A stretch of DNA of 64,000 nucleotides, taken from contig JBNZDD010013726.1 of assembly GCA_050575255.1 (NCBI GenBank), positions 1,900,409-1,964,408 of the forward strand, given 5' to 3'. Shown one piece after another: positions 1 through 64,000 of this stretch. The notes beneath the pieces are model-generated. The model did no database searches and was not told the origin of the DNA. It saw only the letters and a program-made list of their open reading frames with translations. This DNA comes from Harriotta raleighana. Its lineage: Eukaryota. The first letter of the stretch is position 1, and every line of letters begins with the position of its first letter. Made by a program: the position numbers and the translations under genes.

Positions 1-284
1 CCTTCTGATGTGAAAGGAGCTATACTTATTTCAGCAGTGTGATGCTGCCATCCCTCAGGACAATTACGTTTCTACTTGCAAGTGAAAAATCTGCACCAGT
101 GGCAAAAAAGAAATGTTAAAAATATCCATTGATAGTAACTCTTCATTGTACCCCCAAACACACCATTATTTCATGCTGTACTTGCCTAGCAATGACTTTG
201 AAGGCCTGACCATGGAGGGCTTTAAAAATGACCCAAGGAAACTTGCTGTCTCTGGAAGCAGCACTAATTTCTGTTGCTCTATCT

Positions 285-425
285 AAGGTGACACTCCAAT
301 GCAGTGCTGGGTGTGCTGTAATCGTGGAGGTCGCACCTTTAGGATGAACTGTTAAACCAAGGCCCAACTTACCTATTCAGGGGATGTTAAAGATCTATGT
401 CACAACCTGGAAAGAGTAGGGACAC
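285..425 (+). mobile_element. Old Deu-domain SINE fragment (AmnSINE1/SacSINE1-like)
   Basis: GACACTCCAATGCAGTGCTG..GGATGAACTGTTAAACCAAGGCCC..GATGTTAAAGATC resembles the Deu domain; other degraded pieces at ~7100-7290 (-) and ~9560-9850 (-). Confidence 0.55.
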
Positions 426-3142
426 AGATACTCAATCCAGCTGATACTGAAAACATTGAAACCTGATGTCATTCAGACAGAGAATGCAACTCAGAGATCA
501 ACTGTGCTGCTGAGATCAACCTGTTTCAGGGTCATTTGGCAAATGCATTGTAATGTTCAGTTGAATAACATGGTAGTTTCGATAAATTAGTGAAACCTTA
601 GCCCTTCAATGTGTTGACAGTGGAAATGTATACACTAGTCATACAAATTCCTGAACTGATTTTATTATGGTTCTAGTAAATTAAGATAGTGTTGGATTAT
701 ATTAAATAGTGAGAGCATTGAAGATGGCTGATTTCTCATTTATTTTACTACAGGAAGCAGAAATCAATTTAGCTATATGTGTCATGTATTTAAAGAGCTC
801 TGTTTTTTAAAAAACAACCTTAGACTTAATTGGTGGTCGAATTTCTCACCTCTAGGGTAAACCTATTACTGTATGTATATAAAAGACTCAATTTGTAAGA
901 AATCATTCATTTCACACCTCATTTGGCTAATCAGTTTATTTTTAATAGTTCAGAAAGATTCACAATTTCCATCAGGTGAATTAATATTAAAGTTATCAGA
1001 ATTCTATTTGGGCGATTCAGATTCCATTGACTGTATCCAGAATTAGACCATCATTCACTACTCTAATCAACTTTGCTGAACATTGGTCCAGACATTCATG
1101 GTAGGATTTTCCAATAAACATAGCACATGCACTTATTACTCATAAGAAATGATGGGATCACTATATCATTCATATTACAGCATCACTGCATAAATAGCAG
1201 TTTGGTATTTACATTTCATATCCTGTTGAGGTACACACATCAAGGCTTTCTTTCCCCTAAAGCCATGAGTCTTAGACTAACTGGCATCTCATTCAGTGTT
1301 TTAATTTATTTTTAAAAGCCTTCCATCCAGGTCTTTCTACAGAGAACAACTGTAAAAGGTACCATAGCATTTCATAGACTGCATTTTATACCTACATCTT
1401 ATCCACAGGATTGTGCGGACTAGAATGGGTTTACCAGAGGTAAATTTTGTGTGAATTACTTTTCCTGGAATCCAATCCTTCCTTTGTGCGATTGGGTTGC
1501 ACATTAGAGGAATAGTCCATTTAACTAGTTACACCTGTTCTATCACTGTACAAGAATATGGAACAATCATACCAGTTAGTGACTATAAATCTCTGGTTCT
1601 CAGGATTCTTATGGTGTAATTAAGAGATCTGTCAACTACAAAGAATAGGACAATATGTAAGATAGTAGACACTCTCTGAATTGGAGCATCTCAAAAGAAT
1701 TAGTTATGAAAGGAAGATTTTTTTAAAAAAGTCAGAAATACAAAATAATTCTGGACAGCTGCATAGAGAAGCTTCAGGGACAGAAGAGGGTTGGGGAAAT
1801 TAAAAAGTTCAATGAGAAGCAGCTGCTGCTTGAATCATGAGTAAACAACTTTGCCATAAGTTAACTCAATGCTGTAATTTATTGAAATGGAAAATATTGC
1901 ACATCCTGTTTCCAAGCCTCTGCCTAACATAGAAACTAATTGAATAAAATTTGATTTCCATATGCTTATGTGACTGAACAAAATATGGCAATACAGAAAA
2001 TTATATAGAATTGCCCTTTTACTGATGTTTGCAGCCACAGAAGTTTTGGTGGAATAAAAAGAATAGAACATTATACTGTACTCCGTCCAGTCGCATTGCT
2101 CTGACCAAGTCACTGATGAAAGTTCTAAATGCCAAGTCATGTCTTCAGATTTTGGCTGTTGGTGTTTTGCATCATACATGAAAGTTCATGTGGCTTTTAC
2201 GACAAGATAAAACATGTAGTTCTTTCAAGCAACCAGAAGATGTTAATTTCTAGTGAAAAGTTAACATACTTTCAGCAGTTTCTTTCACATCAGTTAAAAT
2301 GTCAATTCCAATTCAATTCACCAATCTATGTCAAAGAAACCTAAATTGAACGTAAATTAAAATAACTGATTTAAGCACATTATCTCGGAAGCGAAAAATT
2401 GCCTGAAGCAAATTAGTTTGGGAAATGGTTTTGTTTATCATTGAAAGGTTTGTCTTTGAAGCCAATTTCAGAACGTGCATAACTGTAAATAGTTATTTTG
2501 CGGGGAGGGGTAACAAACTATTTGCTGTATTCAGTGGGCAGCATCAAAAAAGAAAAGCATCCAACTGAACAGTGCATTTTGAAACATTTTGTTGATTCCA
2601 GTATGCAGAACTCAAGAAAGATATTGAACACTAAACAGTAAATTATTCTCATCTTTGAAGTACACTTGTTTCTTGTATTAAAATGAGTCACTACTGCCTA
2701 CATTAGTATTGTATTCTGAGTCATAAATTTCTTCCAAACACCACATAAATTTGTGAAATGCTTCTGTACATGTCCAAGCTAGGTATAGAGTACAGCATAA
2801 ATTACAGTTCCTGCAATTGATTTATATTTTCTGATTCAAGGACTTGTGCACATTATTTTGCTCACTGAATAATGGTGTTTATCTCCAACTCAAGCAACAA
2901 CTGCACATACCTCTTGCCTATTTTGTCCAGCAAATACAGCACTGATAAATGCATTAAATCAGCCTCAGTTTAGCAGTTCATAAAATTAGAAATTGCTCCT
3001 TCTGACATGCTCTCAGTGACATTTCGAACAGCCCTCTCAAGCCTGCCACTGTTTGGAACTACAGTTGTGCTTTCAATCACAAGCTTCAATGTAAACTTTG
3101 AAATGATTGTACATCATTTTATTATTCCAGCAACAATCTTAC

Positions 3143-3218
3143 CTTTTGTAACAGTGTTTAAAAGCAGAATGGCATTCCAGACTAGGAGCTGGAGTTTTAT
3201 CTTGTTTTGAATATCCAT
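3143..3218 (-). CDS. VSIR: Probable first coding (signal-peptide) exon of nested VSIR/VISTA, MDIQNKIKLQLLVWNAILLLNTVTK(G)
   Basis: ATG at 3218, 25 codons +1 nt, strong AAG|GTAAGA donor; basic then hydrophobic, like a signal peptide; lies antisense about 4.5 kb upstream of the CDH23 exon-39 equivalent, where mammalian VSIR exon 1 sits. Identity rests on synteny, not protein similarity. Confidence 0.62.
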
Positions 3219-3284
3219 TTGGTTTTCTTATCTGAATTATCCTTTCTTCATCTGCTAACTTTTTGTGCAAGAAGTCGAATAAAC

Positions 3285-3362
3285 CGATATTTCCTGTGTG
3301 GAGCCTTGACTCTGCAAATGTTATTTGTCAGAAAGAGGCTTGAAACTGAAGGAGGCGGGCCA
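3285..3362 (-). promoter_or_regulatory. Candidate promoter elements upstream of the putative VSIR exon 1
   Basis: ETS-type ACAGGAAAT (minus strand, ~3289-3297) and GC box GGAGGCGGGC (3351-3360) in otherwise AT-rich DNA. Confidence 0.3.
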
Positions 3363-4515
3363 GTATTTACTTACTTTAATTGGTCTCAGTGACTGCCATG
3401 AGCTATTCCAGCAAATAGTAATGGATTTGCAGGAGATAGAAGACTTAAGTTGATTTCTCCTCCCTTCCCAATCACTGTGGACAGATGTTCTGCTCCCGGC
3501 TTTTCCTCCAGTGCAAAAATCTGCAATTGTTCTAACCGCTGTACAGTGTATAAAGAATCACAAAATGTGTTGTGGAGAAGAAAGCTTTAATACTATGCAT
3601 TATGTTATAATACTTCATGAATACAGTAAAACAGATACAAGTCTGATCTATATTAGTCGTCAATCTGCTCAAATAATGTTCAAGAGTTTATACTTTATGT
3701 GAGTTTGACATAAGTCACATTAAATGTATGATACCAACTGACAAAAATGTGAGGTTTCTTGTACACATTTTGCCCCTTTGTATTTTTCTGTATTGTATAC
3801 ACCCAGGACTGTTGTTTTGTATCACTGCAGTACTGTATTATGCAATATATATGAGACTGTAATCTCATTGAATCCTTTAGAAAATAATCAGCAGACACGT
3901 TTGGTAGTATTCTCACCTCTGAGTCAGAAGGTTATGGGTTCAAGGCCCACGTTGATACTTTGAACTCCTGTTGACCTTGAATACCAAAGATGCAGTATTT
4001 GGAAGTTAAAATACAAACATCAACTTCCACAAAGCGACAGCTCAATGATTACATTGAAGTTTGCTTTCCATATTAATGGAACCGTTGAGACAAACAACAA
4101 AATTACATTTATATTGTGGAACAAAAAAGCAGCTTCTGTGACAATTCCCACTGGAGTTAGCAGCATTTACATGAGTGTCGCCAACTTCAGCAGCATGTGG
4201 CGTTTTACTCCCCATCTACAACTGCTTCCCTGACTCCTGCAAAATGTGGGATTTTATGGATATTACATTGCAGAGGCTTTAATTAATTAAGGTGAATATT
4301 GCTCCAAAGATCCCTCTTGATCATCTGTCAATACAAGCTTTCCATTCTTTATCAGCCTGAATGTTGATGCCTGGGATTGGATTCTAAATCCGCTGCCATG
4401 GTTCAGACTTTAGCGAGATGCACACAATTATCGAGCAGCTACTTTTCTTAACAGCTCTTCGTTCCTTTCTGTTCTCAACAATGGACTAGCAATTTACTGA
4501 CTGTATCGAGCCATT

Positions 4516-4845
4516 GTGGAGCTCCTGTGGCTCAGTGGTTAGAGCACTCGCCTTACATGCCTTACAAGCATGAGGCCTGTGTTCGAATCCAAGCAGATCA
4601 GGGCGAAACCTTGGGCAAGTTTCCTTACTCCACATGATAATAATCCCTCCAAAAAAACTACAATAATAAAATTGGTCATTTTCAATCCACGACTGTTTGT
4701 GGGACACTGTTGTGCGCAATTGGCTGCCGCGTTTCGCCCACAAATATACAGTCAATTCACTTTACAGTATATTCTGTGAAGCGCTTTGGGACGTTGATAA
4801 GATGTGAAAAGCGCTATATCAAAATGCAAGGATTATTATTATTAT
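4516..4845 (+). mobile_element. Full-length tRNA-derived SINE with L2-type 3' tail and (ATT)n end
   Basis: Head GTGGCTCAGTGGTTAGAGCACTCGCC...GTTCGAATCC (Pol III A/B boxes); body CTGTTTGTGGGACACTG..GCGCAATTGGCTGCC; tail GAAGCGCTTTGGGACG..GCGCTATATCAAAATGCAAGGATTATTATT; many copies in the window. Confidence 0.88.
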
Positions 4846-5164
4846 AAGAAATCTACTTCTTTGTGGAGATGCTTTTATTCTTGATGCTGATATTAAAAAA
4901 GCAATACACTGTACATATCCATAAACAACTGTACTATGTATACAGGAGTGATACGTTCTGAAAACTAGATTTCTTGCTTTAGTGGTCTGGAGGAATGGGT
5001 TACTTGTTTCTGATGGCAAAGAACTTTCAAAGTCAAATTTGTTGACAGTGATGTCAAACTTCCTAGGCTGAAACTTCAGAATAAGACAAATGACTGTGCA
5101 CAGTAGGGAATCCATTTGGGAATCCAGTACTTTTCTGAGTCTTGTAATTATAATACAGGAATAG

Positions 5165-5370
5165 CAATCCTTGCATTTGATATCGTGCTTTTCACATCTT
5201 CTAGATGTCTAAAAGTGCTTCACAGAATATACTGTAAAATGAATTGGCAGTATATTTGTGGGTGAAAAGCGGCAGCCAATTGCACCCAGCAGTGTCCCAC
5301 AAACAATTGTGGATTGAAACGACCAATTTGTTATTGTTTTTTCTCTTTTGAGGGATTATTATCAGGCATG
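5165..5370 (-). mobile_element. Same SINE family, 5'-truncated copy
   Basis: Reverse complement of the body and tail of 4516-4845. Confidence 0.8.
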
Positions 5371-6099
5371 TGTATAAATGTATTTGTAGGGTTCCATTCC
5401 ACTACCACCAGCCGCAAGGTGTTAATACTTCACTGATCCTAGTCTTCTATACTACAAATTTTTTTGTAGAGTTTGGCTCATCAATGCATAGTCACAAAAC
5501 TCTAGACATTTTGGAGAAACAAAGAAAGTAAATTATCTATGCATTGGAGTTTTTTTTAATCAAACTTAGAGAAGGGTTCGAACAAAGGCAGATTTGAGAA
5601 AAATATAATTGCTGCCATGAAATCTGACCTCATAATGTTTACTTTATACTTGTGAAGATGCCACTGACTATTTTGCTGTGCACTGGATTCCAATAAATAT
5701 TCAATCTGTTTTGTGCCACCATTTCAAGAAGCATGGGGACCCCATTGTAACAAAGATACAGCAGCTGGTATTACAGTACCACAATGATTTGAATTGCTAA
5801 TTTATACGGTGCTTGATTTAATTAAGTGCTGAACATTTTTTAAAGGAGAATGTACCATAGAATACTGTCAATGTAAAACACACTCAGACAAACTTTGCTT
5901 TTGATGATAAAAAGATATAGTCTAGATTAACTCAATTTTTTTCCTACCTGCTTTCAAATCCCATTTGATTTCCTAACTCCTGTAACAATACCTCTGGTCA
6001 GCACACTTAAATTCTCCTTCCTAATCTCTTATGCGCTTCAAGACATTCATCCTATGTAAACTGTTTTAGTTTAGACTGACTCAGTTCTGATTACAACAA

Positions 6100-6435
6100 C
6101 AGCAACAACAAAATTACATTTATAGAACACTTTTCATGTCGGGAAGATGTCCCAAGCAGAGGGGGAGGGTCAGGGTAGGGGTAATTGGATGGAGAGTAGG
6201 AAAGGGGGGAGAGATAGGAGGGTAGCACAAGGCGCGGTCAAAGAGGAAGGTCTTGAGACCAGCTATGAAGGAGGAAATGGAGGAAGCGAGGCAAAGCGAT
6301 TGTGGGATGTTCCAGAGTGTCGGGGCAGAGAGGCTGAAAGCCTGGCCACCGATAATAGGGGGGTTCGGGCAGGGGACATGAAGCAGGCAAGAGCCCATTG
6401 AATGGAGGGGACGGACAGGCTGATAGGGAGACAGC
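6100..6435 (-). mobile_element. L2 LINE 3' end
   Basis: IGGQAFSLSAPTLWN..LKTFLF ORF2 C-terminus plus a (GTT)n-type tail. Confidence 0.8.
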
Positions 6436-7703
6436 ACAAATATGCTTACTGTATGTTCTGAGACATAGTGTTTATTTTCAAAAGTGTCTGGTTTTACACT
6501 ATTGCGTACACGGCAATATCCAAACAGTCAGTGATGCCTCAAGATTTGCTTTATTTTTTCCTAGTGCACCAGTTTTTTTAATATATATCTATATACATAT
6601 AATTTGTTACCACTTTAGACATTTGCAGACTTTATATATTTCCTTAGATCTGTACGTCAACAGCGCCTCTTAAACTCAGTTGATTGTGTAGCAATAATTT
6701 CCGAGCGAAATCCTGCGCTGCCTTATCCGCTAAGCAAAGGCAGTCCTTTACTGCATCCTCCGCAATGTGAAGAATTATGATTTTTATCTTGTGGGCAATT
6801 TAAGATTGTTGAATGCACACAAATAAATCCTTCACGTAGTCAAAAAGCTAGACATCAGTTCTCATGCTCCTAGAATTGACATTTTGTAACTTTGTCCAGT
6901 GTACTTCAGAGACTACAATTGAATTTCAGCCACAGAAGTAAAATGAAAGATATAATGTTTATTATACCTTACTGTAGCATGAATCAGCTGAAGCATGTGA
7001 TCTTTTATAAATTCGGCTTTAATCAATATAAAGTTGAGGTCCTTCAATGCTGAGCTAGTTAAAGGAGGAATAATAATCCTTGTATTTTAAAATACATTAA
7101 CATTGTAGGCGAATTCAGCAGCTAATTTAACACAGCAATATCCCACAAATAACCATGAAGTGAATTAAATTTAACTGGGGGAATGTTGTCCAGGGCATCT
7201 ATCTGAACAGCATTTTGGTTAATGTCTCATCTAAAGAATAGCATCTCCTATAATGCAGCATTCCTCCAACCTAGACCGAGTTCAAAGTCCCAACATAATA
7301 ATAAATAATAATACTTGCATTTGAAATAGTGCTTTTCACGTCTTCTAGATGTCTCGAAATGCTTCACAGATTATACAGTAACGTGAGTTAACTGTACATT
7401 TGTGGGCTAGCTGCATGGTGTAGAATGGAGTAAATCACTTTCTCAAAGTTGGTTCAAATCATGAAACTTCCAACATATCCATCTGCAACCTGGACATTTA
7501 AAGATTTAGAGCCAATGTTAAACAATGCAGGTATTCATAAACCTATGCACAAACTGTACTTTATACCTACAAACTACTATTACATTGATAAGTAAAATGG
7601 ATGATCCTTCCCCTCTTCCCCCTCCCCCCATGCACACACACGCACAGCAAAAGTGTTAATGTACTTCTGAAGATTAACCTGTAATATTTTACGCTTATTC
7701 CAG

Positions 7704-7925
7704 ACAATGACCATGGTTTTTATAACCATTTTGGATGAGAATGACAACTATCCTGTATTTCGGCAGCAGCTATATGAAATCACTTTGGATGAAGGTCCAC
7801 GTACCTTATATTCGTTCAATATAACGGTGAATGCAACAGATCAAGATGAAGGCCTAAATGGGACTATTAGCTACAGCATATTGGAAGGGAATATTGGTAA
7901 CACATTTGTTATTCACAACACCACA
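7704..7925 (+). CDS. CDH23: CDH23 exon (~39), [19 protein letters not shown]...IHNTT
   Basis: ttccag|ACA...ACA|gtgagt; 222 nt. Confidence 0.95.
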
Positions 7926-10900
7926 GTGAGTATTAATGAATGCAATTGCAATTCAACTTGCAATGAAGAAGCTATTGAGGATTTCACTTGTGTAATAAAA
8001 AATAATAATCCTTGTATTTGATATAGCGCTCTATCATTTCTTCGAGATGGCTCAATGCGCTTCACAGAATATTACTGTAAAGTGAATTGACTTTACTGTC
8101 TGAAAAAGGTCTACATCACCAATACACAAAACTCCACAGTAACGTCCTCTGCCTTCAGCAATTCAGCTCCCTATGCTCTGAGACGCCGTCCGGCGTGGAG
8201 GGCCCTATACAAATTGAAGTTGTTGTTGCTGTTGAACTCAATGGATAGATCTGCTCCTTAAACAACATTTATAATGCGCCTTTCACGTTGGGAGGATATC
8301 CCATTAACCATAAAGTCTCCATAAAGCAATCGGAGATAATGCTTTCCAATAATTAGTATGATATAAATTGCACATTTTTAACTTTTTCGCGTCAAAGTCA
8401 CAAGCACAAGCCACATTAAAAATCAGGAAACTGGAGCTGAAGAGATGCAGGAGGGAGGACAGATGGTGGAGAAGGATGGAGTGAGATCATTAAGAGTTTT
8501 GGTCCTTTAGTTTTTGTGTTATTTTTGAAAAAATGTTTTGTTTTTTCAGCAGGGCTAAGTGGTGACATTGATTGAAATTATTTCAGAATTTCTGTTGATT
8601 TAATGAGGAAGCTTATGTTTGCTGTGTCTGGCCATTTCATAGCTGAGAATTACAGCTTTTTTACTGTTTAGAAATTAAGACTCTTTTTAAAGCTACAGCT
8701 CAGTCGTCACCACCACCATCACCACCACCACCCAACTGCCTCTCCCTGTGGTTTCACTGTGCTCATGGTCCTTTCTCAAGTTTTGAAGTTAATTGTATAG
8801 TGGGCGATGGCATTAACAGTGCCAAGTAAATCAATACTCTTGTCATCTTTGCTAGATTGCAGCTCAGTTGCACTGCCAAGTAGAGGTTGGGGACACCACT
8901 GGGGAGAGAAGCAAAATTAGACCGTGAGCTCCATCCAGCCTACTCATACTTGTCCCCTGCTGCTGAGCAAGGCAATTGGCATCAAAGCACACATGGGGCA
9001 ATCTTGCTTCTGAACTGCAAATGATGTGTGTCCAGTATGGGACCCAATTCAGCAATAGGATAATTAGCAATTGACCTCTCTATGCCCTAGATCACTGTCC
9101 AGCTGCTGCTGGAATTTGCATGTTTGAGAACCACAAAATGATCGTTGGATCAGAAGGAAAAAAAGTGGTTAAACATTTTCATATGGGGTCTGACCGAATC
9201 ACTCATGCTCATACAAGCAGTTATTTTGTTTCCTCTCTAGGGTCTGATCAAGGCAATAAAAGAATTGGACTACGAGATAAGCCACGGACGCTACACTCTG
9301 ATTGTCACAGCCATAGACCAGTGCTCAGATCGAGAGCGACGCCTCACATCCACGACTACAGTGAGTCTTTTGCCATAAAGGAAGCAGATGGCAAAAATTC
9401 TGTAAGACTTGCAACAGATCTGCTCAGCGTTAACTGAAACAGTCTGAAAGTATTTTTTTGGGGTTCCCAAACCATCCCTTCATCTTAAAGACATTTTTTA
9501 CATATTCTTCCCTCTGGCCTTCCTGATCTTAATGTTACTAATGTGCCTACATTTGAGGCACTTTATTTAGACGCAAACACAGCAGAAAATGTTTTGCAAA
9601 CAAATGTCGCCCAAAACATCCATGAAGTGAATGATTAATTTTATTGGAGGATTGTTCCCCGGTGAACAATCCTCCAATAAAATTAATCATTCACTTCATG
9701 GATGTTTTGGGCGACATTTGTCACCCAAAATTCTCCTCTCTTTTTGAATAACGTCATGGGATCTTTAACATCCCCCTGACCAGAAAGTGTGAGCTCAAAC
9801 GTTTGAAGTAGGTCTTGCCCTTACAACCTTATGACTCCGTATAAACTTCTGACTGTAGTCTTGTTAATTGAGAGCACCTTGTATGCAGAAAAATACAGTG
9901 CTTTGAAAGCTACAAAGAAAATGTTTGCTTTGTGTAGAACATATTGCTCTTGTGAGGCGAGTTGTTGACCACACTTGAATCATTGACCTCATTAAGCATC
10001 ATTTTGCAGGTTATACATCCTATTGATCTTTTCATTATTGCTTCAACTTTATACCTAACTCAGTCTCTGGACAAGCCTTTAGATCACCAATATGATACAC
10101 TATATTATCTGTTCTACTCCATATTCCAATTTGTCTATGCCAACGGTTTCTCTTCCAGCTTCCGCACCATCTTGTGCAGTGTTCCTCAGGGCTCTGTCCT
10201 CAGTCCCCTCCTCTTCAATCTCTACATGCTCCCCTTTAGTGACATTATCCATAGACATGGGGTAAATTTCCACATGTACGCAGATGACGCCCAACTCCAT
10301 CTCTCTGCCTCCATCGTTGATTCAAGGAATACTGGTGTCCTGATGGACTGCCTGTCAGACATTCAAATCCTGGATGAGAGACAACTTTCTACAGCTGAAA
10401 GTCAGCAAGACCAAGGGCCTTCTGATAGGTCTCCGCACCTCAGGCACTGGCAGCATCAGCATCCAAGGATGCACACTCCACCTCACCAAGGCAGTCAGAA
10501 TCCTGGGTGTCTTGTTTGAACTGAACTGTCCTTTCCATGCCATGACCAGCTCCGCCTTCCACCACCTCCGACATCGCCCGACTCCACCACTGCCTCACAC
10601 CTCAGGCCACAGAAACATTCACACACGGGTTTTCATCTCAAGGCTCAACTATGGCAACTTCTTTCTTGGCAGCCTCCCTAATTCTTCCCTCCACAAGCTG
10701 CAAATCATCCAAAACTGCAGCTTGTGTCTTCTCCCACACTAGGATCCATGACCCCATCATCTCCACCCTCGTCCTCCTCCACTGGCTCCCCATTCCTCAA
10801 AGGATAGAATTCAAGATCCTTGCCCTCACTTTCAAGGACCATCCAGGTCTTGCCCCCTCCTACCTCTCTGATCTTCTAACCCCCTATCAACCTCTCTAGA

Positions 10901-13900
10901 GTTCATCAGGCTCTGGCCTGCTCCATGTCTCCTGCCCCTCCCGGCCTACTATCGTTGGAAGGGCTTTCAGCCTCTCTGCTGAAAGCAGTAACCAATTTTT
11001 GTTTTATTTTTCTGGAGGGATTATCATCAAGCATGTGGAGTAAAGAAAGTTGCTCAAAGTTTTGCCCTGGCTGGGAAACAAACCCAGTTCTCTCGCTTGC
11101 AAGGCGAGTGCTCTAACCACTGAGCTGCTGGCCTCTACAAAGAATTTAATGAATCCCAGGCATGCGTTTCCATCTGCTCTAGTTTTTTCAATGTCAGAAC
11201 TCTTAAACTAGACCTTTCAAATATGGGTTAAACTGTAAAGCTTTCTTTTTCTGTTGTAGGTGGTGGTCAATGTGAATGATATCAATGATGTGACGCCAAC
11301 CTTTGCTCGTTCATATGAAGGTCCATTTGACATTACTGAGGGCCAGCCGGGTCCAAGGGTGTGGACTTTCATCGCAGCAGATAAAGACGCTGGCCCAAAT
11401 GGGCAAGTAGAATACAGTGTCATAGCAGGGGATCCTCTCAGTAAGTATGAGAGAAGCAAGTAGTATACAACTTGCTGTTGCTGAGGTCCAGTTACCTTCA
11501 CAAACATTCACAAGAAAAAATACTAGTATCACAGCTAAACAGTGAATAGCAGGATTTATTTATCTCTATGAAAATGATAGTGCTTTTTTTAAGGATTCCA
11601 CTCAAGCAAAACAAATCTATGTGACATTGAAATGAGCGGTATCACCACAACCTTGTTATTATGCTGGCTGCTCATTATCATTATCACTGTCATTTTAAAA
11701 AATCTTGCTGAAAGGAGCATTGAATTGTATCCAGATCACTCGAAGAAACATTCTCGTGCTTGTGAAATGTAGTCAGCAGCATAAATTGATACTAGTTAAT
11801 CCTGACTTGAACAAACTTTAATCAAACCTAAATCATCCCTGTGGTGTAGGAAGAAGCTAATTGGCTAACTTTAGCCCACATCATTCTACCGTGCCTGATG
11901 CTGTTGTCATGTGAAAAGGCATAAAAGAGAATATTTTAAAAATAGTTTTGTGCTGTGAAACTTTTAAAGAGTTAACAATTATCCATTATTTGAAACTTTA
12001 CAGCTCCTGTCTTTGTGTATACGTGTGTGTGTGTGTGTGCGTGTGTGTGTGTGTGCTGGAGGGGCGTTGTAAGAATTAACTGGAAATGTAAAGAAACTCT
12101 TAAGTACATCAGTAAGGATAATTTCAAACTAAATTCAACTGAAGGAAAAAATGCTGGAGGACTTTTTATATCTTTATTATGCATAATTATGTGCAATTTT
12201 CTTCCAGAGACACTTCAGAGACAATGAATATATTTTGAAATTCATTTTTTAAATCATTAATTTTTTAAAATTAAAAGTAGACTTTGAAGTTCTAACCATG
12301 AATACAGATCTCCTGAGCCCACAGTAAGATTATTTTCACTTGTTAACGAAAGACTATAAAGCCAAACTATCACAGACTGAGCTCATTATAACAAATATTA
12401 TTGTCTCGTGGTGGGTCTCTGTATTGTGATTCATTGATCATCAAAGATTTATTCTAGAGCCATAATAACTCAAATTAGCATTCCTTCGAATTTTAATGAT
12501 GAGTTTACCTCTGATAGAGGTTTGGGAACTAACGCCCTAACTCTAACCCTGGGGGATTCTCTCATAATTGTAGCAAGGTTACAAAATAGCAGAAGTTTGA
12601 TGATCGTCTTTAAGACAACAGGCACAAAATTGGGAATATTATTGAATAATAATAATCCTTGCAGTTTACTTTGAAGTGACTTTTCCTGTAAAGTAACTAC
12701 ATACATATAGGCAAAATGAAAAAGGTGATCTGGGCAGAATGCATTGTTTGAGTTTGGAAGTAGGCATTTACATTCGTGCAAAGGAATGTTTCCATGTTGT
12801 AGAGATAATGTCTACTTAATTGAAATACATTACTTACATAGTTTGTTTTCCGTACAGATGAGTTTATCATTTCCCCAGTGGATGGGGAACTTCGTGTGAA
12901 AAGAGATGCTGAGTTGGATCGAGAGACTGTTTCATTTTATAACATAACTATTATGGGAAAAGACAGAGGAACACCATCACTGAGCAGTACGGTCAGTTCT
13001 TACTCCATTAATACTCTCAGTTTCATATTTAAGCCTACACTTCATTCACTTGCATCTGACATCGAATCACAAATAATCATTAATGGACTTCAGCTTATCC
13101 TTAATTGATCTGTGCAACTGTATTCTTTGATTGGCCTTAATTGGGTATCAATATACTGTGCAATGTAGACCCTTTATCGCTGTCCTTCAGTCATAATTTC
13201 TGATAATGGTTACTCTGTTAGCTCCTTAGGATCTGCTCCTTGGGATATAATGATGCTTTATTTTACTGAAGTTGAGTTGAAGTTTAACCCATAACAAGTT
13301 ACTTGTTGTAGAATTGCCCCCGTTGTTTCACGGGTTCCTGGTCATTCCTCAATCCGCTCTCCTGCCCAAAAGAACAAAAACAACAAAATTACATTTGTAT
13401 GTACATTGTGCAAAAGAAATGTGCTGGTAACCAGTAAAGCCAAGTTTCAAGAGATTTTCAGTCTAGTCTACTATCATTTACAATTTATAAATAGTGCTTT
13501 GTCTCAGAAAATGCAGATCATATATCCCTTCCATCTTTATATCCTACATCACTCCATTTAATTCATTTTGTGTTCCTACCAAACAAAAAACAATTATGCA
13601 AATTTACAAATGTCCACTGCTGAGACGAAAGCTGTAACTAAATGGGTTATATCTGCTGATTAAATATTTGGGCTAATAACGTGTATCACAGGTGCTATTT
13701 GATTGCATTATTGGTTTGGGGTTAACTGCCAGCCATGTGTTGTTCTGCACCTTTATAATTCTGTTCCCCGGAAAGATGTTCTCAATTGTTGACATGTTTG
13801 TTGCTAATGAGCGCACATAAACCAATACCTTAAATTATCATGCGACACAAAAACAATTTGTGGGGGGGAAATGTGTTGATCAATGTGAAGATTTCAGTTA

Positions 13901-16900
13901 AACTTTTTTTTAAGATAAATCAATTTTTCACTAGCATGCATTCTAAGGGGCAGATTAATCTGTATTTATCCTAATCGGCTGATTCATTGTTCGGTGTTCA
14001 GGTACTTGTTGGAGTGCGAGTGCTAGATATAAACGATAATGATCCAGTGCTCCGGAACCTCCCATTGAACTGCAGCGTCAGTGAGAATACAGCTGTGTCC
14101 ACATCCATCGCCAGAGTGCTGGCCACAGATGCAGACAGCGGTCGGAATGCTCTGCTGACCTTCAGTGTCACAGCTGGAAATGCGGAGAATGCCTTCTTCA
14201 TCAATGAAACGGTTAAGTTATTTATTTTTCAGCAGCATATCATTAATTCCTTGCGAAACATAATACTCTTGCTTGATCTTTCTGAATTTGCTTTTATTGC
14301 AAAGATTGCATGTATTACTTTTGCAGTGACATTATCATGATCTCGTTCAATTTTGACAGGGTTTTAAGCAGTTCTGTCAACTTCTTAGTAATATTGGGCA
14401 AAGAAATATCTAACTCCGGTTACTAAGCTTTCAATTTCATATGAGGATGGAAAAGAACTAGTGTTAGTCCTTATGTATCATTGTCAATATTTTGCATATT
14501 TTGTTCATGCATGTGATAACTGTTCTTTATCAGTATTACTTAAGCGGTTGAATACGCTTGAGCAAAATTTAAAGAGAAGTGGTAAAAGCACAACTGAACA
14601 AAATATAAAACAATAGTCAAGCTGGTTGGTCACAATCTTACATATTCCCACTTTATTTACCTAAGAAGCTTTAGTTCAGAAAGTAGAAGAAATACATAAA
14701 ATATAGTAGGTCTAATGTACTGGAGATTTAATACTCAACTCTATAGAGTTCTTGGTCTCAGGTAACAAGAACAACAAAAATACAATGTATAGCGCCTTTC
14801 ACATCAGGAGGACGTCCCAAGGTGCTGGACAATCATTGTTTCAGACCTGAGCTGGGGGCGGTGGGGGGAGGGAAGGGGGAATTAGGAGTTGCCAATGGGA
14901 CCATCAAAGAGAGTCTTGAGGCAAGACTTGAAGGAGGCCAGGTAAGCTGCAATGAGAAGACCCACATGAGAAGAAGTGCAATGGAAGCCCTTCTTCTAAT
15001 ATTTCCTTTCATGCATTTCCTCAACCATTCAGTCTTTTCATTCTCTTTTTTAAAAATGATTTTGTTTTTCATGAATCTCAAATGTTTTTATTTTTTTCCA
15101 ATGTTACTGGGAAGAGGTAGGAGGGTGGTGAGGAGTTGGGAAGAAGAACTTCTATTAGAATTGTGCATCCAGATTTTTTGTAAGTAGAAAGCTGTTCATG
15201 TGACATTCTCCTGTGATTTGCTCTGCAGAGCGGCATCGTCTATGTTAATAGGCCATTGGACAGGGAGCGGACGGCAGAGTATAGGCTCACGATCACAGTG
15301 AAGGACAATCCAGAGAACCCGAGACACGCTCGCAGAGTAATTATCTGAAATTCTTAAGCAGATGTACTATCGTTACAGATCTACACAGAGGGCCTTACCA
15401 TTCTATCAGCAACCAAATCCATTTACATTTGAGGTTAATTAAGAGATGCAATTAAGAGCATCACATTCTCATTGCACTCACATAACCAAAATTAGTGTAT
15501 GATGCAAGATGTACAAGATGTGATCAGGAACTATATTAAATGCAAAGATTATAATGATTATTATTATACACGGCTTCAGATCTACTTTCAGATCAAGTCT
15601 CAGGGTTTCATCACTAACCACCAATATAAATTTCCCACACAACGGGACATGGAACAAGAAACATAGATATTTGAAGACAGCAAATATAAATAGAATTAAT
15701 CTGCTTACTCATATTTTTGTAGTGCTCAAGGGCTTTATTTCTACTTCTCTATCCTGTACACAAAATGGCACAAAGCTTGGCAAATAACAATACAATACAG
15801 TAAAACCTTGTTTATCCGTGACTCGAATAACCGGAAAACCCGTTCAACCGCCATCTCAAAAAAGTCCAGATTCGATTAACATGAAGTTATCTGGTGAATA
15901 GTGATAACGCGTTTAATGTCAGGTCTAAACTCGCTCCTACTCCTTTCAAAAGTCGCGTTTTTTGTACCTCGTTCGGATGAGTGCTGCCGTTGCAAAGTTA
16001 AGTATACATAATAAATATGCTGCAGGTAGTGGCCAGAGAGAGAGAGGCAGGAAGGGAGCGGGGGTGCGAATGAAGAGATGGAGGTAACAGAGGGGTGGGG
16101 GGGGCGGAATGGGTGGAGAGATGGAGGTAAGGGAGAGAGAGAGAGAGAGGAGGAGGCGGGGGGAATGGAGGGATGGGAAAAAGAGAGAGAGAGAGATGGA
16201 GGAAAGCATAATGGAGCGAGAGAGAGAGTGATGCAGGCAGGTTGATGCAGAGAGAGAAAGAGGGAGGGGGGAATGGAGAGATGGAGGAAACGGAGAGAGG
16301 GGGTGGGGGGATGGAGAGATGAGGAAAGGGAGAGAGGTGGGGAAGATAGGGGGATGGAGAGATGGAGGAAAGTGAGAGAGAGAGGGGGGGAGGGAGGGAT
16401 GGAGAGATGGGGGAAAGAGAGAGAGAGATGGGGGAAAGCATAATGGAGCAAGAGAGAGAGNNGGGGATGTGGAGCAGACCAGAGCCAGAGGAACGGAGGG
16501 TACGGGCAGGTAGATAGGGGGATATTAGGTCGGAGAGGTAGGAGGGAGCAAGGCCGTGAATGGCCTTGTAGGTGAGGATGAGGATCTTGAAGTCGATCCT
16601 CTGGGGGATGGGGAGCCAGTGGAGACGGGCGAGGGTGGGAGTGATGTGCTGCTATTACGAAGTTAAGTATAAATAATAATGGTCTAATACAATATTCTGT
16701 TATTATATGGTCTATTGTTAAAATGGTATGCATTAAAATAATTTTAAATTTTTAAAAAATATATATATATTTTAAAACGTTTAAAACCCCGTTCAATCAG
16801 AAATCCGTTTAACCGCCACTGGCAAGGTCCCATGGGTGTCGGATAAACAAGGTTTTACTGTATTTATATTAAAAGCCTAAATAGTTGGAGCCATTGAAGA

Positions 16901-19900
16901 AAATATAAAAAATAGAATTTTTTTAAAAGGAGATGAATGTACGATATGTATATTGGAGAATTAAAGATATTATAGAATAAAATTTACAATGATAGGCCTT
17001 TTCCCATGGAGATGCTGCCTCAGAGTACTTCATGCTGCTGATTGAGCACAGGAGTCGGGGGAGAAGACAAAGAGGATGTTAAAAGATTTATCTAGAGCTA
17101 AGAAACTGTCAGAAAACTTCAATTGGTTACATATCTTCCTCCTGTTTCTATGACCTGGAAATAAATGTTAAGAATATTGGATTCATCAGCACAACACATA
17201 TACATTACAGGAATATTTGACTTGTCAATTGTATTTTCATATAGCAAATTGCTACAACTTTGAAATAATATAAAGTTAGCTTAGACCTACAAGCCCACTG
17301 TCCCAGCATTACAATGGATTGTTTGCCAAGACTCAAGTTCAAAGTCTTGACCACAAACTTAGTGATCCAAGGATCAGATGTTATTACCTGAGCCGCACTA
17401 CACATGAGCAGTTTCTCTAAATAAATGGTGTAAACACTCCAAACGCTCATTGCATTTCTGATTGAGGGTACATATTTCCATGCTCACATTTCACTGAGGC
17501 TTTACTGAACAGAAATCACATGGATCTCCTCAGGCACATAGGAAACTCACAGACTGTTCTTGTGCACTTTCTAAGTGGGGAGGACATCCCAAGGCGCTGG
17601 AGAAAGAAGTAAAACAAAACTTGAAAAAGAGTCTCACATCAACAATAATAAGAAAATGTGTTTTGATACAGTTCTTCTTATGACAAAACATCTCAACATA
17701 CTCCACATGTAATTGTCACCAATTTAGCATAAAGAAATAAATAATTTATCTGTGGGGAAGTGGTGCTCAGGACAAAAAAAAAACATTTTAAGGCATCCTA
17801 CTACTGCATCAGGTGGTTAAAGAAAACCGAGTGTACAGGCCCAAATTGGAGCTTGATTCAAACTCCAGAAGGCTACAATCTTCTGATTCTTACACAGAAA
17901 TACAATCTTCTAAATCAGGCAGGCAGTTTGAGTGTAAAAAAGGAGTTTGTAGAATAACGGAAGAATAATGGTAAAGTACACAATATATAAGTCTTTCATG
18001 AAATAGCAAATCAATATGAGCCATCTTTTATTGGGTTAGTAATGTGCTTCTCTTTTTGCTAGGACTCCGATTTTTTGATTATCTCCATCTCCGATGAAAA
18101 TGACAACAGGCCCATATTTACTCAACACACATATCAAGCTGAAATTCTTGAAAATTCTCGAGCAGGTAGGTGTGTGATTGAAAATAATGAAGAGCCTCGT
18201 CAAACAGTCTTGTCATTTTCCTTGAATGAAGCACTTTTTTTTACAGTTTTAGAAAAGAAAATACTTTGAGCTGTGACCTTGCAGACATGGATTTTAAAAG
18301 GTGATTATGTCATTTTTAGGTACACAAATTACCATGGTGAATGGACCAATTAAGGCCCACGATAGGGACAAAGGACCAAATGGTGTGGTGAGCTATCATT
18401 TGTTGGGTAACAGAACTGATTTCTTCACCATCGACAGAACAAGGGGTGAGTCACCCATATCCCTTGCCACTGGATGTCTTTGATTGCTTATGAATGGAGA
18501 AAAAGAAGTTGCATGGGAAGGTCATTTTGATATATCTGGAGATACTGTAGACGGTTTGGTATTTTGAAACGACTACTATGTTATGGGAAATTTTGCAGTT
18601 TTTCCCCCCCAAAAAAACTTCTGGGATGAATGTATGCTAAGAAATACACCCCCCAAATTTTACACACCCATAAGTGTCCAAACATTAAGATCCACATGTA
18701 AATTATTGTTTGGCTGTTTAAGACTTCCCCTTTGCTTTCTGTAAAATATTCTACATTGTGAGGCCCATTGACTGGAGGCTTCTGCTGGGGATTTTTTTTT
18801 TTAGATTTTTTCATCTGCACAAGTGGAAGTTGTTCCCGCTTGACACAACACCATAACGAATCAGCCATAATTACCTGCTTATTTACTTTGTTGATCAGAT
18901 TAAATGGTATATTCACTATATTCACTTTTAGCTCCTTTGAGTGGCTATTTTTGGTGACAGAAATATATTTATTCCGATCCAGGCAGCACTTGGCTTCAAC
19001 AAAAATTTCAAGAGACAGTTTAAGGAGCGTTAGTTTATGAGGAGTCACAGATTTACTGCTAATTCAAAAATCCACATTGGTTGTAGATTCTCATGATATA
19101 TCAATGCCTTGCTCTCAAACAATAGCAGGCATGTTCACGTGTATACTTTTCATCCATTCCACACAGAAATTTAATTCTATATCTCAACCAAAGCAGTTAA
19201 AGGGTTAGTGAGGGAGATGTGAATGATATTGAATATGCTAATTAATCCTGGCCAATTTTTTAACCAAACAAAACATAAAACATTTGACAGCAGTAAAAGA
19301 AAAGCAGCACTCAATCTCCATCCTCCAGCCTGTAATTTGTTATTCCTCTTAACTGGCAGAAACCAGAAGATTTTCTGTAGTATCTTTAATTGGGGGATCA
19401 TAAGTGGAAAAATGTTGTGGGAAAGTGTAACAGCATTTTAGAGTGAGCAGAATGGTGATTATGGCCTTGTCACCTGCTTGTACAGATTAAGAACCCTTTG
19501 TCATTATTGCACAGCTTCCTTAAATTGTAGTATTGCTTCACGGCTTGTTCAAATAGATCCACAACTGCTGGGAATATGTGAAAAACGTGACAGTCTTCGT
19601 GAGAAATAGTGTTAGCTCAATGCAGGACGTTGCAGGCTTACTTAAGCAAAGACGTGTGATGGTGTAATCTAATATCCATTTCGCAAGAATAGATCCAAAG
19701 GATTCTGTGCAAAGTGACAGTTTTGCAGTGACATTTTGGTACTAAGTAAAAGCATCAAATGAAGTTTTTTTTTCTCTGATTTTCACTCTTCCTCCTCGTG
19801 AAGCTACTCATTCTTGCTATAAATGTAGTATCACAGGAATGGGCTATCCTTTAGTACCTAATCCAAGAGCCCATTCTTTGTGCAGATTTCCATAAATAGC

Positions 19901-22900
19901 AAGGTATCTAGAAGACGTGAAAAGCACTATATCAAATGCAAGGATTATTATAATGCTAATATGTCAGTCATCTCAGGAACATAACAGTCCTGCAAGGTCC
20001 GGTGACTTCCAAATACTTTTGGGTGACTGAATATTCTTTCTTACTCAATGGCTTTCAAATCTCCAGATAAATACTAACCAGCAAGTCTCACAAACATTGC
20101 TTCTTTCAAAGAAAGAACAATTACATAGGATTGAGTCTTCATCTGGGAACTGGTTTGATGGAGGAGAGATCTGAATTAATAAGCTTTTTTATATTAAAAA
20201 AGTATAGGTCTGAAAACTAAGCATACGTATTTTAAATTTTGACATATTTTCATTTGCACACTATCTTCTCTATATGTTTTCCCCATTTAGAATTAAATGG
20301 CAAACAAATGAGTTGACTTTTTGTCTTTGAAAATTTATTCCAGGTACAGTTTCTGTGCGACAAGGAAAGATCATCGACCGGGAAATATTGGCCAGTGCAC
20401 AGCTGGTGTTCACATTGATAGCAGAAGACGTCGGCCAGTTGAAGAGTGCAGCTAGACTTGTTGTAACCATTTTAGATGAAAATGACAACATACCGGTATT
20501 TAGTCCTCCCACGCTGACAGTCAGTCTTCCAGAGAACAGCCCATCAGGTACAATAGGTTATTATAGGGTTTTCAAAACCTATTAGACAGCATCAAAACCT
20601 TTTTCCTGTTTTGGGCTGGTGACCAAATATCTTAGAACAGCAGCATGTTATAAATTTCCCCAATCACTAAGTGCCAAGCAACATTGTTGTTTGTTACTAA
20701 GTTAAAGAAAGAACATTGTTGTGAATCGGAGGGGAAACAATCATACATTTGTCCAAATTTGGATACTGTGTGAGAGAGGTGTAGGTGAGTAGCTGAATGA
20801 ATTTATTCAGGAATAAATTGGGTTTAGATTCTTACACAGGTCTTTCAGGTCCCTTTTTTCATATCCTGCCACCTCCCATTTATCTTTCCTTGCACTCCTC
20901 CCTCCCCTTTGCTTTCTGTTCTAGTTCATTTTACATTGCTCCCTGATGTGAACGGTGAGACGCCATATTCACCGACAGAGCTCTCAGCAACATTGACGTG
21001 ACAGACCACAACACCCAAGGTACCATCTCTCCGACTAGAACCTTGACATTGAACATCCCTAAAACAACAGTTTAAAAAGTCATTTTTTTGCACCAAAAGC
21101 ATTAAACACTGAAGTTCCGAGCTTTTTCTTATCAGGAGAGTTCCAGGCTTGATTCTTGTTCTGATCTCAGCATAAAGCAGTGGGCATGATTGGCATCCAG
21201 AAGTATCACTTAGATAATCAGAAGAGAGCTGCTGACACCCATTGAATTTTATCCTTTCACAATTCAGAAGGGCAAAAAAAAAACATGTTTTCTCTCTTTG
21301 TCTCTTTGCCTCTTGACTCTCTGGGGTACAGTACATTGTTTTTGGCCAAAAGACTGGGCACGTGATCTGTTTCCATATCTGCAGTGTGTCTAGGAGACAA
21401 TGAAGTGAGGCTCAGGTTTTCACTCAAGATTTTCCTTCGTTGTGGTTCTGTGGCAGAATCTTCTTAAGACAGTATGCCTTTGGACAATAATTCAGCATGT
21501 AGAGGAAGACTGCCTTAAACCTACATCCCACTACATCCTGGCACTGTATGTTTGGACTCCCAATGACCTGCAATGTTCTACCACTAAATATTTCTAAACT
21601 TCTAAAATACCTGAATGCAAGCTGGAAGAAAATAGAGACTCTCAGCAGAAAAGTAGAATTACATTCTCTTTTTAAATATTGTTAGTTAAAACTATTTAAT
21701 GTCAAGATTCTGATAGAATCTTCTAACACTTTCTAGTCTGAGAAGTCAGATGCATTGCTGTACTTTTGTGTTGTAGGTTTTAGTGTCGTCCAGGTAAAAG
21801 CAACAGATGCAGATATTGGTTCCAATCAACAACTGAGCTACCGTATAGAGGGAGGAGCCCAAGATAAGTTTATCATTGACCTCCTCACTGGAGTTATCAA
21901 AGTGGCCAATGGAGTAACAGTAGACCGAGAGGAAAGGGAATCATATACACTTATTGTTATAGCGATGGACCGTGGGATCCCATCATTGTCAGCAAGTGCC
22001 ACCGTGAATATTGTAATTGATGATGTCAACGACTACAGACCTGACTTTATAAACCCTATCCAGACTGTTAGTGTCAGTGAATCAGCTGCAATTGGTACCA
22101 TCGTAGCAAATGTTACAGCTATTGATCAGGACCTCCGACCCCGACTGGAATATTACATCATTGAGCTTGTTGCTAAGGATGACACTGATGCAGTAATACA
22201 AGACCAGCAAAGGGCATTTGGAATCAATTTTGAAACAGGTAAAGCTTAACTTAGGCACAATAAACAAATTGTAAAGATTGTCCAAGACATTTTTACTTTG
22301 AATTAAGTATCACTGTGTTAGACTTGTGCTAATAAAGACTCAATAATAGCAATATAAATGGTAGCAAGTAAGATGCTTGTGCTACTGTTACTATGTGATT
22401 TTTACACAGACCTAACTAGAGCAGCAGTTATTTTCAATTTACATTACGTCAGTCCTGTTCAATTGGATAAAAGTGCAATATGAAGGCCTTCATTTAGTAT
22501 GACTCCATAAGCAGGAATTATCCATAATTCAGCACTAATTGTAATTTGGACCTAAGCAAAGATACAAGGACAACACCCTGCAACTCTGGTGCAGTAGTTT
22601 CCAATTCTCCAACAAGCTGTGCCACTTGCTCCAAACTATTTGCACCCCACAGTAAATTAGTTCTCATAACACACAGAGATTGCCAATTGTACTCAGTCAC
22701 AGAATTGGAAAAAGAAAGCTTGAGGTGAAACGTGCCCTGTTTACTATGGATTGATGAGGTTAAATCATTAATCTGTCATCGTAAGAATCAGCACACGTCA
22801 AAGACCTGGCCATGAGTTCAGTGCCAACAGCTATTGTCAGCAGAAGCACTAACTTAATAGCTAAATAAAAACAAGCATGTTACCACGCGTTATTTTTCAA

Positions 22901-25900
22901 ATTACCTTTGAGTGATTTCAAGGTGTAATCTAATCTCAAGAACTAAGCAAAAAAGTTATAAACACTCTAGTTTCACTCTAAAGTTTTATAGCAAACCCTG
23001 AACAACTAGATTATATTACCATGTTGGAAAGATGCAGCAAAAGCAAAGGTTCTGAGGAATCATGTTATATGGAGAGTGTATTTGACAGCAAAAAGGGTCA
23101 TTTTTAAGCAGGTGATTTAAATTGGGAAACAATGATTGATGGAGTCCCAATGGGATCTATTCCAGAGATCTGCTGCCATAATGAATGTTCATTATTGGAC
23201 TTATTAAGGATTTTAAGATGAATGATAATGTATGGGTGGAGGGGGTGAAAAGCTGGAAATGTTAATGAGTTTACTAAGCCTTGATGCCCAGATTTGTCTT
23301 TAACATTCAGTATTGTTAAATAAATGTAGTATAATGCATATGTGTGCTAAAACTATTAATTGTAATTGCAAATAAAGGTTACTGAGCTTACAGTAAGCAA
23401 AGCAAATGAAAGATAGGCAAAATACCTAATCATCCATTGAAAATTTCCCCACCATGCAAGGCAGTAAAGTTTATAGTTTAAAATTGAAGCAAATAGTTTC
23501 AAATAACATTTAACTCTAAAATGCTGGGGTCTCTGTTGCAGCATTATTTACAGTTCTGGAAAGAGTACAAAAGGATAATTTGGGGATTTGGATTGAGAGC
23601 ATAGTGTTATGAGGAAAGAGAAATGATCTTTGCCAAGTAACAAAACTTGTCTGTCGGATGCTGGGCACAAGCTGGTATTTTGCATTGTTCAGAGATTATT
23701 TGAACAAGGAATGTTGGTTTTGACACCAAATAAAATCAACTGCTTTACTTCAAATTAGATGGAGGCATAAACATCCACCAGAACGGGCAGGTGGGACCTA
23801 CGTTTTATATATTATCTAAAGGACAATACCTTAGGCAATCCCTAAGTTCTTCATTACAGTGTCAACATAAACCGTGACCTCCAAACTGATGTACATCATG
23901 AACCAACAACCAAATGACTAAGAGGCTAAGTTTTACCAATTTAGCTAAACTGACAAAGGAACTTAACCTAGAATGGCCCACTTCCATTTCGCCCATTTGA
24001 GTACAATCTCATTTCACCCCACTACCCCTTTTATTATCTTTCAGTTATAATAAAAGTGATACAACATGCATGCTATCATTCTCCCTACCTCACTACAAGT
24101 ATCCTCTGGTAATCTGGTAAGGAAAAAGGATCTGTAGTTCTTTTGTGGAAAAATCTAATAGTTTTAAGAGTATTCCCCATTATCTGTGCCAAACAACAAC
24201 AACAACAACTTTGATTTATATAGTGCCCTCCACGCCGGATGGCGTCTCAGAGCGCTTATCAAAGGATTGCATACCCCCAATAATGGTTCTGTCTGGTATC
24301 TGGTAGTCAATTAGGGAAAGTGAGAAAGAAGTTTTCATTGCGATAAAGAGCTACTCAATGATATAATTGCTTAAAGCATTGGTGGTTTTTATCCATGTGT
24401 ATCAGTGCAGGAAAAACTATTTGTTAACTATGTGGATCCGCCTCACCAACACTGCAAAGCAAGAATAAGAACTACTATAATGTCATTTGCAGTCTTTAAA
24501 TGGAATGCTTTATCTTGTGTTATTTCATAAGATGTTCACCAATAGACCAGATAATCAAAGTCACAGAACATGTTGTGCTATTTCCTATTATTTTGTTCCC
24601 CTCTTTGTTGTGGTCTCCCCGATCTGGGAACATTCTGACTACAGGATCTATGAATATTATAATTAACTAAGTACAATATTATTCCACACTGGGGAATGAT
24701 CTATGTCGAATAACGAACCAGCCTATAGGATGCTGGATACAAGATGGTATTTTGCATTGTTTGTCCCCATTCAATAATAGTAAACACCATACTGTGGACC
24801 TTCTACTATTGTTTTGATTTTGTCCAGGAGCTGTGTTTGTAAGAAGTTCTTTGAACCGGGAGATGGTCTCTTCTTATGAAATAACTATCTCGGTGCACGA
24901 CAATGCTAGTGATGTGATTGATCATTCTGTCAGTGTTCCCAATGGTAAGCTTTTCACGCTCTCTTTAAAAGGTGGGCTTTTTTTTGAACAGTTGAAGTAG
25001 CATGATTGTGCAGTTCTTACATTGGTATATATCTGTTTAGATGTGAGTTTATTTATTTTGTGGTGAGGTCCCACAAGGGATGCACAAGAATATCCACCAT
25101 GATTTTCCCTCCAATTTCCCACTCTTAATAAAGCAAATGAGCTCACCTTAAGTGGTGAAAAAAACCATTAGCCAGAGCGTAATCTAAAACAAGACCTTTC
25201 TTCAAATCAACGTTTGTGTGTTTTCATTTTATGAATCTTATTAGTTTTAAGTTGCATTTGTATCCCACATGAGGACACGCTGTCCTACATTTTTCTGAAT
25301 CCAAGAAGTTTTTTAAATAATCTGAAATCTCACAATCCATTGAGTGAAGAAATGGATTGCAGTGCACCATTGGATTGCAATGAACCATACCAGAAATGTT
25401 AGTTTGACTCCCCTGTGTCTCTGACATCTCAATCTCAGCTGTATGAAGTGAGGCAAAAAAGGTTGATAACTGAATCTTTTGTTGTGAAAGCTAATTAACA
25501 TTGGTGTGGGAACAGGGGGATAGCTTGCCTTCTTGACCATATGTAGAAGACACTTGATTCATTTTTTAAAAATAGCTTGATGTGATGGGGGAACAGAAGG
25601 GTGGGTGTTCTGGAGCGATGAGATTGGATGGAAGAAAATTAAAGAATTTGATACAGTAGTCCCCGGTTTATTTAAACAAAAGTCAATCATCTAACTCTTT
25701 CTTCGTGATGTTTTAGCTAAACTCACAGTGAATGTTCAGGATGTCAATGATAATGCACCCCAGTTCAGACCATTTGGGGTGTCAGCTTTCACTGAACGAA
25801 TACTAGAAGGGGCAACAGCTGGGACAACGCTCATCTCCGTAACAGCAGTAGATTCTGACAGAGGGATCAATGGACGCATCGTGTACGAGCTTCTAAACCT

Positions 25901-28900
25901 TCCACCTGGAGGTTATATCCGACTGGAGGATCCTGCAGCTGGTATGTTGTGGGGAATTGTAAATATATAATAAATGTTAGATTTTATGCTGCCTTCATAG
26001 CGTTGTCCTGCCACCTCCACAGCCAGTGTGTTCTGATGGGCAAACATTTATTTGGAAATAGAAACGATGTGGTTATTTCATCATGTTGATGTTGCATACA
26101 GTGATGTGATCAATGAAATTCATGTTAAGACTTGACAATGTTCGGGCAACATATTGTGGTTGGAAAGCCACAAACACAATGATGTAATTCTGTCGAGCAG
26201 CTTTTCTGTCCGTCTGTCCATGATAATCAGGTTTTGCAAATTCCAATGTGAAAGTTGCTATATCAACTGTGAGGTTTATTATTCAAGTGGAATCATACGA
26301 CTGCTAGACTTTCCCTGCTACAGTGGATATGCAGTGCATGGTATTAACAAAAACACAATCAGACCACAGCCACATGTCTTGTTCAGCTAATCATTAGCAA
26401 AGCAGAGCTGAATTTGGCAAAGTAACTGTAAAGCTGATTAATTCACTTTGAAAGCATTTTCTCTTTTCACCCTCCTCTCCCCACAGGGAAAATTATCGCA
26501 AATAGGACAGTGGATTATGAAGAGGTCCACTGGCTGAACTTCACAGTTCGAGCTGTGGATCATGGAACGCCACCTCGATCCATGCAGGTTCCCATCCATT
26601 TACAGATTGTGGACATCAATGATAACAACCCTGTCTTCGTTCAGTCCTCCTACCAGGTCACTATGTGGTTAATTGGCTCTGTTGCAAAGTGTGAATGGAT
26701 GATGTGGGGGTGGACAAAATAGCTCAATGTTAATTGCCTCTTGGATTCTGATGTACAGCCTCTGCCTGTTACAGTTTGCTAATGGCAATCTTCCAAGTGC
26801 AACTGAATTCGAAGTACACAGCTTTTTAATTTTTTGTTGGATAAGCCAAGCCATGAAACATTTGGAAACACATGCATCGTAGTAACCAAGAGAATTCCAT
26901 GTATTCTGTGTGCACACGGAAATTCCAGAGATAGATTGTTGGAATGGAAGGAACGCACTCTCTTCTTGGAGGGATGCATCCTGCATCTGTAATTATGGAA
27001 AGAATTATGTATAGGTTGGTGAGACTCAAGGCTTGGGGATCCCAGGGTATGCATTGGAGTACTGCTGGAGTCTAACCAGGTAAAAACAACAAACCCCATT
27101 TATGCCTACAAAATACTGTATTTTGTATGGTATACTGGACATATATAGAAATACTGTATACTGTACATAAGTCGCTGTACTTGTGTTTAAATTCTGTGAA
27201 AAGCTTTGAGAACTTTCAATGATGTGATAAGGCACTGAGCTGCAGTGGAGTCCTCTATCTCAGTGGTTATAGCACTTGCCTTGCAAGCGAGAGACCTGGG
27301 TTCGATTCCCGGCAGACAAAACTTTGGGCAAGTTTTCTTGCACCACATGCCTGATGATAATCATAGAATTATACGACACAAAAGGAGGCCATTCGGCCCA
27401 TCTAGTCTGCGCCGGCTCTTTGAACAGAGCAACTCAATCTTACTGCCCAGCTTTCTCCCCTAATCTCCGCACTTCCTAAATAAAGATCTAGTTCCCTTTT
27501 AAAAGCTGTTATGGAATCTGCCTCCACCACCTTTTCAAGCAATGCATTTCAGATTCGAACAACCCGCTGAGTAAAACAATTTATCCTCAGCTCCCCTCTG
27601 CTTCGTTTTGAAACTATTTTAAATCTGTGACCACGAGTCACTGATTCGCCCACCAGTGGAAACAGTCTTAATCCCTCAAGAAAAAAAATTAATTGGTCTC
27701 TTCAATCCACAACTGTTTATGGTTAATTGACTGCTGCCTTTTGCCCACAAAATGATATTATTTTACAGTATAGTCTGTGAAGCACTTTGAGATGTCGAGA
27801 AGACATAAACGTGCTATATCAAATGCAAGGATTATTATTTTTTATGATTATATCAAACACAAGAATTGTTATATTACTATATAATGTGTATCCGCTGTAG
27901 GAAGCAGAGGCATTTCAACATCAGATTTGTTTACTAAATAAGTTTTATCATGACTATATACAGAAGCCTGTGTTTGAAGATGTCTCCTTAGGAACAGTGA
28001 TTATCCAAGTCAGTGCCACCGATGCAGATTACGGCAGTTTTGCATTGATTGAATACAGCCTTGTGGATGGGGAGGGAAGGTTTGGAATAAATCCCACAAC
28101 GGTAAGTTTTAGAAGCATAAATATGAATCCAGGTAAAATTAATCATCAAAACGCTTCAGTTAAACTGTTTCCCATTTTCTTGGCAGCAGAGTGAAATAAG
28201 GCTATTTGGTTTTGTTTCATAAATCATAGAATCATAGAGTTATACCATTCTGTCCATTGTGCCTGCACCAGCTCCAAAAAGAGCAATCCAACTCAATCCC
28301 ACTGCCCGTTTTCTCTCCATAGCCCTGCAATCTTGTCCTCCCCAAATACCCACCTAAATGAATCCACTCATTGAAAATTATCAATTATTTTCGACCCTTT
28401 GGCCTCCACATTAGGGTTAGCCTCCCCCATGTTATGTACCTTCAGTGCCCAAAAGTTAGCCTGGGGACTTTTACTCGAGCATTGCCAATACTCTTTGACA
28501 CTCTCAGCTCCAGCTGTTTCGTCAGTGGTATAATTCAGTTTGAATTTTCCTGACCCTCTTTAGAACTGATGATAATTCTTCAGCCAAGTGAACATGGAAC
28601 TGATCTGTTCCAAGTGTTCTGCCAAAGCAAACTCCTAAGAGGTGTGAAGGATAGTAATTTGGAGTGACAGAGCTCCTTCTACTCTCATTGAATCTCTCTC
28701 ATTTGCACTGCAGAGAGGTTGTTGGATAATTTCAGTCGGTCATCCATGGACTGTTTGCCTGCAACTGAATACTTTAATTCACTGTAATATATTTGGTACA
28801 TCAACAGATAAGTATATATTTCAATGACACAATCATCTTTTAAAATACAATGTTCAATTATTATTATAACAAATATATGATAATTTTGCGGCAAATATAA

Positions 28901-31900
28901 AAGGTAGGGCTTCCTTCAAACCACATGTTTGGGATTTGATGTGTTCTTATTAATCATTGAATATGAGCAGAAATAAGAGTTTCAGTAAATATTCTTTATT
29001 TAAATCAAGGGGGACATTTACATTCTTGCTGCGTTGGATCGGGAGAAGAAAGATCACTATACACTCACTGCTGTTGCTAAAGACAATCCAGGGGGTACTC
29101 CCAGCAAACGGAGAGAAAACTCTGTGCAGGTAATATAACTCTTCACTATCCATTGCTTTTAGTTCTTTCCAGAGTACATGCTTGCTTGAGAGGGGATTTT
29201 TCTTCCAATTACTGTCAAAAATATGCTGCCAATGCATTATAAAACCAAGTTTTTCAATGTCCCACGACACATTTGGTTGGCAGATCTTTTCTAACCACTT
29301 GGAATATAACTGCCCTGCTTCAAACACTATATTCCTTTTCAGTAAAACGACTCAAAACACACAGCAAAGAAAAGAAAACATGTTTAAGATCACAATTTAC
29401 ATCAGTGGTTGACCTTTGCTCTCCTGGTTTTTGATACAACCTCAGCCTTTAGTTGGATTATCGTGTAATTCACTGCAGAATATTTAGTATCCTCTTGATA
29501 ATGTTAGCATATGAAACAATGAACCAATGGAAAAATAACCTTTCAGAGCTGCCTCTATTGTTTTTTGTGTGTAATGTGGAATGATATGAACAATATAAAT
29601 ATATATTAGATATACACACATATATATCAAATATCCCACGTGGTGTTGGAAGACCAAGAAAGTTAAAGTGGATACTTTTAAGAAAAGAGAAGATCACAGA
29701 CAAAATCTTGTTCTAATTCCACACAGAATTATTGACTTGATCTGTTATGTTGCTATTTGTTGCCATAGGTGCTGGTAATTGTCCTAGATGTCAATGACTA
29801 CCGACCGCAGTTCTCTAAGCCCGTCTTTAGCACCAGTGTGTATGAGAATGAGCCAGGAGGTGCGTCTGTCATAACGATGACTGCTAGAGATCTGGACGAG
29901 GGAGAAAATGCAGTACTTCAATTCAGCATTGAAGGGCCTGGAGCAGGTAAAAGCTGTACATTTCCTTTTATGGGTAAAATGTTCACTCATAATATTTTTT
30001 TCCCTTTCTGTTAACTTAATAAAAGTCATCGACTCTTCATGTTTTCCTCGTCACCGGGTCATCGATTGAACAAAGACCAAGCTCCTGAACCTCTGCCAGG
30101 CTGTCATCTGCCAGTTTTACTCAAAAATTTACCTGATGGTTTGTTCCATTCCCACCTCCATGTCCTTGTGGAGCCTTTATCATCTGCTCAAGGTCTCAAG
30201 ATAAAAAAAACTGTAGCTCTTTAGCACAATTGGGGAGACTGGCCAACTTGAAGGAGTCTTCAACACACACTTGCAGTCTGTTCTGAAAATGAATTGAATT
30301 GAATCTCACCGATGATTTCACATTGCCACCTCGATGTAAATTCCCCTGGTAACAGAAAAAATAAGTATTCTGCATTATTATTATCATCATTTAATGTTAG
30401 CATCATTATTAGCTGCATACTTGTCTGTTGTAACCAAAAAAATAAGAGCTGCAAAAGAACTTTATTGAGAAGAAATCATACAATATTGGCTTTAGTGTTG
30501 GCTGGCATAGGAAATGGAGCAAAATACCATTTTGTCCTGGTACTGGCATCTGTCACCTTGGATGAACTCCCCAAAAATGATCATTTTCTTTTCAAATTAA
30601 TTTTGTTTTGTCTTCTTTTCAGATGCATTTAAAATGGACAGAGACACAGGGTTGATCACAACCAGTCGGTTGCTGCAGTCCCACGAGATGTTTAATTTGA
30701 CGGTCGTGGCCACCGATAACGGAAGGCCCCCTCTCTGGGGCACAACCCTATTGATAGTTGATGTGATCGATGTTAATGATAACCGCCCACTGTTTATCAG
30801 ACCCCCCAATGGCACCATATTGCACATCATGGAGGTAATAAACTTCAAATGAGCCAAGTCTTTATTTCTTGTTGTTGCTGTTTCTGTTCTTCTAGCCAGT
30901 TTCCTGCAAGTTCTTTTAAAAGACTGGTTAAAAAAAAAAAGAGGTTTCAAAGGCAAAACTGAATTCAATAAATTCTGCGCACTCTGAAATGCAACTTTAA
31001 TAGGGTAAATGTAGAGCTAGATTATTACTCAAGGCTGAGATAATTCAATCCATGTGTCTGCGTTTGTGCCATCTACTCCACTGGGACTAATTCCTTTTCA
31101 AAACATCTTTTAGACTTCTGTAAGATCCCTTCTTACCTTTCTCAGTTTCTGTGAAATACTAAAAAAAAATTTAACTCTTTCCTACCTATGACAATGACCC
31201 TCATCTCTAGATCTCTAGTATTCAGATGGTTTAGTAGTTTCATAGTTTCTAACACAAGAAATCCCATATCCTCTGATTTTGGACATTCTTTGATTATATC
31301 TATTTGGGTATGTTTTTGTGACAGGAGCATTCTAGGAGCTTGAACAATTGCTACAGTTAAGATCATTATATCATCCTTTTGTGTTTTCTAGGAGAGGAAT
31401 CCAGGTTTCAGGGTATATGAAGTGCTCGCAGTGGACAGTGATGAAGGCTTGAATGGAGCTGTCCGCTATAGCTTTTTGAAAACCGGAGTCAACAAAGACT
31501 GGGAATATTTTAATATTGATTCTCTCAGTGGAATTATCAACACCACGATCAGGTTGGACAGGGAAAAGCAGCCTGTTTATAATGTAAGTGAGAAATGAAG
31601 TACAGTATATAATAGAGAGGAAAATAATTACAATATGGCATTCATGTGCTCAAATCCACTTGTCTCATTAATGTTGTAGAACCAGTTAAGCGCTCCGGGA
31701 CTCTACTCCGAGTGAAGGGCTCCATATAAATGAAAGATGTTATTAAGGACTTTGTGATATGTTTACAACAAGGCACTTTGTATTGTCCACAAAATATACA
31801 GTCAATTCACTTTACAGTATATTCTGTGAAGCACTTTGAGACGTCTAGAAGACGTGATGTGGCACTGTATCACCTGCAAGGATTATTAAGGATTGTTACT

Positions 31901-34900
31901 CGCAAATGCAAGAATTAATATTGTTTAAAACTATGCCTTACTAGTGTGCTTATTGTGGGATGAGCACTTGATAGAGTTTAGACGCAAGTTGCAGATTCAG
32001 CGAGATCCTGCCTATTAAATGTAAGGAATATTATTCTTATCATCTTTATGTTGACAATTGACTATTTTCCAGCTCATTCTCTTGGCCTATGACCTGGGAC
32101 ACCCTGTCCCCTACGAGACGACCCAGCTTCTACAAGTGGCCTTGGATGACATTGACGACAATGAACCCAGATTTCTGAAACCACCCGTAAGAACCTTGCA
32201 ACAAATGCATGCATGAGTCCGTGTTTCGAAACAGAATTGTTCTGTACTGTTGGCAGCAATCTGATAACCCACAAGTCGTTCGTCCTTTAGCACGGGAACT
32301 CGCGGGGAGGGAGCTGGCAGACTACGTACAGTGAAACCGGCTATTGTGCCCCGTCACAGTTGATGGATCCCAACCACCTCATTATAAAGAGGCTTCACTG
32401 TAATTTTAACAAACATAAACTATTCACTAACATCTTACAGTTTAATTTTTCCATCTTGGTTGTACTGTAGCATGTTGCTTTAGCTTCTCGAAATATAAAT
32501 GAATGGAGACCTTCAAGGCAGATGTTGCTCCTTAATACACAGCTTGGACACACTCACAAGGTCAACTCAAGTTCCAATTAGATAGTTAATATTCCATGTT
32601 ACACTTCACCAGAGTTGGAACTCCACACTATCATTTTGTGCTCATGACATAAGGAGGTCAAAGCACCTTCCAGTTTTATTATGTTGGACAATAACAACAA
32701 CAACTTCGATTTATATAGCGCCCTCCACGCCGGACGGTGTCTCAGAGCGCTTAAATACACCTAATAAGAGGGAGTTTCTCCTAGTGACTTGGTGAACAAC
32801 CCCCCAAATAAAATTGGTTATTCACTTCGTGGTTATTTGTGGATTATTGCTGTGCACAAAATCGGCTGCTAAGTTTGCCCCCAAAAAACACAGGACTACT
32901 TTACAGTAAATCCTGTGAAGCCCTTTGCAATGTCTTTCCAACATGAAAGGCACTATATCAAATGTAAGTATTTATTATAATATTTAACTAGCGGAAGATC
33001 AAACCTCAATCCCATCATTTGTGATATTCAAAGTCTCAAGGCACAAAACTAATCTTCCTGTTCACCATTATGCCTACTAATAAACCAGACTCTGTAAAAA
33101 ATACTGTAAGAACAAATAAATGAGTTTTGTCATGAACATATACAGCAAGGGAAATTTTTGCTTTCAAGAAGACTGAAGTATGCTGGAGCTTGGAGTATAT
33201 TGTTGAACAGTGTTTGCTTTCTGTGTGATTAACTCTATACTTTATTTGTGTTTTATCAGAGAGGAAGTTACCATTACCAGCTACTCTCTGTGTATGAGCA
33301 TTCCCAGACTGGAGTGATTGTGGGGAATGTAACAGGGGCTGTAGACGCTGATGAGGGCCCCAATGCTGTGGTGTATTACTTTATAGCAGGTGAGAGACAG
33401 AGGTCCCATGAAACATCATGGTGATGTCTTGGCATTTACACTTACACTATGAAGGCTAATGTGTGTTGTCCTCTGTGTTAGGAATAGTCTTTCTGAATAA
33501 TTTTGAACATCAGTCTGAAAATTCTAATCATTCAAATTCAGCAATTGGGTTGGGGCAGAGGGATTAAAATTCTATTCGAACACCACTGAGCTGGATATCT
33601 GAACAAATATACTTTATCCACTGCACTGCAACTTAGTGAATTACAAGAGAAGTTAACATCCTTTATTTAGAATGAAATAACTAGAAAAATTTAAAGTTTT
33701 CAAAAATTAAAGTTGTACCAATGGTTTAAGCCGCAATAGTTTTGTTTAAAAAACTATGATTTAATCAATAGAAAATTCACCATATCTAACTAGTAGGGGA
33801 GCTCATTCGACTCTTCTCTGATGTAGTTGGCGATCCAGGCCATAACTTCCAGCTAAATAGGAATGGACTCCTTAAGGTTCTGAAGGATCTGGACCGGGAG
33901 ACAAATCCATATTATTCAGTTATTGTCAAAGCTTCCAGCAATCGCAACTGGAGCCCAGCTAAGATTGCAAGACGGAACCGAATCTTCAACCCCAGCACTG
34001 ATCTCACCCTCCAGGAAGTCCGAATCTACCTAGAAGACATCAATGACCAGCCACCCCGGTTCTTGAAGCCAGAGTACACTGCTGGTGAGTACAGCGATTT
34101 CAGGTGGTTCATGTTCATCAAAGGTAGAACAATAAAACAACAATAAAAATTTAAGTTTTCACGTGACATCAGCAGTTTGGGGGCAACTTCTGTACTTTCC
34201 AGAAAGCAGAGATATGCAAGCCCGAGTTTCCCCTCCCCACTGGCATCCATTCCCACTGTTAACCAGGCCATTTGTGAAGACCCTGTGAAGAGGTCAGAGA
34301 GTTTTGAAGGTCTGTTCATTTGAATAATGTCTGGGTGATGTGATCCATTGACATGATATCAGGAGAGTAGATAAAATGAAATGAGTTGGTCTATTTGTCC
34401 CGATGTGAAAGATTTGGTGACACAATTAACAATGGAAAGAAGCCCTCATGGATGCTGTACTACACTATTTGCACCAAAATGAATGGAAACCTTTTCGTGG
34501 TGAAGACAAAAGCATTCAAACCGCAAAGCTGCAAAGTTAAATGAAGCTGTTCATTGATACCTCATGTGTACACTTTATTCCAAGTCTTTATTGGACAATG
34601 ACTGCTGTGCTTTGGAGCTGTGTCGGGGCCAAATTTTTTAGTTTAACCAAAATAAACAATTATGATAGATTCAACTGAGTTCCAAACCATAGTTTTCTTC
34701 ACTTTATTGTCAGGGTGGGTTAATGTCTTCTTCCTGCCTCTAGGTGTTGCTGCTGATGCAAAAGTAGGTTCTGAACTAATTAAAGTGGATGCTTATGACG
34801 CTGACATTGGAAACAACAGCATTGTCTACTATCAAATTCTTAACATCCACTACATCAAGCTGCAATCCAACAATTCGGAAGAAGTTGGAAATGTCTTCAT

Positions 34901-37900
34901 AATTGGTAGGATGTTGCCAATGAATCTATGCAGTAAAGCAGGATTGGATGGTTAAAGCTGTTGGGATCTGATTACTCTGAAAGCAATACAATTGCAATGT
35001 CTGTAACAGACATTGGTTTATTTAATATCAGATGGTTCCTCAATCCTGCTGTCCCATCATTGTGAAGCACTTTGAGTAACTTGTGCGAAAAGTTTATACA
35101 TTGCAATGGCAATCTGTTGCTGTAGTAATTACACAACAGTATCTGTTGGACTATTTCTGAGAATGTATTACAATTTGATATGTTGGCTGTTTCTACATTT
35201 CAGGGGAGCACAGTGGCATTGTGAGAACCTTTGACCTATTCACAGCTTACAGCCCTGGATACTTTGTGGTAGAAATCATGGTCTCAGATCTGGCTGGTCA
35301 CAATGACACAGCGGTGATTGGAATCTACATTCTGAGAGATGACCAGCGGGTCAAGATAGTCATCAATGAGATCCCTGAGAGAGTGCGAGAGTTTGGAGAT
35401 CAATTCATCAAACTGCTTTCTAACATCACTGGAGCCATAGTAAACACCGATGATATTCAGGTAGTCAACCCTTTGCTACCCAGTTGGATATGAGTATCTC
35501 ACTGTGTCAAGAGCTGTCTCTTGAAGTGGGAGATGCATGACTAATTACTTCTGTCAGGTAATGTTTGTGGCTGAATATTACCAGATTCCCATTATTATAT
35601 AGCAGCCAGTGGCTACTTAATTGTCATAATTTGAAAAGGAAAGTTATGAAGGGAGTGGAGTTTACTGGGAATTCCCACTATTAACCAGGTCATTGGTGGA
35701 GTCCCTGTGAAGAGGTCAGAGAGTTTTGTAGGTCTTACATTTGAATAATGTCTGAGTGATGTGATCCTTTGATATCATATCAGGAGAGTAGGCAAAATGA
35801 AATGAGCTGGTCTATTTGTCTTGAAGTGAAAGATTTGGTGACACAATTAACAATGAAAAAAAGCCCTCACAGGAGGTTGTACTACAATATATACACCAAA
35901 GTAAAGGGTAAAGTTTATGTCGTGCATAATTAGATCCCGATCACCTCAAAACTCTTTCGATTCTTGATATTATTAGCAAAAATAGCTTTTTTCCCTTATA
36001 ATGCAGAATTGTGGATTCTCAATGTCGACTATGCTTTGTAACTTAGAAAACTTGGTGTAAAAGAGCACTGGGCATTTAATACTGCTCCAGTGTAATCAGA
36101 TGAGAAACTGGATTATACTCTAGCCTAAAATATTAGCCAACAACCAGTGGCAGAAAGGGCAATTTAGTTTGTCTCACAATGAGCAAGCACTAGTGTTTGT
36201 GCCAGCATCGTGATCGACACCTGCACAGATACATAAATGTTTCTTAACTTTATTATCGACTAAAAGCATTAATGCTCCACCCATTTCCTTACAGTTTCAT
36301 GTTGATAAAAAAGGCCGGGTGAATTTTGCACAGACAAATGTTCTAATCCACGTAGTGAACCGAGAGACAAATCAAATATTGGACGTAGAGCGGTGAGTGA
36401 GCTGGTTTATTTTAGCTACTCGTTGTTTGTAGAAATGGCTGTGAAACTACGCATTTGTAGCAATAATTTCTTCCATACGCATTATTACAATGCAGAAGCC
36501 CTATATTTTGCAAAACCTTCAGAACAAGTTGCAATTTTGATTATCTGGATAGATCTATTCCACTTGGAGAAGTGAACAATTCAGCTGTTTTCCAAGCAAA
36601 ATAAATACGATGTGTTGTGATACTTTTATCCCTCTTAGAATTAATCAGCAATGAACGAGAAGCCTTTGATCCTCACAAGAGGTGATTAACGGCTGACATA
36701 AAAGAAAATAACAAAGATTGCTAACCATAATTGTGATCTATTTTAGTTTGGAAACACTTTTGGATTCATAACACACATTGAGGATTGTAAAGTAATAGGG
36801 AACAGAATTACTTTATGGTAAATGTGTTAGTGGTTTATAAATCATTGAAGGCATTTATAGGAATAATGCTGTCCATAGATTGATTAACATGTTGAGAAGA
36901 TCCATATTTCCAAAATAGTAAACACTGAATTGGTGAGGAAACACTGTGTCTTTATTCATTCACTGCACTGTACTTGTAAAGAGAGCTATTGAAGTCCTTA
37001 AGCAGAGAATAAAAGGGATGGTTGAAGTCTGCCTGATCCAACGTCTGAAAGTGAAGGTTTCATTTCTTGTTCTGATGATGGAAAAAATAGATTGAGAGCA
37101 GCCCAAGTCTTAAACAAAACCTGAAGAAAATTGCTAATGTGATTGAAAAGAGGTACTTTCTGCAGAACAAGGAAATGAAAACCAGCTGTGAGATTATAGC
37201 TAGGGAAACTACAATTGACCTCAATGAGTGCATCTTCATACTTCAATGACTGTGGGATAGGCTGCCACCTAGTGCAGAGTGTACTGTAAGGAAAGATATG
37301 GAGTAAGATGAAACTTTCTATTATTTCTTACTTTGTATGTTGAGCTAAAACACAACAGGGTAAAAATTAGGGTATTTGCTATTGTATTTGTGGCAATAAT
37401 TATGACATTGTTAGTTTCATAAAAATAATAATATTCCTTGCATTTGATATAGCGCTTTTCACATCTTATCCATGTCTCAAAGCGCTTCACAGAATATACT
37501 GTAAAGTGAATTGACTGTATATTTGTGGACGAAATGCAGCAGTCAATTGCACACAGCAGTGTCTCGCAAACAGCCGTGGTTTGAAATGACCAGTCTTTAT
37601 TAAAGCTACAAAAACACTTAATATATATTACAAATTGTAGGACATAAATTTACAGTATTGCATCAGATTATAAATTCCAGAAGCAATTTCAATTACAATA
37701 AACCAGGTAGACTCATTTACAATGTTTGCAAAACAGATAATTATGATTTGCAGAGAGTAAAAAAAGGAGAAATGTTTTTACTTCGCATCAAAAGGAGGAC
37801 ATTGTGGATCCCAATTTTTGCAGGAACTCTTAACTTTAAGCAGAGCGATGCCTATCCCACCATTACTATCCTTGTGACTTCTCTTCAGTTTGACCTCTGA

Positions 37901-40900
37901 TTTTTGCATGTAGTGATCCGTGAGTAGCAATATCAACTCCTTAGCTGAAAATACCAATTCCTACCTTCCGTCTGGAATGGCAATTTTTGCCCTTTAGTGT
38001 TTGTCCCAATAGCTATCCATCATTTAGTTTTACGTTAGCCAATGTCAGGATTATTTTAGTCAATTTTCTTCCCTCCACCTTTTCCACCACCCCTCCTGAA
38101 AGCATATATCTGCCATGCACACTAATGTCAGCTAATGCTTGTCCTGTAAGGGATACATAAGCCAAATGAGGATTTAATGTGAAGATCTAAATTAATAATA
38201 ATACTTGCATTTGAAGTAGCACTTGCCACATCTGCTAGACATCTCACAGCACTTTACAAAATATACTGTAAAGTGAATTGACTGTATATGGGCAAAACAT
38301 GGCAGCCAATTGCGCACAGCAGTGTCCCACAAACAGTTGTGGATTGAAATTAACAAAACATTTTTTGAGGATTTCTTACATTGGTTTGAAAGTAAACAAA
38401 ATTATATACAGTATTATGAAGCCATTAAAGGCTAAAATTGTATATTATTAAAGCCTCCTCGTCGACCTTCCTGGCTCTTCCCTTCACAAGCTGCAGATCA
38501 TCCAGAACTCTGCAGCTCGTGTCCTTACCCGCACCAAGCTCCGCAATTACATCACTCCCACCCTCGCCCAGAGGATCAAATTCAAGATCCTCTACCTTAC
38601 TTTCATCTCTCTGTCCTGCTATCCCCCTATGAACCTATTCAGTGGGCTCAGTCCACGTTGTTGTTCTGTGCTGTAATATGTAGGTAAAGCAAAGTGATCT
38701 TGTAGCTGGAGGAATGATAGAGGGTTTTAACTATGAGAGCACAGGAGATTTTGAAAACATTATTAAAATTAAGTAAAACAATGGTACATGAGCTTGAGTT
38801 GCCAAAACTGAAAAAAATCACTGTGTAAGCAAGACAATATGTAAAACACCGTCCGTCGATTACTTTACGATTCCTAATGATCTTCCCTTTTATTTCCGTA
38901 GTGTGATCCAGATGATTGATGAAAACAAGGAGCAGCTAAGGAATCTCTTCAGAAATTATAATGTCCTTGATGTTCAGCCAGCTGTTACTGTGCAACCAGC
39001 TGATGATATGACTGCTTTACAGGTAATATTTTGTTTATCTGCTTTTAGAATCATAACATGCTTGGCCACAAGTGCAAATGCCACGAATGGAGTGCTGGTG
39101 AAACTCCTCTCATTGTTAGGAACTTAGTGAGTTTTGATCATGTCAAATTCACTTGTTAAGGAGTGGTTATACGGGAGGATTTGCTGCCTGGAAGGATTGC
39201 ATTAATTATGACTTCTGGTTTGTGAACCTCAGTGTGAAAGCTTTGCACAAAATTTGCAAAATGGACAAATTGGGAAACCCCAGATAGAAAAACGCAAGAG
39301 CCAGCGCACAAATTGTTCTCTTGTTTTCATTGCGGTTCTGCTCACCAGCTGGGCATTAACATTTCACAATTGTAGAAATCTTGCGGAACAATATTTTCGT
39401 GTCACATATTATGCAATCATTTTAGGATTGTGAGCATCACATTGTCAAATTTACTGTTATATCTTTCCATACTTCTCCACTGTTTTCACTCCACATTCAC
39501 TGTCCTCACTTTCAAGGCCATTCACGGCCTTGCCCCCGACTATCTCTCCGACCTACTGTCTCGCTATCAGCCTGCTCATCCACTCCGTTCAGTGGGTTCT
39601 GGCCTGCTCCATGTGCTCTGTCCAAACCGCCCTACCATCGGTGGCCGGGCTTTTAACCTCTCTGTCTCCACACTCTGGAACTCCATCCTGCAATCCCTTC
39701 GCCCCGCTACCTCCTTTAAAGCCGTTCTCAAGACCTTCCTCTTCAACCGTGCCTTCTGCTCCCCTCCTAATTCTTCCCCCTCTCCTACTCTCCTTTATTT
39801 CTTTGCTGGAGTGTAAGCTACAGTAAAACCTTGTTTATCCGTGACTCGATGAACCGGAAAACCTGTTCAACCGCCATCTCAAAAAAGTCCTGATTCGATG
39901 TTATCTGAAGTTATTTGGCAAATAGTGATGACGCGTTTAAGGAATCGACTGCGAGTACTGGTGCAGATACTCGCAGCCGACCGTGAGTCGGGTCTAAATT
40001 CACTCCTGCTCTTTTAAAAGTCACATTTTTTTTACCTCCATCGGGTGTGGGCTGCAATTGCGAAGTTAAGTATAAATAATAAAGTATTAATATAATATTC
40101 TGTTACTATTTAGTCTATTATTAATATGGTATGTGTTAAAATAATTTTTTGTTTTTTTAAAAAATCATTCAACCGGAAAACCGTTTAACCGCCACTGGCC
40201 AGGTCCCGTGGGTGCCGGATAAACAGGCTTCTACTGTATTTGCATTTTTCTCAATGGTCCTTTGATCCAATCGACCTGACAAAAGGGGACAATGAGAAAG
40301 GGATCAGGTCATTCATCTTTCTGCAATCCCCATCAGTGATCCTAGTTGATGTGCATCAGCAAACTTGTCAGCCCATAACCTACAAACATTAACCTACAAA
40401 TAATGTATAGTGCAGAAACGGACCCCACAGCCCAATCAGTGCATGCCAGTATTTATACTCTTCCTTCCTTACTCCCTCATCTTTCTATTCCTCATGTGAA
40501 GGTTTACCTTACTCTTAAATCATCTATATTGTCTGATTAAACTATCGTTTCAGGCAGTGAATTCAACAATCTCATTACCCTCTGTGGAAAGTAACCTACT
40601 TCATTCAGGATGATGACATTGTTGCCTCTTTATGATAGTTGTTGGGCACTGGCACAATGTGTAATACTGCTGTACATGTTTAACTAAGACAGACTCCTGC
40701 TTTATTCCACAACAAAGTCCAATTTTTACGGGTTGGGTGGGTGTTTTGGAAGGATGAGAACATCTGTTCCTCTCTTTTGTTGTGGGAAATTAAACCTCCA
40801 AATTGGAAAGCACATGTGGTGAATGTAAAGGAAAATTGCTTGAGAGTTGCAAATCGTTTTCAACACTGAAAAGATTTTGAAAATTCATGTTTTTGAAATA

Positions 40901-43900
40901 TTTTTACCATTTCCTTTGCAGATGGCAATAATTATACTTGCAGTACTACTGGTCCTGGCTGCTTTGTTGTTTGTCTTTATGAACTGGTATTACAGAACAG
41001 TGTAAGTATCTTGATCTGTATTTACAATGTACAGCACTACACTTTTTAATTAATATGTGCCTCACTCAGGTGGCGGAATAAATCTCATTTAGAATGATTA
41101 AAAATATTTAACAAGTGCAGAACAATACCATCTTTACTGAAATTTGTTTGGGAACTTTTTTGGGTGGAGCTTTTGAATACACATCATCTTGTGTCGCTGG
41201 ACAATTTGCCTGGGAAAGGAAAAACTAGTGTCGTATGTCAAATACTACGTAGAGTAAATGCCCTGCTGCGAATGGGATGTAGTTTCCAGCTGGCGACAAA
41301 GCAGAGTCCTCAGATAGGCAGATGTGCTCCATCTACTCCCAGAGGTGGGTAATGCTGCCTCTTGAGTGTAGTCTGACAGAGCTGAGGCGAAATCAGTGAT
41401 TCCCTCTAACATTCTTTCCTTCACTGTCATCAGGCACAAAAGGAAGTTAAAAGCCATTGTGGCAGGATCGACAGGTAAGTAATTGATTCACTTTGTCGCA
41501 GATGTTGAAGCTCATTGGTCATCATTGCATCTTTACATTTAGCTTCCTTGTTTTCATATCGTTCTAATTTGAACTTGCCCAGAACGGAGCATTCTGGATG
41601 TGTATGATACTATTTTTCTGACAAATAATAACTGAAAATCTTTTAAAGTATATGACCTGTACTGCCATTACTGGGTACTTTCACATTAAAAATGTTTTTT
41701 TTTAAAGTATCGACTAATTAACTACTGTAGAAACAGAACCAAGTTATATTTCACTCTTTGCACTTGTGTTGGCTTGCTCATTTCCAGAAAGATTTTTATC
41801 TCATAGAGGCTATGAGTCTTCAGCAGACAAGATTTTTATTTTTCATATATATACAAACAAAAAATATCTAATAAGTCTTCAAGAATGATGATAGCTTTCT
41901 TTGTTTTTAGATGATAGGGTAGCTTCACAACTTTTTGGTCACCCTCCTTTTTCGCTTCAGCACAGCTTTGATGTGTCATAGACCAGTCTGTATTGACAGC
42001 CTCACTAACCAATTACCAACCATTTGTAGTGTGGAAGGAAGAAAGCCTTTAAACCCGAAGTATTTATGCTTTTGTTTAGGTAATCAAGGATTTATGGATA
42101 TTTTGGACATGCCAAACACGAACAAGTATTCGTTTGAAGGGTGAGTGGGCTTACATACAGGAGAGAGGGAGATGAGTTACATTTGTAACCCTTCTACTTC
42201 AGCAGAGTATCAACTAATGCATTTATGATAATATTAATAATCCTTGCAAGATATAAAGCACATGAACAGATAGTTATGCATGTTTCTCCCATTAAAGAAT
42301 CTATGCTGCATGCAAAAAACCGAATTTGAATAGTCAAATAAAGCAATTTGATTATTAAATGAGTACAGCTTGCATTCATATTGAACGCTTTATGCATAAC
42401 ATTTTGGAGCGCTGTGTATTAAAAGCCTGAGATTTTGTATCAAACCTAGACCCAAGAAAAGCAGTTTGTTTATTGAGTGAACATTAATAATTACTTTAAC
42501 ATCTGCTCTGTCTAAGGTGCACTTTGGAAAGATGTAAGGAAAATGCAAAATAGTTGTAAAGACACTTAGAACAAAGTGCAAGAAAATAAAGAATGTAAAT
42601 CTGATCCCTTCAGTAAGTGATGCAAGCACTTCTCATGCTATTGAATTGTCGCAGGGCGAATCCGGTCTGGCTTGACCCATTCTGCAGAAACCTGGAGCTG
42701 GCAGCTCAGGCTGAGCATGAAGATGACCTGCCCGAGAACCTCAGTGATATCACTGATCTATGGAACAGCCCAGCCAGAACCCATGTAAGTTATCGATTCT
42801 ACATTGTTGCTCGGGGTGTCATTGCTTTAATTTAAAAGCTGTTTTCTCACAGCCCTTAAAAAATTTGGCCTGAATTTTAGAATTTTCCAGAATGCTGCCA
42901 GTTTTCAATCTTAAGCCTTCATCCGAAGCCCAAGTGATATTTCAGGCCTCAAGGATTCCAAATTGGTCACTTTCTTTCTTAATGGGGGGGAATTTCCAAT
43001 TTGTATGAATCCCATTATTGTTTCAGCCTAGGAAACTAAATATTTCTGAGAACTAAGGTTTTCAGCAGATTGATATTTCTTGTGAAGCATTAAAACTGTG
43101 ACTGTTGCTTTAAAGGGTACATTTGGACGGGAGCCAGTTACATCTAAGCCAGAGGATGATCGATACTTGCGTGCAGCCATACAAGAGTATGACAGTATCA
43201 CAAAACTGGGGCAAATCATGAGGGAAGGCCCAATTAAGGTATGTCTACTCACTTTTGTATATAGTCCTTACCTTGATGGGAGATTGACATTCTAAGCAGA
43301 ACGTCCTACATCTAGATCAGGACGTGAGGAAAGATAAATTGAAACTAGAAAATTCAAAAACATCAAAACTGCAAAACTGCAAAACAGTTGTGAAAGGGGA
43401 AACATCAGCCTAATATGCTAACTGCATCTATCGGTCAATTATGCAAGTGCATAAGACATGAATGATTTCAGATAGAACTAAATTGTTTAAAAGTAGAGGT
43501 TTAGGAAACTTTAGTGCTATAAAATCTATTCCATTTTCTTTAGATTATTGAAATAAACTTGAGTCTGTTTTATGCCCCTAGTGAGCTATGCAAATTGGCA
43601 TTCCCCTTTGGCTTCTCACTGGTAATTAGTCTCTATAACCATTCTATTGCCTTTCAAACCGAGAACTATTGGGTGACCCACAGAGATTCATTCTGTGAAC
43701 TTTACATATGGTCCAAAAAGGATTCAGCGGGTATTAAACCTGTGCTTGGATGCTCTTCTTCCAAACTTCAGATACACTATTATTGACATGAATATTGTGA
43801 AAAGGAATCAAATAACATTTCAGTAACAGGCATTAGTTATACTGTAACATTTATTTTATGATAATAATGCAAATAAATAAAATGCAAAAAGATTATAATC

Positions 43901-46900
43901 AAACTCTAAAAATGCAGTCATATTCAGTGGTTGCCTTGTCTGGGGGTCGACCAGGATCTGAAAGCAAACCTTCTTAGCAAATTTTATGTGGTACCAGTTA
44001 TGAAGGGGACCAGTTCACTTTACACAGTAATCCAGTGGAGCTAGATAGGACCAGAGTCAACGTACAAGTATGTTACTAAGCTAAGAAGTGTTGATTAGGA
44101 GCTGTCTGCATTACCTCAGGGTTCACTGTTGAAGGTGGTTCTGGATGATTACCTGAGGTTGAAGAAGCTCTTTGCAGCCCGACTGGCACATAAATCTACT
44201 GGCAGTGGTGATCAGTCGTCCCTTACAGAGGTATATGTGGTGTGAAAACAGCCAGTTTGCAGTGTGATGTGTGGGCTTGCTGTGTTTTAAATATTTGGAG
44301 TAGAAAAGATGAAGAATTTCAAGAAATCCTGGTAACATATCTTGAAGCATTATGAATCCTTGAGTTTTACAGCATCAGCAAAGGATTGCTGGGAGAGCGT
44401 AATGAGCAGTAACTGAATCAAAGGGTTCATAAATCTATATATAAATAATAAATAATAAGTGTTGTCATAAATCCTTCTAGACGTTTACGGCCTTCTTCTG
44501 AGCCTCTGAAATTATAATTGCGGTGTTGAACCTCAAACTGAGATACTCACCACAATTGCATGGCAGCATTCAATCACACTAGCAATTCTTTCCATTATTC
44601 ACAAGGACAAACTTAAGGATTCATTTTGCCTGACAGATGACGGTTTTACTTGTATATGTATTTTTTTTCCACTATGAACTTCACATTAGGGTTTAATTCA
44701 ATTTGATCTTAGAAAAAATGTCTACCCTGATCACTTATAATAATAAATAATAACAATTGTGTCATTTGATATAGCTCTTTTCACGTCTTCTAAACATCTG
44801 AAAGCACTTCACAGAATAAACTGCAAAGTGAATTGACTGCATATGTTGCGGACAAAATGTGGCAGACAATTGCGCACAGCAGTGTCCTAAAAATAGTCGT
44901 GGATTGAAATGATCCTGTTATTATTTTTTTTCTCTTGAGGGATTATTATCAGGAATGTGGAGTAAGGAAATTTGGTCAAGGTTTCACCCTGCCCTTGAAT
45001 CGAACCCAGTATACTTGCTTGCAAGGCGAGTGCTCTAACCACTGAGCTACAGGGCTTCATAAGTACAGTAAAATCTTAGTTATCCGGCACCCTCAGGACC
45101 TGACCGATGCCGGTTAATTAAATATGCCGGATATTCGAGTGGCAAATTGCCGAACATCCTATACAAAAAATTAACTTATTTTTAAACATACCATATTAAT
45201 AATAGACTAAATAATAACAGAATATTGTATGGATACTTACCGATAAAGCATTCCAACACACTCGGTAAAATGATTGGCAAAAAAGCATTTCAGCGTTCGG
45301 TAAGTTTAATAAATGCTCATGCGCCACGAGCATACCGGATACCGGTTGGTTGGGTACTGGATAAACAAGATTTTCCTGTATTACTAAGCTTGCTATTTAT
45401 AAGCTTATTTTTCTAACTGGGAACCTCCCAAGAAAATTCTTTGTTAATCACTAGGTAATATGAGACATAGCACTGTTTTCTTCACAGATACGTTAATACA
45501 ATGTTAATTTTTATGATTAGCAAATGATATTTTCAAAATTGATCCTTTTTAAACAAGACAAGTCTTTTAGCACTAAAGACTGAAATGCCACTAGAGTTCT
45601 TGCATTGATTGCAAGGTTTTCCCCTTGTTGATATTGATTTAATGTATTATCTTCTCTCAAGAGGGTGGCCAGGTGCAACTTACTCTCTACAAAAGCACTT
45701 AATGTTCCATCAACTAATTCTTAAAAATAATTGTGTAATCACCTCAAGACAGCATTTCAACTTGTATGGAATGGGTGCCTAGTCAAATACCATATTTTAT
45801 AAGTGATTCTGTGCTGCTGCTTGAGATTGTCTGCAACAGAGATTAGGTCATGTACTACTTAAATAGTTCAGATATGGTGATTAATTTTTATAGAGTTTTT
45901 ACTTGATTGCCTTTGGGATTGAGGGAATATCCATGCCGCCATTTCCCCTAAATGCAGGCTGTGCATAGATGGGAGTCAGGATAAAGTAGGATTTGAGTAG
46001 TCTGGAAAGTTTGGACTTGATACCCTGATTCCTTGCCCTCCATCCCTCTCTGATCCCAATAAGGAGCTTGAGTGCAAACCCCTTATTATCAAGGGAAAGT
46101 CCTCCTTTTGTGAAAGACAATAGGGTGATCAAAAAGTCATACCATTACAATGAGGTCCAGTCATTTCCAAATAATTTGTTTAAAACATATAGCATAGCTG
46201 AAAAATAAAGACTTCTTGATCACCCTGTAAACACAATTTGTTGTTTGTGTTGTTGTTGATGCACTGGAACATTATTTCATATTACGTATTTGGCAAATTT
46301 TCATTTAGCTGCCTAAACCATCGTATTGCATCCTTCTCACACATCACAACAGTCTGCATAATCTAAATTTGTTTAATGCAAATATTTATGTAGAGGTAAT
46401 AATTAGAGAATAATTATCATTTAGTAAGTTTGTTTTAGAAACTATTAGTGTAAAATCAATCGAATTTGAGATGCGTTTCTATTCAATGTAAAATAACCCA
46501 AATTAGTTTAAATAGAGGTTTGGTTAGATAAGTGTGATGGGCATGTTTTGTGTTCTTGAGATTGCAGATGTTGCACACAAGCAGATCCACATTATTTTGC
46601 ATGTAATACTTGGAACTTAAATGTGATTTCTTCCATTACAGTTGATTCCCAGCGATATGGACGAAGATGATGAGAAACCTATGAGTCGAGGTACACTGCG
46701 ACTCAAGCACAGACACCCAGTAGAGTTCAAAGGCCCCGATGGCATCCATGTGGTACATGGAAGCACAGGTACTCTCCTAGCCTCAGACCTCAACAGTTTA
46801 CCAGAGGATGACCAAAAAGTACTGGTAAGATCTTTAGAGACTCTGAACACCGACAATGGGAGCTACAATGATAGGAATGCCAGGACTGAGTCTGCAAAAT

Positions 46901-46965
46901 CCACTCCGATGCACAAAATAAAAGAAACTATCATGGATGCCCCATTGGAAATTACAGAACTTTGA
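7704..46965 (+). CDS. CDH23: Cadherin-23, 3' portion (32 coding exons, about exons 39-70 in human numbering; 5' part lies upstream of the window)
   Basis: Spliced translation gives cadherin repeats (DxNDN, DRE, xPxF motifs) collinear with human CDH23, a TM helix [24 protein letters not shown], cytoplasmic [30 protein letters not shown] and C-terminal PLEITEL*. All introns are GT-AG and exon phases are compatible. Confidence 0.98.
9241..9360 (+). CDS. CDH23: CDH23 exon (~40), [28 protein letters not shown]...LTSTTT
   Basis: ctctag|GGT...ACA|gtgagt; 120 nt. Confidence 0.95.
9601..9720. repeat. 120-bp near-perfect palindrome with no spacer
   Basis: 9661-9720 is the reverse complement of 9601-9660 apart from one mismatch near the centre. 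Confidence 0.92.
10120..10980 (+). mobile_element. L2-clade LINE fragment, degenerate reverse transcriptase to 3' region
   Basis: [27 protein letters not shown] motifs, then [15 protein letters not shown], typical of L2 ORF2; frameshifted. Confidence 0.9.
10985..11137 (-). mobile_element. Same SINE family, 5' (tRNA head) half
   Basis: CTTGCAAGGCGAGTGCTCTAACCACTGAGC is the reverse complement of the head. Confidence 0.75.
11260..11440 (+). CDS. CDH23: CDH23 exon (~41), [15 protein letters not shown]...[10 protein letters not shown]...GDPL
   Basis: ttgtag|GTG...A|gtaagt; 181 nt. Confidence 0.95.
12023..12055. repeat. (GT)n microsatellite
   Basis: Direct observation. Confidence 0.9.
12858..12991 (+). 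CDS. CDH23: CDH23 exon (~42), [23 protein letters not shown]...LSST
   Basis: gtacag|AT...ACG|gtcagt; 134 nt. Confidence 0.95.
14002..14211 (+). CDS. CDH23: CDH23 exon (~43), [17 protein letters not shown]...FFINET
   Basis: gttcag|GTA...ACG|gttaag; 210 nt. Confidence 0.95.
15229..15336 (+). CDS. CDH23: CDH23 exon (~44), [36 protein letters not shown]
   Basis: ctgcag|AGC...AGA|gtaatt; 108 nt. Confidence 0.95.
15798..16860. mobile_element. Non-autonomous Tc1/mariner (Tigger/pogo-like) MITE carrying an internal L2 + (GA)-rich insertion
   Basis: TIRs CAGTAAAACCTTGTTTATCCG / CGGATAAACAAGGTTTTACTG; TA target duplication on both sides. Confidence 0.88.
16030..16462. repeat. GA/GGA purine-rich low-complexity tract
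   Basis: Repeated GGAGAGATGGAGG-like units; includes the internal repeat GGAAAGCATAATGGAGC. Confidence 0.85.
18063..18165 (+). CDS. CDH23: CDH23 exon (~45), [19 protein letters not shown]...ENSRA
   Basis: tgctag|GAC...G|gtaggt; 103 nt. Confidence 0.95.
18320..18445 (+). CDS. CDH23: CDH23 exon (~46), [16 protein letters not shown]...FFTIDRTR
   Basis: ttttag|GT...G|gtgagt; 126 nt. Confidence 0.95.
20344..20547 (+). CDS. CDH23: CDH23 exon (~47), [13 protein letters not shown]...[10 protein letters not shown]...ENSPS
   Basis: ttccag|GT...G|gtacaa; 204 nt. Confidence 0.95.
21777..22238 (+). CDS. CDH23: CDH23 exon (~48), [12 protein letters not shown]...AFGINFET
   Basis: ttgtag|GT...G|gtaaag; 462 nt. 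Confidence 0.96.
24828..24944 (+). CDS. CDH23: CDH23 exon (~49), [38 protein letters not shown]
   Basis: gtccag|GA...G|gtaagc; 117 nt. Confidence 0.94.
25717..25941 (+). CDS. CDH23: CDH23 exon (~50), [20 protein letters not shown]...LEDPAA
   Basis: ttttag|CT...G|gtatgt; 225 nt. Confidence 0.95.
26487..26656 (+). CDS. CDH23: CDH23 exon (~51), [22 protein letters not shown]...SSYQ
   Basis: ccacag|GG...CAG|gtcact; 170 nt. Confidence 0.95.
27245..27840 (+). mobile_element. SINE interrupted by a CR1 3'-end insertion
   Basis: Head at 27245-27358 and body/tail at ~27670-27840 flank a CR1-like segment. Confidence 0.8.
27359..27668 (-). mobile_element. CR1-clade LINE 3' end
   Basis: ATCATAGAAT..AAAGGAGGCCATTCGGCCCATC is the reverse complement of a typical CR1 terminus; a related fragment lies at ~28222-28350. 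Confidence 0.7.
27964..28101 (+). CDS. CDH23: CDH23 exon (~52), [11 protein letters not shown]...FGINPTT
   Basis: atacag|AAG...ACG|gtaagt; 138 nt. Confidence 0.95.
29010..29129 (+). CDS. CDH23: CDH23 exon (~53), [29 protein letters not shown]...RRENSVQ
   Basis: atcaag|GGG...CAG|gtaata; 120 nt. Confidence 0.94.
29769..29946 (+). CDS. CDH23: CDH23 exon (~54), [18 protein letters not shown]...IEGPGA
   Basis: ccatag|GTG...G|gtaaaa; 178 nt. Confidence 0.95.
30623..30834 (+). CDS. CDH23: CDH23 exon (~55), [10 protein letters not shown]...PPLWGTT...NGTILHIME
   Basis: tttcag|AT...GAG|gtaata; 212 nt. Confidence 0.95.
31392..31583 (+). CDS. CDH23: CDH23 exon (~56), [28 protein letters not shown]...[10 protein letters not shown]
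   Basis: ttctag|GAG...AAT|gtaagt; 192 nt. Confidence 0.95.
31785..31890 (+). mobile_element. SINE 3' tail fragment
   Basis: CCACAAAATATACAGTCAATTCACTTTACAGTATATTCTGTGAAGCACTTTGAG...GGATTATT. Confidence 0.7.
32073..32186 (+). CDS. CDH23: CDH23 exon (~57), [38 protein letters not shown]
   Basis: ttccag|CTC...CCC|gtaaga; 114 nt. Confidence 0.95.
33260..33389 (+). CDS. CDH23: CDH23 exon (~58), [15 protein letters not shown]...[22 protein letters not shown]
   Basis: tatcag|AGA...G|gtgaga; 130 nt. Confidence 0.95.
33827..34084 (+). CDS. CDH23: CDH23 exon (~59), GDPGHNFQL...DLDRET...[21 protein letters not shown]...EYTA
   Basis: atgtag|TT...G|gtgagt; 258 nt. Confidence 0.94.
34744..34905 (+). 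CDS. CDH23: CDH23 exon (~60), [25 protein letters not shown]...VFII
   Basis: ctctag|GT...G|gtagga; 162 nt. Confidence 0.95.
35204..35460 (+). CDS. CDH23: CDH23 exon (~61), [22 protein letters not shown]...[13 protein letters not shown]
   Basis: tttcag|GG...CAG|gtagtc; 257 nt. Confidence 0.95.
36295..36392 (+). CDS. CDH23: CDH23 exon (~62), [32 protein letters not shown]
   Basis: ttacag|TTT...CG|gtgagt; 98 nt. Confidence 0.95.
37425..37592 (-). mobile_element. SINE 3' half
   Basis: Reverse complement of the family tail and body. Confidence 0.78.
38193..38352 (-). mobile_element. SINE 3' half
   Basis: Reverse complement of the family tail and body. Confidence 0.75.
38455..38650 (+). mobile_element. 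Degraded L2 fragment
   Basis: CACAAGCTGCAGATCATCCAGAAC..GGATCAAATTCAAGATCCT, similar to 10690-10820. Confidence 0.65.
38902..39022 (+). CDS. CDH23: CDH23 exon (~63), [27 protein letters not shown]...DDMTALQ
   Basis: ccgtag|T...CAG|gtaata; 121 nt. Confidence 0.95.
39500..39792 (+). mobile_element. L2 LINE 3' fragment
   Basis: [34 protein letters not shown]. Confidence 0.85.
39821..40236. mobile_element. Uninterrupted copy of the same MITE (~416 bp)
   Basis: TA|CAGTAAAACCTTGTTTATCCG...GGATAAACAGGCTTCTACTG|TA. Confidence 0.88.
40922..41001 (+). CDS. CDH23: CDH23 transmembrane exon (~64), [26 protein letters not shown]
   Basis: ttgcag|ATG...GT|gtaagt; 80 nt; hydrophobic helix. Confidence 0.95.
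41434..41474 (+). CDS. CDH23: CDH23 exon (~65), [13 protein letters not shown]
   Basis: catcag|G...G|gtaagt; 41 nt. Confidence 0.93.
42080..42140 (+). CDS. CDH23: CDH23 exon (~66), [19 protein letters not shown]
   Basis: gtttag|GT...GG|gtgagt; 61 nt. Confidence 0.94.
42655..42784 (+). CDS. CDH23: CDH23 exon (~67), [43 protein letters not shown]
   Basis: tcgcag|G...CAT|gtaagt; 130 nt. Confidence 0.95.
43116..43238 (+). CDS. CDH23: CDH23 exon preceding 'exon 68', [26 protein letters not shown]...REGPIK
   Basis: ttaaag|GGT...AAG|gtatgt; 123 nt. Confidence 0.95.
44120..44230 (+). CDS. CDH23: CDH23 alternatively spliced 'exon 68' equivalent, [37 protein letters not shown]
   Basis: cctcag|GGT...GAG|gtatat; 111 nt, phase 0-0; N-terminal half nearly identical to recalled mammalian exon 68 ([19 protein letters not shown]). 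Confidence 0.93.
44740..45060 (-). mobile_element. Full-length SINE
   Basis: Tail through tRNA head (TGAATCGAACCC..GAGTGCTCTAACCACTGAGCTAC) in reverse orientation. Confidence 0.85.
45066..45378. mobile_element. Related shorter MITE
   Basis: TA|CAGTAAAATCTTAGTTATCCGG...GGATAAACAAGATTTTCCTG|TA; shares the TAATAATAGACTAAATAATAACAGAATAT internal motif. Confidence 0.8.
46642..46965 (+). CDS. CDH23: CDH23 last coding exon, ...[16 protein letters not shown]...PLEITEL*
   Basis: ttacag|TTG; TGA stop at 46963-46965; class I PDZ-binding motif ITEL. Confidence 0.96.
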   Translation: MIPSDMDEDDEKPMSRGTLRLKHRHPVEFKGPDGIHVVHGSTGTLLASDLNSLPEDDQKVLVRSLETLNTDNGSYNDRNARTESAKSTPMHKIKETIMDAPLEITEL

Positions 46966-47084
46966 CAGGAACACACTTGCACCTAAAGTAATCAATTGTT
47001 CCGAGTCTTTGCCACTAAGGTCTGGAGTTCACCAACACTGCATCGAGTGGCGGCAGTGCTGGAAACAGGGGAGCCAGTTTAAAG

Positions 47085-47238
47085 AATAAACTCTTATTAC
47101 TGAATAAACAACTAAGATTGGGGGTGGGTGGGGCGATGTTGTTAAATGATGTATTTGGCTTCCTAAAAGAACACTGCCATACCTGCAAGAGTTTGCTCCT
47201 GCACGAATAAAACATGAAGGATCACTGAGATGAATAAA
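47085..47238 (+). terminator. Cluster of candidate CDH23 polyadenylation signals
   Basis: AATAAA at 47085, 47103, 47205 and 47233 downstream of the stop; further copies at 47912 and 48491. Confidence 0.45.
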
Positions 47239-48006
47239 TAATTTGCCTGTTGATGAAATCTCAAAACGAAAACATGGACTGGAATTCAGAAAGTAATGTG
47301 TGCGAGTACATCTAGAATGTGTGAAACCTCCCACCCTAGCCCTGGCCACATACAGTACTTGTAGTCTGATTTCACTGTTGTCAATTTTCCTTATGACAGA
47401 ATTTAAAAGGATATAAATGAAGCAACCAAGATTATAATTTCTCATAGCACAAGATATTTGGGGGATCAGTGTTCTGGTACCAGTTAAAAACTGACAGGAA
47501 TAATAATTTTTCAGCAAGGTTTTGTAATATTTGCTGTGCTCAGTGTATTGTGGGTTTCTATCTGGTGACCTTTTTTAGTTTGTAAAAGAGGCGCATTTCC
47601 CATGGTGGGTTGACACACCTTAGCATGTTCGGTGGGTAAGTGAGGACAGTCACATTAATTTTGAATGACAAAATAATTCAATATAGATAGTCAAGCAATG
47701 GTCAACATGAAGAGATTATCATTGTGTTCTTTTTCAAACAATTGAGTTGATGCAATTAGATCAATTGTAAGGCTTCATTTTCTGTCTTTAGGATAAACCA
47801 CGCATTGAAGTAATAGCAGATAAATTATAGATGCTCATAAGACCTTAACGGATTTTGCAATTTATTTCGGTTCTTTAAATATAGGGATCATTTTGACTGT
47901 TGTATTATTAGAATAAAACCCTGATGACATGATGTGATCCTATATTGTGGATTCCCATTCCTTTGTACCTCCAGCTATTATTTCCTGTATTGTTTCCAAC
48001 TATTCT

Positions 48007-48313
48007 GAGTCCTGCATCTCAGTGGTTAGAGCACTCGACTCGCGAGCAAAAGTCCTGGGTTAAATTTCAGGCAAGGCAAAACCTTGGGCAAGTTTCCTTA
48101 TTTCACACGCATAATAATCCCTAACAAAAAATTATAATTTGGTCACTCAAACCATAAATGTTTGTGAGACACTGCTGTGCGCATTTGCCATTTTGCCCAC
48201 AAATATACAGTCAATTCACTTTACAATTTCCGTGAAGCACTTTAAGACGCCTAGATTATTATTATTCTTGAAGATTTGATAAGACTGCTATATAAAATGC
48301 AAGGATTATTATT
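48007..48313 (+). mobile_element. Full-length SINE between CDH23 and BLOC1S2
   Basis: CTCAGTGGTTAGAGCACTCG head, family body, GCAAGGATTATT tail. Confidence 0.82.
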
Positions 48314-49779
48314 GTTGCATATTGGTGTTATTCTTTGGTAAGGAAGAACTTTTATAAATGTGAATAGAATATTTGGGAAATCCAATAATAATAATCCTTT
48401 TGGTTTTGAGATTTTGCACAGAAGTACAGATAAGCACATTAATTGACAGTTATTTATAAATGGAAACATACATTTGCTTGCCAGGAGTACAATAAATCAT
48501 TTAATTTCATTAACATTTCTGTAACATTTTAAATACTATGAACAATACAATCCATCTGGTTACCTTATGTTTATAAACTTTATCTCTCAAGAACAGACCC
48601 TCCCCAGATTGGAAAAATCTATGGTAAAGGATCTATGTATTATCCATTTCAGTATTGTGTTCAAGGCTGTAAATCTCCATTAATTTGATTTGTTTACTTC
48701 CAGCTGACTGAAATATCACAGTCTACTTTGTCGATAATCTTCATCAAGCCAGTTGCTCCTGTTTACAAAGAAACAGTCTTGGTCCTGCTCATATTAGATT
48801 CTTTCCAGCTGTACAGAATAGCAACATTTCTAACATAAGCCTGAGTTTTAAGAACAATAGTTCTTGGGAGGTAATTGATGACTAGTATCACAAATAGAGG
48901 CACAAAATTAGAATGCGTCAATAATCACAACTGAATTAATTTTTTTTCAAAAACGCAGCTTGATTTTCTAACATTTCTTTTGAAAATCTAGAAAATGTTA
49001 AGAATTGGGTCGGACTGAATTACAGACTACCAATATCAAAATATCAGGTGACTATTAAGCTAACATTTCACTAGAATATATGTTTGCATGTTACCCTTAC
49101 CATCAGGTAGTAATTTGCTTAATAAATATAATTAGTCTATAGTACATGAATTGGGATACTTTTTCCACTATGCTACGACTGTAGCTTGTCAAAGGTGTTG
49201 CATTCAAGCTATATTCGATTATGGTCACACAATGATTGCGATACAATTTTAGATCAATACTTAGACCAAGAAAGTCACTTTGCCACTGCAAACAAAACAA
49301 ATAAGGCAGGAGTGAACCTGAAACACCTCAATTCCTATCTTCATAGTTTGCACTTTACCTCTTACAGAAATTGTTCAAACCAATATGAGAAGTATCACTT
49401 AAATAAACGGTTGCAGTAAGCAAATGATTTCAATAGTTAAAAACTGCAATTTCCTATTTCCCTGAAATGGTAAGAAAGTGATGTGTCCAGTCCAAAAGAT
49501 TTTCGCTTTACCTTAACATTGAGTTCCGATGTTTCTTATACAAATTAAAAATCATAACCGAGAGAAAGAGTCAATCTTCACTCCTTGTAGCATTTTATCA
49601 TTGCAGATTTCACCAATATTCTCTTCTTCTACTGGTTAGAATGTTTTTAGGTTCATTCATTCTCCAGATTTTGTTCCATCTGTTCACAAGATCAAACTAG
49701 GAATTGATCCACATTTCAAACATTCATTCCACCATTACAGGCTGATCATCTGCAGCGAGTCAGACAGCACTCCTAATTC

Positions 49780-52700
49780 TCATCTCTTTTCTAGTTTCTT
49801 AAATTTGGCTTCTGTGAAAAAACAAAGCACAGCAATATGTAATTTAAACAGGAATTCAACAGGCTCGTAAGAATAAGCATTTGCATTTCTACTTCAGAAG
49901 TATTGTACACCTACAGAGTCGTTACACTTTGAAAGTTTAGGCACAAAATAAATCCCCCAAGTTACTTGGAAATTATCTCACTGGTCAATTAGTTAGGAAC
50001 CCCTTAAAGAAAGGAAACAACTTCCTGTTTAATAACACAGTCCTGGGATGAATTTCAAGTTCCTGTTCAAACCCTCTCTGTATGTTCAATTTTCCTCATT
50101 TTTATGCATCACTGAGATTCCTTATCAATTATTAAATTAATCTGGACCAACACAACACCAAAATTACACTTGATTAGCACCTTTCACATCAGGAGGACAT
50201 CTCTTGAGAAAAAGCAACATGTCTTGATGTTCTCGAGGTAAAGTCCAATGCCATGCACCAGGTGGACTCACAAGCAAATGCTTAATCCAAGTATTCATGA
50301 GAGGGGTTTTAACAATCGTGTGCCCACCAGACTGAAGGGTATTCACTGAGCAATCAGTGTAGGCCAGAGCCTTTCCTCCCTGCAGCATTTCCCTTAACCA
50401 AAAATTTACCTCACAGGTTTGCCCTGACTTTGCAAGTGGGCCAAATGAAATCCTTTTGGTTTAATGCCCAGGAGCTCTGAACACCACAAATTTATTGGGG
50501 CAACAATATCATTAAAGAGAATAAACAAAATAAAGTGCCTGTATACATGTACTGCAATTCTGAAGTATAAAATCCTATTTGTATTCGATTACATGCCATT
50601 ACTCATATATAACATTCACATGAAATTAAGTGATAAAATTACTAGTCCTACCCAGCCTTTTGGAGTATGCGTCCAGTCTGTAAGCTGCTTGTTCCAGAGC
50701 TGCTACTCGTTCCTCAATCTGATTAATCTGATCAAGGTACGGCTGCAAACTGGCATCTAGGAAACACATCATAGAGGTTTCAATTAACTGCAAGGTCGCA
50801 CAAGAAAATGGAAACAATAGATCATTAGACATGATCTGAAGAAAATATTCATTTAGTGGTAGAGTGGAATTAAAAGTTTAATAGGACAACTGATAATTTT
50901 TTATAATACTTAAAAAAGTTATCCAAAGTTTAAAAATTGCTTCCATCTTAATATAATTGGTAGCTTTACTTTTCTATACCCTACTAAACTCTGCTAATTT
51001 AACTGATGACCTAAAGCCTATCTGGGACGGACTCAATATTATCCTGGAGGAAAGTCTTTGGGTGATAATCAAGTGAAAACTGAATATAGACAGTTTTTCC
51101 TTTCCTAAGTGTCCCAAGCCAGTAGCAAGGGAGCATTGTGTGTGGCAAATGCAAGGATTATTATTATCATGCTTTAACTGCACTTTAAAAAATTAACTAC
51201 CCTACACAGCATCTAGAAAATATAGTAACAGCTTATCTTGCTCTTTTATTGACACCTTCATCATTGTTGAGAGGAGCACAGAGGAGAAAAGATCAGGAAC
51301 AAATTATTCTCTTACCCCTACCCAACACCTCTCTCCAAAAATCTTGTTGAACCAGCATTCTACCATTTTGAAACTTCAACTGTACAACTAGCAAGCTTCT
51401 TTATATCCAACGCCTGTTGATAACCAACCAGATTTCACACATTGCCTCTCACAGCCTATCCACAAGCCCACCCAACAGGCCTTCAAATATTTCAGCATTG
51501 GGTTTCAATAAAACATTTAATAATGGTTAAAATAAGTGGTAATAAAGCAAAAATCACCCCCATCACAAACTGTTGCTAAAAGTAATCCACAAACCTCATC
51601 ACTCCAAACATTAAAGTTACACAACCGTACTCTACAAAATTGCATTTCAAGGAGATAATATGCAACTATTTCCAGTAAGATTCCTTCATAAGGAACCCAG
51701 AAGTACTTAAGTAAAAAGGAGGATCCCCACTCCTAAGTGGTCTAATTTCAGAGCTGAGTTCTCATAGGCCAACATGATGTATTTTGAAACTTCATTTGGT
51801 TTCTTTGAAAGTCAAAAATGGGAACGTTATATATTAGTGTCAAATAAAAAGGCATGGGTGGGTGATTGTAAAACAAGCATCCTCATCAGCTGCATCAAAG
51901 GCATTATTAAAAACGAGCATTAGTAATCTGTTCAGTGCTGTTTTGTACAACCAACAAAACTGATTTAACTGATGACCTAAAGCCTATCTGGGACGGACTC
52001 AATATTATCCTGGAGGATAATCAATCATCACTGGCAAAAAAAACAACTTACATTCATTATTGAGGTCCTTGAGGTTACGACTAATATTTACAGCAATATC
52101 CTTCATCTCTAGGTATTTAAGACTGGTCAATTTATTCATGTTCTCCAATAGTTTATAATCTTCACAGGTAGCTGAAATACAACAAGTTCGACGTATCATT
52201 GAGTAAACATATTTCCTTGTTACTCGCAGTTTAGAAGGTTTTGCATTTAGCAGTGAAAACAGAAACAAATGAAGGCTCATTAGTTATAACCATAAGCATT
52301 TATTAAATTTGTAAAGAACTATAACCACCTAGTGGCTGATGTTTCAATGACGGATTACAGTATGAAACTGGCGCAGTGTTATTTTACCAACAACATTTTG
52401 CATTTATATAGCGCCCTTCACACCAGATGGCATCTTCTATAGAGCGCTATCAACCCAAAAGACTGGAAAAATTTACAATAACTTGCATTCTTTCACACAG
52501 AATCAATATCTCAAAGCATTACCAAACCGGAAGAAAGTGTTTAACTTTAACATAGTAACTTTGTGAGAAGATCAGACTGATCACAGGGCTACTATGATTG
52601 TACCAAAATGATAAATATTCCAATCTCACAATGATGAAAGATTGATAGGATTCCTAATTTTTTCCTGTACACCACAGCAGTTAACATCAACCAACCTGTG

Positions 52701-54081
52701 AGTTCTCCTTGCAGGTAAACAGCCATTTTGGTGAACATGTCCTTACAGAGTTCATTAACGTCTGGTTCAGATGGCTCTGTGGCTTCTTCTGCTGTTTCCA
52801 CGCCGGCATCATCTAACATGAGAGGAGAATATTTTTTAAATTTAGTGCTAAACGTTATCCAATCTCAGCTCCTGATACTTTAGTGAGTCATTTTTTCTTG
52901 GTCAGCCAACACATGCGAAAACATATCACTATGCTTAAAGGGTATCCAAAACAAACTGAAAAATCCATGCATCCCACCTATACATGGAAATTCCAGAGAT
53001 AAGATTGTTTGAAATGGAATACACACTCTCTCCCTGATTATCTAATTCCAGAAAGTATTAGATAGCGGTTGGCATAAGGCAATGCAGTGTCGGGGTACCT
53101 GCTGGAGTCTGACCAGCTAAAGTTGTATCTTACAATAAAGAAAACTGCACTGGGGACAACTGGATTCCCTCCCAGTGACTGACTGGTCTGTGCAGTTAAC
53201 AGATATCACCTGGACCAATAACTCTTGAGTGGCAAATGAAGGGGAGAGGTTGTTAAAATCAGACGAGATTACCACTCGTCATTTCTACCCAGAAGTTTGA
53301 AGGCACACGTCAATGTGGATAAGAATCGCCTGTGATTCTTCCCTTCCCCCAAAATACAGACTCCAACGAATATACGCGCACACATATTATATTATTTATT
53401 ATATTACTAATACATGTATATACATACACACGTACATATTCCCAAAGTCGTGATATCTTTACAATGTCGAATCAGTCTTAAATAAATAATATATTTGAGG
53501 AGTTATTTTTTTTAAAAAAGGGTGGATATCCCGACTNNNNNNNNNNNNNNNNNNNNNNNNNNNNNNNNNNNNNNNNNNNNNNNNNNNNNNNNNNNNNNNN
53601 NNNNNNNNNNNNNNNNNNNNNNNNNNNNNNNNNNNNNNNNNNNNNNNNNNNNNNNNNNNNNNNNNNNNNNNNNNNNNNNNNNNTTTGGATGCTCCCATTA
53701 AACACGAGGCTGCGCTGACCCGTGACCAAGACAATACCACGACGAAGGAAATTACAACGGTCAAAAGACAACTTAAACCTTGAAAAGTGACAAGGGGGGC
53801 GGCTCAGACAGCACAGCACGGGGTCTGGCCGCGGTGAGGCCTTCAATAAAGAGTGGAACTGAACAACCTCCCCCGACCCCCAACCGCGGGTCAGCCCCCC
53901 CAATCGCCCCCCAGCCTCCTGCACCTGTCTTTTTAGTCGTTCCCCCCGGAGCCTGGTAGCTTTCTCCCGAGGCCGAGTCTATAGTTTCCTGCGGTGACGG
54001 AGCACTAGCTGCGGTGGAGCTGCCGGGCCCAGGCGGCCCGGGTTCGCCCGTTATCCGCTCGCACTCGGTGCTCTCCGCCAT
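49780..54081 (-). CDS. BLOC1S2: BLOC-1 subunit 2 (BLOS2), complete; coding exons 53925-54081, 52696-52812, 52052-52171, 50652-50756, 49780-49811 (176 aa)
   Basis: Spliced protein ...[124 protein letters not shown] matches BLOC1S2; GT-AG junctions, all phase 1. Confidence 0.97.
50997..52017 (+). repeat. Identical 55-bp direct repeat (50997-51051 and 51963-52017)
   Basis: ATTTAACTGATGACCTAAAGCCTATCTGGGACGGACTCAATATTATCCTGGAGGA occurs twice. Confidence 0.9.
53537..53683. other. Assembly gap (N run) in BLOC1S2 intron 1
   Basis: Run of Ns. Confidence 0.99.
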
Positions 54082-54290
54082 TTTGCCCCGGCGCCGCTGA
54101 CAGCCTGACGGTCACATGACACAGTCGCTAGAGCCGACCTATCAGAGCCCAGGCATTTGGGGGATCACGTGGCGAGCAACCTGCTGCGGTTTTTCTCTCG
54201 TCGCCCGTCAATCAACCGCTCCAGGTTCCAATCACACACACACATCTGTACCACATCTGTCTATAGCAAACACGGCGAGGTGGGGGGCGA
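53700..54290 (-). promoter_or_regulatory. CpG-island promoter of BLOC1S2 with YY1, E-box/CLEAR and CCAAT motifs
   Basis: Clear GC/CpG enrichment; AAAATGGCGG (YY1) over the start codon; GTCACATGAC at 54111-54120; TCACGTG at 54165-54171; CCAAT at 54228-54232. Confidence 0.8.
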
Positions 54291-54659
54291 CTAACATTTC
54301 ATCTCATTAAAATGACACTAAAGGATGAATATCCTACCACTGTGGTTCAGCATCAGTCTTATGGTAAAGTGCATTATTGTTACCAATTATACTGTAAATG
54401 GCATTACTCTTGCAATTAGGCAGTTCTGGAAGATTGACTGTCCAGCACCTTGGGGCTTCCTTCAGCCAAGGCGCTATACAAGTGTCATGTTGTTGTTGTA
54501 AAGCTTTTCTTTATAACTTCCTCTGAAATCACTGACACTGCAATAACTCCCCAACCGACCGTCAACATCACCCCACACTCAAGTCATGAATAGTGTTCCA
54601 ATCTTACTACTATGGCAGTAAACAAACCAATAGTGGCCAACGTTACTTTATGGAACTAA

Positions 54660-54820
54660 AAAATACTTGCATTTGATATAGCGCTTTCCACATCTTTTAG
54701 ACATCTCAAGGCACTTCACAGTAAACTGACTGTATATTTGTGGCATAAACACAGCAGCCAATTAAGCACAGCAGAGTGCATTAAAATAAATTACCAATTT
54801 TTTTTCTTGAGGGATTCTTA
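54660..54820 (-). mobile_element. Degraded SINE 3' half
   Basis: CTTGCATTTGATATAGCGCTTT..GACTGTATATTTGTGG..GCAGCCAATT. Confidence 0.7.
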
Positions 54821-55064
54821 TCTAATTTATCTAAAGCTTCTGATTTAATTCAGGTTTGACATCAATGTTCACCTCCACCCCACTACTCATTTTTATATAT
54901 AATTCCTGACTAGGTCAAACTTTTTTTTTCCCTGAATGTTTCAATCACACTACTATGGAAATTGAGGTCGATGGTCAAAATGATCTAAATCACGAATGGA
55001 ATTTCAGATCATGCAGAAGAAAAAAAAGTATGAATTAATTATCTTTTGAAGTATCAATCATGCA

Positions 55065-55431
55065 GCTTGAAACATGTACAAACGCTTTTATTCGAATCAC
55101 GCAGAAGGAGTTACAAATGGAAATATTTCACAGAACTCATACACCAAAATAAATTCCCCTTACATCTGCCACACTGATACACAATGTGCTCACCAGTAAA
55201 ACTATGGTGGTACATTAAATTAGGTTAAAAACTCACAACAAGACATTTGTCCCCTTTACAAAAAAAACACCCAAGTATCACTTGGGTTTAAAAGGAAAAA
55301 AAACAAAGAAAACATTAAAAAGTCCACCAGATCCAATACTGTCTCCAATGTAAAAAAAAATGTGACAGGTTTCTTCATTTCAGAAAGGATTTCAAGGGTG
55401 ACATTTCTCTCATTAAAATGATCGATGTAGC
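55065..55431 (-). other. Terminal 3'-UTR exon of the hnRNP D-family gene
   Basis: Acceptor ttctgttttccag|GCT at 55431; U-rich UTR; AATAAA on the minus strand at 55087-55092; upstream donor AAG|gtaag at 57666, 35 nt after the stop. Confidence 0.7.
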
Positions 55432-56055
55432 CTGGAAAACAGAATGAACAATAACACGGTTAAGATATTCTCCCTTCAAAACACACACACTAACTGTGTG
55501 AAGTACTGGGCTGTCCGAGACATGTTTAATCTTTTATCAATATTGATTAATGGAAAATTAGTTTGAAGAGCAGACTATGCTTTGATTGGTTGGTAGCATC
55601 TTCAAGGAATTATCCAAGTCCTCCATGCTCTTGGACCCAGCCTTCAGTTTCTTAATCCAACTGCATTTATAAATATATATATTTCACACACTGCAGATGC
55701 TGCAAGAATATATAATTCCATTATCTTTAAAACTGTCCATTACAAACATGAGTCACACATCACTATTGAGCTATAGAAAGAAAAAGCAAGCATTATTTAG
55801 CAATTGGTAGTTCATTATCCAATTACACTTTTAAAAGAAAGCACATATTGTAAGAACAGCTTTATCCATTGAAGAAACAGGAGATCATGGCTATATTACC
55901 ACTTAACTTGAGCCTGTAAAGAAAATAGGACTATATAATTTTTTATTTAAAAAAGGAAAAACAATGTCTGCGTGAATGAAAGTGTATAATTAGAAGTTTT
56001 TTTTAAAAAACGGTCTAATCTTTATGGTGAGACAGAAGGTTGGAAGAGACCATAC

Positions 56056-56141
56056 CACTGGGCATCTCGAATTCTGTCCATAATGTGCAGGCTTGTGCGA
56101 ATCGTGTGGTCATGGTGACATGGCCTGCAATGAAGTTCCCA
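56056..56141 (-). other. Non-coding 3'-UTR poison (NMD) cassette exon of the hnRNP D-family gene
   Basis: tttgtacctgccag|TGGGAACTTCATTGCAGGCC...CGAGATGCCCAGTG|gtatggtctcttcc; closely resembles the recalled HNRNPD exon 9 / HNRNPDL exon 8 poison exon. Confidence 0.85.
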
Positions 56142-57700
56142 CTGGCAGGTACAAACATAACGGTACAAGTCAGAATTATACTGGTAGAATTCTTATCAGG
56201 TTGATGCTCTGATGTTTTTAAATCCCATTAAGGTACATTACCTGAGATCTTTTACTCATTACTTGTTCAAACAGGACTAGGTTATCCTTACATAATTTAT
56301 GCAAAATTCAAAAGAAAAGGTAAAATGGGAATAAAGAGTAAAATTAGTTATACCTAGATTTAATATACTTACAGTAAAATAGTATATTAGCTGGATAAAC
56401 ATGTAATAAATAAATGAATTTAAATTACTAAACAAAAATTTAAAGAGCTAGTTCAAGGACAGAATTTCAAAAATATATGCAGTCATTTAGACAAATCACT
56501 GAGTAACTTTCATTCCGTGATTAAGAAACTTATCATCATCTTCAGAAGTATGTAATTTAGGTTAGTTTGAGAAATAGAAATGACACTTTCCACCTCAGTC
56601 TTCTGATCATTATATTCTGCTCTGATGAATAACAGACATGGGATGAAATTTGAGATATTCTGTATTACCTAGGCTCCAGCATTTATGTTATTGGATCAAT
56701 TTAACATATGGTGTAAATTATTTGCACCACCACTTATACGATCTTATTTGGGGGAAAAACAGAGGGACATCAGCAACCAGACAATCTGACAAAGTGAAAA
56801 TGGGGAACCAAGTTCAAAGACTCACTTCGCCATCCAAGAATTCAGATACTCCGTGGGGAAAAAATTCAATACAGATTTATTCAAACTGTATCTAGGGAGA
56901 TACTTTAATATTACACTAAGTAAAGATATGATGAATTAAACTATTGCTTCATCTCAAGTTTTTTTTAAAAAAGGCCTTAAATAATCTGTGATGTGATATT
57001 ACATGCTTCCACATCAAAACATTTTATTTGAAAAAGTACGGTATGGTGTGTCAATATATGTATTGGTTGTAGGATTTATCCCACTGTACATTGCATTATG
57101 CTACATGCAAGGGTAAACTAGGTCCACATCGACATCCACACCACCACTTATACGGTATTGAAATCCAGTAACATTTCAATATTTTGTATCATAGGTGTTG
57201 GTGGAATCAAGAAATGTAAATAGCAAATTAAAAATTCATGAAAGTTAATTGAAAGATGGTTACCCTCATCCATATCTTTAAAGGTAATGAATGAATGGGT
57301 GACTATAGGTTTATTCAAACCAACATCCATATCAGCAGTAGAAAATTTGCACTACAAAATGCACCAACAGATTTAGTATATTATTTAGCTCAGCATCACA
57401 AAGTACATTTTAAGCAAGTAATAAAGAAAGTTTGTCTAATGAAAACTACTTTTTTTAAAAATTTGTGATGATTAAAATCCAGCTACTATAAGCTGATTTT
57501 ATGATGTGCCTCCCATTGAAGACAGACATTTTCATATATGTCAGAGTTAGTAGCCCATGTAAGGGAAATTTGAATAACATTTCACGTAAACTAAAAAAAA
57601 GAACTAGCTCTTTAATTATAAAATGTGCAAATTTACCTGAAAGACCAGTGAAACATACATCTTACCTTGTTTATGAAGAGCTTCACAATAGCCAGGCCAT

Positions 57701-60700
57701 TTAATAAGGCCTATACTGAGTTTGTGTACCACCTCCCCTTCTTGGAGCTTTACCATAACTGCCTGGTTGATCTGAAAGTAAAATTTGTCAGCATAAAATA
57801 CATTTTCGATTCTCAGTCGTAAATCACCATATGAAAATATGGCTTTGAATGCTCTTCTGGCATACAAGTGCATTTGTACCTACACGGTAACAGATAATAC
57901 ACAAAAAAACTTTGCCAGTCCAGGCTAATTAGTTCCTGAAACTTATGCATGTAAATGTACATTTCTGACACAGTGGTACTTTTCAAGTGATAGATCACAG
58001 TATTTTGAACTCTCTCTCTCTCTCATCACAAGGTATGGGATAATTAAAGTATCCCTAATTTTGAATACAGGTCATTCAAGAAAGCAACTAATGTTAGATT
58101 AGTTACCCAAGGATAATTTGCTCTTTGAAACTGCCCTACACTGTACCAGGGTTTGAATGGCTTATTGTTTGCAGATAATGCCAAACTGCTCTTTCAAATA
58201 TAAAGGTAAATGACAAATGCAGGAAATGGGAAATAAATTTTTGGAAATCCAAACACTTGCATATTCGTCCAAAAAATTAAGAATTTTAAAATAATTGAAA
58301 GCAAGCTAATGATGCTCCAATAGTAAAATGGTGTGAAGAAGAACTGTTCAGGTATATTAAATTTGTAAATAAATCTGTCAGGTCACTTGTTCCTGGAATT
58401 TCTTCAATTTACAAATGAGAAAAGGGTTTTGGCATATAAAACTTACTGTTATAATCACCATATCCTTGTCCATACCCATAATAGCCATAGTTGTATGCTG
58501 GGTAGTCATAGCCGCTATACCCACCATAACCCTGGCCATAGCCATAGCTATAGTTTCCATAACTTGGGTTCCAATAGTTACTGTTGTAGCTTTGGTTCCA
58601 GTTTTGGCTTTGTCCTAGTCAGGAGAGCAAAGAAAACAAATGTATTTAAAAATTTGGATTAAAAAATGATTTATAGCTAGTTTGTAAAGGAGGAGACAAA
58701 GTTGTCTTTAATATGTAAAAGAAAATGGAGCAGTCAAGTCAAAATACAAGTCCCTTGTGGTAATGATTAAAATAAATGTTCATGGATATTTTCAGACCTA
58801 GATGCAATTTACAGAACAACGCAAAAGAAGGCAAAATATGCAGCAACACTGGTGCATGGGAGTATTCTTGCCACTGCTGCAGCTGGTAAGGGATACCATC
58901 AAGGGAAAAAAAAAACCAGAAAGGAAAAAGAAAAATGCTAAGTTTCCTATCAGAGAGTCAACCAAGAAAAGTACCTTATCAAGTGGCTGTTCTGCACGTA
59001 CACTCCAAGCAAACAACTGTGGACAAGTTAACCAACCTTGTGGGTATCGCTGTGAATCAATCCAAAGCCCACTTTCCACACAAAAAACACTGGATAGCAA
59101 ACAGGAACAAGGAAGGAATTCCCCGCTTCCCAGCAAGGAGGAACTGAAGCCAACTACAATGTCCCCATAAACTTTATTTGCCCAATTTGAACAAAAACCA
59201 TTACTATTGCTTCCTACCTTTTGATCCATCATATCCCTTGCTGCTTAATATGTTTGAAAAATAAAAGTTCTTTGCAGAATTGAATCATTTAACTATGGTT
59301 TCCAATTCCAGGAATTTGTCCAAATATACGTTTAAGTTGGTAGTTTCTTAAATATGCAAGTAGCATTTTCAGCATTAGGGTTCCTCACCTTGAGCAATGA
59401 TTCTTCCCCCGGCCCCCCACCCCCCAAAATACCCACCAAAAAGTGCTCTATAAACATAACTATAAAATGATTTGATATTTTAAATGTACTGAGACTGTTT
59501 AAAGGTTTCAATCATTTATAGCAATTTCAATACTGAATAAATTCAGTCAAATTAATCATTCAAATATCCCTTCTTTAAATACAACTTAGTAGTAGTTGCT
59601 CAATAGATACTGACATGGGTGAAAATGTACATGTGGATACTGGCGAGATGACTTCTACAAAGCTCACCAATTACCATTACAACAAAGAATTGTATCCCAA
59701 AATAAGCAGCCCTGGATAATTTACTTTATTACATTGTTACATTAAATAATGTCTGAACATTTGGTTAGAATATCCCAAACACAGTACCTCCTCTACCTCT
59801 TCCTCTACCAGAGAATCCACCTCGGCCTCCCCATTGCTGTTGCTGGTATACCTCCTTGGGCTGGGCCAGTTTGATTTCAACCTTTGGGGAAAATGTATCG
59901 AAATACAAGCTTTACTTATGTGGCAAATCAAATTAAATGAAAATACAAATCGTTAATATTCTAAAAGATTTGAATAGCTAAACTAGAAATATTTCTAATT
60001 TTTTTAGGAGGACCCCCAAAAAGTTTGGGATAAATGCCATACACCTCGAAGCTTTCCACAACCACATTTGTACCTTGCTTGTACCAACATCATGGAACTT
60101 CTTTTCCATAATCGCCTTCACTGGATTCTCATCTTTAAATGTTATGAAACAGAAACCTCTTCTCTTGTTGGTCTTCGTGTCCATTGGAAGCTCAATAGAT
60201 TCAATCTATTAAATCAAACAAAACCACTGTTAAGTAATTTTTTTCAAATTCCCTGGAAAGACGTGTGTAGCTTCACAATAACTTCATTTTGAAGCTACAT
60301 ACATACCCTCAAGGTTTAAATAACTGCAAAGGGTTTTTTAAAAATTCAATTAACTATATACAGTAAAAGCCCATTTATCCATGACTCGATGAACTGGAAA
60401 ACCAGTTGAACCGGCACCTCAAAAAAAATCCCAATTTGATAAACCGAATGTTATCCGGCAGAATAGTGCTGATGCATTTAATGAATCGATTGTCACACAC
60501 AAGTACTGGGCAGGTATATCGGCTGGCCGCTAGTGGAGCCTAAAGTCACACTACTGCCATTTTTTAAAAGTTGCGCTACTGCCATTTTTTTCCCTCCGTG
60601 GGGGCCATCATTGCAGAAGTTAAGTAGAAATAATAAAGTACTAATACAATATTCTGTTATTATAGTATCTGTTATTACTGTATTTAGTCTATTATTTAGA

Positions 60701-62362
60701 TAGTAGTGTACAACATTTACACGTAACCATACAATATTCTGTTATTATCTGTTATTATTTAGTCTATTATTAATATGGTATGTGTTAAAATAATTTTCAA
60801 TTAAAAACAATTCTTTAAAAAACCGTTCAACCGGAAAGCCGTTTAACCGGGACTGGCCGGTCCCATGGGTGCAGGATAAACAAGCTTTGACTGTAGTGTG
60901 AATTTGTTATTCCAGCTCAGGTTCTGGAACATTCCATTATTCAGCAAGGTGTTCAGAAACACTTAAATACAAGGGAAAAAATAAGGGGAAAAAATTAATG
61001 TATTGATGTCTTCAACACAAGAGATGATCCAAGGTCTGGGACTTTCAAGGAACTTAAAGGTTAGCTGTTGTTTATATGTTTCTAAGAAAAATAATGAGTA
61101 TCCTAATACAGTAAAACCTTGTTTATCCAGCACCCAAGGGACCTGGCCAGTGGAGGTTAAACAGTTTTTCCAGTTGAATGGATTTTTTAAAAACATTTTT
61201 TTTTTAAAAATTAACATTTTAAATTATTTTAACATTATTAATAATAGACTAAATAACAGAATATTGCATTACTACTTTATTTATACTTAATTTTGTAATC
61301 ACAGCCCTCACCCAACCTATTTTAGGTCAAATGGACCAAAGTAGCAACTTCTGTGTTGTAAGTTGTAATGCTTTATAGGTTAGACAAGCATCACTATGCG
61401 TGAGATTCCATTAACAGATAATAACGACCGAGGTAAAAAAAAAAGCGACTTTTAAAGGAAGCAGGAGCGATCTCTCTCTCCCTCTCTGTGTATGTGTCTC
61501 TNNNNNNNNNNNNNNNNNNNNNNNNNNNNNNNNNNNNNNNNNNNNNNNNNNNNNNNNNNNNNNNNNNNNNNNNNNNNNNNNNNNNNNNNNNNNNNNNNNN
61601 NNNNNNNNNNNNNNNNNNNNNNNNNNNNNNNNNTCTCTCTGTCCCTTTGGGTGTATATATGTGTGTGTTTCTCTCTCTTTCACTCTCTCTGTCTGTGTAT
61701 CTCTGTCTCTGTGTGTCTGTATGTGTCTCCCTCCCTCTGTATCTGAGTGTGACTCTCTCTCTCTGTGTATCTGAGTGTGTGTCTCTCTCTGTGTATCCGA
61801 GTGTGTGTCTCTCTCTCTGTATGTGTATCTCTCTGTGTCTGTGTGTCTCTCTATCCGTTTCTGTGTGTCTCTCTCCATCTGTGTGTTTGTGTGTTCCACT
61901 CTTTCACCTGTAATTGGCTGCTGCCCAAGGCTCTGAGGATCTCACCAGTTTATACCTGCCTAGTGGCCAGCCGCAAGTACTGCACTCGCGAATACTGCAC
62001 TCGCTTGCGACCGTCCATTCATTAAACGCATCATCGTTATTTGCTGGACAACTTCCGGTTAATTGAATCGGGACTTTTTTTTTTGAGGTGGCGGTTGAAT
62101 GAGTTTTCCAGTTCATTGAGTCATGGATAAACAAGATTTTACTGTAAATTGAAATATATATATATATGTATAGATTGACAAAATCATTGCAACAATTTAC
62201 CTCTCCAAACGTCCCAAAATAGTTCCTCACTTTTTCCTCTGGACAGTCGGGGTCCAAACCACCAACAAAGATCTTTTTGATTGGTTCCTTTCCTTTCATA
62301 GCTTGAGCTCTCTTCGGATCAATAACTCTCCCATCAAGTTTGTGCTCTTTATATTTCAATAC
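57701..62362 (-). CDS. hnRNP D (AUF1)/DL/AB-family RNA-binding protein, 3' part; coding exons 62201-62362, 60074-60205, 59788-59881, 58447-58614, 57701-57771 (5' exons beyond the window)
   Basis: [27 protein letters not shown] (RNP2)..RRGFCFITF (RNP1)..[19 protein letters not shown] (RGG)..Y/G-rich region..[18 protein letters not shown] (PY-NLS); exon structure typical of HNRNPD/DL/AB; exact orthology unresolved. Confidence 0.95.
60361..60893. mobile_element. MITE copy in an hnRNP intron
   Basis: TA|CAGTAAAAGCCCATTTATCC...GGATAAACAAGCTTTGACTG|TA. Confidence 0.85.
61109..62144. mobile_element. MITE copy, inverted relative to 60361-60893, expanded by a CT/GT microsatellite and an assembly gap
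   Basis: TA|CAGTAAAACCTTGTTTATCC...GGATAAACAAGATTTTACTG|TA. Confidence 0.82.
61470..61905. repeat. (CT)n/(GT)n compound microsatellite with an N gap at 61502-61633
   Basis: Direct observation. Confidence 0.9.
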
Positions 62363-64000
62363 CTGGACGTTTAGGAAGAAAATCATGATCATTCATTGCT
62401 TAAATTGCAAAATGAATTGCAATAAAATCAATTTGAAATGATAGAATATAGATGAGGAAAGCCAAAGATTAAGATACACAGAAGTATAACGATTTGCTTT
62501 GGGGGGGAAAAAAAACTTAAGACCTCATGCACAAGCACTTAATTATTTTGAGAATAGACCCATTAGATATTTGACGTCTACTTTACCCAACTTTGGTCTA
62601 TGTGCACAGTAAAATGCATTAACTCTGTAGATAACCTGTATACTTGCTTTCATTGGAGCGAGGTAGATTAAATACATATTACATTATCTATGTATATATG
62701 CATTATTACAATAGTAACAGTAGCAATAAACTACAAATAATATTGAAACATAGGTAATGATTTCAAACTAAAATTAAATGTGCTTTCAACCACTTTCTAG
62801 AGATTATTCTAACAATAAAGACAAACAATTTAAAGTTACAATTAGAGCGGTTATTAGATTTAAACATACTTAAAATTCCAGCCCAAATTAAAGTGTCCCC
62901 ATGCTCCCATTAACACTAATTATTTCCTCTAAACAAGAAACCATGGAACATCCCTCTGCAGAGCAAGTTGAATAAAGCTGTTCATTTAATCTTGGAAATA
63001 TTCCAAAATCCAATATAGCCTACAGAGTGCCAACAGAAGCATGGTTCACAATAGAACTTCTGGCCAGAGCGCCACTGACAGTTTAGTGAGCAAATGCATC
63101 ACCCAGCGTGATAGAGCCATACAAATTAGAATGGTTCCACAATCCATTCCAGTTTGTCTTAGCTAATTTCAGCTAGGCTGAAGGTTAGTAGAGGGCTGCT
63201 TAAATTTGCCTCAACATCCTGGGTTCAAAGAAAAGAGGGGAAATGAACCAGGGTCTCCTGCTTGCTATCTAATCATTCCTCCCCTTCAAAAGCAGCAGCC
63301 TCTCCCATGGTTGAATAGCCTGCCGACACTCACTGCTGCTGCCCTTGGAACCCACCATGAGTCAGCACCTTCAGGAAAGGAGAGAAGAAAATTAGTAACC
63401 GATGCCAAACTATTTTCTCCTCCCGATCACAAATTTAATAAATCCACAAAATACAAAAATATATTTTAAAATGGTATCAATACTTATGGTACCATCTCTA
63501 GATTATACTGCCAATTACAGTGGATGTACTCGGTTTACTATTGTGAAGCATGTTCCTGACTGAATTTAACAGTTCCAAATATAACTAGATTGAACCTACT
63601 ATTGAAATGTGAATGCTTTATTTTACAAGTTTCACAAGTGAGTCCTCTCATCTCACTAAGTAGACTAATTCACTGCAAAACTTAATCTTAATCCTACAAT
63701 AGCACCTGAAGCATTTATATACAGTTATAAAGTTTATACGTTAATAAGAATTCACAATTTAACAACACTCATTGAATGAAGTTGCACAGTTTATTGGTAT
63801 GGATATTACTGTAGACGTTTTAGAATCAAAACATGGACTAGAACTGGTACACATTCCAGCAAGAGCCAATATAATAGATTATACAGCAGGTGTTCCTATA
63901 TACTGTCCGGGCAATTCCCACAGTTGGACATAAAACAAATGCAGCACAGAGATTAACATGAACATTCATCTTTAGGAAGCAGATGCTTAGCAATAAAACT

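Follow-up and report, generated by a model that had tools for sequence, protein, structure and literature searches.

Introduction

Cadherin-23 (CDH23) is a deafness gene, and VISTA/VSIR is an immune checkpoint gene whose inhibitory role is established for human and mouse only. Human VISTA (also PD-1H, B7-H5 and C10orf54) combines a single IgV domain, no IgC domain, six cysteines and a histidine-rich ectodomain with a short stalk, one transmembrane helix and a tail without an ITIM. In the portions available to us, three reviews place human VSIR inside a CDH23 intron (PMC7525281, PMC9986543, PMC10631023), as the first-pass annotation of this DNA had stated, and two of the three describe its expression as independent of CDH23; no intron number for human VSIR was found in the available parts of main texts. 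Likewise in their available parts, one paper reports VSIR in all gnathostomes (PMC13262535), another treats the mouse VSIR/CDH23 locus (PMC12341078), and a study of CD28-family evolution names VISTA only as a ligand partner (PMC11599192). We found no paper on VSIR nesting in cartilaginous fish among titles and abstract openings, with most subscription journals outside the coverage; genome browsers probably display it.

The window analyzed here is a 64,000-nt stretch of DNA from the chimaera Harriotta raleighana (G000:C13726:1900409-1964408). Together with adjacent sequence, it very probably holds a complete seven-exon VSIR, antisense between the orthologues of CDH23 exons 38 and 39, with a predicted promoter of its own just above position 3218 and likely nested in this way since the jawed-vertebrate ancestor. 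The chimaera gene shares with human VISTA all of the protein traits listed above and the position within a CDH23 intron, with about 30% identity in the IgV domain. VSIR of Callorhinchus milii (XP_007895961.1, UniRef V9KSJ2), an orthologue from a different species that we compared as protein, has 295 residues against 296 in our chimaera and is colinear with it end to end (leader, 16/25 identical; IgV, 78%; transmembrane and tail exons, 94-95%; exons 4-6 as a set, 94-100%).

A complete VSIR gene on the minus strand

The gene was read from the DNA and its model checked by script. Its features are given below in window coordinates unless marked; L002 is G000:C13726:1890409-1900408 and L003 is G000:C13726:1880409-1890408.

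3143-3218, minus: VSIR coding exon 1, ATG to phase-1 donor, 76 nt, signal-peptide N- and hydrophobic regions
1-3142, minus: in-window part of VSIR intron 1, full length 10,756 nt
L002 2386-1979, minus: VSIR exon 2, IgV, 408 nt
L002 860-798, minus: VSIR exon 3, stalk with sixth cysteine, 63 nt
L002 465-355, minus: VSIR exon 4, transmembrane, 111 nt
L003 9210-9183, minus: VSIR exon 5, 28 nt
L003 7780-7602, minus: VSIR exon 6, tail, 179 nt
L003 5310-5285, minus: VSIR exon 7, to TGA, 26 nt

All seven coding exons have AG/GT borders and compatible phases (0-1, 1-1, 1-1, 1-1, 1-2, 2-1, 1-stop), and they join into an open frame of 891 nt encoding 296 amino acids, with the first AATAAA 1392 nt past the stop. 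All of them lie within one 32.7-kb CDH23 intron, on the opposite strand. The IgV and later exons had been predicted upstream of window position 1, and six exons are indeed found there, antisense to CDH23 and still inside its one host intron; the IgV exon appears as a 143-codon minus-strand frame in L002. VSIR is single-copy in this genome, with one locus (3 matches among 15 candidates). A genome-wide V-set search in which 150 of 928 candidates were scored did not list the VSIR locus, which was found by direct reading of open reading frames. The resulting gene model is complete, and is one that annotation of short exons could overlook.

The host intron is the orthologue of human CDH23 intron 38

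The host gene contributes the following features.

1-7703, plus: in-window part of the CDH23 host intron, full length 32,722 nt, orthologue of human intron 38
L004 4754-4981, plus: CDH23 exon before the host intron, 228 nt, orthologue of human exon 38, 25 kb before the window
7704-7925, plus: CDH23 exon orthologous to human exon 39, 222 nt, 3' border of the host intron
7704-46965, plus: 3' part of CDH23, 32 exon matches corresponding to human exons 39-70, stop near 46965

We take the human gene to have 70 exons in total. Four of four named CDH23 proteins map to the plus strand exon by exon and in order, through EC repeats, transmembrane helix and tail. The 228-nt and 222-nt exons that flank the host intron are joined in the CDH23 proteins of sawshark, turtle, bird, macaque and teleost, and the 222-nt exon, expected from the first reading to lie a few kilobases from the leader exon, is 4.5 kb from the VSIR ATG. 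For human CDH23, the available part of PMC13510221 places exon 35 at c.4210 and c.4825 in exon 38, and has exon 38 opening with AAC and exon 39 with GCC. In the chimaera, the four exons that precede the host intron total 636 nt, which leads from human c.4210 to c.4845, and the last of them opens with AAC; this sum and this start identify the host intron as the orthologue of human intron 38.

A 33rd CDH23 exon match, of 33 nt, was dropped as spurious. A 111-nt tail exon at window 44120-44230 (plus) is matched by the sawshark and Betta proteins and missing in the turtle and pigeon isoforms that were compared; presumably it is the penultimate exon whose alternative splicing is known from hair cells. 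L006 contains a 2.1-kb direct duplication (93-2178 and 2699-4783, 99.4% identity) that includes a CDH23 exon and has single Ns at its joints; it is likely an assembly artefact, and otherwise an exon duplication.

A candidate promoter above the VSIR start codon

Two features lie directly above the ATG.

3289-3362, minus: candidate TATA-less proximal promoter (putative function), with ETS-type, IRF-like and GC/KLF sites
3237-3251, minus: 4-codon upstream ORF, in frame with the main ATG, stopping 18 nt before it, weak start context

ETS and GC-box motifs had been noted directly upstream of exon 1, and both are present. The ETS-type octamer CAGGAAAT lies at 3296-3289 (minus; 3 copies in the window) and the GC/KLF box GGAGGCGGG at 3351-3359 (plus; GGAGGCGG occurs twice in the window), with an IRF-like GAAA..GAA near 3342 (26 copies in the window), all three kinds of motif having been chosen post hoc. 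No CpG island accompanies exon 1 (0-2 CpG per 100 nt), a difference between the candidate promoter and human VSIR. No acceptor scoring above 3.8 was found within 300 nt above the ATG (3219-3520), whereas the six acceptors of the VSIR gene score 4.5-11.6 under the same scoring, and from this we infer that the gene has its own minus-strand promoter near 3250-3400.

In this scheme, minus-strand transcription would start independently of CDH23 from a TATA-less promoter with ETS and GC-box sites, no more than about 150 nt from the ATG, and exon 1 would be spliced over 10.8 kb to the IgV exon. The 4-codon upstream ORF would belong to the 5' UTR only if transcription begins above 3251, in which case leaky scanning past its weak start could deliver ribosomes to the main ATG. 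The VSIR start site and the status of exon 1 as the first exon are both predictions from DNA alone.

Exon 1 could instead be coding but internal, with the promoter at a non-coding exon further upstream and the ETS and GC motifs incidental. Minus-strand donor-like sites at 3375, 3917, 4557, 5629 and 5948 would suit such an arrangement, as would the lack of a CpG island and the ATG at 3251, which would fall in a long 5' UTR. It requires, however, an acceptor where 3219-3520 offers none comparable to those of the gene, and the first good one (3538) would leave two upstream ATGs in the UTR; we therefore regard an internal position as unlikely and favor exon 1 as the first exon.

In five shark VSIR models, another ATG precedes the start codon in frame, by 8-17 codons. 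Two minus-strand sites of the window, a strong donor-like one at 3375 close above the GC box and an acceptor-like one at 3538, show no coding potential.

Age of the nesting

At least 14 cartilaginous fish have an annotated VSIR. Among the 20 named of 164 profile matches, 17 are VSIR or VSIR-like and 3 are VSTM4, and none of the 20 shows a jawless or invertebrate source, to the extent that the printed names reveal it. VSTM4 is the nearest full-length non-VSIR relative among these 20 named representatives (E 9e-8 to 2e-4), but its matches are far weaker than those of VSIR and it is not this gene. In a horned lizard, locus tags and accessions are consecutive between a VSIR model and a CDH23 fragment that starts with the exon-39 orthologue.

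Since human VISTA also lies within a CDH23 intron, the nesting probably goes back to the origin of jawed vertebrates. By parsimony, and with one cartilaginous-fish genome read as DNA, the nesting likely predates the split between cartilaginous and bony fish. An origin in early jawed vertebrates, as the first-pass annotation proposed, is therefore the likely one, its basis being this genome, the published human nesting and, indirectly, the lizard tags. We assume that human VSIR lies specifically in intron 38, antisense, with seven exons of the same phases; if the human intron is indeed intron 38, VSIR-in-CDH23 is dated to the cartilaginous/bony fish split. The surprise in this is small, because it is already published that all jawed vertebrates have VSIR, and the gene is annotated in sharks.

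A second gene is nested in CDH23 as well. An intact, single-exon DUF5527 ORF of about 135 amino acids (L008 5895-6302, minus; G000:C13726:1836303-1836710; E 4e-48, 163 bits) lies antisense between CDH23 exons, about 64 kb before the window and in an earlier intron than VSIR. We take it to be C10orf105, which is presumably also nested in human CDH23. If VSIR had entered CDH23 separately in chimaeras and in amniotes, the nesting would not be ancestral, and such a history would fit with DNA having been read from this genome only and the human intron being assumed. It is nevertheless very improbable: the host gene is the same, the lizard tags point to what is likely the same junction, another antisense gene (DUF5527) occupies an earlier CDH23 intron, and it is improbable that one intron received two insertions independently. 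A single ancestral nesting remains our preferred reading.

Homology identifies the leader exon

A 76-nt minus-strand exon with a phase-1 donor had been picked out from the sequence, and the same exon, peptide and donor are seen here. It begins with the start codon at 3218-3216 (minus strand), runs for 25 codons plus one base, and is followed directly after 3143 by its donor (AAG/GTAAGA), which is among the best 6 of 3472 minus-strand GT sites by a crude, local matrix built from 31 automatically picked CDH23 donors. Among the 28 stretches of 15-35 codons that run from an ATG to a phase-1 GTRAG on either strand of the window, exon 1 alone combines strong hydrophobicity with a basic N-region; the hydrophobicity threshold was set on the exon-1 candidate itself, so this comparison is weak by itself.

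The decisive evidence that exon 1 is real comes from homology. In a 184-kb search region that includes 120 kb upstream of the window, the N-termini of five of five shark, ray and chimaera VSIR queries map to window 3218 alone (E 4e-5 to 3e-3). Of the 25 residues encoded by exon 1, 13-17 are identical in 12 of 14 cartilaginous-fish (shark, ray and chimaera) VSIR N-termini, with similarity ending at the donor, and the remaining two align with a one-residue gap. The phase-1 donor is in frame with the IgV exon, as the first reading implied, and the codon created at the junction encodes Asp, as in 8 of the 14 relatives. The N runs of the window are distant from exon 1. That the 76-nt stretch is a chance intronic ORF, with VSIR using another leader, is scarcely credible: short hydrophobic ORFs are common, and two database models of relatives (P0419, P0125) have other N-termini joined at the same IgV acceptor, but the identities with orthologue N-termini stop at the donor, the minus strand of L002 2387-10000 offers no other leader candidate, and window 1-7703 contains only two others, both hydrophilic, at 4635.

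The predicted protein is VISTA with a shorter C-C' loop

Exon 1 encodes a basic N-region and a hydrophobic core (11-residue mean 1.96), and an A-T-A in exon 2 aligns directly before the mammalian mature start. Cleavage is accordingly predicted after Ala30, in exon 2, by alignment to the human mature start, so the signal peptide is not confined to exon 1. The earlier description of a signal-peptide exon thus holds for the N- and hydrophobic regions and not for the predicted cleavage site.

Against the PDB, the IgV domain matches VISTA (E 1e-16 to 9e-16), with the next best protein at 4e-4. Against longer proteins, all 11 matches are chondrichthyan, nine named VSIR and two hypothetical, the best being that of Callorhinchus milii. 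Pfam V-set scores 35.6 bits in the IgV exon (cut-off 26). Exons 3-7 encode only stalk, transmembrane helix and tail, giving a single V-set, no IgC and type I topology; the juxtamembrane and tail motifs typical of VSIR are kept, by inspection the cytoplasmic tail contains no ITIM consensus, and the tail of Callorhinchus VSIR aligns with those of 16 other vertebrate VSIRs. A structure model built from 90 sequences (pLDDT 82.6) agrees with this identity, its best four PDB matches being human VISTA (E 1e-9 to 2e-8), with others from 1.5e-6. A first AlphaFold model (9 sequences, pLDDT 54) was discarded and replaced by this one.

Five IgV cysteines are invariant in all 90 aligned sequences and the sixth ectodomain cysteine is encoded in exon 3. 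The available part of PMC10631023 describes three disulfides and six ectodomain cysteines in human VISTA (mature 12, 22, 51, 113, 114, 146), which the six chimaera cysteines appear to match by alignment. The IgV exon has 17 His in 135 amino acids. Compared with human VISTA, the chimaera C-C' loop is about 12 residues shorter and keeps Arg54 and Arg58, but lacks equivalents of His69/His72 and Phe62/Gln63, whereas its F-G loop is longer and carries five His. HMMER and MAFFT place the His121-123 triad differently; for the VSIR-family trait of His153-155 with a long C-C' loop, the loop is shorter in the chimaera protein and the triad alignment ambiguous. We take human Phe62 and Gln63 to be ligand-epitope residues. 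With the C-C' loop shortened, ligand sites may differ from those of mammals. Because the extra cysteines and histidine richness are kept with this shorter loop, chimaera VISTA offers a natural variant with which to ask what came first among the ligands (PSGL-1 or VSIG3) and among the pH switches. Functional hallmarks of the family are expression in leukocytes, binding to PSGL-1 or VSIG3 that depends on pH, and suppression of T cells. The chimaera product would have type I membrane topology, six cysteines and many histidines in and next to its IgV domain, and no ITIM in its tail, and by analogy with mammals it may act as an inhibitory receptor or ligand on the leukocyte surface.

CDH23 exon 39 as a possible internal start

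Two in-frame ATGs stand at the start of the CDH23 exon that follows the host intron (window 7704-7716, plus), the second in strong context, and many short CDH23 models in amniotes start at the exon-38/39 junction. Among database models restricted to proteins below 2000 amino acids, 32 of the 48 with the exon-39 peptide have no exon-38 peptide before it. Moreover, 36 of the 48 begin within 60 amino acids of the exon-39 peptide, against 0-9 of 56-81 at five later exons. The same short leader is found on short models from two turtle genera, and another in four crows.

These patterns could reflect a two-way promoter in the host intron, conserved in jawed vertebrates, that also starts short leukocyte CDH23 transcripts at exon 39 and that, with DUF5527, has locked a checkpoint gene into a hearing gene for more than 400 million years. 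We consider this doubtful: the short models are explained at least as well by prediction breaks at a long intron holding an antisense gene, and products of an exon-39 start would be without a signal peptide.

Other genes near the locus

In the available part of PMC12341078, mouse Psap is in the same domain as Cdh23. In the chimaera, unlike in human, CDH23 is followed by BLOC1S2 and not PSAP: a BLOC1S2-like gene (Pfam BLOC1_2; window 50600-54100, minus) lies tail to tail with CDH23. With this gene adjoining CDH23 and SapA domains found on other contigs in this genome, CDH23-PSAP synteny is broken on this side. Further along, window 58300-62400 (minus) holds an RRM gene with Gly- and Tyr-rich tail exons. 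It presumably resembles the hnRNP A/B-D family and is possibly a paralogue kept in cartilaginous fish.

Follow-up and report, generated by a model that had tools for sequence, protein, structure and literature searches.

An 86-nt segment on the minus strand of a 64,000-nt stretch of the Harriotta raleighana genome (GCA_050575255.1, contig JBNZDD010013726.1, positions 1,900,409 to 1,964,408; hereafter the window) is, in the reading to which we give a probability of roughly 0.7, an alternatively spliced 3′-UTR exon belonging to a fourth member of the hnRNP D family. On this reading it is a homologue of the HNRNPD (D) and HNRNPDL (DL) poison exons, and its inclusion would lead to NMD under feedback from the D-family proteins. 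The available sections of PMC5824352 describe human HNRNPD exon 9 and HNRNPDL exon 8 (uc.144) as UPF1-sensitive 3′-UTR poison exons, and it is already known that D and DL regulate themselves and each other by AS-NMD; what is new is a fourth, apparently unnamed gene carrying the exon, a copy in an HNRNPAB-like (AB-like) gene, and retention of the exon in all four.

Host gene and exon structure

An hnRNP D-family gene, the host of the cassette, has its 3′ part on the minus strand of the window; exons 1 and 2 lie just outside the window end (Table 1). The encoded protein of 371 aa has human hnRNP DL as its best PDB match (E 3e-117), its skate orthologue contains two RRMs and CBFNT, and the RRM cores of D, DL and AB are 74-82% identical to its own. 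Exon 3 is 100% identical to a C. milii protein and 94% identical to elasmobranch proteins. Exon 6 was included in 4 of 4 related-fish runs and skipped in one of the four (X1), and the reading frame stays intact when it is skipped. Skipping of exon 6 also occurs in short shark and ray protein isoforms (P0003) and resembles the alternative D exon 7, which controls feedback ability in human cells according to the available part of PMC5824352. Two further observations concern the gene and its relatives. Intron 3 contains a multi-copy repeat with inverted ends (window 60352-62146) that is also present in D and DL introns, and a C. milii entry labelled ‘A/B-like’ (UniRef100_V9KVZ5) joins window-type RRMs to a C-terminus matching the AB-like locus of the H. 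raleighana genome; this entry looks chimeric and is probably a transcript misassembly.

The original prediction had placed the cassette with its flanks, a donor 35 nt past the stop codon and a terminal-exon acceptor at 55431, and all of these are confirmed in the sequence. The donor, AAG/gtaaga, follows 57666. With the cassette skipped, a single junction lies 35 nt past the TAA; with it included, another follows at 121 nt (under 50 and about 120 nt had been foreseen). The two forms encode the identical protein. This is the geometry of the class, with the skip junction less than 50 nt and the inclusion junction more than 55 nt from the stop.

The splice signals around the cassette are recognisable across the family. 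A branch consensus (CTGAC or CTAAC) lies at -30 to -34 in the three paralogues, and a donor-like 12-mer in the upstream intron, CAG/GTAATGTAC, is kept at -101 in D and DL and is missing from AB. Candidate roles for this motif are a U1 decoy, a silencer or a rare splice site, and no joint using it is listed in the related-fish runs. An acceptor-like TTGCAG inside the cassette (window 56124-56130, minus strand) is kept in all four family cassettes; no joint at its internal AG (56124) is listed in those runs.

Table 1. Coordinates of the host gene, the cassette with its putative signals, and the paralogous cassettes. Positions are those of the window unless a contig is named.
Feature	Position	Strand	Remarks
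Host exon 1	68814-69133 (window numbering continued)		beyond window end
Host exon 2	66021-66189 (window numbering continued)		beyond window end
Host exon 3	62201..62362	-	RRM1-RRM2 junction
Host exon 4	60074..60205	-	RRM2; joint present in 4/4 related-fish runs checked there
Host exon 5	59788..59881	-	RRM2 end and RGG start
Host exon 6	58447..58614	-	Y/G/N-rich, alternative in frame; counterpart of alternative D exon 7
Host exon 7	57666..57771	-	last coding exon; TAA 57703-57701, 35 nt UTR, donor
Donor-like intronic motif	56233..56244	-	12-mer, 103 nt before cassette acceptor
Predicted branch point and 3′ splice site	56142..56173	-	CTGAC at -32; branch role inferred from consensus
Host exon 8, predicted poison exon	56056..56141	-	non-coding cassette of 86 nt, located after the stop exon and before the terminal exon
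5′ splice site and 17-nt flank	56039..56055	-	identical in D and DL, 16/17 in AB
Intron 8	55432..56055	-	624 nt; unspliced cover (contigs or reads) in X4, X5, X7, X12
Host exon 9	55070..55431	-	terminal non-coding exon; AATAAA 55092-55087; 3′ end approximate
Difference-free block	56007..56230	-	no listed difference, window vs organism A
D cassette	contig C13523:584035-584141		107 nt
DL cassette	contig C13523:603998-604102		105 nt
AB-like cassette	contig C13559:562920-562834		87 nt

Splicing in related fish

Splicing was followed in 8 public runs of relatives, out of 14 listed, whose introns differ from the window by 4-5%; only X12 is a recorded RNA run, six runs are marked ‘RNA?’ as a guess, and X11 is unspliced across the stretch, with no joint seen. 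Each of the three joints expected from the original prediction occurs in these relatives, on exactly the predicted bases. The upstream inclusion joint (57666>56141) is present in 3 of 8 runs from three studies (X3, contig depth 52; X7, 53.7; X12, 5 reads with 4 starts), the NMD-defining downstream joint (56056>55431) in X3 only (1 of 8, depth 57.7), and the skipping joint (57666>55431) in 5 of 8 (X2, 239; X3, 53; X5, 558; X7, 48; X12, 13 reads with 8 starts). The cassette region is not covered in X1 and has unspliced cover only in X4. Both forms are made in related fish, in proportions that vary strongly between runs. Inclusion and skipping contigs in X3 have similar depth (52-58 versus 53), which is high for a decaying form, contig depth being a poor measure of level.

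The downstream intron 8 is often retained, which complicates the simple poison-exon picture. The element could work mainly through this retention, by nuclear detention or by giving a long AU-rich 3′ UTR, and junction-dependent NMD would then be minor, as the only junction of the retained form lies 35 nt past the stop. Beyond the unspliced cover of intron 8 in four runs, the X7 contig with the upstream joint does not stop at the cassette donor but extends into the intron, and X12 has its 5 upstream-joint reads with no listed downstream joint and a depth of 14-37 in intron 8 compared with 2-18 over most of intron 7; PMC5824352, in the part available, also cites proposed intron 9-containing forms of human D. 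However, a fully spliced inclusion joint does exist in X3, rarity of the fully spliced inclusion form is equally predicted by NMD, and single-cell libraries contain pre-mRNA and are 3′-biased. Furthermore, intron 8 is ATTTA-poor (1.6 per kb, the lowest of the 8 introns), and the same partial source reports that Kemmerer et al. found no forms containing intron 9 in HeLa. We regard retention as an unlikely main mode of action.

We see somewhat less chance that the segment is an NMD poison exon for which SR proteins and CLK kinases, temperature or tissue are the main determinants of inclusion, in place of D-family feedback. Inclusion does vary strongly among the related-fish runs, and heat induces the poison exon 8 of mouse Hnrnpdl, which moves from 60 to 95% over 4 degrees C (PMC7726792, available excerpt), but the homologous human exons are directly auto- and cross-regulated (PMC5824352, likewise in part) and such inputs are not exclusive of family feedback. 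No alternative that we considered fits better than a poison exon under family feedback, and both intron retention and additional inputs can coexist with it.

Homologous exons in the D, DL and AB-like genes

A search of the 1.1-Gb genome with the 301-nt cassette region returned exactly two other matches (E 3e-23 and 6e-19), which are the 3′ UTRs of D and DL. Across 14.5 kb of the window gene, no single-copy non-coding stretch other than the cassette is shared with D and DL, the remaining non-coding matches to D and DL being repeats with 4-10 local copies each. Identity to the 86-nt exon is 71/86 for the D cassette, 67/86 for DL and 51/86 for AB, with local scores against the window cassette of 134, 124 and 58, respectively, compared with at most 30 for shuffled sequences (500 each). 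The window cassette is without about 20 nt that the D and DL copies have. All four family genes of the H. raleighana genome have a common 3′ layout, in which the stop-to-donor distance is 35 nt in the window gene, 29 nt in D, 30 nt in DL and 18 nt in AB, and the inclusion junction falls 121, 136, 135 and 105 nt past the stop.

The AB-like copy, which is weak and has diverged, was not among the matches at E 1e-3 in the whole-gene comparison. Its donor flank was found by a sensitive local search (blastn E 1.6e-4), and the whole cassette lies between the donor (18 nt past the stop) and the terminal exon. The AB-like acceptor is shifted by about 3 nt, and this gene has no donor-like motif near -100.

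The proposed homology to HNRNPD exon 9 and HNRNPDL exon 8 is borne out through the same-genome D and DL cassettes, which are tied to the characterised human exons because their sizes are equal: primer products in Table S1 of PMC5824352, as far as that source is available, correspond in human to 107 nt for D exon 9 (464-357) and 105 nt for DL exon 8 (313-208). The comparison with human primers was confined to two published ones, of which the exon 8/9 junction primer matched best at the cassette 3′ end in 4 of 4 genes (10-12/18), while the other, at 11-12/21 ungapped in the four-gene comparison, was uninformative. Conservation of the D exon is the subject of Figure S5A in the same partially available paper, which may be relevant to the proposed homology.

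The cassette regions of D and DL, including about 60 nt of upstream intron, align with each other with a score of 232, closer than the proteins suggest. This likeness hints at gene conversion or at stronger shared constraint.

Phylogeny and genomic neighbourhood

Searching the genome with the exon-3 peptide identified four loci: the window gene itself, two in tandem on C13523 and a single one on C13559. The tandem pair is D and DL, 20 kb apart; the window gene sits elsewhere, on a different contig and among different neighbours. RRM cores were placed in a tree of 35 rows and 166 columns, from which four rows were left out (two DL cores that were partial, one DL core that was mis-cut and one D with an insert). 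This tree contained clades for D (98/99), DL (100/99) and AB (76/76), each including bony vertebrates, and a long-branched fourth clade (100/97) in which the window gene groups with one C. milii protein and seven proteins from sharks and rays. The AB row of H. raleighana is partial, AB exon 2 falling under N, and AB placement is weak (76/76); the branching order of the four clades is not settled by this tree. We rejected the host as an orthologue of HNRNPD, HNRNPDL or HNRNPAB, given its own clade and the presence of separate D, DL and AB-like loci.

A 30.8-Mb record carries the window-type protein in Scyliorhinus, where D and DL are on one of 277 Mb. Window-type proteins make up 11 of the 197 classified homologues, and the 10 that are named all come from cartilaginous fishes, as do the listed members of their clusters; in databases they are labelled ‘D-like’, ‘D0-like’ or ‘A/B-like’. 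Teleost ‘hnRNP D0-like’ proteins were rejected as orthologues of the window gene, since they group with D, and no bony-vertebrate orthologue was present among the 197 homologues classified. This suggests that the fourth gene was lost in bony vertebrates, in so far as a homologue search that needs shared words can indicate. Judged from the tree, the duplication that gave rise to the fourth gene is older than the split between sharks and bony fishes.

Instead of being inherited through the genome duplications of early vertebrates, the exon could have spread by later duplication or gene conversion inside the cartilaginous fishes. The tandem arrangement of D and DL would allow this, and their mutual cassette score exceeds that of either against the window cassette. 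However, the window-gene clade spans chimaeras, sharks and rays and stands beside D, DL and AB clades that include bony vertebrates, the window gene has a separate contig and separate neighbours, and the D and DL cassettes match the human exons in size. We consider a late spread improbable, and the original suggestion that the exon arose before the paralogues split is supported and extends, through the four-way homology, to the AB-like gene.

Upstream of the host lies a third SEC24A/B-type gene, and BLOC1S2 and cadherin-23 (CDH23) lie downstream; the AB-like gene adjoins Wnt8, and a second Wnt8 is on another contig. We take the host and AB-like neighbourhoods to match the paralogous regions of human 10q, 5q and 4q, and with the human positions so assumed the window gene would be the copy missing from human 10q, a putative ohnologue dating from the whole-genome doublings of early vertebrates. 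The SEC24A/B-type gene, at about 1976-1986 kb of C13726 (L011:2281-9719), is one of three such loci in the genome and may be another retained extra copy.

BLOC1S2 (window 49780-54081, minus strand) starts about 1 kb past the host poly(A) signal, and the 3′ part of cadherin-23 (window 7671-46962, plus strand) runs toward it on the opposite strand. PKD2L1 was considered for this plus-strand neighbour and rejected in favour of cadherin-23, whose C-terminal stretch gave no PDB match. Just 3′ of the D gene is a synaptobrevin-family exon (L004:4290-4610, plus strand), and retroelement reverse-transcriptase fragments are present at window 9956-10516 (plus strand), L012:6552-7133 and L004:2848-3450. 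When metagenomes were scanned for the exon start in vertebrate copies, 53 loci turned up, all 53 of them chance 17-mers with no donor flank or hnRNP coding sequence, and the ESM Atlas returned family-level clusters only.

Sequence constraint

A contig of organism A aligned to window 55404-56355 has 42 differing letters, of which 37 are listed, all outside 56007-56230. The flanks of this 224-nt block diverge by about 5% (37 listed differences in the other 728 nt of the contig), and at this rate about 11 differences would be expected within it (P ~1e-5, for boundaries chosen afterwards); for the 86-nt exon alone the lack of differences has P ~0.04. Contigs of X7 (56007-56141) and X3 (56055-56143) show zero differences from the window. 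Conservation among the four genes is concentrated at the branch point, the acceptor, the 5′ half of the exon and the donor.

A structured RNA cis-element was rejected as an explanation, with no stable fold (z 0.18), 1 of 29 pairs compensated and no Rfam match near threshold. More broadly, the suggestion that the region is conserved for some other reason (a DNA enhancer or RNA structure) or is a decaying relic, with splicing as noise, can point to the window exon, shorter than those of D and DL, and to the diverged AB copy, but it is largely refuted by conservation centred on the splice signals, joints at the exact boundaries, the lack of a covarying fold and the strong constraint among close relatives, and is very improbable.

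Discussion

On the reading that we prefer, the 86-nt exon would act as one element of a feedback circuit. The choice between one junction and two past the stop, with the same protein made from either form, is observed, as is production of both forms in run-dependent proportions in the RNA of related fish. The fully spliced inclusion form would very probably be degraded by NMD, going by the 50-55 nt rule and the human homologues. A high nuclear level of the host protein, or of D, DL or AB, would then probably promote inclusion, such that the family buffers its total dose. The four-way homology, the tree and the neighbours together point to a single origin of the exon that predates the duplications from which D, DL, AB and the fourth gene come. 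Beyond the original prediction are the status of the host as a separate fourth gene, the AB-like copy and the frequent retention of intron 8.

More tentatively, and at somewhat less than even odds, the exon may be older than the jawed-vertebrate duplications of the hnRNP D family and functional in all four cartilaginous-fish descendants as a four-node dosage-buffering loop, of which the human D and DL pair would be a remnant, the HNRNPAB copy having been overlooked or lost; the four-way alignment and the motif about 100 nt upstream would then represent the core cis-code. We found no publication on a fourth hnRNP D-family member in cartilaginous fishes and none on an HNRNPAB poison exon, in literature listings that covered a minority of subscription journals.

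The fourth gene and the AB-like copy would date the switch to before the family expansion. They also provide a natural footprint: comparing copies that separated before sharks and bony fishes parted leaves, as the conserved core, the branch point with the acceptor, the exon's first 50 nt, the donor flank of 17 nt and the donor-like motif at about -100. The available sections of PMC5824352 contain no map of the cis-elements for D and DL feedback.

The closest known systems are HNRNPD exon 9 and HNRNPDL exon 8, which are alike in family, in place after the stop exon and in junction logic, the skip junction lying 22 nt past the stop in human DL and 35 nt in the window gene (PMC5824352, from the part available). 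HNRNPDL further shares the nine-exon layout, with the cassette as exon 8 and an alternative Y/G-rich penultimate coding exon. In contrast to these genes, the host here is a fourth paralogue, its exon has 86 nt and not 105-107, a copy is also present in the AB-like gene, and intron 7 has 1524 nt compared with 310-320 nt in the same-genome D and DL genes; NMD and feedback, described for the human exons, are predictions for the window gene.

According to the excerpts available of PMC4379411, the poison exon of SRSF4 and SRSF6 was likewise inherited by vertebrate paralogues from a common ancestor, with one copy more relaxed, although the window exon differs in sitting in the 3′ UTR and bringing no new stop. 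The same excerpts stress the loss or replacement of poison exons after duplication, and this turnover among SR genes contrasts with the hnRNP D family, in which one exon is recognisable in all four genes. PTBP1/PTBP2, hnRNP L/LL and RBM5/RBM10 are, in the partially available literature, RNA-binding paralogues that similarly limit each other by unproductive splicing (AS-NMD); these are pairs, whereas the hnRNP D family would form a set of four, with cross-regulation predicted among its members.
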